Assembly: GCA_027002375.1 (NCBI GenBank)
Contig: JALWZX010000011.1
Span: 18,317 to 82,316 of the forward strand
From: a candidate division WWE3 bacterium
GTDB lineage: Bacteria > Patescibacteriota > WWE3 > 2-01-FULL-39-13
Length of the DNA: 64,000 nucleotides
Direction: 5' to 3'
Below the pieces are notes generated by a model. That model was not told the DNA's origin. It was given only the letters and a program-made list of their open reading frames with translations, and did no database searches. Positions 1 to 64,000 of the stretch are shown one piece after another. The first letter of the stretch is position 1; every line of letters begins with the position of its first letter. A program made the translations under genes and the position numbers.

Positions 1-49
1 TACGCAACTACCAGCTTTACAAGCGCTATGGACACGATATAATTCTTGC

Positions 50-568
50 ATGGGACAACAAATCAAGCGTATTCCTCGTACAGAAATAGGAAAAAGGTTA
101 ACCCTCGAAAGCATTCAGGATATCCTATACGGCACAGATTACCAACTGAATACTTTAGATACTGGTGAAGAAATTATCGTGGGAACAAGAACAGATGTAG
201 AAAACCCATTAAACAGATTTGCACATACGAACAACGAATATCTTTTTCCACTTGCTGTTACGACTTATGTTAATGTTTGGGAACATGGACTCGGCGTTCT
301 ACATATTACCACTCCAAATCGGGGGCGTCCCGGTTCACGCATAAAAGTAACCGTGATATGTGCAGTACCTGAAAAAAACGACAAATTTGTAGGATTAGGT
401 TTACTTGGACCTACCGTTAACTTCACCAATGCGTCTATCTATATTAATCAGATTGAACAACTAATGAGAAATGTGCAAGAAACACATAATACAGATTTTA
501 CAGATTACTCTCCGCTGTTTGAATTAATCCGTGCAATAAGCCACCCTACCTCGGCAGATAACTCTTGA
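50..568 (+). CDS. hypothetical protein (172 aa, ORFan-like)
   Basis: Open frame with TATAAT (38-43) 6 nt before the ATG; no recognisable motif; 3' end overlaps the convergent Lon-like gene by 23 bp. Confidence 0.7.
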   Translation: MGQQIKRIPRTEIGKRLTLESIQDILYGTDYQLNTLDTGEEIIVGTRTDVENPLNRFAHTNNEYLFPLAVTTYVNVWEHGLGVLHITTPNRGRPGSRIKVTVICAVPEKNDKFVGLGLLGPTVNFTNASIYINQIEQLMRNVQETHNTDFTDYSPLFELIRAISHPTSADNS

Positions 569-2087
569 AATTCTCAGGTGTAATGTAAACCTTAGTAGTT
601 TTCCCTGTAATAATTTCTAGCGCGGCTTTGCGTGCCATATTCTCTAACATTCTCTGAAGCGAACGAATTCCACTATCAAAACCAAGAGGTCTAATCAAAA
701 CTGGCCAAACATCTGGCGAAAACTCTAACTGATCTTCTTCTAGCCCTGTTGTCTGACGAACACGTGGCAATAAATAATCGCGCGCAATAGCCTGCTTTTC
801 TTCATCTGTATACGAACCCATCTTTATAACTTCCAAACGATCAAGCAAAGCCGCGCTAAACGTACCAATCTTATTTGCGGAAACAATAAACATCACATCA
901 GACAAATCAAACGGATAATCCAAATAGTGATCTCTAAACGATGTATTTTGCTCAGGGTCTAAAATTTCAAGCATTGTTGCCATAACATCAGCCAACAAAC
1001 CTGCCTGCCCAGATGCCTTATCAAGCTCATCAAGCAATATTATTGGGTTTCGCACATCTGTTCTAACCAATGCCTTAATTATCTGACCAGGTTCTGCACC
1101 TTCAACGGCCTTATTTCTTCCACGAATTTCTAAAATTGAACCAATAGCACCCATTGAAATACGATAAAACGGCCTATTTAATGCTTTTGCGATACTCTTT
1201 GCCATTGTAGTTTTACCTATACCCTGAAGCCCCACCATACACAAAACTGGCGATCTTTTCATAGCCTTAAAATCCTTCTTTTGTGCCAACAATTTTCGCA
1301 TAGCAATATACTGTAAAACACGTTCTTTCACTGGCTCTAATCCATAGTGATTTGCATCCAACGTCTGCTTAACTCGCTCAATATCTAAAACCTCATCTGC
1401 AAACTTGTTCCATGGAACCTTAACCACCCAATCAATATAATTACTCAAAATGTCGTATTCACGCGAATAAACACCCGTTCGCGCCATTCTTTCTAAACGC
1501 TTAATCATCGTATAAATCTGTTCTTTTAAATCTTCAGGCGAAGCACTTTGTTCAATCTTTGTTCGCAATGCTTCAATTTCCTGCATTTCTTGACTATTTT
1601 TATTTGTGGAAATTCCGCCGTTCATTCCACTCCCCTGCTTATTAACTGTTTCTACTCTTTCAGTTTGCGTACCACCATCTTGCTTACTACTTGCATAATT
1701 ATCATCGTGATTAGTCCCAGTTTGGGCGCTTAGGTTTTGATTAACATTATTCTGACCAACGCTACTACTAATATCAGCCTGCCCAATGCTGTCCCGATTA
1801 GTACCTATTTGAGTGTCTAAATTCACGTTAACGTTATTCGGCCCCACATTACCGTCAACACCAAATTGCCCAGTGCCATTTTGATTGGTTGTACTTTGGC
1901 CAGTTACTTCTCTAACATCACCACCTTGATTACCACCCGTTGTATTGTCTTGATTTGAACTAGAATTGTTTTGAGAATTAAAACTACCAACAGAACCCGT
2001 ATTTACAACATCGTTTCTATTATTTCCCCCACTAAAATCATTAAAGGAATTATTATTTGAAAAAGAATTGTGTTGGGCAGTATCCAT
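546..2087 (-). CDS. Lon-like AAA+ ATPase lacking the C-terminal protease domain, with N/S/G/Q-rich disordered N-terminus
   Basis: Lon AAA motifs: NHYGLEPVKERVLQY, Walker A GLQGIGKT, NPIILLDELDK, LLEILDPEQN-like (MLEILDPEQNTSFRDHYLD), LLDRLEVI; protein ends at ITPENFKSYLPR, before any Ser-Lys protease domain. Confidence 0.85.
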   Translation of the reverse strand: MDTAQHNSFSNNNSFNDFSGGNNRNDVVNTGSVGSFNSQNNSSSNQDNTTGGNQGGDVREVTGQSTTNQNGTGQFGVDGNVGPNNVNVNLDTQIGTNRDSIGQADISSSVGQNNVNQNLSAQTGTNHDDNYASSKQDGGTQTERVETVNKQGSGMNGGISTNKNSQEMQEIEALRTKIEQSASPEDLKEQIYTMIKRLERMARTGVYSREYDILSNYIDWVVKVPWNKFADEVLDIERVKQTLDANHYGLEPVKERVLQYIAMRKLLAQKKDFKAMKRSPVLCMVGLQGIGKTTMAKSIAKALNRPFYRISMGAIGSILEIRGRNKAVEGAEPGQIIKALVRTDVRNPIILLDELDKASGQAGLLADVMATMLEILDPEQNTSFRDHYLDYPFDLSDVMFIVSANKIGTFSAALLDRLEVIKMGSYTDEEKQAIARDYLLPRVRQTTGLEEDQLEFSPDVWPVLIRPLGFDSGIRSLQRMLENMARKAALEIITGKTTKVYITPENFKSYLPR

Positions 2088-2130
2088 GTGATTAGTATAT
2101 CAAAGGTATGTTTTTATAAAAAGCACATTG

Positions 2131-2186
2131 TGAAGCTTGCACAGTCATCATTTTGCACTTTTCTCACTAAAGCGAGTATAGATTAC
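2131..2186. repeat. repeat family B, degenerate partial copy
   Basis: agcttgcacagtcatcattttgcacttttctcactaaagcgagtatagattac aligns to the first half of 60633-60744. Confidence 0.55.
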
Positions 2187-2698
2187 TGAGCAAAACCAGA
2201 GTAATCATCGTTGTCTACAACAGTAACGCTCGTTTTCACATTTCCTGACTGAGTATTATTAGTGGAATTCGTATTCGTTTCTGTATCACCAGTTGATATA
2301 CCATCATAATCAGAATTTGTATTGTTCGTATTTGAAGGCAAAGTCACGTTACCAAACCCATCGCTGTCCTCATTATTCTTATTTTGCCCACTATTTCCCG
2401 TGCCAAACCCGTCATAATCTTGGGAATTAGCATCGTTATTCATATCACCATTGTATTCTGTCTCAACACCAGCAACTGCACCATTATCGTTATTTTGATC
2501 TGTAGCATCAACTTTTTCTACAGGTGCTGTATCAGTAATCTCTTTATTTTCTGTGCCACTAGTAGTTGCATCATCATGTGCAACTTGGCTTTTCTTAGAC
2601 ACAATTACCCCTGCTACTGCGCCGAATCCAACAAAAAGAACTACTATAACAATTGGTATTATCATTGATTTAAATTCCATTTTAATTTTAGTTGTCAA
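2183..2698 (-). CDS. membrane-anchored acidic low-complexity protein
   Basis: N-terminal TM (IIPIVIVVLFVGFGAVAGVIV), D/N/T-rich tail with repeated DYDG(F/I)(G/S)TG; start could be a downstream ATG. Confidence 0.75.
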   Translation of the reverse strand: MTTKIKMEFKSMIIPIVIVVLFVGFGAVAGVIVSKKSQVAHDDATTSGTENKEITDTAPVEKVDATDQNNDNGAVAGVETEYNGDMNNDANSQDYDGFGTGNSGQNKNNEDSDGFGNVTLPSNTNNTNSDYDGISTGDTETNTNSTNNTQSGNVKTSVTVVDNDDYSGFAQ

Positions 2699-2766
2699 TT
2701 TTAGTACTACTATGTTCCAAAATTAACTCTCACTATTTTAATGGTATTCACAAACAAAAACAATCT

Positions 2767-4239
2767 TTAGTTCTGCCCTTCGACTTTTGGCAAACGTCCA
2801 AATAATATTATCGAAGGCTCTACCATTTCACCCGATAGTATATCACAGATGGTCTGACTTGTCTTTACCAAAATTGGCTTTAATAAAACACCTATATCAA
2901 AAACTTTATCAAATACATTCTGCAAAATCTCTGCTTTTTCTTTATCATTCTTTTTCCATGGTTCATTCGCATTCAGATACTCGTTTGATTCCCTAACTAA
3001 TTGGGAAATCTCATTAATAACGTCATGAAGGCGGAATTCCTCATAACTATTCAAAATATTTTCATGCTCAGATATAACCTCTTGATACTCACGAACTTCG
3101 GCTAGAACTTCAACATCACGCCCCATTTTATTAATTCGCGAAACTAAATTGCCTAGCCCATTAACCAAATCAGACGTATATTTACTATCAAACAAACCAA
3201 AACTTGCATCAGAATCGTCTTTGTATGGCAAATAAGCAAGCACCAAATAACGCGTAGCATCGATACCATAACGATCTATTAGAGCTGGAACATCAATAAC
3301 ATTACCCTTAGACTTACTTATTTTATCACCACCAACAGTTAAAAAACTGTGAACAAACGTAGACTTAGGAACATCATACCCTGCAGAAAGCAACATCGCT
3401 GGCCAGATAACATTATGAAACCACGAAATATCTTTACCCAAAACATGCGTAGCGTACTGCCAAAAATCTTGATTTTTATTAATTTCTAGAGAAGATAGAT
3501 AATTGATCAACGCATCTACCCAAACATAAACAGTTTGTTTGTCATCATCAGGAAAACCAACAGCCCATGAAACCTTATCAGCAGGTCTTGAAATACTTTG
3601 ATCTTCTAGCCCACCCTGAATTCTTGCTACTATTTCGTTCTTCTTACCAATTGGGTAAATTTTAAGAGTATCATTTTCTATTAATTTAAGTAGTTTATCA
3701 GAATATTTAGATAGCTTGAAAAAATAATTTTCTTCTTCAATCTTTATAACCTGATCTGGCCTATGAAGTGGGCACAAACCATCTTCAGTCATCTCGGATT
3801 TTGTTAAAAATTTTTCACACCCATAACAATAAACACCTTCGTACTTATCTTTATAAACATCACCTGCGTCAATCAATTTCTGCACAAAATTTTTAACAAA
3901 ATCCTCATGCTCCTTATTCGTTGTTCTTACAAAATAATCATAAGAAATCAACACATCATCAAATTTTTCTTTAAAATAATTCGACCTCATATCAACATAA
4001 TCTTGTAAATTATCATACCCAAGCTTTTTCGCAGACTGCTCAACCGTTGTACCATGCTCATCAGTGCCTGTGGTAAAAAACACGTTTTGACTTCCAAATA
4101 ACAATCTATAATGTCTAGCCAAAACATCCGTAACAGTAGTCGTCAAAAGATGCCCAATATGAGGCTCGCCATTAGCATAAAAAATCGGCGTAGTTAAATA
4201 TTTCTTTCTATTCATTTTATTATCATTAGTGGAATTCAT
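2767..4239 (-). CDS. metG: methionine--tRNA ligase (short form, no C-terminal dimerisation domain)
   Basis: TTPIFYANGEPHIGH (HIGH), TGTDEHG, Zn knuckle CYGCE...CPLH, YVWVDALINY, KISKS (KMSKS variant). Confidence 0.97.
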   Translation of the reverse strand: MNSTNDNKMNRKKYLTTPIFYANGEPHIGHLLTTTVTDVLARHYRLLFGSQNVFFTTGTDEHGTTVEQSAKKLGYDNLQDYVDMRSNYFKEKFDDVLISYDYFVRTTNKEHEDFVKNFVQKLIDAGDVYKDKYEGVYCYGCEKFLTKSEMTEDGLCPLHRPDQVIKIEEENYFFKLSKYSDKLLKLIENDTLKIYPIGKKNEIVARIQGGLEDQSISRPADKVSWAVGFPDDDKQTVYVWVDALINYLSSLEINKNQDFWQYATHVLGKDISWFHNVIWPAMLLSAGYDVPKSTFVHSFLTVGGDKISKSKGNVIDVPALIDRYGIDATRYLVLAYLPYKDDSDASFGLFDSKYTSDLVNGLGNLVSRINKMGRDVEVLAEVREYQEVISEHENILNSYEEFRLHDVINEISQLVRESNEYLNANEPWKKNDKEKAEILQNVFDKVFDIGVLLKPILVKTSQTICDILSGEMVEPSIILFGRLPKVEGQN

Positions 4240-4404
4240 ATGATGATTTTAACACAAAATAAAAAGCTAGTAATGGTAAATATCCTGACTAAAGTTTAGA
4301 ATTTTCTATGATTGTGTTTGTTCACACATCTCCCACCTGAAATGGATTAATTCTATAGGCGTGGTAACGATTAAAACAAACACCACCTCACCCAACACCG
4401 CAAA

Positions 4405-7400
4405 TTAGTTTACGCAAGAATTCAAGTCAACTTTTGCGTTCCCCTTACAATACATATAAGTTTCTACATCTGACGATTTATTGCATGTGTTATCTAATAT
4501 AAATCTATCACATCTTTTCTCGTTATTTGTGCTTGAAACTAAAACAAGATTTAAATCACCGCTTGGATCACTACTATAAAAGTCGTTATCAAACCTAAAC
4601 ACTATGTCACCATACGGATAAAACCCATCTAAAAGTGGCACCCTAAATGGGTATTTATGATTTGATAAGTCTTCTACAAATGCTGTTCCAATCAACCTAT
4701 CATTCAGCATTATAGAAAGTTTCGCCCTTTTAGATTTAGCGATACCAGACACCTGCGATCTAGCTATCACGTATTCGATACGGCTGTTCTGCGTATCATC
4801 GCCGACAACTCTTATATCTCCGCCACAATACATGTGTAAGTCGAAATTCTCATCAAAAAAGTTATATTTGCAGTATGAAGCAGATAAATTGTCATAAACT
4901 ACATTAGTATCATTATCTTTAATACTCTTTATTACCAAGTTAACGTCTAAACCTGATTCTTCAGACGAATCATCGTTATCATAAACAAAATCCAAATCTT
5001 TTATATCAGTACCTACAGGCACTTCTACAACATAATCATTAAAATCATCTTTATCAATATAAACACTAGTATACTTTGTATCACCATTGTAGACAGAAAT
5101 TCTCGGCAACCTGTCAACATCACCAAAATTCTCTTTCTTTGCCGACATAACTATTTTTTTAGTTCGCGGACTTTCAGGTTTCAAGCACCTTATTGCAACG
5201 GGTGAATTCCAAATTTCAGTATCATTCCCACCTGTACCTTCTATATTTTTAGCAACAATATAAACCTTATGCTCCACTTCGTCATTTATGTAATTATCTA
5301 AATTCACAGAAAACCCATGATATGCGAATTTCTTTCCACCGAATTGTACTTCGAGATCGCTTCTATAATCATCGGCAACCATATCTTTAATTCTATTACT
5401 AGGGTCATCTATCGCTATATTTATACCAACGCCCTCTGCTGGTTTGTCTTGATCCCTAACCCATCCTTTTACAGTACATATGTCATTTTTAGCCACAACC
5501 ATACCTTGTGGGTCAAATAAGTTCAGGTCATTAATAACGTCGGTAGCTTCGTCTGAACAACCATCGTCACTTATCACTACTTTGTATTTAAATTTACTAT
5601 TTAGGGGGAATTCATCAGTTGTATTTCGCTCATCCTTGTAGTTGTACACATCGGCGAAATTGTAATCAGTATTTTTTGCAACAGCAACGTTGTTAACAAT
5701 GGTCTTCTCAACAGTTATGCCATCAGACACATAAATTCTGCTTAATTTTAACCGTGCACCATCTGAAATATCAGACCCTGTCTTTATGCTTACTGTAACT
5801 TTAACCGATGGGGCTGGATTTATTGATTGTATCACATTAATATTATCGAATTTAATACTATTATCCGAGAAACATATATTGCCTGGTGGCGGATTATTAT
5901 CGATTGTATATTTCAATAAATACCACGAATGATTTTTAACCTTTATCGTGTCATTACTTAAATCAACCGTCTTAGGTGCCACAGTGTTCAACACATTATC
6001 AGCATTTCTGTAATCTACCAAAACACCATTCAATGCACTACGATCTGCATCATATATACAGCTACTACCCCTGCTCTCTTCATAACATCCAACAACATAT
6101 TCTTGAACATTAGACTTATCTAAATTAAGTCCACCCGGTAAATTTAACTTTACGCTTGAATAACCATCTCTGATATGCCTGTTAACGATTACAAAATAAA
6201 CAGCATTCTTTTTATCTGTATAAGCGTATGTGCTAACAGTTTCTTCCTTGTCATTATTTGTTTCTAACATATATGGTGCCCTCGATATGTACTTGTCATA
6301 TAATTTAAAGGTTAAATACGGAGGACTAACATTTCCATACCCACTTATAATTGAATCGCCGCCCCATGTAGAGAAGTGCGTAGCACCATATACCCCCAAT
6401 TTTGCGTATCTACTCAACATGTCAGCGGTAAATAATTCATCCGAAACGGTACCCCATGCCACACTGGTCGAACCTGAAGTTTCCCATTCTGTTGGTATAT
6501 ATTTAACATTAGAAAGCCCTTTGTTATTCAAATATTGAGTAGAACATTCATAAAAAGCATCTAAGAACTTATAGCTTTCAATATCTTTTTCTATTTTACT
6601 TTTAACATTATCAGAAAGATTAACATTTACATTCCCAATAACAATCTCTTTACCACGTTCATCTGACGTAACAATTTCGTTTACACTTCGATCGCAATAG
6701 ACATCCTTACCGTAATTCGCAAGTGAGTTGTCTACACATGCCTTCTTGTCAACACTATCGTTTACCCTACACAATCCATCACCCCATGCGCGAAGTGGGT
6801 AACTGTGAGGTGTCCAAAAATCTGGTTTCGCAATATTACCGTTATCAACTTTGTTAAAACCGTCCCAAAACCCATTCAAACTATATTTCCATGAATCACC
6901 GTAACCAATATATGCACCAAGTTCTACATCAGAATATCTCTGTTTAAATCTTTTTGCAAAAAGTGCGTACATTTCGCCATACAATTTATAACGCGCATAA
7001 ACTCTGTCGTGTCCAATACCATAATTATAACTATTATCATAATTGGTCCACCAAATCTCGGGCTCTGAACCAAACTCTACATATTTAATAGGCTTTCCAA
7101 CTTCTTTTGAATAATCAATTATGTCAAAAAGTTCGCGAATCATCTCATCGAAATCAGGATTGTTTATGACATCATTTCTAATTGCGTCGGCATTTGTATT
7201 GCAGTGCCCGCTTTTACAACTTGACGGTTCTATAGTCGCCCCTGGTTGTACAGAAAAGATAAAATCGCCATTTATACTCTTGGCTAAAGATAAGTATTTA
7301 TCTAATAACCCACTTGTTAAAGGAAATCTACCATCTTTAAAAACAACACGATTAAAATCACTATCATCTACCAGCTCTTGCCCAACCGAATTCCCATTAT

Positions 7401-10400
7401 TATCAACTTCTCTTATACTAAATTTGTCAACTATCAATTTAGTATTATCGTCATTTCTGTCAGTTAACCCAATAACGATTCTAACCACCCCAGCATCTTT
7501 ATTAAGTAACGGATTATATGTAAAGTAGATACTTTTGGTTTTATGATTAGAAGTATTATCAACGTTTTGTACATTCTCATCAAACAACATTGTAGATCCA
7601 ATATAAAACCTTAACTGATCTTTATATACAACCGTTCCCCTTAATCGCATTTTGTTATTAACCATAGCATGATCACCTATTACAGAGTATACAACTGACA
7701 CTTTATATTTAGCACCTTTCTTAAACTTTTTGGCATCAATATATTGAAAAATTCTACCACTTCGAACAAATTCTACAGAACTACCATCATACTTTTTTAT
7801 ATAGTCATCCGAACCAGATGCGAATGACCATTCGTTAATATCTGGGTTTGGTATATACACATAAGATTTGTCACTATACCTGTATAAAGGCACTTTCAAA
7901 TCTTTTAATGGTGCAATATATAAACTCTCATCGTTTTCATTCAAGACTGACGATGCCTTAGGCGTTAAATTTTGACCTAGAAGAGCTCTACTAAAAGCTG
8001 AGACATACTTATTTTCGACATTCATCTCTAAACTTGAAATTTCTGTACCAGAGAATCCAGTTATTTCGTCAGTTTCGTTGTCATTAGTTACATTTTTCAT
8101 CAAAGTAACATTATCAATATAAAAATCGTTTGAGGCATTTGAATCTGAAAGAAAGTATAAATTATACTTTCTTCCGCTATGTGCTTTGAACACTAGATTT
8201 ATATTATCCCAATTCTCAGATTTGCTAACATCTTGTACAACAACAACACTGTCATCAGTAGCATCCTTAATAAAAACCCTCAATTTTCCTCTCTCTACAA
8301 ATACATCTGCACTAATAGAATATGTATTAGAATCTAGCAACAAATCACTATCATATTTAATTCCCACCTCTGCACCTTCTGCGTGAATCTTTTGACTCTT
8401 TTTTCCGGTAGCTGATTTGACACTCGTAACCAAGAATCCCTGTGGGACTGTTACCGGCCCCACTCTTCGCCATTTATTACCTACTGTACCAACAGTACAA
8501 ACCTGTGATTTCTCAACCTCAGTTTTGGTGTCATTAGTTTCAAAACCTGCCGAATCGCCTACATCAAATGTTTGTACGCCTGTGCCGGCTGTCGTAAGAA
8601 TTAATTCACTAATAACATCTCTACCATCACTGTTATCCTTTAGCATAATATCGAAACCGTTTGGCCATCGTGGCTTTAAGTAATCAGGTAAGTTAGAATT
8701 AGAATCCCCAATAGCACCATTAAATACAGGGTTCTCTATTATCCACGATCCCGACACCCACTTTTTAGTATTATGTTTTTTGACTGTGACCAATTTAGTT
8801 GATCCACTTTCCCCAGCGTACACAATATCAAATGTACCGTTATCATTGTCTAACCACGTCATTTTCAACAACACTTTTTTACCATTCAACTTTTTCACCC
8901 ATTCATCGTCAACATCTATTAGTATATTTTTATCAATGTATCGCGCAGAATAATATCTCCAATCGTTTTTACCTTCCCCAGTTGATTTAGTCAGGTCTCT
9001 AAATTCCTTATCCTTAGACCAAGCTGTTAAATCATCACTATTTTTTGGCGACCACCTATTAGCTAATTCCAAATCAGTTTTCATACCGTATGTGTAATTA
9101 AAATAATCAAAACAATAAAAGTTATCGTTGACGGGCCGACCTTTAAAAGTTATCCATATAGTATCGTTGTCTTTTGGTGGAATTCCTAGGTATTTATTAC
9201 CGAATGCTATTATATCTTGTGGTATCTTATACCACGATCCAGTTACTGGATCATTTGGATCATTAGACATCCATAACATTATTCTTCTATTCCTTCTAGC
9301 AACTGAATTTCTAAAAGTCCACTCGAACAATGCTCTAGATGACACATATGGTTCATAGAAATGATGATATTCTCTATTAGACGGATACCCCCACCCTAAT
9401 GCCTCAGCTTCTAACCACATGGTATGCATATGCACATCAAAATCGGCGGGCGTGTACTTAGGATATTGTAACTGCATATAGATCCTGTTGTATCTCTTGT
9501 CAAATGCTTTCAAACATCCAGTCTGAATAGGATATAGACCACTTTCTTGAATTCCAACTCTGTATTTAGCCAAATACTTACGCCATGCCTCACCCATAAA
9601 TGGAAAAACATAACCTGAACTGGTCTGTACTGAAATATCCTTAGACACATCTTTCCACTCTTCCCCAATCTCAGATACAACGGGTACAATATAATCGTAA
9701 ACATATCTAGGATCCTTAGTCTCTTTGTACTTATATGAGGAATTCATAAACGCATCTCTCCACGCGTCTGTTGAACACCCGCCATATTGTGTAGTCATCC
9801 ATGGCTTAGCTTCACCAGCTGACCCTGGACCATAAACAACTCCTATAACACGATCGTCATTCTTAAATTCTTTTGCAAAGCTTCTTGTCCATTTCTTCAT
9901 TTCACTAATTGTGGAGGGCGACAAATAATTCAGTCTCCATGCCGAACATTTCGCATCGTCATTTACATAAATCATGTTACTGGGGTTTGAAGCTATTCTT
10001 TGTGGAACGTATGCATCGTACTGTTGCCCGTTTGGAAGTTTACTAAAATCACTATATCCACTGGACATCAATCTGATAATAACTTTGTTTTCAGGTCTAA
10101 GCTTGTTCAACTGATTCTTAATTCTGCCCCAATCGCCATCCGTTTGCGCCCAAGAAACATTCATTAAGATAATGTGAACACCAGGGTTCCTATCTATCCA
10201 CCTTTGAGCATCGTCTATATCGCTCCTATCAACCATTAAGCCACTTGTGTTAATCGTATCCTTACGCACTGGCTCCGGAAGCTTGTATGTCTTTACATCC
10301 ATATCGTCAGAATCGTTAGGGATAATTCCACCGGCTGGTATGTTTTCTACATTATCCGACAAGTCAGGTGTACTATTTTTTTCATTCTGCGACGCATCGT

Positions 10401-11211
10401 GTACAACTTCATACTCAACTTCTAGCACAGGAGATATATCAATAGTAGAAGAGTGTTCTTTAGAGTAAAAGTTATATTGAACATTGCTAGATGAAAAGGA
10501 ATCTATATACATACCATTATTCTTTATTGTTCCATTTACCAAATCTTGAATTAAATCGGTAACGTCTATCGTTACATCACCATTTATACTAGAAATCATA
10601 GGCGATTGTGCATAAGTCTTGTCACCCATTTGTGGCCTTGTATTCCACGTTACACTTCGCTCGTTCCAATCACCTTCAACACCTTTCACTTTAAACCAAA
10701 TAGAATTTTCATTACTTCTAGCATTAACATGCAATTTTAATTTAGCACTTCTTATAACTTTTCCATTTAATTGGATTAGATCAAACTTTATTAATGGTCG
10801 TTTTATACCTGGCCTAACCGCAACTTCTGTAATATTACCGGCATTGACATCTGGATTCCATCTATCAACAAAAGTGTCTTCTACAGCTCCCAAGTTAACT
10901 CTTGAAACACCCAAAACCTTCGTATCTTTAGATATGCTTGCACTGTTACCTTCTACATTAGCCATTGATAGTTCATGCACATAATCAGGGCATACGCCTT
11001 CAGTAGTAAAGGTAGCATTGTGTACACCACCCTCAAAATCACCATTAACAATTTTACTGGAATCTTCTGACGAGGCTTTTTGTATAAAATTTACACTAAG
11101 AAAAGTAGCACCAACTAATACAAAAGCTAGAATTGCAAGCAAAATTACAACAAGATAATTTTTCCTGAGAATCTTAACACGATAATATAACTTCTTAAAA
11201 GGTCTGGACAT
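4405..11211 (-). CDS. giant membrane-anchored multimodular glycoside hydrolase/adhesin (DNRLRE domain, two GH-A-clan-like barrels, several CBM-like modules; 2268 aa)
   Basis: N-terminal TM; DNRLRE motifs (EDTFVD, LIKFDL, SAKLKL, WNERSVTWN, PVLEVEY); barrel 1 (FKNDDRVIGVVYGPGSAGE); barrel 2 (IKYVEFGSEPEIW, TPHSYP, IPTEWE) followed by a beta-sandwich (VSTYAY...FVIVNRH); two C-terminal F.(Y/F)DND...D.NL modules resembling Ca-dependent xylan-binding CBMs. Confidence 0.8.
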   Translation of the reverse strand: MSRPFKKLYYRVKILRKNYLVVILLAILAFVLVGATFLSVNFIQKASSEDSSKIVNGDFEGGVHNATFTTEGVCPDYVHELSMANVEGNSASISKDTKVLGVSRVNLGAVEDTFVDRWNPDVNAGNITEVAVRPGIKRPLIKFDLIQLNGKVIRSAKLKLHVNARSNENSIWFKVKGVEGDWNERSVTWNTRPQMGDKTYAQSPMISSINGDVTIDVTDLIQDLVNGTIKNNGMYIDSFSSSNVQYNFYSKEHSSTIDISPVLEVEYEVVHDASQNEKNSTPDLSDNVENIPAGGIIPNDSDDMDVKTYKLPEPVRKDTINTSGLMVDRSDIDDAQRWIDRNPGVHIILMNVSWAQTDGDWGRIKNQLNKLRPENKVIIRLMSSGYSDFSKLPNGQQYDAYVPQRIASNPSNMIYVNDDAKCSAWRLNYLSPSTISEMKKWTRSFAKEFKNDDRVIGVVYGPGSAGEAKPWMTTQYGGCSTDAWRDAFMNSSYKYKETKDPRYVYDYIVPVVSEIGEEWKDVSKDISVQTSSGYVFPFMGEAWRKYLAKYRVGIQESGLYPIQTGCLKAFDKRYNRIYMQLQYPKYTPADFDVHMHTMWLEAEALGWGYPSNREYHHFYEPYVSSRALFEWTFRNSVARRNRRIMLWMSNDPNDPVTGSWYKIPQDIIAFGNKYLGIPPKDNDTIWITFKGRPVNDNFYCFDYFNYTYGMKTDLELANRWSPKNSDDLTAWSKDKEFRDLTKSTGEGKNDWRYYSARYIDKNILIDVDDEWVKKLNGKKVLLKMTWLDNDNGTFDIVYAGESGSTKLVTVKKHNTKKWVSGSWIIENPVFNGAIGDSNSNLPDYLKPRWPNGFDIMLKDNSDGRDVISELILTTAGTGVQTFDVGDSAGFETNDTKTEVEKSQVCTVGTVGNKWRRVGPVTVPQGFLVTSVKSATGKKSQKIHAEGAEVGIKYDSDLLLDSNTYSISADVFVERGKLRVFIKDATDDSVVVVQDVSKSENWDNINLVFKAHSGRKYNLYFLSDSNASNDFYIDNVTLMKNVTNDNETDEITGFSGTEISSLEMNVENKYVSAFSRALLGQNLTPKASSVLNENDESLYIAPLKDLKVPLYRYSDKSYVYIPNPDINEWSFASGSDDYIKKYDGSSVEFVRSGRIFQYIDAKKFKKGAKYKVSVVYSVIGDHAMVNNKMRLRGTVVYKDQLRFYIGSTMLFDENVQNVDNTSNHKTKSIYFTYNPLLNKDAGVVRIVIGLTDRNDDNTKLIVDKFSIREVDNNGNSVGQELVDDSDFNRVVFKDGRFPLTSGLLDKYLSLAKSINGDFIFSVQPGATIEPSSCKSGHCNTNADAIRNDVINNPDFDEMIRELFDIIDYSKEVGKPIKYVEFGSEPEIWWTNYDNSYNYGIGHDRVYARYKLYGEMYALFAKRFKQRYSDVELGAYIGYGDSWKYSLNGFWDGFNKVDNGNIAKPDFWTPHSYPLRAWGDGLCRVNDSVDKKACVDNSLANYGKDVYCDRSVNEIVTSDERGKEIVIGNVNVNLSDNVKSKIEKDIESYKFLDAFYECSTQYLNNKGLSNVKYIPTEWETSGSTSVAWGTVSDELFTADMLSRYAKLGVYGATHFSTWGGDSIISGYGNVSPPYLTFKLYDKYISRAPYMLETNNDKEETVSTYAYTDKKNAVYFVIVNRHIRDGYSSVKLNLPGGLNLDKSNVQEYVVGCYEESRGSSCIYDADRSALNGVLVDYRNADNVLNTVAPKTVDLSNDTIKVKNHSWYLLKYTIDNNPPPGNICFSDNSIKFDNINVIQSINPAPSVKVTVSIKTGSDISDGARLKLSRIYVSDGITVEKTIVNNVAVAKNTDYNFADVYNYKDERNTTDEFPLNSKFKYKVVISDDGCSDEATDVINDLNLFDPQGMVVAKNDICTVKGWVRDQDKPAEGVGINIAIDDPSNRIKDMVADDYRSDLEVQFGGKKFAYHGFSVNLDNYINDEVEHKVYIVAKNIEGTGGNDTEIWNSPVAIRCLKPESPRTKKIVMSAKKENFGDVDRLPRISVYNGDTKYTSVYIDKDDFNDYVVEVPVGTDIKDLDFVYDNDDSSEESGLDVNLVIKSIKDNDTNVVYDNLSASYCKYNFFDENFDLHMYCGGDIRVVGDDTQNSRIEYVIARSQVSGIAKSKRAKLSIMLNDRLIGTAFVEDLSNHKYPFRVPLLDGFYPYGDIVFRFDNDFYSSDPSGDLNLVLVSSTNNEKRCDRFILDNTCNKSSDVETYMYCKGNAKVDLNSCVN

Positions 11212-11366
11212 TAATGTAATTATACAATATCTCTATCAATATGAGAACTACAACAAACCATTATCTGCCACAGGTTTATGCATATTATAATATGCTTTAG
11301 CAAGCACTTTTATCAAAAAAATCACAATCTCTTGTATTTCAAGCAATCACCCCTTACAATCAAACC

Positions 11367-12572
11367 ATGACCACTGAAATAACATACTTAATATCATCAA
11401 TAATTGTTACCTTTACCTTATTTGGTGCAGTAATGTATTTCATGAACAAACGTTTCAAAGAAATTCAAGACAAGAATTCCACCAAAGAAAAAGATGAAAT
11501 ATTAACAAAATGGCTTGAAAACATGCAACAAACTCTAGAAACTCGACTTGAAAATGTGCAAGGAACTGTAAACGGGCAACTAAAAAATGTTCAATCTGAA
11601 TTACACCAAACCACAAATACATTAAACAAACGATTCGATTCAAATGCGCAAGATCTAAACAAACGTCTAGACCACTCTGCAGAACTAATGAGCAAACTGC
11701 AAAAAGAACTTGGCTCAATGAGTGAAATTGGTCGAAGCATGAAAGATCTGCAAGACTTTTTAAAATCACCAAAATTAAGGGGAAACATAGGCGAAGAAGT
11801 TTTAAAGGATATGCTAGAACAAATGCTGCCATCTGATCAATACAAACTGCAACATACCTTTTCTACAGGCGATCGCGTAGATGCTTTACTAAAACTAACA
11901 GAAGGTTACGTGTCTGTTGACTCTAAATTCCCAATGGAAAATTTTACAAAAATGATGCAAGCTGAAACACAAGATGATCGTGAAAGATGTAGAAAAGACT
12001 TTCACAAAGATGTTAAAAAGCATATTAATGACATTTCGAAAAAGTACATATTAACAGATGAAGGTACTGTGGATTTTGCTTTGATGTACATACCTAGCGA
12101 AGCGATTTATTACGAAGTGGTAGTAAACAACCCAGAGCTTGGCAAATATGCTTGGGAAAAACGCGTTTTACCAGTATCACCAAACGTATTTTACTCTTAC
12201 TTAAAGGCAATAATGATAGGTTTAGAGGGCAAAAAAGTAGAATCACGCGCGAAAGAAATTTTAAGACAAATTCAGGGTATCAAAAAAGATGCAGAAAAGT
12301 TTTCTGATGGGTTGCGGGTTTTAACAAAACATATAACAAATGCTAAAAACTCTGCCGACACAGTAAATAGCAGCTTCGAAAAACTAGACGCAAAAATTGA
12401 CAATTTAAGTAATGTTCAAATAGCTGGTGAAGAGAAAGCAAATATAATTGAAAGTGATATGGGGAATTCAACCGAAAATGTTGCATTAGAATCGAATTCA
12501 AATGATTCAAATGGCAAAAACAACAGCACCGACACCTCGCATGATTCAGAACAAATTGGTTTGATAGATTAA
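11367..12572 (+). CDS. rmuC: DNA recombination protein RmuC
   Basis: N-terminal TM and coiled coil, KLRGNIGE, DRVDA, VDSKFP, KHINDISKKYI, TVDFALMYIPSEAIY, VSPN. Confidence 0.95.
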   Translation: MTTEITYLISSIIVTFTLFGAVMYFMNKRFKEIQDKNSTKEKDEILTKWLENMQQTLETRLENVQGTVNGQLKNVQSELHQTTNTLNKRFDSNAQDLNKRLDHSAELMSKLQKELGSMSEIGRSMKDLQDFLKSPKLRGNIGEEVLKDMLEQMLPSDQYKLQHTFSTGDRVDALLKLTEGYVSVDSKFPMENFTKMMQAETQDDRERCRKDFHKDVKKHINDISKKYILTDEGTVDFALMYIPSEAIYYEVVVNNPELGKYAWEKRVLPVSPNVFYSYLKAIMIGLEGKKVESRAKEILRQIQGIKKDAEKFSDGLRVLTKHITNAKNSADTVNSSFEKLDAKIDNLSNVQIAGEEKANIIESDMGNSTENVALESNSNDSNGKNNSTDTSHDSEQIGLID

Positions 12573-12574
12573 TT

Positions 12575-13510
12575 ATGAACCCGAATATTGCAGATATTGA
12601 GCTACCACTTAATGCAGACCCTAAAGATACAATTGCTACACCAACATCTAGCGATCCCACAGATGAAAAAGAAATGCCACCATCACACGAACAATCTATT
12701 TCACCCGCACAGATAAAAAACATAAGAGCATCTACAGCAATGTTGTTTTTAACCCTAATGCTACTCTTGTCATCATGCCAAAACACAAGCGATACCATAA
12801 ACTTAGCAAACCAAATAAATGCTCTTAACCAACAATTAATTGCAACAGCTATTCCCCAAGAAAGATATGAATTCTTAATGCAAAACCCACCTCAACCATT
12901 TGAATATAATGGGTTTCCAGCTTGGTTTGGTGATTACATGAAACAAATAGAATCAAATAAAAGCGATAAAACGTTTATAAAAATTGAGAACCCCGACGAT
13001 AATGGTGCTTTTGCAATCACATTCAACCTATTAGACCTGTTAGATACAGATAATATATTGCCTTCAAATGCAAAAACCGTACAAACACCCTTCGCAGTTT
13101 TATTAACAATATCGCCAGAAGACATTATTAGATCTTTTGAAAACAAGGGAATACAACATGCAGCTACCCACGCATTACCACTTCACACTCCTGAATCCGT
13201 AACATCTAATCATTCAATACAATACACACCAACACTAGTTATGCCGTCTGAAAACGAAGATTTTCCAATATTGGGCAGAGCATTTTCAATGTGCCTAAGA
13301 GAAACAGACACTGACAAAAACCAAACAATTCGCGAAACAGGAATCGCTTATATATTGCTAGGAATAAAAGAAGGTAACAGCATAAGGCCACTAACTTCAG
13401 CCGACATAACAAATCCAAAAGATAAAGAACTAGCTTTATTCTTAGTCATCAATAACCCAGACAATTCAGAAAAATACATTCCCTTCTCTCAATACGTAAA
13501 TGTCAACTAA
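12575..13510 (+). CDS. hypothetical exported/lipoprotein-like protein
   Basis: Starts 2 nt after the rmuC stop; hydrophobic stretch ending in lipobox-like LLSSC. Confidence 0.7.
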   Translation: MNPNIADIELPLNADPKDTIATPTSSDPTDEKEMPPSHEQSISPAQIKNIRASTAMLFLTLMLLLSSCQNTSDTINLANQINALNQQLIATAIPQERYEFLMQNPPQPFEYNGFPAWFGDYMKQIESNKSDKTFIKIENPDDNGAFAITFNLLDLLDTDNILPSNAKTVQTPFAVLLTISPEDIIRSFENKGIQHAATHALPLHTPESVTSNHSIQYTPTLVMPSENEDFPILGRAFSMCLRETDTDKNQTIRETGIAYILLGIKEGNSIRPLTSADITNPKDKELALFLVINNPDNSEKYIPFSQYVNVN

Positions 13511-13511
13511 A

Positions 13512-14225
13512 TCAATATTTCTTACTATCCCCACCAAACCGCCTCTCACGACCAGCATAATCCTTCAAAGCCTTTTTATACTCATCAACACCAAAATCTG
13601 GCATAAACGTATCCGTAAAATAAAGCTCGGCGTCAGCTATCTGCCAAATCAAATATCCAGAAGTCCTCAAATTTCCCCCTGTTCTAATCATAAAATCAAC
13701 ATCAGGTTGCCCAGCAGTATACAAATGCTCACTAATCGTCTCTTGTGTAATATTTTTTGGTGGAATTCCCTCACTAACAATTTCTTTAACAGCTTTTGTA
13801 ATTTCTGCTCTACCCTCATACCCAATAGCCCAATTAACAACAAGTTTAGGATTATCAACTTTTTGAGACATTTTCTTATTCGCCAACCTAGCCAGCCCCT
13901 TAGGAAAACCATCCCAAGAACCAATATGTCTATTCTCTACACCATTCTTACGTGCTCGATCAAACAAGCTCTCATTATTAAGCTCAGCCTCAAAAAGCTT
14001 CATCGCAGCAGACACAAAATCTTTACTACGCTTAAAATTCTTAGGAGACCATGCCCAAAGAGTCAAATACTCAACACCAATATTAGCAGAGTACTCAATC
14101 AACTCTTCAATACGTTTCAAAGCCTCTTTATGCCCCTCTACATAAGGCAAATTATGTGATACAGCCCACCTTCTGTTACCATCCATAATAATGGCTACAT
14201 GGGTGGGGGTATTTAGCTTAAACAT
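13512..14225 (-). CDS. uppS: di-trans,poly-cis-undecaprenyl diphosphate synthase
   Basis: PTHVAIIMDGNRRWA, GH, MIRTGGNLRTSGYLIWQ, AELYF, RERRFGG. Confidence 0.96.
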   Translation of the reverse strand: MFKLNTPTHVAIIMDGNRRWAVSHNLPYVEGHKEALKRIEELIEYSANIGVEYLTLWAWSPKNFKRSKDFVSAAMKLFEAELNNESLFDRARKNGVENRHIGSWDGFPKGLARLANKKMSQKVDNPKLVVNWAIGYEGRAEITKAVKEIVSEGIPPKNITQETISEHLYTAGQPDVDFMIRTGGNLRTSGYLIWQIADAELYFTDTFMPDFGVDEYKKALKDYAGRERRFGGDSKKY

Positions 14226-14342
14226 TTATTTATTTGTTAAATATATCATAAAATTACTGATTGCCAAATTATAACATACAGTTAACAATCATTAACAAAT
14301 GTCGTATAATTTGTCAGAAGTGGTTGTAAAACATACCCTAAA

Positions 14343-15365
14343 ATGGAAGAAGCACATATTAAGGAACATACACAAAATAAAATAACATTGGTTTGTAACC
14401 CAATATTCGTTGCTGCAACGCATTATGAGGACGCATTAACACCAAGAGATATACCTATAGCATCTTTTCAAGAGTTTGAACACAGTCCTGATCCAGTAAT
14501 TAGTTGGGCGTTACACAGGGTTGCCGAAACGTCTGCGTCAGATGCTTTGCGTCAAATCAGTAGCGAATTGATTTATAGAAGACCACCCTACTATGTACGA
14601 ACCGCCCCATCCCCAAAGGCTAAAGGGATATTTGACATGGTAGTTGCCGACGCTTTGGAACCAATTAATATAGGGAAAAATACACTTCTACTATTTTCAC
14701 ACGCCTCAAGGATCATCTCAAAACATCCAGATATTGGTTCGAGAAAAGCATATGTACTTGGGTTACTTGAAAACCAAAAAGAAACTGATCGATTGTTAGG
14801 CTCATCATCTATCCAGGCAATAATAGCATTTGCAACAGCATTAGGTTTGCAAAGAAGAGATTTTATTACTATAGATATGCACGATCCTCGCCACTCTAGA
14901 TTTAGAATCGAAGACGATACTGGAGTGGACGTAACTGCAATTCACTCTTATTTGAAACAATCCTTAGGACGCACAAAATTAGACACACGGACACTCGTAG
15001 AACTAGGTGAGTTGTGGAAAAGTATAGAAATGCCATTAATATCTGCTACATCACGTAGTAGAGTTAATAGTTTTACCAGTATAATAGTAACAAAAGCTTT
15101 TACTGATATCATCGTTACACATTATAAAGAAAACCGAATTGTCCCACGGGAAGCACGAAAACTTGCTGGTAAAAACCCGCTTACAGGTCCAATATATGGC
15201 AACATATCAATAGTATTCGAGTCGACCGCAACGCTTGCTTTACTTAGAGCATTGAAAAGCACATCAATAGACAGGGATACACTAATTACTGTCATAAAAA
15301 ACAACTATCCAACCACGCAATTCAGTCTAGCCAAACCAAGAATGTCCATAAAACCAACCGTGTAA
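14343..15365 (+). CDS. hypothetical protein (340 aa, ORFan-like)
   Basis: Long open frame filling the gap between uppS and the aldolase; no motif recognised. Confidence 0.65.
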   Translation: MEEAHIKEHTQNKITLVCNPIFVAATHYEDALTPRDIPIASFQEFEHSPDPVISWALHRVAETSASDALRQISSELIYRRPPYYVRTAPSPKAKGIFDMVVADALEPINIGKNTLLLFSHASRIISKHPDIGSRKAYVLGLLENQKETDRLLGSSSIQAIIAFATALGLQRRDFITIDMHDPRHSRFRIEDDTGVDVTAIHSYLKQSLGRTKLDTRTLVELGELWKSIEMPLISATSRSRVNSFTSIIVTKAFTDIIVTHYKENRIVPREARKLAGKNPLTGPIYGNISIVFESTATLALLRALKSTSIDRDTLITVIKNNYPTTQFSLAKPRMSIKPTV

Positions 15366-15473
15366 AACCAATGCAAATCCATGGCACGCATAATAACTGA
15401 CCAACAAACCAACAACTTAGATGACACAACAATAGTGGTGAGAATTCCAAATACTAATGCTACAATAGAAACA

Positions 15474-16358
15474 ATGACTGAACCACAAAAAGACAAACCT
15501 ACCCTAAAACAACCAATTAAAATTTTCGCGATAGACCACAGAGGCTCACTTAAAAAGATTCTAAACGAAAACCTATTATCAAAATTCAAGTTATTAACAA
15601 CGAAAACGTTCGCCCCTTATAACACAGCGGTTTTAGTCGATCCTGAATATGGGGCTGAAACGATTGAATTTGTAAAAAACAATCATCTTCAACTGCTTCT
15701 GACTCGTGAAAAAACTGGTTATACACCAAGCGATGGCGGTCGCGAATTAGAGTTATACGAGAAATTTACTTCTCAAAAGCTAAAAGAAATGGGGGCAAGT
15801 GCAATCAAACTTTTATATTATTACAATTCAAAAGCTCCTAATACGTTCGACCAGCTTACAATGCTGAAAAAGGTTAAAGCCGAAGCCGATGCGGTTAATT
15901 TACCACTTTTGGTTGAACCTATTACCTACCCTTTAGAAAATGATGTGGAATTCAACCGTGGTACCGAAACCTTGCGTGCTATCGAAGCAATTCAACCACA
16001 TTGTGATATTTTAAAGATTGAATTCCCAACTAACACGAACTTTCATAAGTTATTCGACAAAATGCCAGAAGATATAGACGAACAAGTTAATGCTGGGTTA
16101 AACGAAGGTATTAAGTATCTAGAAAAATTCCCTACTCTAATCGATAAACCCTGGGTTCTGTTAAGTCGTGGCATGCCATTTGATGTTTACATTGAAGCAT
16201 TAAAGCTCTCTAAACAATATGGAGCAAGCGGTTACGCAGTCGGTCGTGCGGTATGGCAAGAAATTTCTGAAATGAATTCCAACTGGCAAAAAATCGAGGA
16301 ATTTATAACAACAACTGCCCTCGAAAGAATGCAAGAAATTTCAGCTACATTTGATTAA
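15474..16358 (+). CDS. lacD: class I aldolase of the tagatose-1,6-bisphosphate aldolase (LacD) family
   Basis: AIDHRGSL, VLVDPEYG, ASAIKLLYYY, LLVEP, DILKIEFP (Schiff-base Lys), PWVLLSRG, GYAVGRAVW; start moved from 15381 to the in-frame ATG 15474, which has TGnTACAAT 7 nt upstream. Confidence 0.85.
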   Translation: MTEPQKDKPTLKQPIKIFAIDHRGSLKKILNENLLSKFKLLTTKTFAPYNTAVLVDPEYGAETIEFVKNNHLQLLLTREKTGYTPSDGGRELELYEKFTSQKLKEMGASAIKLLYYYNSKAPNTFDQLTMLKKVKAEADAVNLPLLVEPITYPLENDVEFNRGTETLRAIEAIQPHCDILKIEFPTNTNFHKLFDKMPEDIDEQVNAGLNEGIKYLEKFPTLIDKPWVLLSRGMPFDVYIEALKLSKQYGASGYAVGRAVWQEISEMNSNWQKIEEFITTTALERMQEISATFD

Positions 16359-16425
16359 GTTTGGCAAGAACAAACTATTTCAATTACATACTTCACCAAT
16401 CTACATATTTTGTTAATATCTAATT

Positions 16426-17292
16426 ATGTACATATCAATAGATATCGGTGGAACCAAAACAAGAGTTACGTCAAAGTCAAAAATTGACCAACAAAACCTA
16501 ATAGATTTTGAAAAATTTCACGTTTTCAATACACCAAAAAACTTAAAATCCCTTAAATCACATATCAAAGAAACAATACTCGATAATTTTCAAATAAAAG
16601 AGACAGAAATAGATGCTCTAATTATAGGCGTAGCTGGAATGATAGACAGAAAAGAACAAAAAGTGTTATTTGCACCCAATGTTCCCTATCTAAATACAAA
16701 AAAAGTATTAGAAATCGTGCCGTTCAAGAACCTAAAGAAAAATACAGCTTTCGTAGAAAACGATGCATCTCTAGCAGGTCTAGCCGAATCAGTTGCAGGT
16801 GTCGCAACAGCATACAATGTAGTTGCATACATAACAATCAGCACAGGCGTAGGTGGTGAACGTATAATAAACAAAAAAATAGACGACTCAAGATACAATT
16901 ACGAACCCGGCCATCACATAATAGATCGCGAAGGCCCAACAGACACCAAAACTGGCATACATGGCTCATTTGAAGCATTTTCTTCAGGCAATGCTTTTAG
17001 AGAAATTTATCAGTTGTCCCCGCAAGATTGTGTAGACGACTTAATCTGGGAATCTTACGCAGAAGATCTATCGGTTGGTTTGTACAATGTAATCATGATG
17101 TGGCAACCCGAAGTAATAGTGCTAGGCGGTGGACTTTCACAAAAAGCTGATTATTTTTTAAAGCATTTACAAGAATATCTAGACAACATGGTTTGGTTCA
17201 ACCGCCCTATTCCAGACATAAAAGTCTCACATTTCGATAATAAAAACGTACTAATTGGCGGTTATGTCTATCTAAATCAAAAAATAAATTAA
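16426..17292 (+). CDS. ROK family sugar kinase
   Basis: IDIGGTK, GVAG, VENDASLAGLAE, YITISTGVGG, EPGH, EAFSSG, VIVLGGG. Confidence 0.93.
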   Translation: MYISIDIGGTKTRVTSKSKIDQQNLIDFEKFHVFNTPKNLKSLKSHIKETILDNFQIKETEIDALIIGVAGMIDRKEQKVLFAPNVPYLNTKKVLEIVPFKNLKKNTAFVENDASLAGLAESVAGVATAYNVVAYITISTGVGGERIINKKIDDSRYNYEPGHHIIDREGPTDTKTGIHGSFEAFSSGNAFREIYQLSPQDCVDDLIWESYAEDLSVGLYNVIMMWQPEVIVLGGGLSQKADYFLKHLQEYLDNMVWFNRPIPDIKVSHFDNKNVLIGGYVYLNQKIN

Positions 17293-17318
17293 TATTTTGG
17301 GGGGAATCAAGCCGAAAA

Positions 17319-18494
17319 TCACTGTTTCTCAGCTGATCCTGCAAACAAACCTTTCGCTGTATACCAAAAGAATGGGTTGTTATTTTGCTCTTTTTCCCAA
17401 AGCCACCATTCTGCGCCCCACACATAAATATCTTTAACACCTGACTTTTGCGCATAGTTTAACGTTTGCCAAAAGTGTCTCTTAGACATTGTTTTGTCTT
17501 TTTGTTCCTGTGTTAATTGGGAATTCAAACCTGGTCCCCATGGCTCAGCTTGCAATTCAGTAACAATTAATTTATCAAATGGAACACCAGTTAAATGAGC
17601 TTTTATTTTATATGTCCAATGAGCCAATGGATACTGAAAATAGATTGATTTCCCAAAAACTAACCCCCAAAAATCGAACCAAATACGTCTATACATCGAA
17701 ATTGCTAAATAATCTGCCAAATTATAAGTCATAAACCATACCCCACCCTCGCCACTATCTTGTATTACAATTGGGCGATTATGATCGTCAGCTTTTCTTA
17801 CAATTGCAACCTCATCTTTGACCTCATCTACCGTTACAGGCTCACAAACTCCAAACGGAAAAAATGGCTCATTTTCAACCTGCCACATTTTAATATTATC
17901 GTAATCTTTTAGTTCCATGACAGTTCTTTCAACAAATTCATATTGTTCAATCTTTTTCATTTCCGAACTGTTGATTTCATGCCACCATTTTGGTGCAAAA
18001 CACTCTGGCCATCGTGGCACCTTTCGCCCAACTGTAAGAATAACATCTGCATCGCGTTTTTGAGCTTCAGCTAATTGCCATTTAATTCTAGAGTAATCAT
18101 AGCGGTCGTTTTGGGGCTCGATTTCGCTCCAATATGCAACCAACCGCAAATGTTTAACACCTAAATCATCTAAAATCTTTGTATAAGTATCTCTCCAATC
18201 GAGCCCCATCTCTTCAGAATACAAATCACTAAAAGTGATACCCCAATTAACATTTTTGGCTGGTTTTGGTCGCCAAATAAAAAATAATATAAGTGGAAAT
18301 GCTAAAAACAGAATAAACGTAATGGTTAAAATTTTAAGTAGTTTTAAGCTAAACAGCTTTCTTAACAAGCATTCTGCCTCTTGTACATCGTTATTTCCAA
18401 CACAAACAATTCTTTGCTTTATTTTTTTGTGGGAATTCTTATCGTTTTTTACAGCTTTTTCATTGCTAGTACTATTAGATAACTTTTTAGGCAT
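17319..18494 (-). CDS. membrane-anchored glycoside hydrolase (GH-A clan; GH42/GH5-like)
   Basis: TM helix, WGITFS, RLVAYWSEIEP, WQVENEP (acid/base Glu), VTELQAEPW (nucleophile Glu), WGAEWW. Confidence 0.85.
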   Translation of the reverse strand: MPKKLSNSTSNEKAVKNDKNSHKKIKQRIVCVGNNDVQEAECLLRKLFSLKLLKILTITFILFLAFPLILFFIWRPKPAKNVNWGITFSDLYSEEMGLDWRDTYTKILDDLGVKHLRLVAYWSEIEPQNDRYDYSRIKWQLAEAQKRDADVILTVGRKVPRWPECFAPKWWHEINSSEMKKIEQYEFVERTVMELKDYDNIKMWQVENEPFFPFGVCEPVTVDEVKDEVAIVRKADDHNRPIVIQDSGEGGVWFMTYNLADYLAISMYRRIWFDFWGLVFGKSIYFQYPLAHWTYKIKAHLTGVPFDKLIVTELQAEPWGPGLNSQLTQEQKDKTMSKRHFWQTLNYAQKSGVKDIYVWGAEWWLWEKEQNNNPFFWYTAKGLFAGSAEKQ

Positions 18495-18539
18495 TAAAAC
18501 AATTATACTAGTTTTTCAAAACATATGTAATCATCGATT

Positions 18540-18607
18540 TTTCACGCATGAATTGAGTTAATTACATAATAATTAGCGATCATTTATCACTGACTTACAT
18601 AGTGATA
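18540..18607 (-). repeat. repeat family A, degenerate inverted copy
   Basis: gagttaattacataataattagcgat matches the reverse complement of the family A core (atcgctaattattatattgactaactc); remnant palindrome tatcact...agtgata at 18585-18607. Confidence 0.5.
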
Positions 18608-18825
18608 CCTGTGATGATATTCAATACCATTTCTGAAAACTTTAGATTTAGTTTACAAAAATTTTTGTTTTGTACTTATTATCATAGAAAACAATAAATT
18701 TTTGCACGTAACCTCTCATCTCTAAAACACCAATTGCACATTGTCTACCACTCAACTTCCGTACACTTATTTTACACAAACATGGCGTATAAGATATGCG
18801 TAAATTCATGGTATAATTTAATTAA

Positions 18826-21800
18826 TTGAGTATGAACCTGTCCAACATATTTGCAAAAATCAAGAAACGTCTTGCTATTGTCTCGTATTTGCAAAAGTGC
18901 TCTATTTATTTAACAGATATTGCCACCAAATTTTATGCACATTTGTCAAAGCGCTTTTACTGCTATGACAGTGCGAACGCACATATTGCGTTACTCTTAA
19001 GTATCCCTAAACTAATCGAAAAACATCTACAGCGTTCTTTTGCGGTTTTAATAACCCCAGCTAAAACCCTAATGATTTTGCTTCTAATATTATTTTTAGT
19101 GGTCGGTCCATTAACAACAAGCATGTCCTATGCTCAGAAAGAAAACGTGAGAAACAATCAGTCAGTCTACAAGTCTGATACCACTTCTCCTATCAAAAAT
19201 GTGTTACTAGCACTAAAAGACAGTGAAGGCGCCAATAAAGGTGATAAAACAAGTAAAGATATTCAAATTCCCACTACAAAACCACCTTTAGAGCCAGAAA
19301 ATTCAGATAACGTAATTCAAGCAAATAAGCCGATAAAACTTAAAATCAAAGATGAAACCATTAAAGCTAAAAAGTTGAGATACATTGTTGAGCGTGAAAA
19401 AACGCATGAAATGATCGAAGTCACTAGCATAATTGATGATATTAATAACCAGTTGGTATTAAAGCCAAAAAGGGCATTTAGACCGGGAAAATATAAGTTA
19501 CAAGTAGTAGAAAATATAGACGTAGACTCGACCAAAAACGAAAATGTACAAGCAAAGCAGAAAGACGCCAATAACGCACAAACAAAACCAAGCAATAACG
19601 ATCAGTCACCAACAGAACAACCCAATACTGATCGATCGACAACAGACCAAACTGACAACTCGTTAGATGAACAAGTCAACAGTACACAAACAACTGATTC
19701 CCCTTCTCAGCAACCTATATACGAACAAGAATTTTTATGGGGAGTCTTAGCATACAATAGCGACAAGGCACAATACCTATTGTATGAAACCGCTCAATTT
19801 CAAATCGGGGTCCTTGACGAACAAGGAAACATAATTTGCGATGCTGACATCGATTTAACAATCACAAACAAAGATGCAAATCATAAAACCATATTATCAA
19901 CGAAAACAGGCACTATAACTGAAAGCAACGAGTGTATTAAACATGATTTCACTCTAGAACCTGACTACAAGAGCGAATTACAACTCACCCATTCAGGAAA
20001 ATATACGGTAGAAATAACAGCAACAACAAAAAATGGAACATATAAAACAACCGATTCTTTTGAAGTAATAGAACCAGATGATGTTCCGTTTTTAATACAA
20101 AGAAATACGCCAACAAGAGTCTATCCAAAAAAAGATTATCCAGTTGAAATAACAATAATTCCAAATGAAGATTTTAATGGCGAAATTGTTGAAACAGTAC
20201 CAAGAGATTTTCTAATAAAAAGATCATATCTTGGAATTCCATATACAAATATTCAAAAAACGTCAGGAGATAAAAAAATAATATGGAAAATCAAGCTAGA
20301 AAAAGACGTGCCTGTGATTCTCTCTTATAAATACGATGCGCCGAATATATCACCACAATTTTATTTATTAGGTCCGATAGAGTTTGTGAGAACAACTGAA
20401 ACCACTACCCTATCTGATGAACCGAACCAAGATACTGATAATAATCGAAATCTATACAAAGATAATGAGTTAGATAACGCCAAAGATAAAAACAATAACA
20501 AGAACGCCGATAAAAACAACAGTACAAAGAAAAGCGATAATAACCAACAAACCAAGAATAAAAGTCAACAAAATCAAAATCCAAATCAACGAGACCAAAA
20601 TAAAATTAAAAATGTCGAGACTATAAGAAATATTGATATACCCTCGATAGACCTCGAACCAAACAACACCTACGCATCTAAAGTAACGACAAATAAAAAA
20701 GTAATATTTACAGAACAGAGAGAATGGCAGCTTGCCAATGACGCTATCGATGATTATGCAATATACACAGACACAAATGGAACACATGATACTGATAACT
20801 CATCGTACACAGGCGTACCCTTCAACAATCAAGTAGCACAGGGAGGTATCTTTACTCAAAATGCCAACGACATTGATGTAGGTTTAGGTTCTGATGGTCA
20901 CTATTTATTTGGATATGTAATACAGGCTAGAAACGATTCGTATGGCAATCGTATCTCTTATCTGTCTAGGGTCACATTAGACGAAACAGAAAATTTAACA
21001 GGACACGGCCAAGGGTATAGAAGAAACGCAACAAATGACAGATATTACACATACGGATATGGAATTGTAAATGCATCTTCTGGTGATAACATACGTGTAG
21101 AAGTTATTAGACAAGGTGATAATACAGCGTCACACACATTAGAAGCAAACCGATCCTCTTTTTGGTTAGTTAAATTAGACGACGATTGGGCATATTTAAA
21201 GTTACAAGGCCAAGACAATCAATCAACCTCGACTTCCCTGCAAGATATTAACTTTACCACATCGATAGAAAATACAGATACGGATACTTTTGGACACAGT
21301 ACGTCGACAAACTCAAATCAAATTACATTGAAATCATCAGGTCATTACTTGGTCACATACTCTGTAGGTGTTGACGGCGCTACAAGCAGAACTTCTGTAA
21401 CAACAAATTTAGCACTGAACGGTACAGCAATACCACAATCATATGATTACTCATACATACGATCGTTAAACTCTACAACACATGGTACTGCAACAAACAT
21501 GTCGATCATAAACGCATCTGCAAACGACGTTCTAACTTTAAAATGGGGCGCTACTGGTGCACACAGTTCATATGGAACTCAAACAAGATCAGACCGAACG
21601 TTTATTGCAGTTGTTAAATTGCCTGACGATGGCGATTATTTAATGGCACATGACACAAGTGGGACTCAAAACGTAGGCGGGTTAAACAATACGCTAACAT
21701 TCGACACATCAGACGAGGCAGATTCAACTTCTTTTTCATTTAGCACATCAACAGGTACAGCTACAATACAACAAGATGACACCTATTTATTTATGAGTGG

Positions 21801-24800
21801 TGCAAGAAGTAACAGAACAACAGGTACAGCCCGTCTAACAAGTGCGGGTTTATTTTACGTAAATGGGACACAACAAAGTGTTGGAAACACAGGTGTATAT
21901 GTCAGAGGTGATCAAGGTACACCAGACACATTTGATGGAGGCTGGACTGGTGCTGGCATTTTTGACCTGTCACAAAACGATCAAGTAACATTTAGACAAG
22001 TTGATGAAGGTGATAACGGTGGTGACGATAAGTTTGTAGCAAATGCACTCGGTTTAACCGCAATAAACCTAGATACAATCTTAATTCCAGTAACAAACGA
22101 TAGCCCTAATGCACCACAAACACCTTATGTAAATAATGATACAGCTCAGAGTGGGCAAGCTTCCCCTGTTTCTAACTTAACTGATATAACACCTGCGTTT
22201 TCTGCAATTTATGATGATAATGACGCATCTGATACCGCCCCTTTTTACCAAATTCAAGTAGGTGACGATACAGATTGGTCAGATGCACCAGAACTTTGGG
22301 ACAGTAACAAATCTTCTCTAACAACAGCCGTAAACGAAAATTCAAGATCTGAAGATATTATATATAATGGAACAGCTCTAACTGCAGGCTCAACATATTA
22401 CTGGCGAATAAAGTTTTGGGACAATAACGGTGCAGAAGGTGCGTGGTCAGCTACACAGCAATTTAGCATGGCAACAAATAACGATCCAAACGCACCACAA
22501 ACACCTTATGCAAATAACGATACTGCGCAATCCGGTCAGGTATCACCTGTTTATAATTTAACAGATACTACACCGGCCTTCTCTGCGATTTATGATGATG
22601 ATGATACTACAGACAAGGCTTCATATTATCAGTTACAAGTAGGTGACGATACAGATTGGTCAGATGCACCAGAGCTTTGGGACAGCACCAAGACGGCATT
22701 CACAACATCATTAGATGAAAATTCTAGGTCAGACGATATAATTTACGGTGGCTCTGCACTAACACTTGGCTCAACATATTACTGGCGAATAAAGTTTTGG
22801 GACAACAGAGGTGGTGAAGGCGCGTGGTCAGCTACACAACAATTTTCTCTAGCAAGTTCAGTCGGTAATGATGGCGACGTGGCAATTTATCAAGATACAA
22901 ATGGAACACATAATACCAATAATACATCATATACTGGCGTTCCGTTTAATAATGTTGTAACGCAAGACCCAACTTTTTCTCAAAACGCAAATGATATTGA
23001 CGTAAAACTTGTAAATGGTGGACACTATCTAGTTGGTTACAAAGTAGAAGCTCAAAACACATCTTACGGAAACAGAATTGGCTATCTGTCAAGATTATTG
23101 CTAAATAGTACAGAAGAATTATCGGCACATGGGCAGGGTTATAGAAGAGATGCAACGAACAACCGTTACTACGCTTACGGTTATGGTATTATAAGTGCAA
23201 ACGCGAGTAATAATATTAGGGTTGAAGTAATTAGAAACGGTACTAATTCTGCAGAACACGATCTCATTGCAAATAAATCTAGTTTCTGGTTAGCTAAACT
23301 AACAGATTCTTGGGCGTATTTAAGATTACAAGGTCAGGATAATCAAACGACATCGACTTCCCTACAAGATATAAACTTCACAACTTCTATAGAAAATAGT
23401 GATACGAATACATTCGGTCATAGTACATCAACTAACTCAAATCAAATTACTCTAAAACAAGCAGGCCATTATTTAGTTACGTACAATGTCGGTATAGACA
23501 GTACAACAGATAGAACATCTATTACGACAAACCTTGCTCTAAATGGGACTGCGATACCGCAATCATATGGTTACGCTTACGCTAGAGGTTTAAACGGTGC
23601 AACAGATGCAACAGCATCAAACATAACAATAATAAATGCATCCGTAAACGATATTTTAACATTAGAATGGGGCGCAACAGGCGCATATGCAACAAATGGA
23701 TCTCAAACAAGATCAGACAGAACTAGTATTCAAATTGTAAAGCTACCAGACACAGGTGATTATTTGCGAATTCACGAAAATACAGATGGTCAAGATATCG
23801 GTGGTCTAAATAACACAATAACATTTGATACATCAGATGAGGCAGATGCTAACTCTTTCACCTACTCTACCTCAACAAGCCAAACAACAATAAATAAAGG
23901 TGCTTTTTACATTTTTACATCAGGCGCACGGACACATAGAACAACTGGTGGCACAAGGTTAACCTCTAAAGGCGCATTTTTTATAGATGGCACTCAATCA
24001 GACTTAGCTAATACAGGTACTTATATTAGAGGTGTCCAATCACCAAATAATACACTAGATGGTGGTTGGTCAGCCGGCGGAATTCTATCGTTATCAAAAA
24101 ATAACGTTGTTGATTTTAGACAAATAGACGAAGGTGGCAACGGAGACGATGATAAGTTTGTCGCAAATTCATACGGAATAACAGCAGTAAACCTAAATTC
24201 TTTCTATACAATCTCAATATCAGGAACGTGCCAACAATACGATGAATCTACCAATTGTGCAAATGGTGAAACAGTAAAAGTAGCAGTAGACGGCCAACTA
24301 CAATCGCAAACCACAACAACATCATCGGGCACCTTCACAATTTCGGGTATTCCTAAACCAGCGAAAAATTCAGTAATAACCGTATTTCTCGACAATGTTA
24401 GTGATTCGAATGAGGCTGTAACAATAACTAAATACGCTGGCTCAGGTGATATATCAAATCTAAAACTATACGAAGAACATCTTACTTTAGGAAACGAGTC
24501 AAACACATCACCAATATCGAATTCTGATGTTGCCAAATACGACAACTCTGTCTCATCAGATGAAGATATATTTTTCGACGTAGACTCTAGTAATAACTTA
24601 ACGGTCGACTATACAGCACAATCAACACAAGAAAAATTATATGTACTAGCTAACAACACTTTCAGGCCAGATGACACAAATGCAACAACTGTTACTACAG
24701 AAAAAGTAAAAGTAGACGGGGGGCTAACGCTAGATCAAACAACATTCAAGATAACTGGATCTGGTACTGGTTCAAGTGTACCAATAACTTTTGGCTCAAA

Positions 24801-27051
24801 CGGGATTCTAACTGCGAATTCCCCATCAACAGTAGAATTTAGTGGCACATCAGCGACAGAAATTCCGGCATTAACCTATTACAACTTAAAACTAGCACCA
24901 TCAAGTGGCTCACCCACCCACACGCTTGGCACTGCCACATCGCAAACTATAGATATAAACGGCTCTCTAACGATAGGCGATTCTACAAATACAGTAACGG
25001 CAGATCTTGGCACATACTCACCCGCAATAAATATCAATAAAAGTTTAATAGTTAATTCTAACGCCACCATGTCAGGTTCATACTCAAACACTATTAAAAC
25101 CGCAGGTTCGGTAACCGGTGGTGGCGTGATTAACATCTCAGGCACAGGTTCGTTTGAAAATAACGCTTCTGCAAATGTTTCTTTTGGATCTTCAACGGGT
25201 TCTAATAACTGGTCGTTCAGCAATTTAGCTTTCACGAATTCTGTATTCACACCTGTAACAATAACGTTAAATTCGGGTGGTACAGGTACGATTCAGGTAA
25301 CCAATACTCTAACAATCGGCAATTCTGCAGATACAGAGACAACCATTTTAGATAACGAAACAAATGATCGTAACTTAGATTTAGTCGATTTAACAATTAC
25401 TGATAAGGGGGAATTTAAGGCATCTTCGACTTCCACACAAAAAATTGCACAAAACTTTACAAATAATGGTACGTTTACGCCAAACAATTCAACCATAGAG
25501 TTTGATGATTCAACTAAGACTTCCAAATTATTATATTCTAGTAACACAACATTCTATAATCTAACCGTAAATACAGATAATAAACAAATACAATTCGACG
25601 AAACTGAACAAACAAATATAACAGGAACATTAACATTGCAAGGTTCAGCCTGCGGAACTAGCAGAGTACTAGTAGATTCTACAACAGACAACGACCAATT
25701 TGATATAAACGCAACAGGATCAACAACAACAGAATATGTTGATATAGAAGATTCAAATGCAGTAACAGCGCTAACAGCACGAAACGCAACTGAAGATAAT
25801 GGCGGTAACACTAACTGGACAATAATCGCAGGATCTTGTGGTTCAAACACCCCACCAAATGACCCGACATCTTTAACACAGGCTAAAACAGACGATACAG
25901 TTTTAAACACAGGTGACTATACAAACGAAACTTCAATAAAATTTTCTGCATCGGCAAGTGATACTGACAACCCTGATGGCTTAAAATTGTGTGTAGAAAT
26001 ACAACCAGTTGGCACAGCGTTTACAGGCACATCTACACAATGTTCAGACGAACAAACATATACTGGTTCAGCTCTCACATTAACTACAACGATATCTGGT
26101 TTAGATGCAGACGAATCTTATCATTGGCAAGCAAAAATCACAGATACAGCAAATTCTGATTCTAACTGGGTTTCATATGGGGGAAATCTAGAGACGGCTC
26201 GCGATGTAGGCATAGACACAACAGCACCAACCGTTGCAACTATATACGATGGCGATGTTAACGGTGTTGATAAAGAGATTAGCTCGAGCTCCCTATCAGA
26301 ATTATCTGCAAATTGGGATAACTTTGATGCAACAGTATCCGGCATCAAAGAATATGAATATTCAATTGGTCTAACTCAGGGTGGCACAGAAATTCTAGGT
26401 TGGACATCAAATGGAACAAGCACATCAGTAACGGCAACGGGTTTAACATTGCAAACTTCAAAAGTATATTATTTCAATGTAAGAGCAACTGATAATGCAA
26501 GTAATATCTCTAATGTTGCATCATCAGATGGGCAGATTGTAGCACCAAGTTTGCAGTTTTCTGTAACACCACCGACAGTAGAATTCTCTAACTTAAATGC
26601 ATTGAATGGATATTCAGCAGAACAAACTGCAACATTAACTACATCAACTAATGCTTACAATGGGTACGAGATTCGGGCATTTTTGGCTAACTTGCTGACA
26701 TCCAGCGACGGCGTAAACACAATCCAAAACTTTGACGGTGGCACCTACTCTGCCCCTGCTTCATGGGATTCTTCAGATAGAGGTTTCGGATACACATCTA
26801 GCGACACTTCAATACAAGGTGTAGATAAATTTAATTCGTCAACATGTGCAGGGGGCGGAGCCGCTCCTTGTTATGCACCATTTGCAACATCATCACCTGG
26901 CGACATAGTCGCAGATCACGAATCCACAGTAAGCGGCTCCGCGATATCAAATGAGCAATTCAACGTAACTTACAAAGTACAAACTGACTCAACGCAACCT
27001 GCATCTAAATATTCGACAACAGTTATATACGCAATTACAGCTAAATATTAA
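18826..27051 (+). CDS. giant surface adhesin (2741 aa): Ig-like N-region, two blocks of C1q/TNF-like domains, two Fn3-like repeats, beta-helix-like region, Fn3, C-terminal WxL/SCPU-like domain
   Basis: Hydrophobic signal (LMILLLILFLVVGPL...SYA); ~445-aa block duplicated at 708-aa spacing (GHYLVTY motifs); 127-aa repeat ending YYWRIKFWD..G.EGAWS; C-terminus aligns with that of the 28413-29477 product. Confidence 0.85.
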   Translation: MSMNLSNIFAKIKKRLAIVSYLQKCSIYLTDIATKFYAHLSKRFYCYDSANAHIALLLSIPKLIEKHLQRSFAVLITPAKTLMILLLILFLVVGPLTTSMSYAQKENVRNNQSVYKSDTTSPIKNVLLALKDSEGANKGDKTSKDIQIPTTKPPLEPENSDNVIQANKPIKLKIKDETIKAKKLRYIVEREKTHEMIEVTSIIDDINNQLVLKPKRAFRPGKYKLQVVENIDVDSTKNENVQAKQKDANNAQTKPSNNDQSPTEQPNTDRSTTDQTDNSLDEQVNSTQTTDSPSQQPIYEQEFLWGVLAYNSDKAQYLLYETAQFQIGVLDEQGNIICDADIDLTITNKDANHKTILSTKTGTITESNECIKHDFTLEPDYKSELQLTHSGKYTVEITATTKNGTYKTTDSFEVIEPDDVPFLIQRNTPTRVYPKKDYPVEITIIPNEDFNGEIVETVPRDFLIKRSYLGIPYTNIQKTSGDKKIIWKIKLEKDVPVILSYKYDAPNISPQFYLLGPIEFVRTTETTTLSDEPNQDTDNNRNLYKDNELDNAKDKNNNKNADKNNSTKKSDNNQQTKNKSQQNQNPNQRDQNKIKNVETIRNIDIPSIDLEPNNTYASKVTTNKKVIFTEQREWQLANDAIDDYAIYTDTNGTHDTDNSSYTGVPFNNQVAQGGIFTQNANDIDVGLGSDGHYLFGYVIQARNDSYGNRISYLSRVTLDETENLTGHGQGYRRNATNDRYYTYGYGIVNASSGDNIRVEVIRQGDNTASHTLEANRSSFWLVKLDDDWAYLKLQGQDNQSTSTSLQDINFTTSIENTDTDTFGHSTSTNSNQITLKSSGHYLVTYSVGVDGATSRTSVTTNLALNGTAIPQSYDYSYIRSLNSTTHGTATNMSIINASANDVLTLKWGATGAHSSYGTQTRSDRTFIAVVKLPDDGDYLMAHDTSGTQNVGGLNNTLTFDTSDEADSTSFSFSTSTGTATIQQDDTYLFMSGARSNRTTGTARLTSAGLFYVNGTQQSVGNTGVYVRGDQGTPDTFDGGWTGAGIFDLSQNDQVTFRQVDEGDNGGDDKFVANALGLTAINLDTILIPVTNDSPNAPQTPYVNNDTAQSGQASPVSNLTDITPAFSAIYDDNDASDTAPFYQIQVGDDTDWSDAPELWDSNKSSLTTAVNENSRSEDIIYNGTALTAGSTYYWRIKFWDNNGAEGAWSATQQFSMATNNDPNAPQTPYANNDTAQSGQVSPVYNLTDTTPAFSAIYDDDDTTDKASYYQLQVGDDTDWSDAPELWDSTKTAFTTSLDENSRSDDIIYGGSALTLGSTYYWRIKFWDNRGGEGAWSATQQFSLASSVGNDGDVAIYQDTNGTHNTNNTSYTGVPFNNVVTQDPTFSQNANDIDVKLVNGGHYLVGYKVEAQNTSYGNRIGYLSRLLLNSTEELSAHGQGYRRDATNNRYYAYGYGIISANASNNIRVEVIRNGTNSAEHDLIANKSSFWLAKLTDSWAYLRLQGQDNQTTSTSLQDINFTTSIENSDTNTFGHSTSTNSNQITLKQAGHYLVTYNVGIDSTTDRTSITTNLALNGTAIPQSYGYAYARGLNGATDATASNITIINASVNDILTLEWGATGAYATNGSQTRSDRTSIQIVKLPDTGDYLRIHENTDGQDIGGLNNTITFDTSDEADANSFTYSTSTSQTTINKGAFYIFTSGARTHRTTGGTRLTSKGAFFIDGTQSDLANTGTYIRGVQSPNNTLDGGWSAGGILSLSKNNVVDFRQIDEGGNGDDDKFVANSYGITAVNLNSFYTISISGTCQQYDESTNCANGETVKVAVDGQLQSQTTTTSSGTFTISGIPKPAKNSVITVFLDNVSDSNEAVTITKYAGSGDISNLKLYEEHLTLGNESNTSPISNSDVAKYDNSVSSDEDIFFDVDSSNNLTVDYTAQSTQEKLYVLANNTFRPDDTNATTVTTEKVKVDGGLTLDQTTFKITGSGTGSSVPITFGSNGILTANSPSTVEFSGTSATEIPALTYYNLKLAPSSGSPTHTLGTATSQTIDINGSLTIGDSTNTVTADLGTYSPAININKSLIVNSNATMSGSYSNTIKTAGSVTGGGVINISGTGSFENNASANVSFGSSTGSNNWSFSNLAFTNSVFTPVTITLNSGGTGTIQVTNTLTIGNSADTETTILDNETNDRNLDLVDLTITDKGEFKASSTSTQKIAQNFTNNGTFTPNNSTIEFDDSTKTSKLLYSSNTTFYNLTVNTDNKQIQFDETEQTNITGTLTLQGSACGTSRVLVDSTTDNDQFDINATGSTTTEYVDIEDSNAVTALTARNATEDNGGNTNWTIIAGSCGSNTPPNDPTSLTQAKTDDTVLNTGDYTNETSIKFSASASDTDNPDGLKLCVEIQPVGTAFTGTSTQCSDEQTYTGSALTLTTTISGLDADESYHWQAKITDTANSDSNWVSYGGNLETARDVGIDTTAPTVATIYDGDVNGVDKEISSSSLSELSANWDNFDATVSGIKEYEYSIGLTQGGTEILGWTSNGTSTSVTATGLTLQTSKVYYFNVRATDNASNISNVASSDGQIVAPSLQFSVTPPTVEFSNLNALNGYSAEQTATLTTSTNAYNGYEIRAFLANLLTSSDGVNTIQNFDGGTYSAPASWDSSDRGFGYTSSDTSIQGVDKFNSSTCAGGGAAPCYAPFATSSPGDIVADHESTVSGSAISNEQFNVTYKVQTDSTQPASKYSTTVIYAITAKY
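22105..22850 (+). repeat. intragenic tandem duplication of a 381-bp Fn3-like unit
   Basis: Identical DNA tracts such as caagtaggtgacgatacagattggtcagatgcaccaga and ggctcaacatattactggcgaataaagttttgggacaa recur 381 bp apart. Confidence 0.9.
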
Positions 27052-27053
27052 TT

Positions 27054-28352
27054 ATGTGGAATTCAAGCAAAACCTTAAAACAAAAGAAAAATCTAGAAGC
27101 ACAACCACACAAGCGTCGAAAAGTTACCGAGTCTACCAAGTTCAAAAGCGAAACACCACGGACTAAAGCCCGTAGTTTCTTATCGCCAATTACCATATTA
27201 ACTAACCCTATCCACACACTAAAGTGTATGAATTTAAGTTTGGTGACAATAAGGCTAGCACTAATATTGGCTGTTCTTACTTTACTAATTTTATTGTTTC
27301 CGTTAAAAACACAGGCAAAAGATTTGATAATTAAGAATCAACTAGAAAGCGAAAATGCATACATACAAGATAATACACAAAATACACAACAACCTGTGTT
27401 TAGAAAGCCAACAATTGATTCCCACAATGATTTCACAGACAAAACCCTTTCTAACCCACAAGTTAAAGGAAAAGCAGTTTTATCAACAATAGCGATTGGC
27501 GTATCGCCTGCCATAGCTGAACTTCCCGTAGACCCTGTGAAAACTAAAGTTGCGAAAGTATATGTTTTTAACAATACCAATGTGCCACTACCAATACATG
27601 CTTTTTCTGATAATTTTTCTGTAAACGAAATTGTAATAGACAGTACAAAAGACAATTCAAACACTTTCGATGCTTCAAATTGGATAACAATAGACCCACC
27701 TGACTTTATACTTCAACCAAACGAAGAAAAAGAGGTCTATATCTCAATTTCGCCTACACCAAATGCAGAACCAGGTGGGCATTATGCCACCGTTTACTTT
27801 AGACCCTTAATCTCAGAAGAATATATAACCCCAGATAAAACCTACTTAACTGCACAAATTGGTGTATTATTGTTCTTAACTGTTTCAGGAAAAATCAAAG
27901 AATCTGCAAATATTTCTAACTTAACTTTACCTAAATACCCTACGCCAGATAACTTTTTACCAACAGTTTACATACAAAACAACGGAAACATACATATAAT
28001 TCCCAAAGGTAAAATAACAATCAAGGGCTTGTTTAGAAAAACAACACATGAATTCCCAATAGAAAATTCAATAGTTCTACCAAATACAGAAAAAAAGGTG
28101 GTTTCGCATACCAAGGCTTCATTAAAGACGGGACTATATCGAACATATTTTACAGGCAATTATGGTAGCAACAACAAGCCACTGGCCAGTAGCGACAAGA
28201 TATTCTTCGTATTCCCAAACCACAAGACACTTATTACTATATTTATTCTAATAATAGTTACACTTTTAGTTCAAAAGTTTCATAGAAACATACCATTGGC
28301 TATAAAAGTCTTGTTTGGTAAAATTGATGAATACAAAAGTGGCAGGAACTAA
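27054..28352 (+). CDS. DUF916/WxL-interacting-protein-like secreted protein with C-terminal TM anchor
   Basis: IGVSP, ASNWITI, PNAEPGGHYATVYF, NNGNIHIIPKGKI, VLP, G.Y...YG, C-terminal TM followed by basic tail; paralog of 29827-30915; start 27054 or 27228. Confidence 0.8.
   Translation: MWNSSKTLKQKKNLEAQPHKRRKVTESTKFKSETPRTKARSFLSPITILTNPIHTLKCMNLSLVTIRLALILAVLTLLILLFPLKTQAKDLIIKNQLESENAYIQDNTQNTQQPVFRKPTIDSHNDFTDKTLSNPQVKGKAVLSTIAIGVSPAIAELPVDPVKTKVAKVYVFNNTNVPLPIHAFSDNFSVNEIVIDSTKDNSNTFDASNWITIDPPDFILQPNEEKEVYISISPTPNAEPGGHYATVYFRPLISEEYITPDKTYLTAQIGVLLFLTVSGKIKESANISNLTLPKYPTPDNFLPTVYIQNNGNIHIIPKGKITIKGLFRKTTHEFPIENSIVLPNTEKKVVSHTKASLKTGLYRTYFTGNYGSNNKPLASSDKIFFVFPNHKTLITIFILIIVTLLVQKFHRNIPLAIKVLFGKIDEYKSGRN
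27153..27252 (+). repeat. repeat family A copy inside the 5' end of CDS 27054-28352
   Basis: accacggactaaagcccgtagtttcttatcgccaatt...ccacacactaaagtgt...taagtttggtgacaataa aligns with 44431-44533. Confidence 0.85.
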
Positions 28353-28389
28353 TTTTGGTTATTGCCACTTTTGTGTTTTTTAGTAATCA

Positions 28390-28401
28390 AAAAGGAGGTG
28401 A
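28390..28401 (+). promoter_or_regulatory. strong Shine-Dalgarno site
   Basis: AAAAGGAGGTGA upstream of ATG 28413; most genes in the window have no SD. Confidence 0.8.
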
Positions 28402-28412
28402 CTAGTACACAA

Positions 28413-29477
28413 ATGAAAAACAAAAAATTATTTAAAGTTTTTTCTATGTTATCAGTTACTGCGCTCACGCTTTCACAGGTGGCACTTTCCCTGTCTATGC
28501 CAACTGCTCAAGCAGCATCACTGTCTGACGGCTCTGTTTCGCTTAGCGATTCACGACCCAGTCAAACCAATGTTACCTATACATCTTCATTTCAAAATGT
28601 TTCGGCAACATCAATTCAATGTATAGAATTAAACTTTAACACTGTAGCAAGTGGCACAGGTTCAGTACCAACAGGAATGTCTACTACTAGTGCGACATTA
28701 AATAGTTCATCAACATACATAACTCCAGCCAACTGGACTGTTGATGCAACAACCAATGGTACTGTTAAACTAACCTACGCAACTGGCGAAAGTGGAACAG
28801 ACGGTAATATCATATTAGATGGAATCACAAATGGTTCAACGGTAGACACAGGGTATTTCTTGCGATTTACAACATATAGTGATTCTAGCTGTACTACAGC
28901 TGTAGACAACGCAACTATAATGTTCATCTATACTAACGGGCAACTCGTTTCGTTAACGGTAGACCCAACATTGAGCTTTAGCGTTGCTTCAGTAGCCTCA
29001 GGTCAAACAGTCAACGGTGCAACAACAAATGTTGCTACATCAACAACAACAATACCTTTTGGAACAGTAACAACAAGTACAGATGTAGTCGCCGCACACG
29101 ATTTAACCGTCACAACAAATGCAACCAATGGTTATACCTTATATACAAGATATACGGGACAATTAACCAATGGATCAGGTGCAACAATTGATGATGTATC
29201 AGGTACAAACGCAACACCAGCATCTTTTGATACGGGCGAAGCCTTTGGTTATACTACAAACGATGCAACATTAAGTAGTGCACCAGTAGACAGATTTACA
29301 TCTAGCGGTGGTAATAAATGGGCTTCTTTCACAACATCAAATGCAGAAGTCGCATACGCCGATTCAGCAGTAGATACAGACACAACAAGAGTTGGTTACC
29401 AAGTAGGCATAGCCGGAACAACAGAAGCTGGAACCTACACAACAACTGTTGTATATACTGCAACACCTACCTATTAA
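28413..29477 (+). CDS. secreted Thr/Ser-rich subunit with C-terminal WxL/spore-coat-U-like domain (candidate major fibre or surface-layer subunit)
   Basis: Sec signal (MKNKK...TAQA), one Cys pair, VDPTLSFSV, LTVTTNATNGY, AFGY, terminal strand AGTYTTTVVYTATPTY; no TM anchor; start set by SD. Confidence 0.8.
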   Translation: MKNKKLFKVFSMLSVTALTLSQVALSLSMPTAQAASLSDGSVSLSDSRPSQTNVTYTSSFQNVSATSIQCIELNFNTVASGTGSVPTGMSTTSATLNSSSTYITPANWTVDATTNGTVKLTYATGESGTDGNIILDGITNGSTVDTGYFLRFTTYSDSSCTTAVDNATIMFIYTNGQLVSLTVDPTLSFSVASVASGQTVNGATTNVATSTTTIPFGTVTTSTDVVAAHDLTVTTNATNGYTLYTRYTGQLTNGSGATIDDVSGTNATPASFDTGEAFGYTTNDATLSSAPVDRFTSSGGNKWASFTTSNAEVAYADSAVDTDTTRVGYQVGIAGTTEAGTYTTTVVYTATPTY

Positions 29478-29526
29478 AAATAATGTAAATGTAGAAAATC
29501 CTTATCTTGAATTAAAGATAAAAAAT

Positions 29527-29557
29527 AGAAGCCCCGGGCATACGCCCGGGGCTTCTT
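29527..29557. terminator. strong GC-rich hairpin (terminator or mRNA stabiliser; REP-like)
   Basis: AGAAGCCCCGGGC-ATAC-GCCCGGGGCTTCT, 50 nt after the 29477 stop. Confidence 0.75.
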
Positions 29558-29826
29558 AGATAAAACATTCATCATTACCAAATTAAACACCTCCATTCCA
29601 AAACGAAATTCTATGATTCTTCTCGCTCATATCCTTCAACACGAAATACCAGCACCACTTTCAGACCCACCCTCTAAAACGAAGTGCCCCACCACCACTC
29701 GACATCAATTTCAAAACGAGACGTTTTTCACATTTACTTCTCTTTTTCCTACCCTATTGCTACAAAATTTAATTTGTGTAAAATCAAATTACAGTAAAAA
29801 ATATAAATCAAATTATAAATAACCAA

Positions 29827-30915
29827 ATGGCATACAAAACAGTTCCTACCCCAAAGATTAAAACATTTAGTAAGTTAACATTAACTTTAGTACTTTCTAT
29901 TACTATACTTTTGGCGTTAAGTTCCCATTCATTAGCACAAGAAGACACCAACACTCAAGAGCACAAACCAACGCCAGAGCTTATAAACGAAAAGCCATCT
30001 ACCAAAAATGACACAAACACTAACCAAAATAACAATCAAAAAACAGATACTCCTACGGAAGATACGGTCACAGACTCTACCACCATAGCCGTATCGCCAC
30101 CAACATTCGAGTTGGTAACAAACCCAGGCACACAAATCAAAAACACAATAAAAGTTAGTAACCCATCAGACAAGCCTATACATGTAACAACAGACATCAG
30201 AAACTTTGTGGCAGTCGGTGAAGAAGGCGCGGTAAACTTGACAGATGAAGACACAACTTATTCCCTAGCAAAATGGATAACAATAGCACCAACAAATGCA
30301 ACAATAAAACCAAAATCAACAGAAATTTTCACGTTCATAATCAACCCCCCTACGAATGCAGAACCAGGTGGCCATTTTGGCTCAATAGTATTTAGAACTG
30401 GGGGAAATCAAATCAATGAAACTGGTGCCTCAGTTGCACAAGAAGTTGCATCATTAATATTACTAAAGATAGCAGGACCTACTACAGAAAAAGCAACTCT
30501 AGAAGAATTCAAAACAACAGACTCAGTATACCAATCGATACCAATAACCTTTGAATATAAGGTAAGAAACGAAGGTAACGTTCACATTAAACCAACAGGA
30601 AAAATAACCATAACTAACATATTTGGCAAAGAAGTTGATTCATTTGCAGTTCCACCAAAAAATGTATTACCAAGTGCAACTAGAAAAACAGACGTAAATT
30701 ACGATAAAAAAGATTTGTTTGGTAAATACAATGCTACACTGGTATTAACCTATGGTGCAAACAATGAAACATTAGTTTCAAACACAATCTTTACAGTAAT
30801 TCCTGTTAAAAAGGTTGCTGTAGCACTTATAATAACTGCAATAGTCTTGTTCTTACTACTAAAAGGCCGTAAAAGAATATCGATGTCTCTAAAAGTACTA
30901 TTTGGAAAACAATAG
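29827..30915 (+). CDS. DUF916/WxL-interacting-protein-like secreted protein with C-terminal TM anchor
   Basis: Signal peptide (SLA-Q), IAVSPPTFEL, SLAKWITI, PTNAEPGGHFGSIVF, NEGNVHIKPTGKI, NVLP, GKYNATL..YG, C-terminal TM and basic tail. Confidence 0.85.
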   Translation: MAYKTVPTPKIKTFSKLTLTLVLSITILLALSSHSLAQEDTNTQEHKPTPELINEKPSTKNDTNTNQNNNQKTDTPTEDTVTDSTTIAVSPPTFELVTNPGTQIKNTIKVSNPSDKPIHVTTDIRNFVAVGEEGAVNLTDEDTTYSLAKWITIAPTNATIKPKSTEIFTFIINPPTNAEPGGHFGSIVFRTGGNQINETGASVAQEVASLILLKIAGPTTEKATLEEFKTTDSVYQSIPITFEYKVRNEGNVHIKPTGKITITNIFGKEVDSFAVPPKNVLPSATRKTDVNYDKKDLFGKYNATLVLTYGANNETLVSNTIFTVIPVKKVAVALIITAIVLFLLLKGRKRISMSLKVLFGKQ

Positions 30916-32239
30916 TGAAATGACCCATAAAGAACTCTATGAAATTCGCCGGGTTAAGGCCTGTGGCTTCTCATCGCTAATTATTATGTTGACCAACTCT
31001 ATCCAAGCACTAAAGTACGTGGTTTTAAGTTTGTCGATAATAAACACATTTTTATTATCTGTATTATTCACTACATCATTTTTGCTAACTTTATTTAGCA
31101 CTTTAATCACGATTTCTCCCACATCTATACACGCCCAAACACCAATAACAGTTTCATTAGACATATCAGACACAATATTAAGAATTCAAGGCTATGCGAG
31201 TCCGTATGCAAACATAACATTTATAGAAAATGAAGCAGTTATAGGCACTACTCAGGCAAATGTTTATGGGGAATTCAACAAAAATATTACATACGAAAGT
31301 GAAGGTATACACACTGTTTCATTTTATTCTACAGATCAAAACTCAAGCACATCGAGTACAATTACAATAACAGTTGCTGTATACACGCATGCCGTTACAA
31401 CCATTGAAGACATATTAATTCCACCAACGATAGATATAGATAACCCTATTCATACAACTAATTCAGAAGAAATTATCACTTTTAGTGGTCAAGCGACACC
31501 AAATACAACAATAACATTAATATCTGGGGGGCTATCGAAACAAACACAAACTCTAGTAACAGGCAACTGGAAAATTACATTTACAGGTGATCAGTTCACA
31601 ATCGGAACTCACACAGCAATTACCAAAACACAAAAGTTAAATGGCACATTAAGCGAAAATTCAAAAACTATTACTTTCAAGATTAACGAATACATCCCAC
31701 CTGAACCTGAACCAACACCTATACCTACCCCAGAAGAAACTACAGAAACATCAAAAAGCAAAAGTGATGAGACTAAGGGAAATGACGACGAAGACAAAAA
31801 AGAAGACAATACTGAGAACAAAGATACAAATATAGTTAGCAAAATCATAACTAAGATAAATGAAATAATTAACGGTAATGGCAATTCTGAGATTGAATAT
31901 TCATGCAATCTACACCCTTACTTAAAAAACTTTGACTATAATGGAAATTGTTTCATACCACATCGAACAGAAGAATTCGTAAACACTGTAACATACTGGA
32001 CTAAAAACTGGCGTGAAACAACAACCGCCATAAAGGGCTTCTTCGCAAACATTAATGCAGGTGAAAATTTAGACAACCTATCACCAAACGAAAAGCAAAA
32101 ATTAGAAAAAGAGATTAAACGATGTGACCTTGACAACGACAATTTATGCACACTTAAAGACTTTTCGATACTATTATATTATACTAATAACATCGAAGTT
32201 ACAGTTCAAACTGACAAAAGTCAGGATATAAGAAATTAG
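30902..32239 (+). CDS. secreted Ig-like-domain protein with Pro linker and C-terminal dockerin-like domain
   Basis: IQGYASP and FSGQATP Ig-like starts, PPEPEPTPIPTP linker, two EF-hand-like loops DYNGNC and CDLDNDNLCTLKDFSILLYY. Confidence 0.75.
   Translation: MENNSEMTHKELYEIRRVKACGFSSLIIMLTNSIQALKYVVLSLSIINTFLLSVLFTTSFLLTLFSTLITISPTSIHAQTPITVSLDISDTILRIQGYASPYANITFIENEAVIGTTQANVYGEFNKNITYESEGIHTVSFYSTDQNSSTSSTITITVAVYTHAVTTIEDILIPPTIDIDNPIHTTNSEEIITFSGQATPNTTITLISGGLSKQTQTLVTGNWKITFTGDQFTIGTHTAITKTQKLNGTLSENSKTITFKINEYIPPEPEPTPIPTPEETTETSKSKSDETKGNDDEDKKEDNTENKDTNIVSKIITKINEIINGNGNSEIEYSCNLHPYLKNFDYNGNCFIPHRTEEFVNTVTYWTKNWRETTTAIKGFFANINAGENLDNLSPNEKQKLEKEIKRCDLDNDNLCTLKDFSILLYYTNNIEVTVQTDKSQDIRN
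30941..31043 (+). repeat. repeat family A copy inside the 5' end of CDS 30902-32239
   Basis: gggttaaggcctgtggcttctcatcgctaattattatgttgaccaactctatccaagcactaaagtacgtggttttaagtttgtcgataataa aligns with 44431-44533. Confidence 0.85.
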
Positions 32240-32245
32240 TGGAAC

Positions 32246-32360
32246 ACCGACAGCTTATGCAGTCGGCATTTTGCGTTTATCTCGCCAAAGCTGGTTAGGC
32301 TACGCAAAACAATCTCATCTGATTGTTTACACAATCATGTTGAAGTTATGAATAGTAAAA
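32246..32360. repeat. repeat family B copy filling the dockerin-cohesin intergenic gap
   Basis: accgacagcttatgcagtcggcattttgc...ggctacgc..aaacaa...catctgattg...caatca...agttatgaatagtaaaa aligns with 60633-60744. Confidence 0.85.
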
Positions 32361-32364
32361 TATA

Positions 32365-33504
32365 ATGAAAATACATGGTTTATCTTTAGCATTAAAAATA
32401 GCAATAATACTGATCGGCTCATGGCTCTTAATACATGGTTTAGCTTCTTTGGGAACCTTTTTAGCGCTAGCCTACCCAATCTGGTGGATACTAGCTCCAA
32501 AAAAAACGTATTGCATAGCATGTCGTGCGCAAAAAGAATCTGGCTACTGTAGCTTTTGCGAAGAACCAATAAAACCACGCCAACTATATCCAAAGAACTT
32601 AAGATCTGCCATATTGAATGCAATAACGATACTATTTCTTTCTTTATTTTCTATATTTGTCGTTTATATAGAATCACAAATAATTCAAAAAGTAATAAAT
32701 ATTAACACAGAAAAAACTGTAACATTCTCAATTAATGACAAAGGCCAATATAAAATGGGTGAGATATTTTCTATGGATATAGAGATAAGCGGTGTTCAAA
32801 AACCAGTAAACGCAATACGTGCAGACGTACAATTTGATCCAAAAAGACTAGAAGTAGTAAACATATCAACAGAAAATTCGTTCGCAGATATATTCATACA
32901 AAAAGAATATGACAATGAAAAAGGGTTCGCACGGTTAACTGGTGGTCTACCTAACCCAGGCTACAATGGCAACAAAGGTCTATTCGGTACTATCTACTTT
33001 AAATCTAAAAAAGCGGGTTTAACAGAGGTAAAATTTTTACCGACATCATTAGTCCTAGCAAACGATGGTCATGGTACAAACATATTAAAAGCACCGGAAT
33101 CAGCATTGTTTTTAATACTGCCCGAAACGATTTCCGCATACGAATCAAAGAAACAAGAAGTTATATTAAAACCATTAGTATTGGGAACTCAAACCGATAA
33201 GACAAAAGATCAACTACATCTTTACGATACTAAAACACACGATATCTCATCATCAGTCTTGGGAATGCAAGTAGAGCAACTAGACGAAAACGCTAAAAAC
33301 ACAGATCAAACCTCAGGCACACAAAATCAACAGGCAAATCAAAGTGAAAAGAATACCTATAAAAAAACTACGCGAACAAAGACAAAACAATTAGCACAGG
33401 TCACGCAAGACAATCAAACAGAAGAACAAAATATATTACAAAAAATACTAACCTACCTACATAAAATCGATATTTTTATATTAAGTATCTGGCAAATATT
33501 TTAG
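32365..33504 (+). CDS. membrane-anchored cohesin-domain protein with CxxC-CxxC loop
   Basis: Three hydrophobic segments around CIAC...CSFC, then cohesin-type motifs GEIFSMDI, VNAIRADVQFDPKRLEV, GTIYFKSKKAG, VLANDGHGTNIL. Confidence 0.8.
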   Translation: MKIHGLSLALKIAIILIGSWLLIHGLASLGTFLALAYPIWWILAPKKTYCIACRAQKESGYCSFCEEPIKPRQLYPKNLRSAILNAITILFLSLFSIFVVYIESQIIQKVININTEKTVTFSINDKGQYKMGEIFSMDIEISGVQKPVNAIRADVQFDPKRLEVVNISTENSFADIFIQKEYDNEKGFARLTGGLPNPGYNGNKGLFGTIYFKSKKAGLTEVKFLPTSLVLANDGHGTNILKAPESALFLILPETISAYESKKQEVILKPLVLGTQTDKTKDQLHLYDTKTHDISSSVLGMQVEQLDENAKNTDQTSGTQNQQANQSEKNTYKKTTRTKTKQLAQVTQDNQTEEQNILQKILTYLHKIDIFILSIWQIF

Positions 33505-33592
33505 GCAGTTTGCGCTGTATTAAATGTGTACGCAAAATCTACAGCACTAGCGCCTTCTCTATTCTCACAACATGCTCTCTACCTTAAAGATA

Positions 33593-33673
33593 AAACTCCA
33601 CTGGATAATGCCCGCGGTTTCGCATCGCTAATTATTATATTGGCTAACTCCAACCACGCGCTAGTTTGGGAAA
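33593..33673 (+). repeat. repeat family A copy between convergent genes
   Basis: gcccgcggtttcgcatcgctaattattatattggctaactccaaccacgcgctagtttgg. Confidence 0.75.
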
Positions 33674-33674
33674 C

Positions 33675-36600
33675 TCAGAAAATTTTTGTATCCTTCTCAT
33701 CTTTATATATCACATAATACAAAACTGGTATAAAAAGAAGCATAACAGTACCTGAAAATAGCAGTCCAGAAATAATAGCTCCACCTAAACCTCTCCAAAC
33801 TGGGTCAGAAATAGTTATGGGAATCAACCCCATTAATGTAGTTAATGAGCTTAATGCAATTGGCTCTAGCCTGCTTGCCGATGCATCAGAAATTGCTTCT
33901 TTTAGTTTCATGCCAGCAAACTCATTTTGCTTAATTTTCTCTACCAACATTATAGAATTGTTAACAACAATTCCAAACAAAGCCAATAAACCAATCAACG
34001 CAGGAAACGACAAAGGCGTGCCAGTTAAAGCAAATATAACAAACACTCCTGAGATCGCCAAGGGTATTACCATAAAAACAATAAAAGATTTTCTAAATGA
34101 TCCTAATTGAATAACCATTGTAATTATTATCAAGATCGCAGATATTATCATTGCTTCTATTATAGATTTAACAGACTTCTTATTCTCTTCATTTGCTCCA
34201 CCTGTTTTCCAAGTGTAGCCTTTTTCTAGTCCTAGTTCGGTAGAAGCATATTTTTCTACTTGTTTATTCAATGTAGGTGCAGAATACCCATCTGCCACAG
34301 AAGCTGTAACATACACTACCCTTTCGCCGTCTTCATGTGTTATATCAAATGGGTTTTCTTTTAACGTAATAACACCGAGAGATGATATTGGCATATATCC
34401 GCTTTTGGTTGGAATATAAATTCTATCTATATCTTCTGGTGTTTGAACATCAGTAGACGTTTTTAACACTATATCTTCATCATCAATGTAAACTGTATCA
34501 ATTGTTCCTAAATTAAAACCACTTGCAAAAGTTCTCAACCAAAACCCTACTTCTTTATTTGTTAATCCTAATTCACGCAATTTAGCTTCATTTGGCACGA
34601 AAGTTATCTTTCCTAAAGACGATTTGGCAGATTTTTCGGCATCATAAACACCTTGCATCATATTCATATAATTGACCAACTTATCAGCATAGCTATTAAC
34701 CTTATCTAAATCATCACCCAAAACCCTAATCTCTAAATCTGCGCCAACAGGTGGTCCACCAGAAATTTCTTTAACAGCAATATCACCAGCCGAAAAATCT
34801 GCCAACTTACCACGAAACGTTTCTGCTATCTCAAATGATGTTTCACCTCTCATATCACTATCTACGAGTTTCACAGAAATCAAAGCCTCATTAGATGACC
34901 CACCCCCGACAGACAGCATCGACTCAGCAAAAACCTTACCTACTTCAACAACCATATATTTTCCAACCTTTTTATACTCGGGCATACTCCTTAATTCGTT
35001 AGCCACTTTAAATGCACTTTCTCTAGTAATATCTAACTTTGTTCCAGATGGCATGGTTAATTGCACATATACAACGTCTTCATCTTTTTTGGGAAATAAT
35101 TCGTTCTCAACAAATCCCATCGGCACGAGTAAATACGAAAACAACGAGAACCCTAACACAACAACTAGCACCGTAACCCACGACTTTTTATTATTTAATA
35201 TCTTTTCAATAAACACTTTGTAATATTGGGAAATACCACCCAAATCTATAAACCCAACGGATATTTTATGTGAAATCCAACCAAGATATTTGTTCTTTTC
35301 AAGTCTATTAGTAAAATTTCGTAAAACAGTCACTATATCGCTACTACCATAGTCGTTTGAATTTGCATTAATATTTTTATCATCTTTAGAGTTGGCTTTT
35401 GAATTCATGTCAGAACTGCCTGAATCACCAGAGTTAACCCTTGAATTCTCCCTGTTAAAATTCGTGTCTTTCTTGATAAACAACCTAAACACAGCAACAA
35501 GCAAAATGTAAACCAAAAGAACAAATGGCAACATAATGCTTTTACCGACGAAAATACCAAGTAGAATTCCAATAAATAAAATAATCGAACTGTAAGCAAA
35601 CAACTTAACCCTGTCAGGCAATCGTGGCTTTAGAAAAATAATCATCAATGGTAGCGTAACAAGCACTGCAACGCTTGTTGATGCTAATAAAGTAGTAGAC
35701 ACGACAATGGGAATCGATTTTATAAATGACCCAATTACTCCTGTTGACAACAGCAAAGGTAAAAATGCCCACACAGTAGTTAATGTAGTTGTCCAAATTG
35801 GAACTATAAAATCACGCCAAACCAATGCACCTGTTTGCCTTTCATCAAACTTTCCTGTTCTGTGGTACCTTGTCATCGCAGAAACAATAACAATCGCATC
35901 GTCAACAACCAAACCAAGAGCCAACAACAACGAAAACATCGTCAAAAAGTTTAATGACAACCCAGCAAATTTCATAACAGCAAAAGCAATCAAGAATGTT
36001 AACGGAATACTAAATGAAGCTACACTGGCCTGTCGAATTCCCAGAAATACAACTAAAACAATAAATACTAATAAGAGAGTCATAATAAAATTACTGGACA
36101 ATGTGTCGAATTGATCTGCTATTAAATTCGCCGAATTATCAATGTCTGCAACTGTAAAACTACCATCGTATTCTGCTAGAGTAGAGTCGACAACCTCTTT
36201 AATATCATAATAAGTATCTTCAACCGGCTGATTTATTCTTTTATAAACACTAAAACTAACGGCACGACTAGCCTCGCCATTTTCTCCTATAACATATGTC
36301 GCCGTAATTTGATCTTTTGGCGCTTCAACAACATCTGCCACATCAGACAGAACAACTTGCGCAGGCGTACTAGGCATTGGCGATTCAGCAACTTCAATAG
36401 AATTAGCCGGGTCAACAACTCTTTGTGTAGCTCCTAAATCTAAAACCATATTTCTAATGTCATCGACACTAACAATGGTAGAATCTAGTGTTACCGAAAA
36501 GGAATTTCTACCAGTCTCTACACTACCAGCTGGATAACTTTTTAATTGGGAATCAATCAAAGATGCAAGTTGAGCCGGGTTCAAATTGTATTGTTGCAAT

Positions 36601-37229
36601 TTCTCTAAATCTACAACAATCTGAACCTCTAAAACTTCTTCACCATTAAGCTCCACCCTATCAACTTTTGGTAAATTCTCAATTTCATCAGACAAATTAC
36701 TAACCAATGTCATAAGAGACGCATCATCTTTATCAGTCAAAAGCGCAAATGTCCAAATAGGCACATCTTCAAAATCAATCCGCATGACCTTTGAATCTAA
36801 AGCGTCATCAGGCAGGTTATTAACAGAATCAACCGCTTGCTGAACATCTGTAACGGCTTTATCAGGGTCAAACTTAGATTCAAACTGTACTTTTATAATA
36901 GATAAATTTTCTTTTGATGTGGAACTCACACTTTCGATTCCATCTATAGACAGAATTTCTTTTTCAAGCGAGTTTGTAAGAAGAGTTTCAACATCTTCAG
37001 GGCCAGCACCAGGTAAAACTGTTGTAACAATAACAATAGGAATCTTAATTTCAGGCATAAAACGCCTAGAAAGTTCTTTATAGCTATAAATTCCCAATAT
37101 TAAGATACTTAAAATAAGCAAAATTACAAATCTAATATTCGTTATATATTTATAGAAAAACTTCTTTTCTAGTCCTGAATCATATCTTAATTGTTGTAAA
37201 TATTTAGAATCACTATCATTTCTTTTCAT
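33675..37229 (-). CDS. RND efflux permease (AcrB/AcrD/AcrF family)
   Basis: PGAGPEDVE, SIPLT, LGLVVDDAIV, TTLTTVWAFLP, IGLLALFGIVVNNSI, SRLEPIALSSLTT, LLFIPVLY. Confidence 0.93.
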   Translation of the reverse strand: MKRNDSDSKYLQQLRYDSGLEKKFFYKYITNIRFVILLILSILILGIYSYKELSRRFMPEIKIPIVIVTTVLPGAGPEDVETLLTNSLEKEILSIDGIESVSSTSKENLSIIKVQFESKFDPDKAVTDVQQAVDSVNNLPDDALDSKVMRIDFEDVPIWTFALLTDKDDASLMTLVSNLSDEIENLPKVDRVELNGEEVLEVQIVVDLEKLQQYNLNPAQLASLIDSQLKSYPAGSVETGRNSFSVTLDSTIVSVDDIRNMVLDLGATQRVVDPANSIEVAESPMPSTPAQVVLSDVADVVEAPKDQITATYVIGENGEASRAVSFSVYKRINQPVEDTYYDIKEVVDSTLAEYDGSFTVADIDNSANLIADQFDTLSSNFIMTLLLVFIVLVVFLGIRQASVASFSIPLTFLIAFAVMKFAGLSLNFLTMFSLLLALGLVVDDAIVIVSAMTRYHRTGKFDERQTGALVWRDFIVPIWTTTLTTVWAFLPLLLSTGVIGSFIKSIPIVVSTTLLASTSVAVLVTLPLMIIFLKPRLPDRVKLFAYSSIILFIGILLGIFVGKSIMLPFVLLVYILLVAVFRLFIKKDTNFNRENSRVNSGDSGSSDMNSKANSKDDKNINANSNDYGSSDIVTVLRNFTNRLEKNKYLGWISHKISVGFIDLGGISQYYKVFIEKILNNKKSWVTVLVVVLGFSLFSYLLVPMGFVENELFPKKDEDVVYVQLTMPSGTKLDITRESAFKVANELRSMPEYKKVGKYMVVEVGKVFAESMLSVGGGSSNEALISVKLVDSDMRGETSFEIAETFRGKLADFSAGDIAVKEISGGPPVGADLEIRVLGDDLDKVNSYADKLVNYMNMMQGVYDAEKSAKSSLGKITFVPNEAKLRELGLTNKEVGFWLRTFASGFNLGTIDTVYIDDEDIVLKTSTDVQTPEDIDRIYIPTKSGYMPISSLGVITLKENPFDITHEDGERVVYVTASVADGYSAPTLNKQVEKYASTELGLEKGYTWKTGGANEENKKSVKSIIEAMIISAILIIITMVIQLGSFRKSFIVFMVIPLAISGVFVIFALTGTPLSFPALIGLLALFGIVVNNSIMLVEKIKQNEFAGMKLKEAISDASASRLEPIALSSLTTLMGLIPITISDPVWRGLGGAIISGLLFSGTVMLLFIPVLYYVIYKDEKDTKIF

Positions 37230-37306
37230 TTTAAAATTGAAAGAGAGTTAAACTAACTATATTGCTTGAATTACAGGCATAGAGAATTTCATGCGTCGAA
37301 AAAGCC

Positions 37307-38710
37307 TCACTTCACACATATTCCTACGCCATCTTCGCTAACAACTTTATCACCTTCTACAACATTTCTGTTCATAATCACAGATTCATCATTAGCCAAC
37401 CCACTATAAATATAAGCAAACTCCCCATAAAGCGGGCCAAGTTCAATCTTTTTACTCTTTGCAATACAATCATCACCAATAAGTAGAACATATGCTCCAT
37501 CTTGTGTGTTATGAATAGCATCAATAGGAATATAAACACCTTCTGAATTCCCCGTATCATTTGCATAACCTAGAGGCACCTTAACCATAACAAATTCTTT
37601 GTTGCCCAAGATCGCATTATATTGCTCTGGTATATCATACAAAATTGAATAAAGAGTTCCACGTGTAGCCTCATTAGAAACAAAACTAGGCAGAACTTCA
37701 AAACTGTCATTATCTAAACTAATAATACTTGGCGATGTGGCAGAAACATTTTTTGCAGTGTTTTTTGAAACATAAGCAGTTGCTGTAATATCAGATGAAT
37801 CACCTAGTATTGTAGCAATTGGCGTTCCTGGGGAAACAAGTTGACCCTTTTTTATGAAAACTTGTTGAACAACACCAGTAAAAGGTGAAGCTGGATACAA
37901 AAGTGATTCTTGAATTTTAGCTAAATCGAGCTGTAATTTTAAAATTTCATGGTTTAAATCTAACGCCTTTTCTTGTACGTTAATTTGTTCAATTGTAGCG
38001 TCTTTTTGTAGCTCAGAAAGTTTGCTTGGTGGGTTATTTTTATCAGTTTGGTACTCTAATTGTCGCAAACCAGATTTCGCATTTTCAAGAGAAGCCTTAA
38101 ATTGTGCCCGTGACATTTGCATAGTTAAATCACCAGTTGCATCTATGATTTGATCCAACTGCGCTAAGATTTCCTCATTATAACTTATTAAATCTTTAGT
38201 GCCCTCTATCGATTTTTTATTAATCTCAGCTAATTCATCGGAGTTCTCGTCAGCTAAATTTGCAATATCTTTTTGTTTTTTCAGCAAATCTTTTTGGTCA
38301 TTATATGTTGCCTCAAAATTCTCGTACTGTTTTTGGGCAAGCTGTCTAGAAACAGTTTGCGCACTTGCACCTTGATAATTAGAAGACAAGCCTGCGAGCC
38401 AATTACCACGCTTGACAGCTTGCCCCTCATTCACGTAAATCTTCTGCACTACACCACCAGTTTGTGCTACGACAGTAACAACTCCGGCTTTATCAATTTG
38501 TGCTTGCACTTTTATATATGGAAATTTGCCGACTTTATACAGTTCAACCGATTTACTAATAGATTCACTGGTATTTATATGTTTTGTTTGGTTCTCGTGT
38601 TTAATTTGTCTAGAAACAACTAATAAACCCAACAAGACGGTTAAGAGAATAAAAAAAGAAACTATTGTATAGTTACCTATAAAATTTGTAAATCGCTTAA
38701 GAACATTCAT
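37307..38710 (-). CDS. RND periplasmic adaptor (membrane fusion protein)
   Basis: TM, lipoyl halves AQTGGVVQKIYVNEGQAVKRG and SPFTGVVQQV...GQLVSPGTPI, coiled coil, IPIDAI, SGLANDESVI; the ORF-track extension to 38830 lies in a repeat A copy. Confidence 0.88.
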   Translation of the reverse strand: MNVLKRFTNFIGNYTIVSFFILLTVLLGLLVVSRQIKHENQTKHINTSESISKSVELYKVGKFPYIKVQAQIDKAGVVTVVAQTGGVVQKIYVNEGQAVKRGNWLAGLSSNYQGASAQTVSRQLAQKQYENFEATYNDQKDLLKKQKDIANLADENSDELAEINKKSIEGTKDLISYNEEILAQLDQIIDATGDLTMQMSRAQFKASLENAKSGLRQLEYQTDKNNPPSKLSELQKDATIEQINVQEKALDLNHEILKLQLDLAKIQESLLYPASPFTGVVQQVFIKKGQLVSPGTPIATILGDSSDITATAYVSKNTAKNVSATSPSIISLDNDSFEVLPSFVSNEATRGTLYSILYDIPEQYNAILGNKEFVMVKVPLGYANDTGNSEGVYIPIDAIHNTQDGAYVLLIGDDCIAKSKKIELGPLYGEFAYIYSGLANDESVIMNRNVVEGDKVVSEDGVGICVK

Positions 38711-38776
38711 ATCTAATGAAATATAGCGTAATCGGATAACAATAGCAATATTACTTAAATCATAATCATACAAATT

Positions 38777-38870
38777 AAACTCCTCGAGCTGAAACCCGTT
38801 AGTTTTATCGCTAATTATGGCTAACTCCATTTACGCATTAAAGTGCGGGTTATGAGATTGGCGACAATAA
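38777..38870 (+). repeat. repeat family A copy overlapping the 3' end of the HelD-like gene
   Basis: gagctgaaacccgttagttttatcgctaattatggctaactccatttacgcattaaagtgcg...gattggcgacaataa. Confidence 0.75.
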
Positions 38871-41114
38871 TTTGTTTATCTCATCAATCCCATAAACATA
38901 TAATCGATTTATCGCTCTAGTTGAAAAAACAAATAATCTTTTAGCAGAAATTGGGTTATTTGGATATAATTCTTTATTTGCATCTAATATAAAAACACTA
39001 TTAAATTCTAGCCCTTTTACCAAATCCCCAGGAACCAAGAATACACCATTATTACTAAATTCATCAAAAAACCTATCTACAAATACCAGGTCAAATTTAG
39101 CATCTTTATCTAACTTTTTACCTAAAGATTTTTCTGCATCTGCAAATTTCTTTGCCAACTTCTCAAATGTATCTTTTGCATTTTCACTATTAGGTTCTAT
39201 TATTCCAACAGCACGAAAGTCGCCGGCAAGTCGCATATTCACAACCTCTTTTACAACACTGTCTAACATTTCATCGTTATTATTAAATGTAGAAACCACA
39301 GGTTCGCTACCATGTCTATCAAATGGTTCAGGTAAATATGTAAAATCAGAAAACTTCTCTAGAATGCCCTTAGCAAATGTTATTATTTCTTTTGTTGTTC
39401 TGTAACTTATCTTAATATTGTAGTAATCAATATCATTTGAATCCCAAATATATTCTAAGTCTTGCCACGATTTCAAACTGCCATTGTCTTCTGTAGCTTG
39501 GTTTAAATCCCCCAAAATTGTGAATCCGTTTCCACGCACAAATGTATCTATCACTAAATAATTTAACAAACCTAAATCTTGAGCCTCGTCTACTATCACA
39601 TGCTTAAAACTTTTGTATGGCACTACGCCCCGCAATTTATACGCTATATAATAAACTGCCGATATATCATCAACACTCAATTGATTTTTGTTAAATTTTA
39701 TTTCAAAAGTATTTGGTACATAAGTAGACCGTAAGAATTCCCCATAAAACTTAATTGGGTCAAAAAGATTCAAAATCTTAGTTAATCGCCCAACAACAGA
39801 ATTTATACCCCTTAAACGACCCAATACAGCAGTATTACCCTGCTTATATTCTTCTGAATGGGCATCTGCGTCATCAGAATACGCATCGATCATATCAGAA
39901 ATTATGTCGTACGGCGCACGTATATCATATCTTGTAAAATATCTGTTCATTGAAAGATCGTTATATTGTGGAATTCTATCGATTTCCTTTTTTATGTAAT
40001 TCTTTTTATACTCGACAAATCTCTTTAACCCCTCTATAAACTCTATTGAATTCTTTTGTTTGCTATATTCATCTTTATGATTAAACGTTCTGCGAGAATC
40101 TATTTCGTAACCGAATCCCTTTAAAGACTTACGAATAAAACTTGTAAGCGTATTTCTGGCCAATGAGTAAATTTCTAGCTCAGGTAATGTTTGTGCCACA
40201 TAATTAACCAAAACCTTAGACGAAGACAGTAAAAGTGTATTATGTTCTGTTAAATAATCTTTGTATGTGTAAAAGAGATAAGACATTCGATGTATGGCTA
40301 CGGTTGTTTTTCCAGAGCCGGCGGTGCCTTGAACTACACAAATTCTAAACGGGTCTGATCTAATTATCTCATCTTGTTCTTTTTGAATGGTTCTGACAAT
40401 ATCTTCTAAGGCACCGCCGGCCTTTTTATTCAATTCACTAGACAGCAAGTCAATTCTTAAACTGTTATCGTAAATCGCAAGTAAATTATCATGCGAAACT
40501 TCTATATTTCGCCTCAATTGTAGTGCACCTTGAACTGTTCTATGCTCTTTTACCCACGGCTTACCCTCCACATCAACAGGAAAATCGTAAAATGCTTCTT
40601 TAGTAGGCTCTGTATAATTATAATATAGTGAAGCAATAGGTGAACGCCAATCCATAACCTGATATTCGCCATCTTTATGGTAGAAAGCATGTTTGCCTAT
40701 ATATAGAGACATAGTTTGACTTCCACCAAAAGTTTGCATACTGAAATTCGACTTCTCATTATCGCTTCTGTTAGCACTAACCCCAGTAGGCAAAAAATCA
40801 ATACGTGCAAAATATACCCTTTGCAATTGACCCTCTAATCTTTCAACAAATAATTTTAGAAACTGGTAACTTCGGGCTTCGAAGGTGTAATTAAGAGATT
40901 TTATCAAATCAACAGCGTCATCTTGCTTACCTTCTTTTGCAGCCTCTTTTAGGCCTTCTGCATAAAACTGTTCGAGTTTTTTTACTCTTCCACTATAAAC
41001 AGTATATTCCTGCCTTACTCTATTATATGTTTCTTTAAGATGATTTTCTTCTAACTTATATATATCGCCGTCCTCACCGCTATTCTTTTTTTTATTACGG
41101 GGAACTCTAGACAT
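38850..41114 (-). CDS. helD: HelD-like SF1 helicase (RNA polymerase recycling factor family)
   Basis: YFARIDF, LYIGK, DWRSPIASLYY, DIVRTIQKEQDEIIR, QGTAGSGKTTVAIHR, VIVDEAQD, GDLNQ, SYRTT.EI, KGLEF. Confidence 0.85.
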   Translation of the reverse strand: MSRVPRNKKKNSGEDGDIYKLEENHLKETYNRVRQEYTVYSGRVKKLEQFYAEGLKEAAKEGKQDDAVDLIKSLNYTFEARSYQFLKLFVERLEGQLQRVYFARIDFLPTGVSANRSDNEKSNFSMQTFGGSQTMSLYIGKHAFYHKDGEYQVMDWRSPIASLYYNYTEPTKEAFYDFPVDVEGKPWVKEHRTVQGALQLRRNIEVSHDNLLAIYDNSLRIDLLSSELNKKAGGALEDIVRTIQKEQDEIIRSDPFRICVVQGTAGSGKTTVAIHRMSYLFYTYKDYLTEHNTLLLSSSKVLVNYVAQTLPELEIYSLARNTLTSFIRKSLKGFGYEIDSRRTFNHKDEYSKQKNSIEFIEGLKRFVEYKKNYIKKEIDRIPQYNDLSMNRYFTRYDIRAPYDIISDMIDAYSDDADAHSEEYKQGNTAVLGRLRGINSVVGRLTKILNLFDPIKFYGEFLRSTYVPNTFEIKFNKNQLSVDDISAVYYIAYKLRGVVPYKSFKHVIVDEAQDLGLLNYLVIDTFVRGNGFTILGDLNQATEDNGSLKSWQDLEYIWDSNDIDYYNIKISYRTTKEIITFAKGILEKFSDFTYLPEPFDRHGSEPVVSTFNNNDEMLDSVVKEVVNMRLAGDFRAVGIIEPNSENAKDTFEKLAKKFADAEKSLGKKLDKDAKFDLVFVDRFFDEFSNNGVFLVPGDLVKGLEFNSVFILDANKELYPNNPISAKRLFVFSTRAINRLYVYGIDEINKLLSPIS

Positions 41115-41225
41115 CTAATTAAATTATCACACATTACTCGAAAGCACAACCTACTATTGTGCAATAATCCTAATCAAATTAAGCATATTTTGCATTGGAA
41201 AATATCTTCATTCACCTATACCTAT

Positions 41226-42089
41226 CTATTTACACTCACCATCAAATTTCTCTTGATCCTTCCAATTTCCACCGGCGTACGTATCTAGCCATTCCACTAG
41301 ATCACTACTCATGTCTTCTTCGTTTATGTTGAGTTGATTATTTGTAATATCAAATTGACCTTTTGCCAAAGATTCTAAAGCTGTAACATCTTCTGGTATA
41401 TCACACGACAATTTATTTTTCTGAGCATGAAACACTTTTAACTTTTTGAGGTTAGATATAGATTGTGGAATATTACCTTCAATCGCATTGTTCGCAATAG
41501 AAAGCATCTTTAACTCAGACAGATTTCCTATCTTCTCGGGAATTTCACCCCTGATATTATTTTGGTATATCTCAAGATATTCTAGGTTAGTCATATCTGC
41601 GAATTCACTTGCAAATTCCCCTTCAAACTCATTCATACTTATATTTAATTTTTTCAAACCGGTTAGAGTAGAAAACATTTCAACATCACCACTCAATTTA
41701 TTATTGCTTAAATCAAGAACCTGCAAATTTTCTAGCTTTTCCAAATCATTTGGCACCTTACCACTTAATTCATTCCCTGATAAATTTAAGGTTTGTAGAC
41801 CAGACAATACTGACAACCCCACAGGAATTTTACCTATCAAATTATTTTCACGTAAATCTAAATTAACCACATGTTTTTTGTCGTCACTACATTCTATGCC
41901 ATACCAATTACATACGCTCGTATCTGCAACCCAACCCGTATTATCTTTCCACTCTTTACCATTAGTTTCGTCAAAAAGCTTAGCCAATACAACACACTCC
42001 TCTTTTGACACATCAGCCACTTTTGTGCATACCACTGCTACATCACCAGCCTCGGTTAATTCACACGCCGAAGGTGAAACCGAATTATC
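41226..42089 (-). CDS. plant-type leucine-rich-repeat domain; in-frame continuation of CDS 42090-44144 past a TGA
   Basis: LRR N-cap (LAKLFDETNGKEW...VCNWYGIEC) and LxLxxNxLxGxIP repeats; no signal peptide; the 54 nt between the TGA and the ORF-track GTG start (42035) stay in frame. Confidence 0.8.
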   Translation of the reverse strand, partial: DNSVSPSACELTEAGDVAVVCTKVADVSKEECVVLAKLFDETNGKEWKDNTGWVADTSVCNWYGIECSDDKKHVVNLDLRENNLIGKIPVGLSVLSGLQTLNLSGNELSGKVPNDLEKLENLQVLDLSNNKLSGDVEMFSTLTGLKKLNISMNEFEGEFASEFADMTNLEYLEIYQNNIRGEIPEKIGNLSELKMLSIANNAIEGNIPQSISNLKKLKVFHAQKNKLSCDIPEDVTALESLAKGQFDITNNQLNINEEDMSSDLVEWLDTYAGGNWKDQEKFDGECK

Positions 42090-44144
42090 TCAAGTGTATC
42101 CTTTTTCAACTTCACACAAAGAAGAACATCCATCAGAATTTGACAAATTACCATCATCACACAGTTCACCTTCGTCTATAACACCATTGCCACATAAACT
42201 TTCTTCAATACCACCATTATTCGTATCATTACCACCTATCCCATCATCGTTTCCATCACTGTTTTCATCGTCATTTTCATCATCGTCGTTAAGTGTAGCC
42301 ATTTCATCATCTGACATTTCGTTAACAGAAATAGATTTCACAGTCGCTACGGTTTTTGACTTTGTGGTTAAAACATATAACTCATCAGGTACAAAATCGT
42401 CAGTCGTTTCCAAATAATCTGACTTATTTGGTTCAAATATCTTAGACTGGTTACTCAACGAATCTTTCAAAATAACCTGAACGCCTCCACTTTCTATATC
42501 AGCATCAAAACGAACCTCGTAATACTTATTTTCTGCCAACAAAATGTCTTGATATATACCACTACCCTGTCTTTCACTTTCTATCTTCTGAAAACCATTG
42601 CCAGCTTCATAATGTCTATACGACACATTAGCATCCGTAAACTTAGGATACACCTGCCATCCTTTAGCTATCGTGCCGAAGTCACATGGCTCAGCATTAT
42701 CACCTGTAGTCTCATCTGCAACTGCACATACACGATATTTTATCGTAAAGTTGGGTCTCAAATCTTCTTTTGAATCATACGAATAGATAATCTGTGAACC
42801 ATCCGTACCATTACCCTTAGCTTCAAGTATCATTCCGTTATTGTCTTCTGGGTTACTTGTCCAATCTATTGTCAAAAACCTCAAATCTGCTTCATACTTA
42901 CCTGTATTGTTCACATCATTTAACACAGACGCAATCCCGTTTACGTCATTATCACCATTTGCACCAGGCACTTCCCACTTTTCAGAAGAATTTACATCAA
43001 TCCATGTAACATCCTTAATACTATCGTGCCAGTTTTTAGAGACACCCATAAATCTATAAACATTATCGACATCTCCAGAATTTTTAACATTAAAAGTGAA
43101 TGTAGCACTATCTATAATTGCATTACGGGGAATTTCAGCGAGATCCCAATAAAACAATGGCTTGTCAACGTTTGCCCCAACCATCAATTCTTCTTTGTCA
43201 CTAAAATTTTTGTCGTTTGACGAACCGCTTATATACGTATCGTTCCCACGAAAAGTTTTCTCACCTTTTTCGCATACAACGTGAACAGGCTTCAAATCAC
43301 CGCTTAAATCTTCTTCTATTCCATCGTCATCACCACTATCATCTATATTATCACTATCTTCATCGCCCGTATTATCTGTATCATCATTAGCATCTCCATT
43401 ATCGATCCCGTCAGAATCTGAACTATCTTCTTTATATTCGACAGATAATGTTGGTTCCTTTTCACCATTCTCAGAAGACCAAAATGTATAATCCTTATCA
43501 ACAGCATCTGTAACAAGCAAAACACCATAGTTACCATTACTTATTTGCTCGCTAACGATATCCGTAATATCAACTAATGTTGTATTTCCGTCTTTATATA
43601 TATAACCTTCTCCATGTGCTGTATTTAAAAACTCATTAACCAATTCGTTCCCGCTAATTGGCGGTAAGGGCCCACTGATTGCACCAACAGGATTAAACTT
43701 TTCGCCATCATACGTTCCAAGCAATTTTATAATCTCTTGTACATCTTGTTTTTTACTGTTCCACGATTCATCGAGCATGAAAGCGTAAATTTTGTTGGTT
43801 TCCTTATCAAAATTTTCAGTCGGCATTAACCTAACAGTAGCCTTCAAAATAGTTTTGTTAGAATCTAAATTTGCTAAATCAAACTTAATATACGAGACAG
43901 TCTCGCCACGCTTAAAATGAAGCATGTTATCTGTATATTCAGAACCATCTTTTGCATAGCTCTCATCCTCACTAGCCAGAATGCTCAAGCTATCAGTACC
44001 CAACACAGCCTTTTTATAACTATCAGACACCTCAGCATGTATAGTGCCAATGTTGTAAAAAGAATATAAGCCTACGATAAGCACAAAGGATAAAATTCCT
44101 GATAATGAAGTTTTAATGTTTTTTAAAAGTCTTTTTCTGGGCAT
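42090..44144 (-). CDS. secreted protein with two DNRLRE domains, CBM-like half-domain and Myxococcus Cys-rich (DUF4215-like) repeat
   Basis: Signal peptide (IHA-E), YIKFDL/ILKATVRL/PTLSVEY and DTYI/LFYWDL/NNGMIL/PNFTIKY, CGNGVIDEGELCDDGNLSNSDGCSSLCEVE; ends at a TGA inside the Cys-rich motif. Confidence 0.85.
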   Translation of the reverse strand: MPRKRLLKNIKTSLSGILSFVLIVGLYSFYNIGTIHAEVSDSYKKAVLGTDSLSILASEDESYAKDGSEYTDNMLHFKRGETVSYIKFDLANLDSNKTILKATVRLMPTENFDKETNKIYAFMLDESWNSKKQDVQEIIKLLGTYDGEKFNPVGAISGPLPPISGNELVNEFLNTAHGEGYIYKDGNTTLVDITDIVSEQISNGNYGVLLVTDAVDKDYTFWSSENGEKEPTLSVEYKEDSSDSDGIDNGDANDDTDNTGDEDSDNIDDSGDDDGIEEDLSGDLKPVHVVCEKGEKTFRGNDTYISGSSNDKNFSDKEELMVGANVDKPLFYWDLAEIPRNAIIDSATFTFNVKNSGDVDNVYRFMGVSKNWHDSIKDVTWIDVNSSEKWEVPGANGDNDVNGIASVLNDVNNTGKYEADLRFLTIDWTSNPEDNNGMILEAKGNGTDGSQIIYSYDSKEDLRPNFTIKYRVCAVADETTGDNAEPCDFGTIAKGWQVYPKFTDANVSYRHYEAGNGFQKIESERQGSGIYQDILLAENKYYEVRFDADIESGGVQVILKDSLSNQSKIFEPNKSDYLETTDDFVPDELYVLTTKSKTVATVKSISVNEMSDDEMATLNDDDENDDENSDGNDDGIGGNDTNNGGIEESLCGNGVIDEGELCDDGNLSNSDGCSSLCEVEKGYT

Positions 44145-44347
44145 GTTACACCTTTGGGATAAGTATATTTAACTTCAACAGAGCCTTCTGTAAAAGACCC
44201 ATTGTTAACTCTTTCTGTGGTTTTGTCTGTTCCTGCTTCTTGCTTAGTATTAACGACTTGCATAGCTGAATAAATTACAACAGGTAATGCTAAAAACAAA
44301 AAGACTGCTATTGCTATTTGTTTTTTGCTAAGTGAAGTGCTTTGCAT
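44123..44347 (-). CDS. small membrane-anchored protein carrying the N-terminal strand of a CBM-like domain
   Basis: TM IAIAVFLFLALPVVIY; RVNNGSFTEG...VTCPE resembles KIVNGDFEGG...GVCPD of the 2268-aa protein; overlaps the next ATG (44144) by 22 bp. Confidence 0.7.
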   Translation of the reverse strand: MQSTSLSKKQIAIAVFLFLALPVVIYSAMQVVNTKQEAGTDKTTERVNNGSFTEGSVEVKYTYPKGVTCPEKDF

Positions 44348-44414
44348 ATTACATATATTTTACACTATATATTTAGGAAATCAAAATCTATGCAACATAC
44401 ATTGAATTCCTTTA

Positions 44415-44533
44415 TAAGTTTGGCGATAATGAAACCACGGGCTTCAGCCCGTGGTTTCTTATCAGCAATTACTCTATATTGACTAACTCCATCCACACAT
44501 TAAAGCGCGTATTTTTAAGTTTGGCGATAATAA
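44415..44533 (+). repeat. repeat family A, most intact copy
   Basis: Perfect hairpin GAAACCACGGGC-TTCA-GCCCGTGGTTTC (44431-44458) plus core; 16-bp direct repeat TAAGTTTGGCGATAAT at 44415 and 44516. Confidence 0.9.
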
Positions 44534-44560
44534 ATTTAAAATATAGTAAACCATTCTTGA

Positions 44561-44589
44561 TTGACATATTAGTGTGGCAACTGTAAATT
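44561..44589 (+). promoter_or_regulatory. sigma70-type promoter
   Basis: TTGACA (44561-66), 17 nt, TAAATT (44584-89), 8 nt before ATG 44598. Confidence 0.65.
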
Positions 44590-44597
44590 ACTATATT

Positions 44598-45893
44598 ATG
44601 AACGGAAAAATAATATTTACAACTCTAACCATCTTTGTAGTATCAGTAGTGGCGCTCGTTTTTATTAAAGACTTTAAAAATCGACGGGATGCAAAAACAG
44701 TTTATGTTGGACCAACAAAAGTTCTATGCCTAAGTAACAGGTTACAACGATGTTACCAAATAAAAGAAAATGAAAATGATGATTACAAATTATTCAATGG
44801 TACTATTCGAAACTTCTCATATGTACCAGGTTATGAATATAAATTACTCGTAGATGAAGTAACAGTTGAAAACATAAACAATGGTCAAAAATTTGTAACG
44901 TACGACTTGTATAAGCAAGTAGAGAAAAAAGAAGTTCCCTATGTATTAACAGTAACTCCAAACGATGGGCAAGTATTACCAATAAACAGATCATTCACGG
45001 TGGCAGGAAAAGCAAGAGGTGTATATGAAGGAAACATAGTAATAGAAGCTAAAGACCTAAAAGGCAACTTGCTAGCAAGAGTTCCCACAACAATGCCAAC
45101 AGACAAGCCAGGTGCAGAATCTGTCTGGCAAGCGCAATTATCGGTAAATACAAAACCTGGAACCAAAGCATTAATTGTAGCTTACTCACCTAGCCCGGCG
45201 AACGAATCAGAAACTAAAAAAACAGATGAAAACAAAAACAATGAACAAGACACACAAAAGAAAGACGAAAATAACAACCAAGACGCTCAAAAAGCAACTG
45301 TTAACCCACTATCTTACTCAACAATAGTTGTTTTTGATCCAAAAGCAAAAGCAATTCCTGTTCAAACATCTTTAGAAAATACATCATGGCTTTTAAAGTC
45401 GTACAAAACTCCAAACGGAACAGAGATAAAACAAGCGTCACAAACAACACCGGTAACAGCAACCTTCTTAAACGGTAAAATTGGCGGAACTTCAGGATGC
45501 AATAACTACCAAGCCAGTTACGAAACAAAAGGGGACACAATAACTGTAGGGCCAATAGCATCTACACGAAAAGCTTGTGAGGATAATGTAAATAAATTAG
45601 AAAACGATTACCAATTAAGCCTGCAATCTGTTGCTTACTATCAAGCACAACCAACATCTCTAATACTTTATAATTCACAAAGAGTACCTTTGCTAGAATA
45701 TACTAGAGTAATAAGAAGAAAACAGACACCAAATCAAGATCAAAATACAAGCGATCAGCAAGATGCCAACAAAGAAAATACAGACGACAATACACAACAA
45801 TCAGAAGATATGAATAACGACAAACAAGATACAAACAAGCAAACTGATCAAGAAAAAACTGATCAGAACACGAATGATCAACAACAAAATTAA
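44598..45893 (+). CDS. membrane-anchored DUF4377-like + Gmad2-type Ig-like + META domain protein
   Basis: CYQIKE...FSYVPGYEYKLLV (DUF4377-like); VAGKARGVYEGNI (Gmad2-like); LENTSWLL, GTSGCNNY, ASTRKAC (META/HslJ); D/Q/N-rich tail. Confidence 0.85.
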   Translation: MNGKIIFTTLTIFVVSVVALVFIKDFKNRRDAKTVYVGPTKVLCLSNRLQRCYQIKENENDDYKLFNGTIRNFSYVPGYEYKLLVDEVTVENINNGQKFVTYDLYKQVEKKEVPYVLTVTPNDGQVLPINRSFTVAGKARGVYEGNIVIEAKDLKGNLLARVPTTMPTDKPGAESVWQAQLSVNTKPGTKALIVAYSPSPANESETKKTDENKNNEQDTQKKDENNNQDAQKATVNPLSYSTIVVFDPKAKAIPVQTSLENTSWLLKSYKTPNGTEIKQASQTTPVTATFLNGKIGGTSGCNNYQASYETKGDTITVGPIASTRKACEDNVNKLENDYQLSLQSVAYYQAQPTSLILYNSQRVPLLEYTRVIRRKQTPNQDQNTSDQQDANKENTDDNTQQSEDMNNDKQDTNKQTDQEKTDQNTNDQQQN

Positions 45894-45965
45894 AAAGATC
45901 AAAATACTGATCAATGAATGAGTCAAAATACAAACGAATGATTTCTAAATTAATACGAATTTAGA

Positions 45966-45999
45966 AAAAAAGGGGTGGCATTTCATGCCACCCCTTTTT
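45966..45999. terminator. bidirectional rho-independent terminator
   Basis: AAAAAGGGGTGGCAT-TTC-ATGCCACCCCTTTTT. Confidence 0.85.
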
Positions 46000-46136
46000 C
46001 GTTTTCGTCAAGCGATAGCAACTGTGCACAGCGATCGCAATGGAAATACTTAAACTTCCTCTACAAACAGCAAGCGCAATACAATATTTAAACCTTGATT
46101 CAAGTTGATTTTATATATAGAATCAACACAATAATT

Positions 46137-47591
46137 ATGAGCAACAAAAATGGCTCATACAAAATAAAATCTCTAGATGAGCGCGATCATCTATGTACAA
46201 AGGCAGTAAATCTGAGAGAATCCGGTAATCTTAAAAAGTCGTTAATATTATTTGAGCGAATCAAAAATTTTGATCAAAAGCATAATAGGCATGAGCCCCT
46301 AATAGATATTTTAGGACATATTAGAATCGTATACACACGCCTCGCAGAATCATCATCATGCAAAAGTAAAAAATTACATTATCTTTACAACGCGCTACAA
46401 GCATTAAATGATGCAACAAACGTTTGTACAAGCCACCCATCAATCAGCATAGAAACTCAGTCAGTACTTCATGCCCACATTTCAAGTGTAATACTAAAAT
46501 TGTCATTGCTAGAAGATTATGATAACTACAAAAAGAACAAACTGTTAAATTCAGCCTTAGAACACATAGAGAAATCAATCAAAAACATTCCTGGATCGAT
46601 CGCACATAAGGCTTGGCCAGCAAATACTAAAGCACAAATATTATTAGAACTTGGCAATATAGAAGAAGCATTAACAACAGTAAAAAGTGCAGAAACATGG
46701 TTAAAAACAGGGAAAAACGCTGAACTGTCCTCGAATGATGCAACCTCTCATATAAAATTAGATGTTTGGACAACAGGATTATATTTAACAAAGGCAAAAA
46801 TCTACATGGCCGAATTAAAACCGATTTTAGCAAAATATTATATAGATCTAGTACTAGACTACCCGACCATAGAAAATCATCTTGAAGAACGAAAAAAAGA
46901 TGCTCAGATCCTTTTAGATAAACTAAAAGAAAAGTTTTGGTATTTAGACATATTGGAAACAAATCTAAAACCGACAAATCTAACCATAAAATCGAGCGTA
47001 TATGAGAGAAACTTAACACTTGAATCATATATTAAAAATCAACTCGCGTCTGCACCAAATCAAACACCGCTTTCCCTAGAATCCATAAAATTCTGGGACA
47101 CATATAACAATAACCCTATAGGTAAAATAGAAACCTCACTGGCAGAACTATATGTAAATTCCCATAAAAAAATCTCATCAAATAACCATAAGAATAACAC
47201 AAAAGACAATTTTGAAATAGACGAAATAAGTAATAGGTATCTTAAGATAGCCTATATACAAAAAGAAATCAACTATTCCCAAGTTAGCGATATAAATCAA
47301 CTGCGAAAGTATCTAACGGTCTTAAATACACTCACGGACACGAATGATGAGCTACGCGTTTATTCCACGCAACTACAAGCGCATATATTATATATGCTTC
47401 ACAGAACTAGAGAGTCTTTAGAAACATTAAGTTATTCGGCAAATCTACTCAATAACTTGAAAAACGAAACCGACTACTACAAGATATTAAAAATAAATGA
47501 ATCAAAAAGTTACATAAAAATATATTCATCAGAAAAAGAAGGGAAACTTCTAAAAAAGCACCTACACAATATAGATAACCTACTGAAATGA
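46137..47591 (+). CDS. all-helical TPR-like hypothetical protein
   Basis: TPR-like patterns (KAQILLELGNIEEAL; QAHILYMLHRTRESL); ATG 46137 preferred over TTG 46095. Confidence 0.7.
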   Translation: MSNKNGSYKIKSLDERDHLCTKAVNLRESGNLKKSLILFERIKNFDQKHNRHEPLIDILGHIRIVYTRLAESSSCKSKKLHYLYNALQALNDATNVCTSHPSISIETQSVLHAHISSVILKLSLLEDYDNYKKNKLLNSALEHIEKSIKNIPGSIAHKAWPANTKAQILLELGNIEEALTTVKSAETWLKTGKNAELSSNDATSHIKLDVWTTGLYLTKAKIYMAELKPILAKYYIDLVLDYPTIENHLEERKKDAQILLDKLKEKFWYLDILETNLKPTNLTIKSSVYERNLTLESYIKNQLASAPNQTPLSLESIKFWDTYNNNPIGKIETSLAELYVNSHKKISSNNHKNNTKDNFEIDEISNRYLKIAYIQKEINYSQVSDINQLRKYLTVLNTLTDTNDELRVYSTQLQAHILYMLHRTRESLETLSYSANLLNNLKNETDYYKILKINESKSYIKIYSSEKEGKLLKKHLHNIDNLLK

Positions 47592-47624
47592 CAAGAAGAG
47601 CCTACAGGGTTTTATGAAAAATAA

Positions 47625-48062
47625 TTATCTTTCTATCACTAAAAGTGTAACAGGCAATACGGTATCGTCAAATTTACTTGGCGTAGTAACAATCAAATTA
47701 ACCCTTGAGTTTTCATGCTGTTTTGCAACTCTAAACCCCTTATCTTCATACTCTACAGGCAACACAACAGTTATCATTGCATCATCTTTTATCTGTATAC
47801 CATTAAGCACATCATAAAAAGTTTGAGTTCTATCTTTCGTTAAATTTAAATCAATATCAATTCGTCTCTCTCTCAAATTGTCAATATCAGTACTATTCGT
47901 CGAATCTTCTTTATTCACGACTGTAAATGTTTTCTGCGCACCAAGTACACTACTCTGTGGTTTGTCGTACTCGATAAATCCAGATGCCAAATATGGCAAT
48001 GTAAACAAGCCAAACAACATTAGAACCAATACTGAATTTTTTATCAAACTTTTATTTTTCAT
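47625..48062 (-). CDS. hypothetical exported protein
   Basis: N-terminal TM followed by SVLGA; start overlaps the upstream stop (ATGA). Confidence 0.75.
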   Translation of the reverse strand: MKNKSLIKNSVLVLMLFGLFTLPYLASGFIEYDKPQSSVLGAQKTFTVVNKEDSTNSTDIDNLRERRIDIDLNLTKDRTQTFYDVLNGIQIKDDAMITVVLPVEYEDKGFRVAKQHENSRVNLIVTTPSKFDDTVLPVTLLVIER

Positions 48063-48631
48063 GATACTATATCCTTTTTGAGTTGATCTATTGTAACTAC
48101 ATTAACTACTTGATTATCAGTATTTTTCTTTGGGGAAACCTCTCGTTCAACGTCAACGACTAACAAAACTGTAGCCACAACCGATGCAATTAAAGAAAAC
48201 CAAAAAACAGACCAATATGATAACGCATAAAAAGATTGAACACCAAACATAATTGTTAATAACCATGCATAAGATAGCCAAATAAATGCCTGCGAAAAAA
48301 TCGTCTCAGAATTATGAATTAAACCTTGCATATTAGAATTGTATAATTTTGCAGATAATGACGGTGTAACATGTGTATCATGAAAAACATGCGCCTTTAC
48401 AACAACCCAAATCAATCCTCCCAAAACAGAAGCTAGCATAAAATAAGAAGAATATGAATTAATCGCGATAAAATTCTCAAAATTTTCGAACGACAATCTA
48501 ACACCATCGACGGCATAATCAGCTTGAAAATAATGTGTTAAAAAGACAATCCCTATAATTTTGGCAGCAACTATCAAAACTGCTGGAAATATTGCGTAAT
48601 CAATGAGTTTTATTAATGTTTTAGAAAACAT
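48059..48631 (-). CDS. hypothetical 4-TM membrane protein
   Basis: KLIDYAIFPA, FHDTHVTP, four hydrophobic segments. Confidence 0.8.
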   Translation of the reverse strand: MFSKTLIKLIDYAIFPAVLIVAAKIIGIVFLTHYFQADYAVDGVRLSFENFENFIAINSYSSYFMLASVLGGLIWVVVKAHVFHDTHVTPSLSAKLYNSNMQGLIHNSETIFSQAFIWLSYAWLLTIMFGVQSFYALSYWSVFWFSLIASVVATVLLVVDVEREVSPKKNTDNQVVNVVTIDQLKKDIVS

Positions 48632-48726
48632 AGGCAGAATTCCTTATATAACAAAATTGCTTATATAATAATTATAGTACAAAAGTAATAAACATCAAAC
48701 TATTTTTCAAATTACTGGCAATGCGG

Positions 48727-50034
48727 TTAAGTTCCAGCATCTTTGTTGGTTTCGTCATGAGCACCATTAGGATTTTCGTTATTCTTGTTATCGCCAGCAT
48801 TTTCTGTGTCTTCAGTATCACTGTCTTGTGCACCTTTTGCCTCTATTTTTTCGGTATATTGACTGCTTCCACTTATCCATCCTTCTTTACCGGGCTCGTA
48901 TTCTATTTTATACCACCCATTCGATTCCTCCAAAATGTCAAATGTTTCACCTACTTTTACTTGTGCAACTTCAGAATTGCTTCTGCCTGCACCTGATCTA
49001 ACTCTCAAAAAACCTAAGCTATTTGGTTTAATCTTAACTTGATCTTTCACACTAACGCCCTCTTTTTCACTATTAGTAATGTCAACTTCTTTGCCTAATA
49101 TCTGAGCAACAACTTTATTCGCATCGTCAGACAGACCTTCTTCGTGACTTGACCCCAAGTATGCAACTAATGTACCGTCTTCTAATTTAACATCTGTAGC
49201 ATTAATTTCGTTTCCCGTATCATTATATATTTTACCATTGTCATCAATAAAATAGTCAAACTTACTTACATTTGCTGTATTTCCCAATGTCTGCGAACCT
49301 CGTGTAGACAACCAATAATTAATCGCTTTAGCCCAATCTTGCTTATTAGTATAACCAGCATTGTCATAGTTGGTAAAACTGTAAAAAGAAACTCCCTCTG
49401 GTAAACCTTCGAGTTCCCCATTAACAGGTCTAATTGGTTCTAAAAATAAATCTACACTCACAGTTACCTCATAACCAGCTCTAGCTTTTAATGTCGTTTG
49501 CAAAGACTCGTATCCATCTTTTTTATACTCAACATTGTATGTTTCGTCATCTTTATGGTTCAGTAAAGATTTAGTAGAAACTTTCACGGGTGCTTTCCCA
49601 ACCTCTACACCGTCAATTACAATACTAACATCATCTAAATTAGGGGAAACAAAAGAAAGAAGTGCATCATCTCTACCTGTCTTCGTTAACCACGTATTTG
49701 ACCCAGACCTAAAAACATCGCTAATACCTAAATCTCTGATCACAACAACCATTGTATTAGCTGATGGATTAATCGTTGTCTTATATGAGTTCAGATCACC
49801 GTTCATTTCTACTTCAACATTCGTAGTCTTAACATCTGCATAGTTAACAGGCGTTTGTCCCCTATCCTCGCCATTAATCTTAACAGATGCCTTGCCATAT
49901 AATGAATCAACTTTTACAGCCACTTTGCCCATTTTCCCCTTATTAGAAAAATTAAATATTAAAGCACCAGTGGCAACAAGTATTGCGATTATAAGAATAA
50001 TGATTGTAAATTTATATAAATCAGGTTTTTTCAT
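48727..50034 (-). CDS. PEGA-domain and bacterial SH3-domain surface protein
   Basis: TM; PEGA-like VKINGEDRGQTP and IVIDGVEVGKAP...KKDGY; SH3b GFLRVRSGAG...GWYKIEY...GWIS. Confidence 0.88.
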   Translation of the reverse strand: MKKPDLYKFTIIILIIAILVATGALIFNFSNKGKMGKVAVKVDSLYGKASVKINGEDRGQTPVNYADVKTTNVEVEMNGDLNSYKTTINPSANTMVVVIRDLGISDVFRSGSNTWLTKTGRDDALLSFVSPNLDDVSIVIDGVEVGKAPVKVSTKSLLNHKDDETYNVEYKKDGYESLQTTLKARAGYEVTVSVDLFLEPIRPVNGELEGLPEGVSFYSFTNYDNAGYTNKQDWAKAINYWLSTRGSQTLGNTANVSKFDYFIDDNGKIYNDTGNEINATDVKLEDGTLVAYLGSSHEEGLSDDANKVVAQILGKEVDITNSEKEGVSVKDQVKIKPNSLGFLRVRSGAGRSNSEVAQVKVGETFDILEESNGWYKIEYEPGKEGWISGSSQYTEKIEAKGAQDSDTEDTENAGDNKNNENPNGAHDETNKDAGT

Positions 50035-50246
50035 ATATAATTAGAAACTAACATTTTATACAATTGTATACAAGATTGTACATAAATTTTATGTGGAACT
50101 CAACGCTCGTATTGCGTCTTACGACTTTAAATATTAAAGAACATTTGTTTTCTTACGTCAAAAGACATAGCAACTAAACGTGCTCACAATGTAGACTTTT
50201 CAAATCTTCTAATATACAATAAGCTCAAGATTGGCACATTAATTAT

Positions 50247-50322
50247 GGTGAGGTAGCCAAGGTGGTCACGGCACCGGTCTGAAAAACCGGCTATGTGAGT
50301 TCGACTCTCACCCTCACCACCA
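50247..50322 (+). tRNA. tRNA-Phe (GAA)
   Basis: Acceptor GGTGAGG/CCTCACC, anticodon arm CCGGT-CTGAAAA-ACCGG, T-loop GTTCGAC, encoded CCA. Confidence 0.95.
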
Positions 50323-50446
50323 CATGAGATTAGCGAGCGAGAAATCATTGATATTAAATTATACTTAATCGTAATCTCATACCTGTTCCTACGCTTAAAC
50401 TTTAGGCGTAGAGTCAATAATATTCACAAGGGGGTGAACATTACAA

Positions 50447-50932
50447 ATGCCAGCACAACCAACTTTATACGCAGATCCTTATGCAAATTCTTACGCAGCT
50501 GATGCCGCAACAACTGCTGCAACAGGCGCATTCTTCGGAATATACATGCTTTTTTGGCTTGCAATCGCAGTATTAATGCTAATTGCTCAAATAAAGGTAT
50601 TTTCGAAAGCAGGAAGAAAATGGTGGGAAGCTTTAATTCCCTTTTACAACATATATGTATTATTAGAAATAGTACAAAGACCCGGATGGTGGTTAATATT
50701 ATTTTTTGTTCCATTCGTAAACTTCGTGGTAATGATAATCTTATTAAACGATCTATCAAAAGCTTTCGGTCACGGTGTCGGTTTCACCTTAGGTTTATTA
50801 TTTTTAGGCCCAATATTTTGGTTAATATTAGGTTTCAATAAAGACAAGTATGTTTTAGCTAAAGCTTCAACATCACAAAAACCGGTAGCAGAAACGGATG
50901 TTAAGCAAGAAACTGTACAAAAGGCAGAATAA
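50447..50932 (+). CDS. DUF5684-like membrane protein
   Basis: KVFSKAGRKWWEALIPFYNIY, PGWWLIL, LSKAFGHGVGFTLGL; SD-like AAGGGGGTG upstream. Confidence 0.85.
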   Translation: MPAQPTLYADPYANSYAADAATTAATGAFFGIYMLFWLAIAVLMLIAQIKVFSKAGRKWWEALIPFYNIYVLLEIVQRPGWWLILFFVPFVNFVVMIILLNDLSKAFGHGVGFTLGLLFLGPIFWLILGFNKDKYVLAKASTSQKPVAETDVKQETVQKAE

Positions 50933-50961
50933 ATAATTCTACCGAAACATTTGTATGCGAC

Positions 50962-50989
50962 AGTCGCGGGCTTATGCCCGCGACTTTTT
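50962..50989 (+). terminator. rho-independent terminator (REP-like hairpin)
   Basis: AGTCGCGGGC-TTAT-GCCCGCGACT followed by TTTT. Confidence 0.8.
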
Positions 50990-51021
50990 GTTAGAAAAGT
51001 CACAAACTAAAATTTTGTAAT

Positions 51022-51212
51022 TTTTATCGCTAATTATTATATTAATCCGAACATAAAACCCGCGACTTTAGTCGCGTGGGTGAAGTTTAGTCAATCGCAT
51101 AATGTAATTATGCGACTATTTTCTAATGTAAGCCACGTACTTTAGTGTGTGGCAGTTCACTGAGCAATTCCACTCACACGCTAAAGTGCGTAATTTTAAG
51201 TTTGGGGGAATT
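51022..51212 (+). repeat. repeat family A copy interrupted by an insertion
   Basis: ttatcgctaattattatat | 118-bp insert | tgagcaattccactcacacgctaaagtgcgtaattttaagtttgg. Confidence 0.75.
51043..51160 (+). mobile_element. non-autonomous IS200/IS605-type miniature element (PATE-like)
   Basis: Related subterminal hairpins with ACTTTAGT centres (cccgcgactttagtcgcgtggg; gccacgtactttagtgtgtggc), right end agTTCAC, no target duplication, no ORF. Confidence 0.6.
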
Positions 51213-51346
51213 AAAGTACTCTAGACCCTAAACAATTAGCACACAGATAGATTTGCACAAACTCTAGTAGACCTAAAACATGTCTCACAGAATCAGTAGT
51301 TAAAATATTTAAAACAATTAAATTTTATGGTAAGTTTTCATTAATA

Positions 51347-52561
51347 ATGATAAAAAAAGAATGTCAAACTTGTCACAATCAATTCACAATCATAGATCAA
51401 GAAATTGATTTTCTAAAAAAGCTTGACTTTCCCCTACCGACTGACTGCCCTAAATGTAGAAAGGAAAAAAGAGAAAAGTTAGTAGATAAACCATTTTATG
51501 AGGAAGTCAAATGTGATAACTGCAAAAAAGAAATTTTAATTTGGCATAAAGTAGAACCAAACAAACAAATCTTTTGTAGAGAGTGCTTTAGAAAACTAAA
51601 ACACGAGGGCAAACTTGATCGACCACAACCAGGATACAAAGAAGGAATTCCATTTTTTGAACAACTTAAAGAGCTTCACAAACAAACACCAATAGTCGGA
51701 ACAGATATCTACCAAGATGATGAAGTTAACCAAAAAACATTAAGATCACATGAATGTTCATATACTACAAACACAATTGATTCATTTGATTTATCTAAAT
51801 GTGTTAACACCGTAAATTCACAACATCTAATCAATGCTAATAATTGTGTTGATTGTACAAACTCGATGGCTACTGAAAACTCAGTCGGCTTAGTTTCCTC
51901 ATACAGATGCAATAATTGCTCATATTTAAATTCTTGTTTTGTTTGCGACAATTGCCATTACTGCGATAATTGTGAAGACTGCCAAAATTGTTTCGCATGC
52001 TCTGGGTTGCGAAATAAAAAATATTATGTTTTTAACAAAAAATATTCGGAAAAAGAGTATAAAGCAAAAGTAAAAGAACTTTCACGACTTCCACATAATG
52101 AATTAATTGAAACAATAAAAAATTTTAAAAATACCTTACCCCTACCAGAATCTAGAAGACATCAAAACATAAACGATTGCAAATACACCAACGAAGTATT
52201 TAATTGTAATGGTTGTTTTTATGCATTTGAATCTAGAAACGTAAATAATAGTGGCTATTTATGGCATTCAGAAGCTATAAAGAACTCTTGGGATATTACA
52301 ACAATGGCCAGAAGAGTTAATGATTCATATAGCTGTTCAGACATGAGTTATGTAGAAAATTGTTACTTTTCATCAAGACTATTTGATTCGTCTAATTGTT
52401 ATTTCTCACATGATCTATATAAGTGTTATAACTGCTTCGGGTGTGTAGGTAATTCAAATGCAAAATACAACATATTAAATAAAGAATATTCACAAGAAGA
52501 TTATAATAAAATTGTAGCTCAAATTAGAGACGAAATCGGTTTACATTATAGTGAAGAGTAA
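51347..52561 (+). CDS. Cys-rich protein with N-terminal zinc ribbons and Cys-rich beta-solenoid-like repeats (family common in CPR)
   Basis: CQTC..CPKC, CDNC..CREC, then two blocks ending CFACSGLRNKKYYVFNK.YS and CFGCVG...YNILNK.YS. Confidence 0.85.
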   Translation: MIKKECQTCHNQFTIIDQEIDFLKKLDFPLPTDCPKCRKEKREKLVDKPFYEEVKCDNCKKEILIWHKVEPNKQIFCRECFRKLKHEGKLDRPQPGYKEGIPFFEQLKELHKQTPIVGTDIYQDDEVNQKTLRSHECSYTTNTIDSFDLSKCVNTVNSQHLINANNCVDCTNSMATENSVGLVSSYRCNNCSYLNSCFVCDNCHYCDNCEDCQNCFACSGLRNKKYYVFNKKYSEKEYKAKVKELSRLPHNELIETIKNFKNTLPLPESRRHQNINDCKYTNEVFNCNGCFYAFESRNVNNSGYLWHSEAIKNSWDITTMARRVNDSYSCSDMSYVENCYFSSRLFDSSNCYFSHDLYKCYNCFGCVGNSNAKYNILNKEYSQEDYNKIVAQIRDEIGLHYSEE

Positions 52562-52580
52562 CACTTAATTAAATAATATT

Positions 52581-52856
52581 ATGTCAGAAACAAAAATTTG
52601 TATAAAATGTTCAAGACAATTTGAGATATCAGATCTAGAAAAAGATATTCGCAAGAAAGCAAATGCCCCATTACCCGATAAATGCCACTTTTGCAGACTA
52701 AAAACACGTTATAATAAACTACCAATGTATGGTTTTAGAAAAGTAAAATGCCATTACTGTGGTGCAGAAATTGTAACATCTGTACCAGATACAGAAGGTC
52801 GCCCAATTGCTTGTAATAAGTGTTATAGAGAAAAGTTTCTTACCGAAATTAACTAG
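52581..52856 (+). CDS. double zinc-ribbon protein, paralogous to the N-terminus of the upstream gene
   Basis: CIKC..F.I...E...P.PDKCHFCR; CHYC...CNKCYRE. Confidence 0.85.
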   Translation: MSETKICIKCSRQFEISDLEKDIRKKANAPLPDKCHFCRLKTRYNKLPMYGFRKVKCHYCGAEIVTSVPDTEGRPIACNKCYREKFLTEIN

Positions 52857-52885
52857 AAGACACTAAGTCCATTTTTAACTTCTGT

Positions 52886-55048
52886 CTACAAAGGCGATTC
52901 AAAAGAATTCGTTTCATCTTCTTCATACAGTTTAACGTTATTTTTTATCACTTCGTCAACAACTTGATATATTTTATAATATTTTGTGTAGCTGTTACTT
53001 TTTATCTTGTGCACATAATCTATCTCCGGGTATGTAACAGTCAAGGTTTTACCCAAAAACGGCTTGCTAATCTTGCCATCAACACTAATCTTTGCCCAAA
53101 ACTTTCTAATGTCTAGATACGTAAAATCTTCTGGCAACAAATATGGTTTGAATTCCTCATATAAAATATTTGCATCACTTTGACCTAACCTGAAACTAAA
53201 GATAGAGCCGACATTTCCTAATATAGATTTCATAATATTTGGTTCAATTTGCCCTAAATACTGATGCGCAACAGTTAGTGCCAGTTTATATTTTCTTGCC
53301 TCAGAAAAAATATTCACAAAACTTTCTGTGCTAAACTTTTGAAATTCATCTACAAATAAGTTTGCCTGATGTCTTTCTTCGGTGGGCGCGTAAGTTTGTG
53401 AAAACATTTCTTGCAAAATTCTAGATATCATCATTGACCCTAAAAACGCGCTATTCCACTCACCCAACGCGCCCACCGACAAATTCACAAGTAAAATCTT
53501 TTTCTCTTTTAACACATCTCTAATGTAAAACGAACTTTTAGTCATACTAACAATTCTTCTAACTGTCGCATTAGAAAGCATTTGATTTACCTTACTAATT
53601 AGTGGCGAAACAGCTTCCCTACCATACTTATCAGAAAATGATAAGAATTCCACCGACCAAAAAGTCTTAACCACATCATCACCTATTTTCTCTATCAAAT
53701 CGTTGCGAAAAGTATTATCACTTAGTAATTTAGGAATTCTATCAATAGTTGCACCATTAGAATATTGAAGCGCCAAAACAACCTGCTTTAACAAAAACTC
53801 AAGCTTTGGGTTCCAATCAACACCAAAAAATTTCTTAAAACTTTCAACAACACCGTCAACATACAACTCTTCACTTCTGCTCACCCTTTCTAACGGATTA
53901 AAAGACAAAATAAAATCATGACTAGTAAAATCAGCATAAATCACATCGTCTTTTCTTTCTTTAGGAATTAATCTAAGCATATCTTTAGCAGTATCACCGT
54001 GTGGGTCAAGAAAAATAACACCCTCACCTTTATAAATATCATTCAACATCAAAAGTTCCATAAGTTTAGTCTTACCACTACCCGTTTTACCAACAATATA
54101 CACATGTTGATTTCTATCTTTTGGTGGAATTCCAACAAAATCAACCCCCAACCTACTAACATCATCAGCACCAACCGGTGCATCAATATCATAAAAGATA
54201 CCTCCAGGGGAAACCCCAACACCAACAATAGAAGTATCTTTACGTTTAGAAGCATCAGCAACACTTTTTGAAACAGGCAAAACTTTTTCGTTCTTTGTAA
54301 TTAACTTTCTAGACATATTTATACTCGCAGGAAAATGCAAAACAGTTGAAATTTCGTCAACAGACAGCAAATCATTCAATTTTATCTTAGAATATTCACC
54401 CGGTTCTATTTTTGAAAACTTAAAAGAATTTCCATTTTTAAGAGAAAATCTATCAAAATAAAGTTTGAAGTCAGAAACATCTAGAATATCTTTATCATTA
54501 GAAATAAGCCGAATTTCCACATCATACAAGCTACCCTCAAACTTATTTTTAGTAAGTTTAACAATCTCACGATTACCTCGTAACACAGATGCCGCACCAG
54601 TAGAAAAACTCACCTTCTCTGTAATACCCTTACTGTGCTTTTTCACCCAAACCTCAAGCGAAATAAACAAATCATTACCTTTAAAATTTTGAAAAATCTC
54701 AACCAAGTGATCAACATAATCAATATCTAAATTATCAAATGTTTTATAGGGAACTAAACCATCTTTACTCTGCACAACCCTTTTAATAAACAAGTCCCCC
54801 ACCCTTGGATACTCATTGGTAACCGACACCCCCATATCAGGAAACAAAGATTTAATTACATTACTAACACTATCTGCATTCTCATCGGGAACACCCAGAA
54901 CAAAATAAAGATAATTATCAACTCTCGTTAAACCAATTAAAAACGCACTCTTATCACAAAGTTTTGCGGTACTATTTATAAAGTCAGAAAATTTAGTTAA
55001 ATCATGAACATCTTCAGTTGAAGGTTTTAAATAATAGTATTTGTGCAT
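52886..55048 (-). CDS. TraD/VirD4-HerA-like P-loop ATPase (type IV secretion coupling-protein-like)
   Basis: DRNQHVYIVGKTGSGKT, FLDPHGD, SFNPL, LFVDEFQ, SEARKYKLALTVAHQY..Q, GNVGS...FR.G..DA. Confidence 0.88.
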   Translation of the reverse strand: MHKYYYLKPSTEDVHDLTKFSDFINSTAKLCDKSAFLIGLTRVDNYLYFVLGVPDENADSVSNVIKSLFPDMGVSVTNEYPRVGDLFIKRVVQSKDGLVPYKTFDNLDIDYVDHLVEIFQNFKGNDLFISLEVWVKKHSKGITEKVSFSTGAASVLRGNREIVKLTKNKFEGSLYDVEIRLISNDKDILDVSDFKLYFDRFSLKNGNSFKFSKIEPGEYSKIKLNDLLSVDEISTVLHFPASINMSRKLITKNEKVLPVSKSVADASKRKDTSIVGVGVSPGGIFYDIDAPVGADDVSRLGVDFVGIPPKDRNQHVYIVGKTGSGKTKLMELLMLNDIYKGEGVIFLDPHGDTAKDMLRLIPKERKDDVIYADFTSHDFILSFNPLERVSRSEELYVDGVVESFKKFFGVDWNPKLEFLLKQVVLALQYSNGATIDRIPKLLSDNTFRNDLIEKIGDDVVKTFWSVEFLSFSDKYGREAVSPLISKVNQMLSNATVRRIVSMTKSSFYIRDVLKEKKILLVNLSVGALGEWNSAFLGSMMISRILQEMFSQTYAPTEERHQANLFVDEFQKFSTESFVNIFSEARKYKLALTVAHQYLGQIEPNIMKSILGNVGSIFSFRLGQSDANILYEEFKPYLLPEDFTYLDIRKFWAKISVDGKISKPFLGKTLTVTYPEIDYVHKIKSNSYTKYYKIYQVVDEVIKNNVKLYEEDETNSFESPL

Positions 55049-55093
55049 TTAGATAGGCAAAACAAAGGTTTAAATTTCACTTTTGTATAAAAC

Positions 55094-55657
55094 CTAGCGC
55101 ATCTTAGAAGCACCGTTCAACACTTCAGAGGGCTCTTCAGAAAGCCTAAGACTAATTATATTCGCATCACCATAATGTAATCCTCTAATGCTTGGATGTG
55201 GTCCTCCTTGATCAACAAGCGTTCTATTCTCTACCCAAGCCTTCAATGAATAAGGGGTTTCAGGATTATCTTCTTTTAAACACTCAATACCTGTAATATC
55301 TACTCTATTTTTGGCAACAGGCTGAACCAACGTAACAGTTATACGCTCCTCACGGCCAAAAGCCTTACCGACAATTTGTATCACGTCATCTTCACCATTT
55401 ACACACCTCATATCTAATTGATCAGGAGTTGCCGTAACAATATTAAATTCACCGAAATAACTATCACGGTATTGTCGGTATAATCTTCCTAATTTATCAA
55501 CTTTCGGATTCATTTTGAGACTTTTAATATCGCGGCGGCTTCGAAAAACCTCCTGCCAGATCTCAAATACAAGAGAAAGGTCACCTAAGTTCTCCTTCCA
55601 CACATCAGGAATAGACTCGTATCTGGGTGTCGTTGGGTCAGTAATTGTTGAATTCAT
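55094..55657 (-). CDS. hypothetical protein (187 aa)
   Basis: Open frame with TATAAT 6 nt before the ATG. Confidence 0.7.
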   Translation of the reverse strand: MNSTITDPTTPRYESIPDVWKENLGDLSLVFEIWQEVFRSRRDIKSLKMNPKVDKLGRLYRQYRDSYFGEFNIVTATPDQLDMRCVNGEDDVIQIVGKAFGREERITVTLVQPVAKNRVDITGIECLKEDNPETPYSLKAWVENRTLVDQGGPHPSIRGLHYGDANIISLRLSEEPSEVLNGASKMR

Positions 55658-55717
55658 GCCTACATTATACGCAACACACCTTGTTTGTCAACACTATAAC
55701 ACATTCAACCCCTTTTG

Positions 55718-56788
55718 CTAATTCCTAACATATCTAGCCAAACCACCCAGAAAACCAGTATCACACTGCCTTAAATTTTTCAACGAATCCGTACCATCTT
55801 TCACACCTATAGCAATCTTATTCTTACAATAATCAACAGCACCACAATCGACCAACATATTCTTAACAATTTCATGATCTTCGTCAGTAACACCTTTTTT
55901 CTTTAAAATCTCAACTAGAACTTCCCTATCTTTTGAATTCAAATGAGTTAAACCATATTGCATCAACAACGTCATCTTACCCTCCTCCAAATCATCTTTA
56001 TTTGATTTCCCCGTATCATTAGGGTTACCAAACATACCTAATAAATCGTCGCGAATTTGAAAAGCAACACCAACGCCTTTAGCGTATTCAGACAACACAT
56101 CCAAAACATCATCACCCGCGCCAGCCAAAATTGCCCCACAATGTAATGGATTTTCAAAAGAATAAACCGCAGTTTTCATATACATCATGTTTCCAATATC
56201 ATCTTCAGAAACGTTAAAGTTTTGGGAATTCAATACATCTAATCCTTCACCACCACTTGTTATAAACATTCTCTCGGTTATATTCTCAAAAAGCTTTATC
56301 TTTACAGCATCATCAACGTCTAATCCCGCCAACAAATTGTACGCAAAATCACCACCCATAAGACCTGCAACAACACCTATAGAATTAGTAAAATGTTCGA
56401 TATCCGTCACTTCTAAACCATACTTTTCAATAAAATCACCAGCTAACTTATGTGCAGTCGGTTCACCCCTTCTTAAATCAGACTTATCAAACACATCGTC
56501 AATTACAAGCCAATGAGCGTGCAACAATTCTATAATTGCACCTACCTTAAATGCCAAATTTTTATCCTTGCCACCTAACATTTCATATGAAAAATAAACC
56601 AAAACAGGCCTAATTCTTTTCCCCTTTCGTAAAGCAACAGAAGAAAACAAATCAAAAATATCTTTTACCTTATTAGAATATGGGGAATTCAACCGTTTAA
56701 CTTCCTCCATAAAATACTCTTCAAAAAATGGGTCAAATTCTGAAATAAAATTGTTTAGTTCTTTTTTAAAATCACTATCAGTAGACAT
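55718..56788 (-). CDS. trans-polyprenyl diphosphate synthase (IspA/IdsA family)
   Basis: GKRIRP, ELLH..LVIDDVFD..LRRG (first Asp-rich motif), KTA.YSF, AFQIRDD (second Asp-rich motif), DLEEGK.T. Confidence 0.93.
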   Translation of the reverse strand: MSTDSDFKKELNNFISEFDPFFEEYFMEEVKRLNSPYSNKVKDIFDLFSSVALRKGKRIRPVLVYFSYEMLGGKDKNLAFKVGAIIELLHAHWLVIDDVFDKSDLRRGEPTAHKLAGDFIEKYGLEVTDIEHFTNSIGVVAGLMGGDFAYNLLAGLDVDDAVKIKLFENITERMFITSGGEGLDVLNSQNFNVSEDDIGNMMYMKTAVYSFENPLHCGAILAGAGDDVLDVLSEYAKGVGVAFQIRDDLLGMFGNPNDTGKSNKDDLEEGKMTLLMQYGLTHLNSKDREVLVEILKKKGVTDEDHEIVKNMLVDCGAVDYCKNKIAIGVKDGTDSLKNLRQCDTGFLGGLARYVRN

Positions 56789-56911
56789 ATCATTCAAAGT
56801 TTAACAGATTAACAAATAAAGTGTATTAGAAATAAGCAAATTTTTATGCTCATCTCGCACTGAACAAAATCTACATTTAGCAATTAAGCATATTCATTGT
56901 ATAATTTATGC

Positions 56912-58006
56912 ATGGCATTAGATGCTAAAACACCATTAACAAATAGCGCATGGACACCTAATTCTCTAACACCCATACCTGAAATGCCCAATATTGATGG
57001 AGTTAATACAATTAATCCAATTAATCCGATACCAAAAACAACCTTTATTAATGATGAACAATCGCACCAGGCCGAGGTATTTGCCGAAGAACTTAAAACT
57101 TTATTGAAAAACGCGGCTTTGGTAACAGAAGATGGTTCTTTGGTAATTGGAATGACAGCAGGTGCTTTTCCTAAACCTGGTGAACTTATTGAAAAACTAC
57201 TATCTGCATTAGGTAAAAACACGTCAGGCGAGCCTACAATAACAATTCTCGGTGAAGCTGAATCCACAATATCAATCACTCCATTAAGCTTGAACAAAGA
57301 AACCATCGTTGAATTACTAGAACATCATCTGGGTTTAAATTCTAGTAGACTATTACAACTTTCGGAAGAAGAACTTATCACATTTTTAGAAATAGCATTA
57401 CAAGAAATGTCAGAAAGAGAAGAAATAATATTTGCCGTAGCCAAACAAATCATAAGTGGAAAATTAATCAATACGGATTCTATAAATTTACTTGGGCAAG
57501 AAGAAATCGAGGTTCAGGTCGGCCTAGAATGCACTGTTGAGGCTGTTATGAATTTACAAAAAGCAGCACAAAACACTAATGCCGTGAACGTAACTTCATT
57601 CTCAAAAGAGGACGTCCAATCAGTACTACCGCGAGGTGGTCACGGAAGACATTTTGGAGATTTGCCTGCATTTTTAAGAAATCACGGTTATAATATAAAT
57701 CAGGCATTCAAATGGGAAGAAGTTATAGATTCTTTGATAGATGAAACTGGCGTTCTTTACACCCAAATAAACGGAAACCATGCTGTAGTTGTATGTGGAA
57801 TAAAAATAGAAAATAACAAAGCATATTTTCTTGTAGCGAATTCCATGAACCCTGAAATACGAGCTATAGAAATAAACCATTTTCTGCAAATCATGTCAGC
57901 ACCGAGAATCGTCAATAATCCGCATGTTCCACAAAATTATAGAAGCTCTGCATTTCTAGCAACATGGACAAGAAAAGAAGTTTTAGATCAAATAAGAGTA
58001 ATGTGA
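56912..58006 (+). CDS. hypothetical protein with C-terminal papain-like (C39/C1-like) cysteine peptidase motifs
   Basis: Q....C (EVQVGLECTVEAVMN), HAVVVCG, FLVANS; start moved to ATG 56912, which has TATAAT 6 nt upstream. Confidence 0.65.
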   Translation: MALDAKTPLTNSAWTPNSLTPIPEMPNIDGVNTINPINPIPKTTFINDEQSHQAEVFAEELKTLLKNAALVTEDGSLVIGMTAGAFPKPGELIEKLLSALGKNTSGEPTITILGEAESTISITPLSLNKETIVELLEHHLGLNSSRLLQLSEEELITFLEIALQEMSEREEIIFAVAKQIISGKLINTDSINLLGQEEIEVQVGLECTVEAVMNLQKAAQNTNAVNVTSFSKEDVQSVLPRGGHGRHFGDLPAFLRNHGYNINQAFKWEEVIDSLIDETGVLYTQINGNHAVVVCGIKIENNKAYFLVANSMNPEIRAIEINHFLQIMSAPRIVNNPHVPQNYRSSAFLATWTRKEVLDQIRVM

Positions 58007-58129
58007 TGCGCCATTTTTAATGCTAACAAATTATTATAATAATCAACCAACCACCGTTTGAACAAAACAAAAGCTTAATAAATAATCAATATTAGAATAT
58101 AATCAAAAATGTAACGCATACTACCCTAC

Positions 58130-58204
58130 GGCCCGATAGCCAAGTGGGAAGGCAGGAGTCTGCAAAACTCTTATTCGCGGGTTCGATTCCCGCTCGGGCC
58201 TCCA
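58130..58204 (+). tRNA. tRNA-Cys (GCA)
   Basis: Acceptor GGCCCGA/TCGGGCC, anticodon arm GAGT-CTGCAAA-ACTC, GTTCGAT, U73 discriminator, encoded CCA. Confidence 0.95.
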
Positions 58205-58268
58205 AATTTTCGTCTAGAATTCATAAACTCACACATTCATTTCAAGTCCCCCTTCAAACCAGCCTGCT

Positions 58269-58317
58269 TTATCACTCAAACCCAAACATTGACAATTATC
58301 TAACCTATTGTTAATAT
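58269..58317 (+). promoter_or_regulatory. groES sigma70 promoter with an overlapping degenerate CIRCE-like site
   Basis: TTGACA (58289-94), 17 nt, TGnTAATAT (-10 at 58312-17); TTATCACTC-N9-CATTGACAA at 58269-58295. Confidence 0.65.
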
Positions 58318-58354
58318 TTAACCGATATTTAAGTACATATAATTTCAAAATCAG

Positions 58355-58648
58355 ATGAAAATCGAACCATTATCAGACAGAGTAGTTTTAAAACTGCTAA
58401 ATCCAAAAGACAAAACTAAAGCTGGCATAATTTTGCCCGAAGAAGCGCAAGAAGAATCGCACATGGCTACTGTGATAGCTGTCGGTAATGGCAAGTTTAC
58501 AGAAACCGGCCAGCTTATCAAACCAAGTGTCGAAGTTGGGCAAACAGTTTTAATTAGTGGTAAATGGGCCGGAAATAATGTAACATTAGACGGCGTAGAA
58601 TATAAAATAGTTAATGATTCTGATATATTAGCAGTAATTAAAGATTAA
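58355..58648 (+). CDS. groES: co-chaperonin GroES
   Basis: IEPLSDRVV, TKAGIILP, VIAVGNG, DILAVI. Confidence 0.97.
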   Translation: MKIEPLSDRVVLKLLNPKDKTKAGIILPEEAQEESHMATVIAVGNGKFTETGQLIKPSVEVGQTVLISGKWAGNNVTLDGVEYKIVNDSDILAVIKD

Positions 58649-58829
58649 TTTTACGGGGAATTCAATAGTCAAACATAATTTAATGGTGATTTTTCAAAAA
58701 AAAACACCAGTGTAAAAATAACTATGAAATTCTCCCTAAAAATAAAAAAGTGTAATTAGTATAGTTTGAGTCAAAAGTTAAAGAAGTGTCAGATGTGTTT
58801 TTCTGATAACTTCTACAATTTAATTAAAT

Positions 58830-60461
58830 ATGGCAGCAAAAAAAGTCATTTACGACCAAGATGCAAGAAATAAACTAAAACAAGGTGTAGACGCACTTGC
58901 AAATGCAGTAGGCGCAACAATGGGTCCACTAGGCCGAAACGTAGGCATAGAAAAATCATGGGGCGCCCCAACAATAACTCATGATGGTGTTACCGTCGCA
59001 AAAGAAGTTGAATTAAAAGATAAATTTGAAAACATGGGCGCCAAGTTAGTACTAGAAGCCGCAACAAAAACAAATGACGTCGCAGGTGATGGTACAACTT
59101 CTGCAACGGTTCTAGCTCAAGCATTAGTAGACACCGGTTTAAGAAACGTAGCAGCTGGTGCAAACCCGATGTTTATAAGACGTGGTTTAGAAAGCGCTGT
59201 AAAAGAAGTGGTAAACGAGTTAAAAACGATGGCAAAAGACATAAAAACTAAAGAGCAACAAGCACAAGTAGCAACAAATTCAGCTCAAGATGTGGAAATC
59301 GGAAACATTATTGCCGAAGCGATAGAAAAAGTTGGACCAGACGGTGTAATAACAGTAGAAGAAGGTAGAAGTTTAGACTTAGAACTAGAAACAAAAGAAG
59401 GTATGAATTTTGACCAAGGGTATCTATCACCCTACTTTGTTACAGACCCAGAAAAAATGGTAGCTGAAATAGAAGATGCTTACATATTGATAACGGATAA
59501 AAAAATAAGTAACATTCAAGACATAGTTCCTATGCTAGAGAACTTGGTAAAGATAACACAAAACCTAGTAATCATCGCTGAAGACATAGAATCTCAAGCA
59601 TTAGCAACATTAGTTGTCAATAAACTAAGAGGATCACTTAAAGTTTTGGCAATAAAAGCACCAGGATTTGGCGACAGAAGAAAAGCTATGTTAGAAGACA
59701 TTGCAATTGTAACTGGTGGATCAGTAATCAGCGAAGACACTGGTAGAAAATTGGATTCTGTTTCTATCGAAGATTTGGGCCGAGCAGACAAAGTAATAAC
59801 AACAAAAGACGATACAACAATAGTCGGAGGAAAAGGCTCAAAAGCAAATATAGAAGCACGTGTAACACAAATTAAAAGAGAAATAGATGAATCTACAAGT
59901 GATTACGACAAAGAAAAATTACAAGAAAGACTAGCAAAACTAATTGGAGGTGTAGCAATAATAAGAGTTGGTGCTGCAACTGAAGCTGAAATGAAAGAAA
60001 AGAAATACAGAGTAGAAGACGCAGTTAATGCAACACAAGCCGCAGTTGCAGAAGGTATAGTTCCCGGTGGTGGAATCGCTTACCTTAAAGCACGAAAAGT
60101 ATTAGAGAAAACAAAGCTAGAAAGTGATGAAAAAGTAGGTGCGACAATATTGTTTGAGGCACTAGAAAAGCCTTTTAGAACAATTCTTACAAACGCTGGC
60201 CTAGAACCAGGAAAATACATAAAAGAAATAGAAGAAAACTTAGACAAAAACCTTGGATTAAATGTACTAGACGGCAAGTTGTATGATATGGTAGAAGCTG
60301 GTGTTATTGACCCTGTAAGAGTTACAAGAACAGCAGTAGAAAACGCAGTTAGTGTAACAATAAGCATTTTAACAACAGATGCTTTAATAGCAGAAGAACC
60401 AGAAGATAAACCCGAGCCACCAATGCCACAAGCACCAGGTGGAATGCCAGGCATGATGTAA
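58830..60461 (+). CDS. groEL: chaperonin GroEL
   Basis: [48 protein letters not shown]-terminal GGMPGMM. Confidence 0.99.
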
Positions 60462-60518
60462 GATTTATAGATTAATCTAATCGCGCACAGTTGCTTACCT
60501 ATTTAATGAGCGATTTGT

Positions 60519-60546
60519 GAAGCTCCCGATTTCAATCGGGAGCTTC
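60519..60546. terminator. hairpin downstream of groEL (terminator or REP-like)
   Basis: GAAGCTCCCGAT-TTCA-ATCGGGAGCTTC. Confidence 0.7.
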
Positions 60547-60632
60547 CTATGCCTGCGTTGCATAAAATCTAACGCTTGCCTATCTACCTCCACACATCTG
60601 AAGAATTGGAAATTTTAACAGCATAGTAAAAT

Positions 60633-60744
60633 ACCGACAGCCTACGCAGTCGGCATTTTGCATTTAGCTCGCTAAAGCGAGTTCGGCTACGCCGAAACAA
60701 CTTCATCTGATTGCGTAAGCAATCAGCAGTTATGAAAAGTAAAA
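60633..60744. repeat. repeat family B, most intact copy (four consecutive hairpins)
   Basis: CCGACAGC-CTAC-GCAGTCGG; CTCGC-TAAA-GCGAG; TTCGGC-TAC-GCCGAA; CTGATTGC-GTAA-GCAATCAG. Confidence 0.85.
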
Positions 60745-60931
60745 CAAACCGCCCCTTTTCGCCTTCAACTCCCTATTCAGCGAACAACATGAATACCCAA
60801 TTTCAAATCCGTTAACACAGGCTAACCCAATTGCACATGTACAAACGCAACACAAATTTACACATTAGTCTTGCAATCAAGATTAGTCAATTCCGCTTTA
60901 TTACTAATCTACTTTCTGATAAACTAAAGAT

Positions 60932-62419
60932 ATGAAAAAACCTGCCATATTCAATAAAAACAAGAACAAGGAAACAATAAATACAGAACAAGAACATGAA
61001 CAAACAGGCATAACAGATAATTCTAGAAATACTATGAAACCATCTTCTACACAGCAACAACCACAGCAAAGCACGACTGAGCGAACAGAATCGGCAACTG
61101 ATACACAAGAAACAAACATGTCAAAAAAACAAAACGCTACAAAGCACGTAGATAGCAAATCCAACAATGCTGAATTCGCAAAAAAAGGTTCTTTACTCGG
61201 TGCTAGAGAGTTAAAAAAGATAGGCATTGGTTGTTTCGGAATACTAGCCTTCTTCATAACCCTACTTGTAATATTCTCCGTGTACAAATCAGTAACACGA
61301 AATGATATCCCTGTACAAACAGAAAAACATCTAGTCTGCCAAAACGATTCATGCATAGAAATTCCAGGTGCTGGCACAAACGAATGCGAAACAAATAAAG
61401 ATTGCAAAAAGGAAAATGTGGAAATTGTCCCGTCATACGCCTACATCAAAGATAAAACAGAAATATACACCGCAACAGTAGATGGCAAAGAAAAGAAAAA
61501 AGTGTTATCTATTAACGATCAAAACCAAGAATTTACAACACTAACATGGAAAGATAAAGATCAAATCACATATGCGAAATGTGAAATTAATCATAGCAAA
61601 GACTGTTCTATAGAAACTCTAAATTTAAAGAACAGATCTATAACACCGGAAATTATACAATCTTTATCTGATAAAATCAGAAAAATAAAATTTAACAACA
61701 ATAAAAAGTATTTTGCGTACATTGGACAAGATTCCACAGAGAAAAATATAAACTTAACATTCTACATAAAAACTGGCACCGTAAAAACGCCATTAAAAAC
61801 AATCAGCTCCAACCCCGATCCTACTAATATACAAACACGTATTTTGTTCACCAACGACAATAATTATATAGTTTTCTCGGCAATAGAAGTAACACATGAT
61901 GAGAAGGATAAGAATAAGATATACAAAGTTCCACAAATATACATATATCAAATAAATGGCATCCTATTCGATAGGATAGAAAACGCTACCGACCCATTCA
62001 TCGTGAATAAAGATACTATTGGTTTTTCTAAAAACAACCAATTAATGTACAAAAAGATAGGCAACAAATTAGAAACTTCTGTAACACCGTTTAAACAAAG
62101 TTATAATCCAGTAATATCATTTGACAAAAGAAATATAGCATATTGGAAAAACGAAGGCGGTTTTAGCGACGTTTTACTAGGAATTTATAATATTGATATG
62201 GGAATTCATAGAAACATATTAAGAGGGGTAATTATACCTACGTGGGTAACAAACAACTCCTTAGTAGGCATAAAAGCAGATGGCTGTATAGGTCAAGCAT
62301 GCCTATTATATGAATTTCAAACAACAAGTTTAGTTCTAGTTAATATAGAAAACGGCGATGTAACAATAGTCGATCAAGGAAAATCAATTTCAAATATTGA
62401 TTTTTTGCAACCAAATTAG
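60932..62419 (+). CDS. membrane-anchored TolB-like beta-propeller protein
   Basis: Disordered N-terminus, single TM, small Cys knot (C..DSC...NECETNKDC), beta-rich repeats (FNNNKKYFAY, FTNDNNYIVF, ISFDKRNIAY). Confidence 0.7.
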   Translation: MKKPAIFNKNKNKETINTEQEHEQTGITDNSRNTMKPSSTQQQPQQSTTERTESATDTQETNMSKKQNATKHVDSKSNNAEFAKKGSLLGARELKKIGIGCFGILAFFITLLVIFSVYKSVTRNDIPVQTEKHLVCQNDSCIEIPGAGTNECETNKDCKKENVEIVPSYAYIKDKTEIYTATVDGKEKKKVLSINDQNQEFTTLTWKDKDQITYAKCEINHSKDCSIETLNLKNRSITPEIIQSLSDKIRKIKFNNNKKYFAYIGQDSTEKNINLTFYIKTGTVKTPLKTISSNPDPTNIQTRILFTNDNNYIVFSAIEVTHDEKDKNKIYKVPQIYIYQINGILFDRIENATDPFIVNKDTIGFSKNNQLMYKKIGNKLETSVTPFKQSYNPVISFDKRNIAYWKNEGGFSDVLLGIYNIDMGIHRNILRGVIIPTWVTNNSLVGIKADGCIGQACLLYEFQTTSLVLVNIENGDVTIVDQGKSISNIDFLQPN

Positions 62420-62420
62420 T

Positions 62421-64000
62421 ATGCCTATACAAGAATCTGCATCAAATATGGCAAATGCGGGGCGTAAGCACCCTGTTCCTCAAAATGTGATGGACGTCGA
62501 ATTCAAAGTCGTGGGCGATCTTACCGTAAGACAGGTAATGTACTTATTCGTTGGCGCTTTTTTGATGTATGTCTTTTACAGAATGGGGTTACCATTCTTT
62601 TGGAAATGGCTATTTGTAATAGGAATCGGGGCGCTCTCCGTAGCAGTTGCTTTTATCCCAGTACAAGAACGCGGATTAGATAAGTGGCTAGTAAGCTTTG
62701 TCACAGCATTAAGAAATCCGACACAAAGAGTTTGGAAAAAATCACACAACCCACCTGCATATTTTTTATCCGATTACGCTAAAATAATTAAAAACGAAAT
62801 AATAACACTAACACCAGCCAAAAGTAGAAGTAAGTTAGATGAATATCTAGGCACTCAACAACAACAGACAACATACGATAACGAAACAAAAGAAAAACTT
62901 GAGCAAATACAATTACTCTACGCTCAGACCTCAACTATAGCTAAAAAATTACCAACTAAGCAACAACCAACACTAGCAGACGTTCATAAAGATGAACTAG
63001 AATCAAAATCAGAAATGACAAATACAACTAGAAACATAAACCGACCAATAAAAAACATTTCCGCAACGCTAGACAAAGGCATACAGATAAAAGTGAAATC
63101 AAAAATGCCTGACACCATAACACTTACAGAAATACAAAACATTAAAAAACAAGAAAAAGACATAAGCAAACAAATAGACAGCCTATTAAAAACAACCAAA
63201 AAAGCGCAAAAACAATTTAAGACAACTAAGCTGTCAACAGAACATAAACAAAACAGATTACAATTCTTTAATACAAAATACACAGAAATAAAAAACGCAA
63301 AACAATCTTTAGAAGGACAAATTCAACAAAAACAAGACGCGATAAAAGACAACAGTACAGTATCTAACGATGTACTGAAACAGATCAAATCTCTACAAAG
63401 TGAAAATGCCACACTGGAGATGCAGTTAAAGGAACTTCAAAAAGAAATAAACTCTCTAGTGTCAATAAAATCAGCACCAACCGAGAAGTTAAAACTAAAC
63501 ATTAACAACAATCAAATATCAAATACCAAAAACAACCTGTCTCCTACAAAGAAAAAAGCCACAAACAAGCTAAATGTACATATACCCAAACTAAACTTTG
63601 AAATTCCTAAAACCCAAGAAGCCACAACTGTTACGAAACAGAGTACAACGGCACAATCTTCACAACCAAGTACATCAACAAATTCCGACAACTTGTCAAA
63701 TATGAACGAAGATAAAAAGAAGCAGGCAGATAAAGCATTAGCAAATATATTAAACAACAAATATAGAACAGCAAATATACTAAAAGCAGAAAAAACCAAA
63801 AGCCAAAAACCCAAAACTCAAAAAGATACAGCACCTTCAGAAGACACGAACATAATCCATGGCGTTGTAAAAGATGCATCTGGAAAATTATTAGAAAACG
63901 CGGTAGTTTTAATAAAAAATAATAAAGGAGACATAGAAAGAGCTTTAAAAACTAACAAGCTTGGACACTTTAAAACGCAAACTAAATTAGACAATGGAAA
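62421..64000 (+). CDS. PrgI-family protein with coiled coil and C-terminal carboxypeptidase-regulatory-like domain (partial, runs off the window; absent from the ORF track)
   Basis: Manual translation of both ends in one frame: HPVPQNVMDVEFKVVGDLTVRQ, two TMs, ERGLDKW, PTQRVWKK; end IHGVVKDASGKLLENAVVLIK...LKTNKLGHF. Confidence 0.85.
   Translation, partial: MPIQESASNMANAGRKHPVPQNVMDVEFKVVGDLTVRQVMYLFVGAFLMYVFYRMGLPFFWKWLFVIGIGALSVAVAFIPVQERGLDKWLVSFVTALRNPTQRVWKKSHNPPAYFLSDYAKIIKNEIITLTPAKSRSKLDEYLGTQQQQTTYDNETKEKLEQIQLLYAQTSTIAKKLPTKQQPTLADVHKDELESKSEMTNTTRNINRPIKNISATLDKGIQIKVKSKMPDTITLTEIQNIKKQEKDISKQIDSLLKTTKKAQKQFKTTKLSTEHKQNRLQFFNTKYTEIKNAKQSLEGQIQQKQDAIKDNSTVSNDVLKQIKSLQSENATLEMQLKELQKEINSLVSIKSAPTEKLKLNINNNQISNTKNNLSPTKKKATNKLNVHIPKLNFEIPKTQEATTVTKQSTTAQSSQPSTSTNSDNLSNMNEDKKKQADKALANILNNKYRTANILKAEKTKSQKPKTQKDTAPSEDTNIIHGVVKDASGKLLENAVVLIKNNKGDIERALKTNKLGHFKTQTKLDNG

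What the first reader, a model, noticed from the sequence alone, without database searches (positions are those of the whole stretch)
18826..33504. Candidate undescribed surface-fibre system: WxL/SCPU-like subunits, two DUF916-like membrane proteins and a dockerin-cohesin pair
Seen: six co-oriented genes. The giant adhesin and the 354-aa secreted protein end in the same domain (PSLQFSV/PTLSFSV, TNAYNGY/TNATNGY, GFGYT/AFGYT, ASKYSTTVIYAITAKY/AGTYTTTVVYTATPTY). Each is followed directly by its own paralogous DUF916-like protein (AEPGGH, N.GN.HI.P.GKI, C-terminal TM ending KVLFGK). A dockerin-bearing Ig protein and a membrane cohesin close the locus. Known: Firmicute WxL (csc) clusters pair large and small WxL proteins with DUF916/DUF3324 and an LPxTG protein. 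Here the literal WxL motif, LPxTG proteins, sortase and usher are absent. Inference: a subunit-plus-dedicated-chaperone/anchor assembly with a tip adhesin, attached via cohesin-dockerin, possibly used for host attachment.
Basis: partly seen in the sequence, partly recalled or inferred. Interest (0 to 1): 0.8.

Follow-up and report, generated by a model that had tools for sequence, protein, structure and literature searches.

The report
Pam-type pilus with dockerin-cohesin anchor
These six conserved genes of an ultra-small bacterium likely build a thin surface fibre of the recently described "Pam" pilus kind, predicted to carry a giant adhesin at its tip and likely clipped to the cell membrane by a dockerin-cohesin plug and socket in place of the usual membrane anchor.

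Summary
Observation confirmed; "undescribed" is mostly wrong. The 354-aa protein is a full-length relative of Pam pilins of Patescibacteria (profile match 99.7%; preprint PMC13278184), and both DUF916-like proteins match the Pam-type membrane chaperones (100%). The giant ends in the pilin acceptor domain without a donor strand (0 of 16 giants have the pattern, 28 of 39 shaft-size pilins do), so it is the likely tip. The Ig-dockerin protein is a likely terminator: its N-terminal strand is predicted to fill the pilin groove (0.86, best control 0.01). Not in the papers I found: the anchor swap. In 33 pilus loci, 21 of 21 dockerin-tailed terminators have a cohesin gene downstream, 0 of 10 membrane-helix-tailed ones do, but this may rest on few evolutionary events. 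Dockerin-cohesin binding was not modelled or measured, and this copy's dockerin is degenerate. WxL clusters are now also shown to be such pili (bioRxiv 2026.10.17.759780); chaperones are related, pilin homology not shown. The scan noted this system before in at least 13 other genomes. Verdict: new variant of a known kind.

The parts
18826..27051 (+). A: 2741-aa giant, likely tip adhesin. Secretion signal near aa 83-103, conserved N-terminal module, variable cargo, FN3-like stalk, C-terminal Pam-type acceptor domain
   Evidence: (NF058581 21 bits, below cut-off 55)
20743..24216 (+). Cargo of A: two ~445-aa blocks (67% identical, C1q/BclA-like modules) around two FN3-like domains (78% identical); not found in the related giants; 70% identical copy in another giant on contig C65
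   Evidence: (lead only, recognition 1904)
26545..27048 (+). Acceptor domain of A, with no donor-strand pattern in front of it (SSDGQIVA-PSLQF against NGQLVSLTVD-PTLSF in C)
27054..28352 (+). B: membrane-tethered PamC/D-like chaperone, likely dedicated to the tip; probable start at ATG 27228 (5' extension overlaps a dispersed repeat at 27138-27267)
   Evidence: 100%, E 2e-42; B-type follows the giant in 15 of 15
28392..28400 (+). Strong Shine-Dalgarno-like sequence (AAGGAGGTG) before ATG 28413 of C
   Evidence: sequence shown
28413..29477 (+). C: two-domain Pam-type shaft pilin (signal peptide, N-terminal beta-sandwich, donor linker at about 28941-28964, C-terminal open acceptor domain)
   Evidence: NF058581 31.2 bits, cut-off 55; 99.68%, 300 columns; pLDDT 95, unpaired linker
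29527..29556 (+). Perfect 13-bp GC-rich hairpin after C; likely mRNA stabiliser or partial terminator that would favour the major subunit (inferred; a like hairpin seen in few homologous loci)
   Evidence: -37.1 kcal/mol for 126 nt, z -8.5
29827..30915 (+). D: membrane-tethered PamC/D-like, DUF916-family chaperone, likely dedicated to the shaft pilin
   Evidence: 100%, E 3e-61; D-type follows a shaft pilin in 20 of 20
30902..32239 (+). E: likely terminator (PamR-like): signal peptide, lone N-terminal donor strand (31136-31171), two Ig-like domains, linker, C-terminal degenerate dockerin (about 31904-32197), no C-terminal membrane helix
   Evidence: (66.7%, E 5e-5)
32365..33504 (+). F: membrane cohesin: N-terminal membrane segments with a CxxC...CxxC loop (119 of 120 homologues), cohesin domain (about 32704-33126), C-terminal amphipathic-looking tail; likely socket for E's dockerin

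Best explanation
The six genes likely encode a Pam-type donor-strand pilus whose base is likely held on the membrane by a dockerin-cohesin pair. Steps: (1) all subunits carry signal peptides and would be exported by Sec (inferred). (2) Chaperone B, tethered by its C-terminal helix, would fill the open C-terminal domain of giant A; A has no donor strand, so it can only start the fibre and ends up at the tip, displaying its swappable cargo (inferred from sequence pattern and gene order). (3) Chaperone D would prime pilin C; each new C would insert its inter-domain linker into the groove of the previous subunit, as seen by cryo-EM for PamA/PamB (inferred from homology). (4) E has a donor strand but no acceptor domain; its strand is predicted to fill C's groove and so end growth. 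(5) E lacks the membrane helix of PamR; its dockerin would bind the cohesin of membrane protein F, probably with calcium, giving a strong but non-covalent anchor with no usher and no sortase step (inferred from gene patterns; binding neither modelled nor measured).
For: C matches pilins of loci that pass the NCBIfam Pam cut-off over both domains (99.68%, E 1e-25, 300 columns) and B, D match their chaperones (100%) while off-target pairs among these sets score 3.1% or less; 9 of these 12 reference loci were checked and lie beside ATP synthase genes as in the paper. The AF2 model of C has two beta domains joined by an unpaired extended linker (pLDDT 95); its C-domain's closest pilin-like matches are donor-strand fibres TLP-1b (Z 8.6, rmsd 2.8, 140 aligned) and Csu (Z 6.7, rmsd 3.5, 117 aligned). 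Donor pattern in 0 of 16 giants, 28 of 39 shaft-size pilins, 2 of 15 short forms. Chaperone type tracks its upstream gene 15 of 15 and 20 of 20. Predicted E-C complex: score 0.86, best control 0.01; the mark was reached by 116 of 157 solved complexes and 2 of 215 mismatched pairs; runs agree in at least 97% of contacts, partner pLDDT at least 92; interface is E's N-terminal strand between two C strands. Anchor pattern in 33 pilus loci: dockerin with downstream cohesin 21 of 21, membrane helix 0 of 10, two Ig-cohesin-helix fusions; none of the 57 dockerin-tailed E homologues has a C-terminal membrane helix. The genome (76% complete) shows one dockerin and one cohesin by these profiles.
Against: No experiment. 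C and A score below the NCBIfam Pam cut-off (31-35 and 21 bits against 55). The reference loci are unnamed, so PamA/B/C/D/R themselves were not compared, and no PamA/PamB structure came up in the PDB copies. E vs PamR-like is only 66.7%; A's domain vs PamT-like only 20.6%. This copy's dockerin has a degenerate first repeat and a ~35-aa insertion; its model (pLDDT 82.6) found no PDB match at E<=0.001. The anchor pattern needs about 4 changes on the tree (3-5 in bootstraps) but one origin of the helix type is not rejected (p-AU 0.307). Ig-dockerin plus cohesin genes also occur with no pilin or chaperone detected nearby, so the module is not pilus-specific. The Z values are in the range that unrelated beta-sandwiches reach.
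Confidence: 0.72

Rival explanations
1. A-D form a Pam-type pilus, but E-F are a general surface-display or scaffold module that travels with the locus; the pilus is held by its chaperones or shed, and E's dockerin binds F for another purpose or not at all in this copy.
For: Ig-dockerin and cohesin genes occur together in many loci with no pilin or chaperone nearby; in one locus E-F lie upstream of A-B-C-D (L033); the window's dockerin is degenerate; the Acidimicrobiales genome has pilins and chaperones but no E match.
Against: Predicted insertion of E's strand into C (0.86 vs 0.01); E sits where the PamR-like gene sits, right after the chaperone; membrane helix and dockerin exclude each other at E's tail.
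Confidence: 0.17
2. The proteins form a short, fixed surface stalk (one A, one or few C, E, F) rather than a long fibre, like the older static-platform model of WxL clusters.
For: No fibre has been seen for this subtype; no RNA or protein abundance data; A alone is long enough to reach out.
Against: C has both donor and acceptor parts; its relatives PamA/B form long fibres (PMC13278184, Results); strong ribosome site and downstream hairpin single out C.
Confidence: 0.08
3. A mini-cellulosome-like enzyme scaffold in which cohesin-dockerin gathers catalytic proteins.
For: Cohesin and dockerin are best known from cellulosomes (established knowledge).
Against: No catalytic domain was found in any of the six proteins; one cohesin and one dockerin in the genome; pilin and chaperone homology.
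Confidence: 0.02

Closest known systems
Pam pilus of Ca. Mycosynbacter amalyticus and other CPR bacteria (Troman et al., bioRxiv 10.64898/2026.03.03.709456, PMC13278184; NCBIfam NF058581)
   Same: Two-domain pilin with inter-domain donor linker and open C-domain; two chaperones with C-terminal membrane helix; acceptor-only tip; donor-only two-Ig terminator after the chaperone; no usher.
   Different: Tip is a 2741-aa adhesin with variable cargo, not the small PamT; one shaft pilin, not PamA/B/E; terminator ends in a dockerin, not a membrane helix, and is followed by a membrane cohesin; no ATP synthase genes among the neighbours I annotated; pilin scores below the NF058581 cut-off. The paper's main text has no 'cohesin', 'dockerin', 'WxL' or 'DUF916'.
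WxL/Elr pilus of Enterococcus faecalis and other Bacilli (Sleutel et al., bioRxiv 10.64898/2026.10.17.759780)
   Same: Same logic: large adhesin with C-terminal acceptor-only domain and variable payload at the tip, DUF916 chaperone with C-terminal helix, donor-only terminator. Chaperones are related in sequence: PF06030 at E<=0.01 in 23 of 34 CPR chaperones scanned, 7 at or above cut-off.
   Different: [quoted passage not shown] No Pfam WxL match here. The paper calls the system confined to Bacillota and does not mention Pam or CPR.
Chaperone-usher pili (Pap/Fim, archaic Csu) and TLP-1 fibrils (PMC11494351)
   Same: Donor-strand complementation of an incomplete Ig-like fold; C-domain resembles TLP-1b (Z 8.6) and the Csu pilus subunit (Z 6.7).
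   Different: No usher or soluble periplasmic chaperone; two-domain pilin; matches are at fold level only.
Cohesin-dockerin pairs of cellulosomes and non-cellulosomal modules
   Same: F has a Pfam cohesin domain; E family has the duplicated Ca-loop/helix dockerin motif.
   Different: Used, by inference, to hold a pilus base on a membrane protein rather than to gather enzymes; this copy's dockerin is degenerate.

Membership tests
Pam pilus (CPR) | Two-domain pilin: N-terminal beta-sandwich, linker strand, open C-terminal Ig-like domain | tested here: met
   (99.68% over both domains to over-cut-off loci)
Pam pilus (CPR) | NF058581 CPR_Pam_pilin_C score above cut-off 55 | tested here: not met
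   31.2 bits, 34.5 and 21 bits; full-length model coverage, 0 of 14 control genomes ring
Pam pilus (CPR) | PamC/PamD-like chaperones with C-terminal membrane helix | tested here: met
Pam pilus (CPR) | Acceptor-only tip subunit (PamT) | tested here: met
   Role met by A's C-domain without donor pattern, but as a giant fusion; direct profile match to PamT-like proteins is weak (20.6%)
Pam pilus (CPR) | PamR terminator: N-terminal donor strand plus two Ig/FnIII-like domains | tested here: met
   66.7%; predicted
Pam pilus (CPR) | PamR C-terminal membrane helix as anchor | tested here: not met
   E ends in a dockerin-like tail, no helix
Pam pilus (CPR) | Structural match to PamA/PamB (PDB 25PZ, 25QA) | tested here: inconclusive
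   These entries did not appear; probably not in the copies searched
Pam pilus (CPR) | Polymerisation into filaments by donor-strand exchange | not testable with these tools
   needs cryo-EM or reconstitution; C-C complex not modelled (single job spent on E-C)
WxL/Elr pilus (Bacilli) | WxL domain (PF13731) in pilin and tip | tested here: not met
   0 of 117, 0 of 120; no match at this locus in the genome search. Remote fold-level homology not tested against a WxL structure
WxL/Elr pilus (Bacilli) | DUF916 (PF06030) chaperone with C-terminal membrane helix | tested here: met
   D 27.6 bits, cut-off 27.3; 23 of 34 relatives at E<=0.01; B itself has no hit; DUF3324 (PF11797) weak in 1 of 34
WxL/Elr pilus (Bacilli) | LPxTG terminator anchored by sortase | tested here: not met
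   no C-terminal LPxTG; sortase-family genes exist elsewhere in the genome
Cohesin-dockerin pair | Cohesin domain (PF00963) in F | tested here: met
   34.3 bits, cut-off 24.1
Cohesin-dockerin pair | Dockerin with two Ca-binding repeats in E | tested here: inconclusive
   family level yes; this copy has one clear repeat, one degenerate, fold search without significant match
Cohesin-dockerin pair | Binding of E's dockerin to F's cohesin | not tested
   only gene co-occurrence
Chaperone-usher pili | Outer-membrane usher in the locus | tested here: not met
   no usher family hit in the six proteins or the four flanking ORFs scanned

The most novel reading that the evidence does not exclude
Patescibacteria use a dockerin-cohesin clip as an exchangeable, possibly releasable, membrane anchor for donor-strand pili tipped with giant swappable adhesins; Pam and WxL pili are two branches of one usher-free pilus family built by DUF916 chaperones, with three interchangeable anchors (membrane helix, sortase, cohesin-dockerin), and the family reaches beyond CPR and Bacillota, as in an Acidimicrobiales genome with 48 matches to the Pam-type domain.
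Probability: 0.5. Interest if true: 0.75.

Novelty: new variant of a known kind. Interest (0 to 1): 0.55.

Why it matters
How ultra-small host-dependent bacteria find and hold their hosts is an open question. If right, this locus gives a complete, testable parts list for a CPR pilus, a use of cohesin-dockerin as a pilus anchor that I did not find in print, and a modular tip whose cargo is a candidate for host specificity. It also links two 2026 preprints that each describe their pilus as confined to one phylum. The core is already published as a preprint, nothing here is shown by experiment, and the scan has noted the same system in other genomes, so the gain is a variant and a set of tests, not a new class.

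Tried and rejected
Membership in WxL: rejected by Pfam scans; profile comparison of the C-domain alignment with the small gene beside a Clavibacter DUF916 gene gave 1.1%, inconclusive. Plasmid searches meant to fetch Bacilli WxL loci returned only Actinomycetota and Deinococcus records, so no real WxL profile was compared. PDB sequence searches with C and the C-domain found nothing significant; Foldseek with the two-domain model gave only generic beta-sandwich hits with low TM-scores. The dockerin model gave no significant fold match; the wider search was busy and not repeated. No RNA holder was listed for this DNA. Promoter and terminator counts were at chance level. The atlas search for A's late region gave only weak leads. 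Independence of the anchor pattern: not established. A word search in E's homolog family found only 7 proteins, so I used genome searches instead. Literature searches without a paper joining CPR pili with cohesin-dockerin; passages of PMC9177762 and 10.1101/2023.11.21.568195 were not about this. Subscription journals and bioRxiv supplements could not be searched; the supplement of the WxL preprint was not seen and might bear on its range claim.
Full report
Observation. The six ORFs are present at the stated coordinates, all on the + strand and nearly abutting. I call them A (2741 aa), B, C (354 aa from ATG 28413), D, E, F. The C-terminal ~165 aa of A and C align far above chance (score 176; 200 shuffles gave at most 81), as do B and D (342; at most 92). 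Pfam gives F a cohesin above cut-off, D a DUF916 (PF06030) hit just above cut-off, E a bacterial Ig domain, A two FN3-like domains and weak BclA_C matches; no WxL and no dockerin hit for this copy. The genome is 811 kb in 77 contigs, 76% complete; named homologues are Patescibacteria (WWE3, Shapirobacteria, Beckwithbacteria), so I infer a CPR host.

The lead. NCBIfam matches C to NF058581, the C-domain of Pam pilins, over the whole model but under the cut-off (31.2 bits against 55); a genome search finds C (34.5 bits) and A's tail (21 bits) and none of 14 control genomes. The Pam paper (PMC13278184; I read the abstract, introduction, results, discussion, methods, figure legends and the text of its one supplement) describes by cryo-EM two-domain pilins joined by a donated linker strand, and proposes from models two chaperones with C-terminal membrane helices, an acceptor-only tip PamT and a terminator PamR with an N-terminal strand, two FnIII-like domains and a membrane helix. 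Its main text does not contain cohesin, dockerin, WxL or DUF916; it mentions a co-located 'tail fibre-like protein' once.

Membership. NF058581 matches 118 of 401 genomes of the phylum at E<=0.001, 36 above cut-off, and many matches end giant ORFs of up to 6452 aa. I fetched 12 high-scoring loci as references; they are unnamed, so the M. amalyticus proteins themselves were not compared; the 9 that I checked lie beside ATP synthase genes, as the paper reports. Profile comparisons: C family against their ~350-aa pilins 99.68% over 300 columns, covering both domains; B and D families against their chaperones 100%; E family against the membrane-anchored gene after the chaperone 66.7% (E 5e-5); A's tail against their pilins 93.3% and against the short PamT-like proteins only 20.6%; the other pairs scored 3.1% or less, except C against the PamT-like set (72%), which shares the C-domain. 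The AF2 model of C (117 sequences, pLDDT 95, pTM 0.69) has two beta domains with an unpaired extended linker. Its C-domain aligns with TLP-1b (Z 8.6, rmsd 2.8, 140 residues), a donor-strand fibril (PMC11494351, passages), and the Csu pilus (Z 6.7), but a glycosidase domain scores as high (Z 8.7) and such values are common; Foldseek gave only generic hits.

Conservation. A scan of named genomes with C's alignment returned 15 loci. Ten show A-B-C-D-E in order (two with a doubled C, one with an extra ORF), six of the ten continue with F; three more are cut by contig ends or broken; two come from an Acidimicrobiales MAG. A's N-terminal module, stalk and tail are shared, its middle cargo matched none of these giants. 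The cargo is two 67%-identical blocks of C1q/BclA-like modules around two 78%-identical FN3-like domains (the C1q label is a lead), and a 70%-identical copy sits in another giant of this genome with a different tail. Among 60 sampled relatives only 5 match C and 0 of 11 in its own family: patchy, which suggests transfer or loss.

Roles. Before the conserved P-x-L-x-F that opens the C-domain, shaft-size pilins carry alternating hydrophobic residues (28 of 39; the simple anchor misplaces some), giants never (0 of 16), short forms rarely (2 of 15) (only proteins with a recognisable anchor were counted). So A is acceptor-only, as a tip must be. In 18 chosen loci of this subtype, the chaperone after a giant is always closer to B (15 of 15) and the one after a shaft pilin closer to D (20 of 20, a few by small margins; the window is included). 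E-type proteins begin, after the signal peptide, with one amphipathic strand. I spent the single complex job on this open link: C's acceptor domain with E's strand and Ig domains scored 0.86 against a best control of 0.01; the mark was reached by 116 of 157 solved complexes and 2 of 215 mismatched pairs (counts hold only roughly with my own alignments); runs agree in at least 97% of contacts, partner pLDDT at least 92; the interface is E residues 4-15 lying between C strands 184-193 and 309-322. This supports, and does not show, that E caps the base; likeness to solved donor-strand complexes may help the score. C has a strong ribosome site and a perfect 13-bp hairpin behind it, as expected for a major subunit, though a comparable hairpin was clear in few of 11 homologous loci.

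The anchor. I searched 401 genomes with E's Ig part only, fetched 60 regions around the best matches and classified 77 distinct homologues; 6 were dropped as truncated or too near a contig end (two of these did show a cohesin). Of 71: dockerin tail with a cohesin gene starting within 2.5 kb downstream 50 of 53; membrane-helix tail 0 of 14; two Ig-cohesin-helix fusions (one with a further cohesin); two with neither tail. In the 33 with chaperone and pilin upstream: 21 of 21, 0 of 10 and the two fusions. None of the 57 dockerin-tailed proteins has a C-terminal hydrophobic helix. Genes after five helix-type E's are unrelated (CHASE twice, Pif1, PIG-L, IS200). Limits: the profiles were built from these loci; on a tree of 36 E proteins the label needs 4 changes (3-5 in bootstraps) but well-supported branches force only 1 and a single origin of the helix type is not rejected (p-AU 0.307); and many Ig-dockerin/cohesin pairs have no pilin nearby. 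The family's tail is a dockerin (6 of 13 Pfam hits; consensus with two DxNxDG repeats; best PDB match a dockerin), but this copy has a worn first repeat and a ~35-aa insertion, and its model found no significant fold match. F has N-terminal membrane segments and a four-cysteine loop kept in 119 of 120 homologues; its role is unexplained. By my profiles the genome holds one cohesin and one dockerin. Binding of E to F was neither modelled nor measured.

WxL. A preprint of October 2026 (10.64898/2026.10.17.759780; I read the abstract, parts 2-4 of 4 of the results and the discussion) shows that the Enterococcus elr WxL cluster is a chaperone-guided donor-strand pilus with a tip adhesin, a DUF916 membrane chaperone and an LPxTG terminator, and calls it confined to Bacillota; it does not mention Pam, CPR, cohesin or dockerin. 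The CPR chaperones are related: PF06030 at E<=0.01 in 23 of 34 scanned (of 90 held), 7 at or above cut-off, 13 of 15 from the Pam reference loci. The pilins are not WxL by Pfam, and I could not compare them with a real WxL profile or structure. So the locus works like both, is best filed as a Pam variant, and is not a WxL member.

Range. The MAG titled Acidimicrobiales has 48 matches to the C-domain alignment and two chaperones 41% and 28% identical to D; a giant, two pilins and two chaperones sit beside dnaE, a pilin and chaperone beside metH and lipA, others beside actinobacterial-type cytochrome oxidase genes, at 58% GC; no E match was found. One MAG only, but it argues against 'exclusive to CPR'.

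Novelty and score. The pilus is in print as a preprint. The dockerin-cohesin anchor, the giant tip with its own chaperone and the Pam-WxL chaperone link I did not find in eight literature searches, within the limits of that library. Earlier agents of this scan reached the same reading on at least 13 other genomes, after I had written mine; those notes are not independent evidence. New variant of a known kind; interest 0.55; confidence 0.72 in the whole model, about 0.9 in the pilus part.

Noticed in passing
G435 (genome behind L014/L016); L109:6992-19899, L110:8415-10614, L111:2931-17287: A ~3-Mb MAG titled Acidimicrobiales holds 48 matches to the Pam-type C-domain, mostly 450-700-aa proteins, with B/D-like chaperones and an A-like giant among actinobacterial housekeeping genes; no E-like terminator found. 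A non-CPR expansion of this pilin family.
   Followed up: partly
G000:C65:12013-16797 (- strand): A ~1590-aa protein shares A's cargo (60-70% identical) but ends in a different C-terminal domain not matched by the Pam profile; it may belong to a second subunit family, showing cargo exchange between giants.
   Followed up: partly
window 27138-27267, 30936-31059, 32232-32373, 33590-33663, 18546-18702: Dispersed ~75-160-bp repeats with hits on 7-30 contigs sit at the gene junctions of the locus and lengthen ORFs B and E at their 5' ends.
   Followed up: partly
window 32500-32560 (F, residues 50-65): CxxC...CxxC loop between F's membrane segments, kept in 119 of 120 homologues; likely a cytoplasmic metal site; role unexplained, could regulate the anchor.
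   Followed up: partly
L042, L046, L053, L059, L061, L062, L065, L066, L073, L075-L079, L085: Ig-dockerin plus one to three cohesin genes, often beside a giant ORF, with no pilin or chaperone detected nearby; several E homologues have another N-terminal extension with an FN3-like domain. A wider CPR surface-display module.
   Followed up: partly
L008:11982-13340, L017:1223-2794: E homologues fused to a cohesin-like domain and a membrane helix, with no dockerin: a third anchor form.
   Followed up: partly
G237, G208, G079, G170: CPR genomes with 7-9 proteins ending in the Pam C-domain, many 800-6400 aa: repertoires of alternative tips.
   Followed up: no
L099:5935-6831 (Deinococcus plasmid), L098:5920-6975 (Clavibacter plasmid): Chaperones that match the B/D profile at about 1e-39, beside small secreted-looking genes: possible further usher-free pilus loci outside CPR and Bacillota.
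   Followed up: partly
window 4405-11211 (-) and 42090-44144 (-): Two other large surface-type proteins with DNRLRE/CBM96 domains; the 2268-aa one has no similarity to A.
   Followed up: no
window 33675-38830 (-), 38850-41114 (-), 52886-55048 (-): AcrB-family transporter with a membrane-fusion partner convergent on F, a HelD-like motor, and a weak VirD4/TraD-like ATPase.
   Followed up: no
G000:C29, C59, C45: Three sortase-family genes above cut-off elsewhere in the genome; substrates unknown.
   Followed up: no
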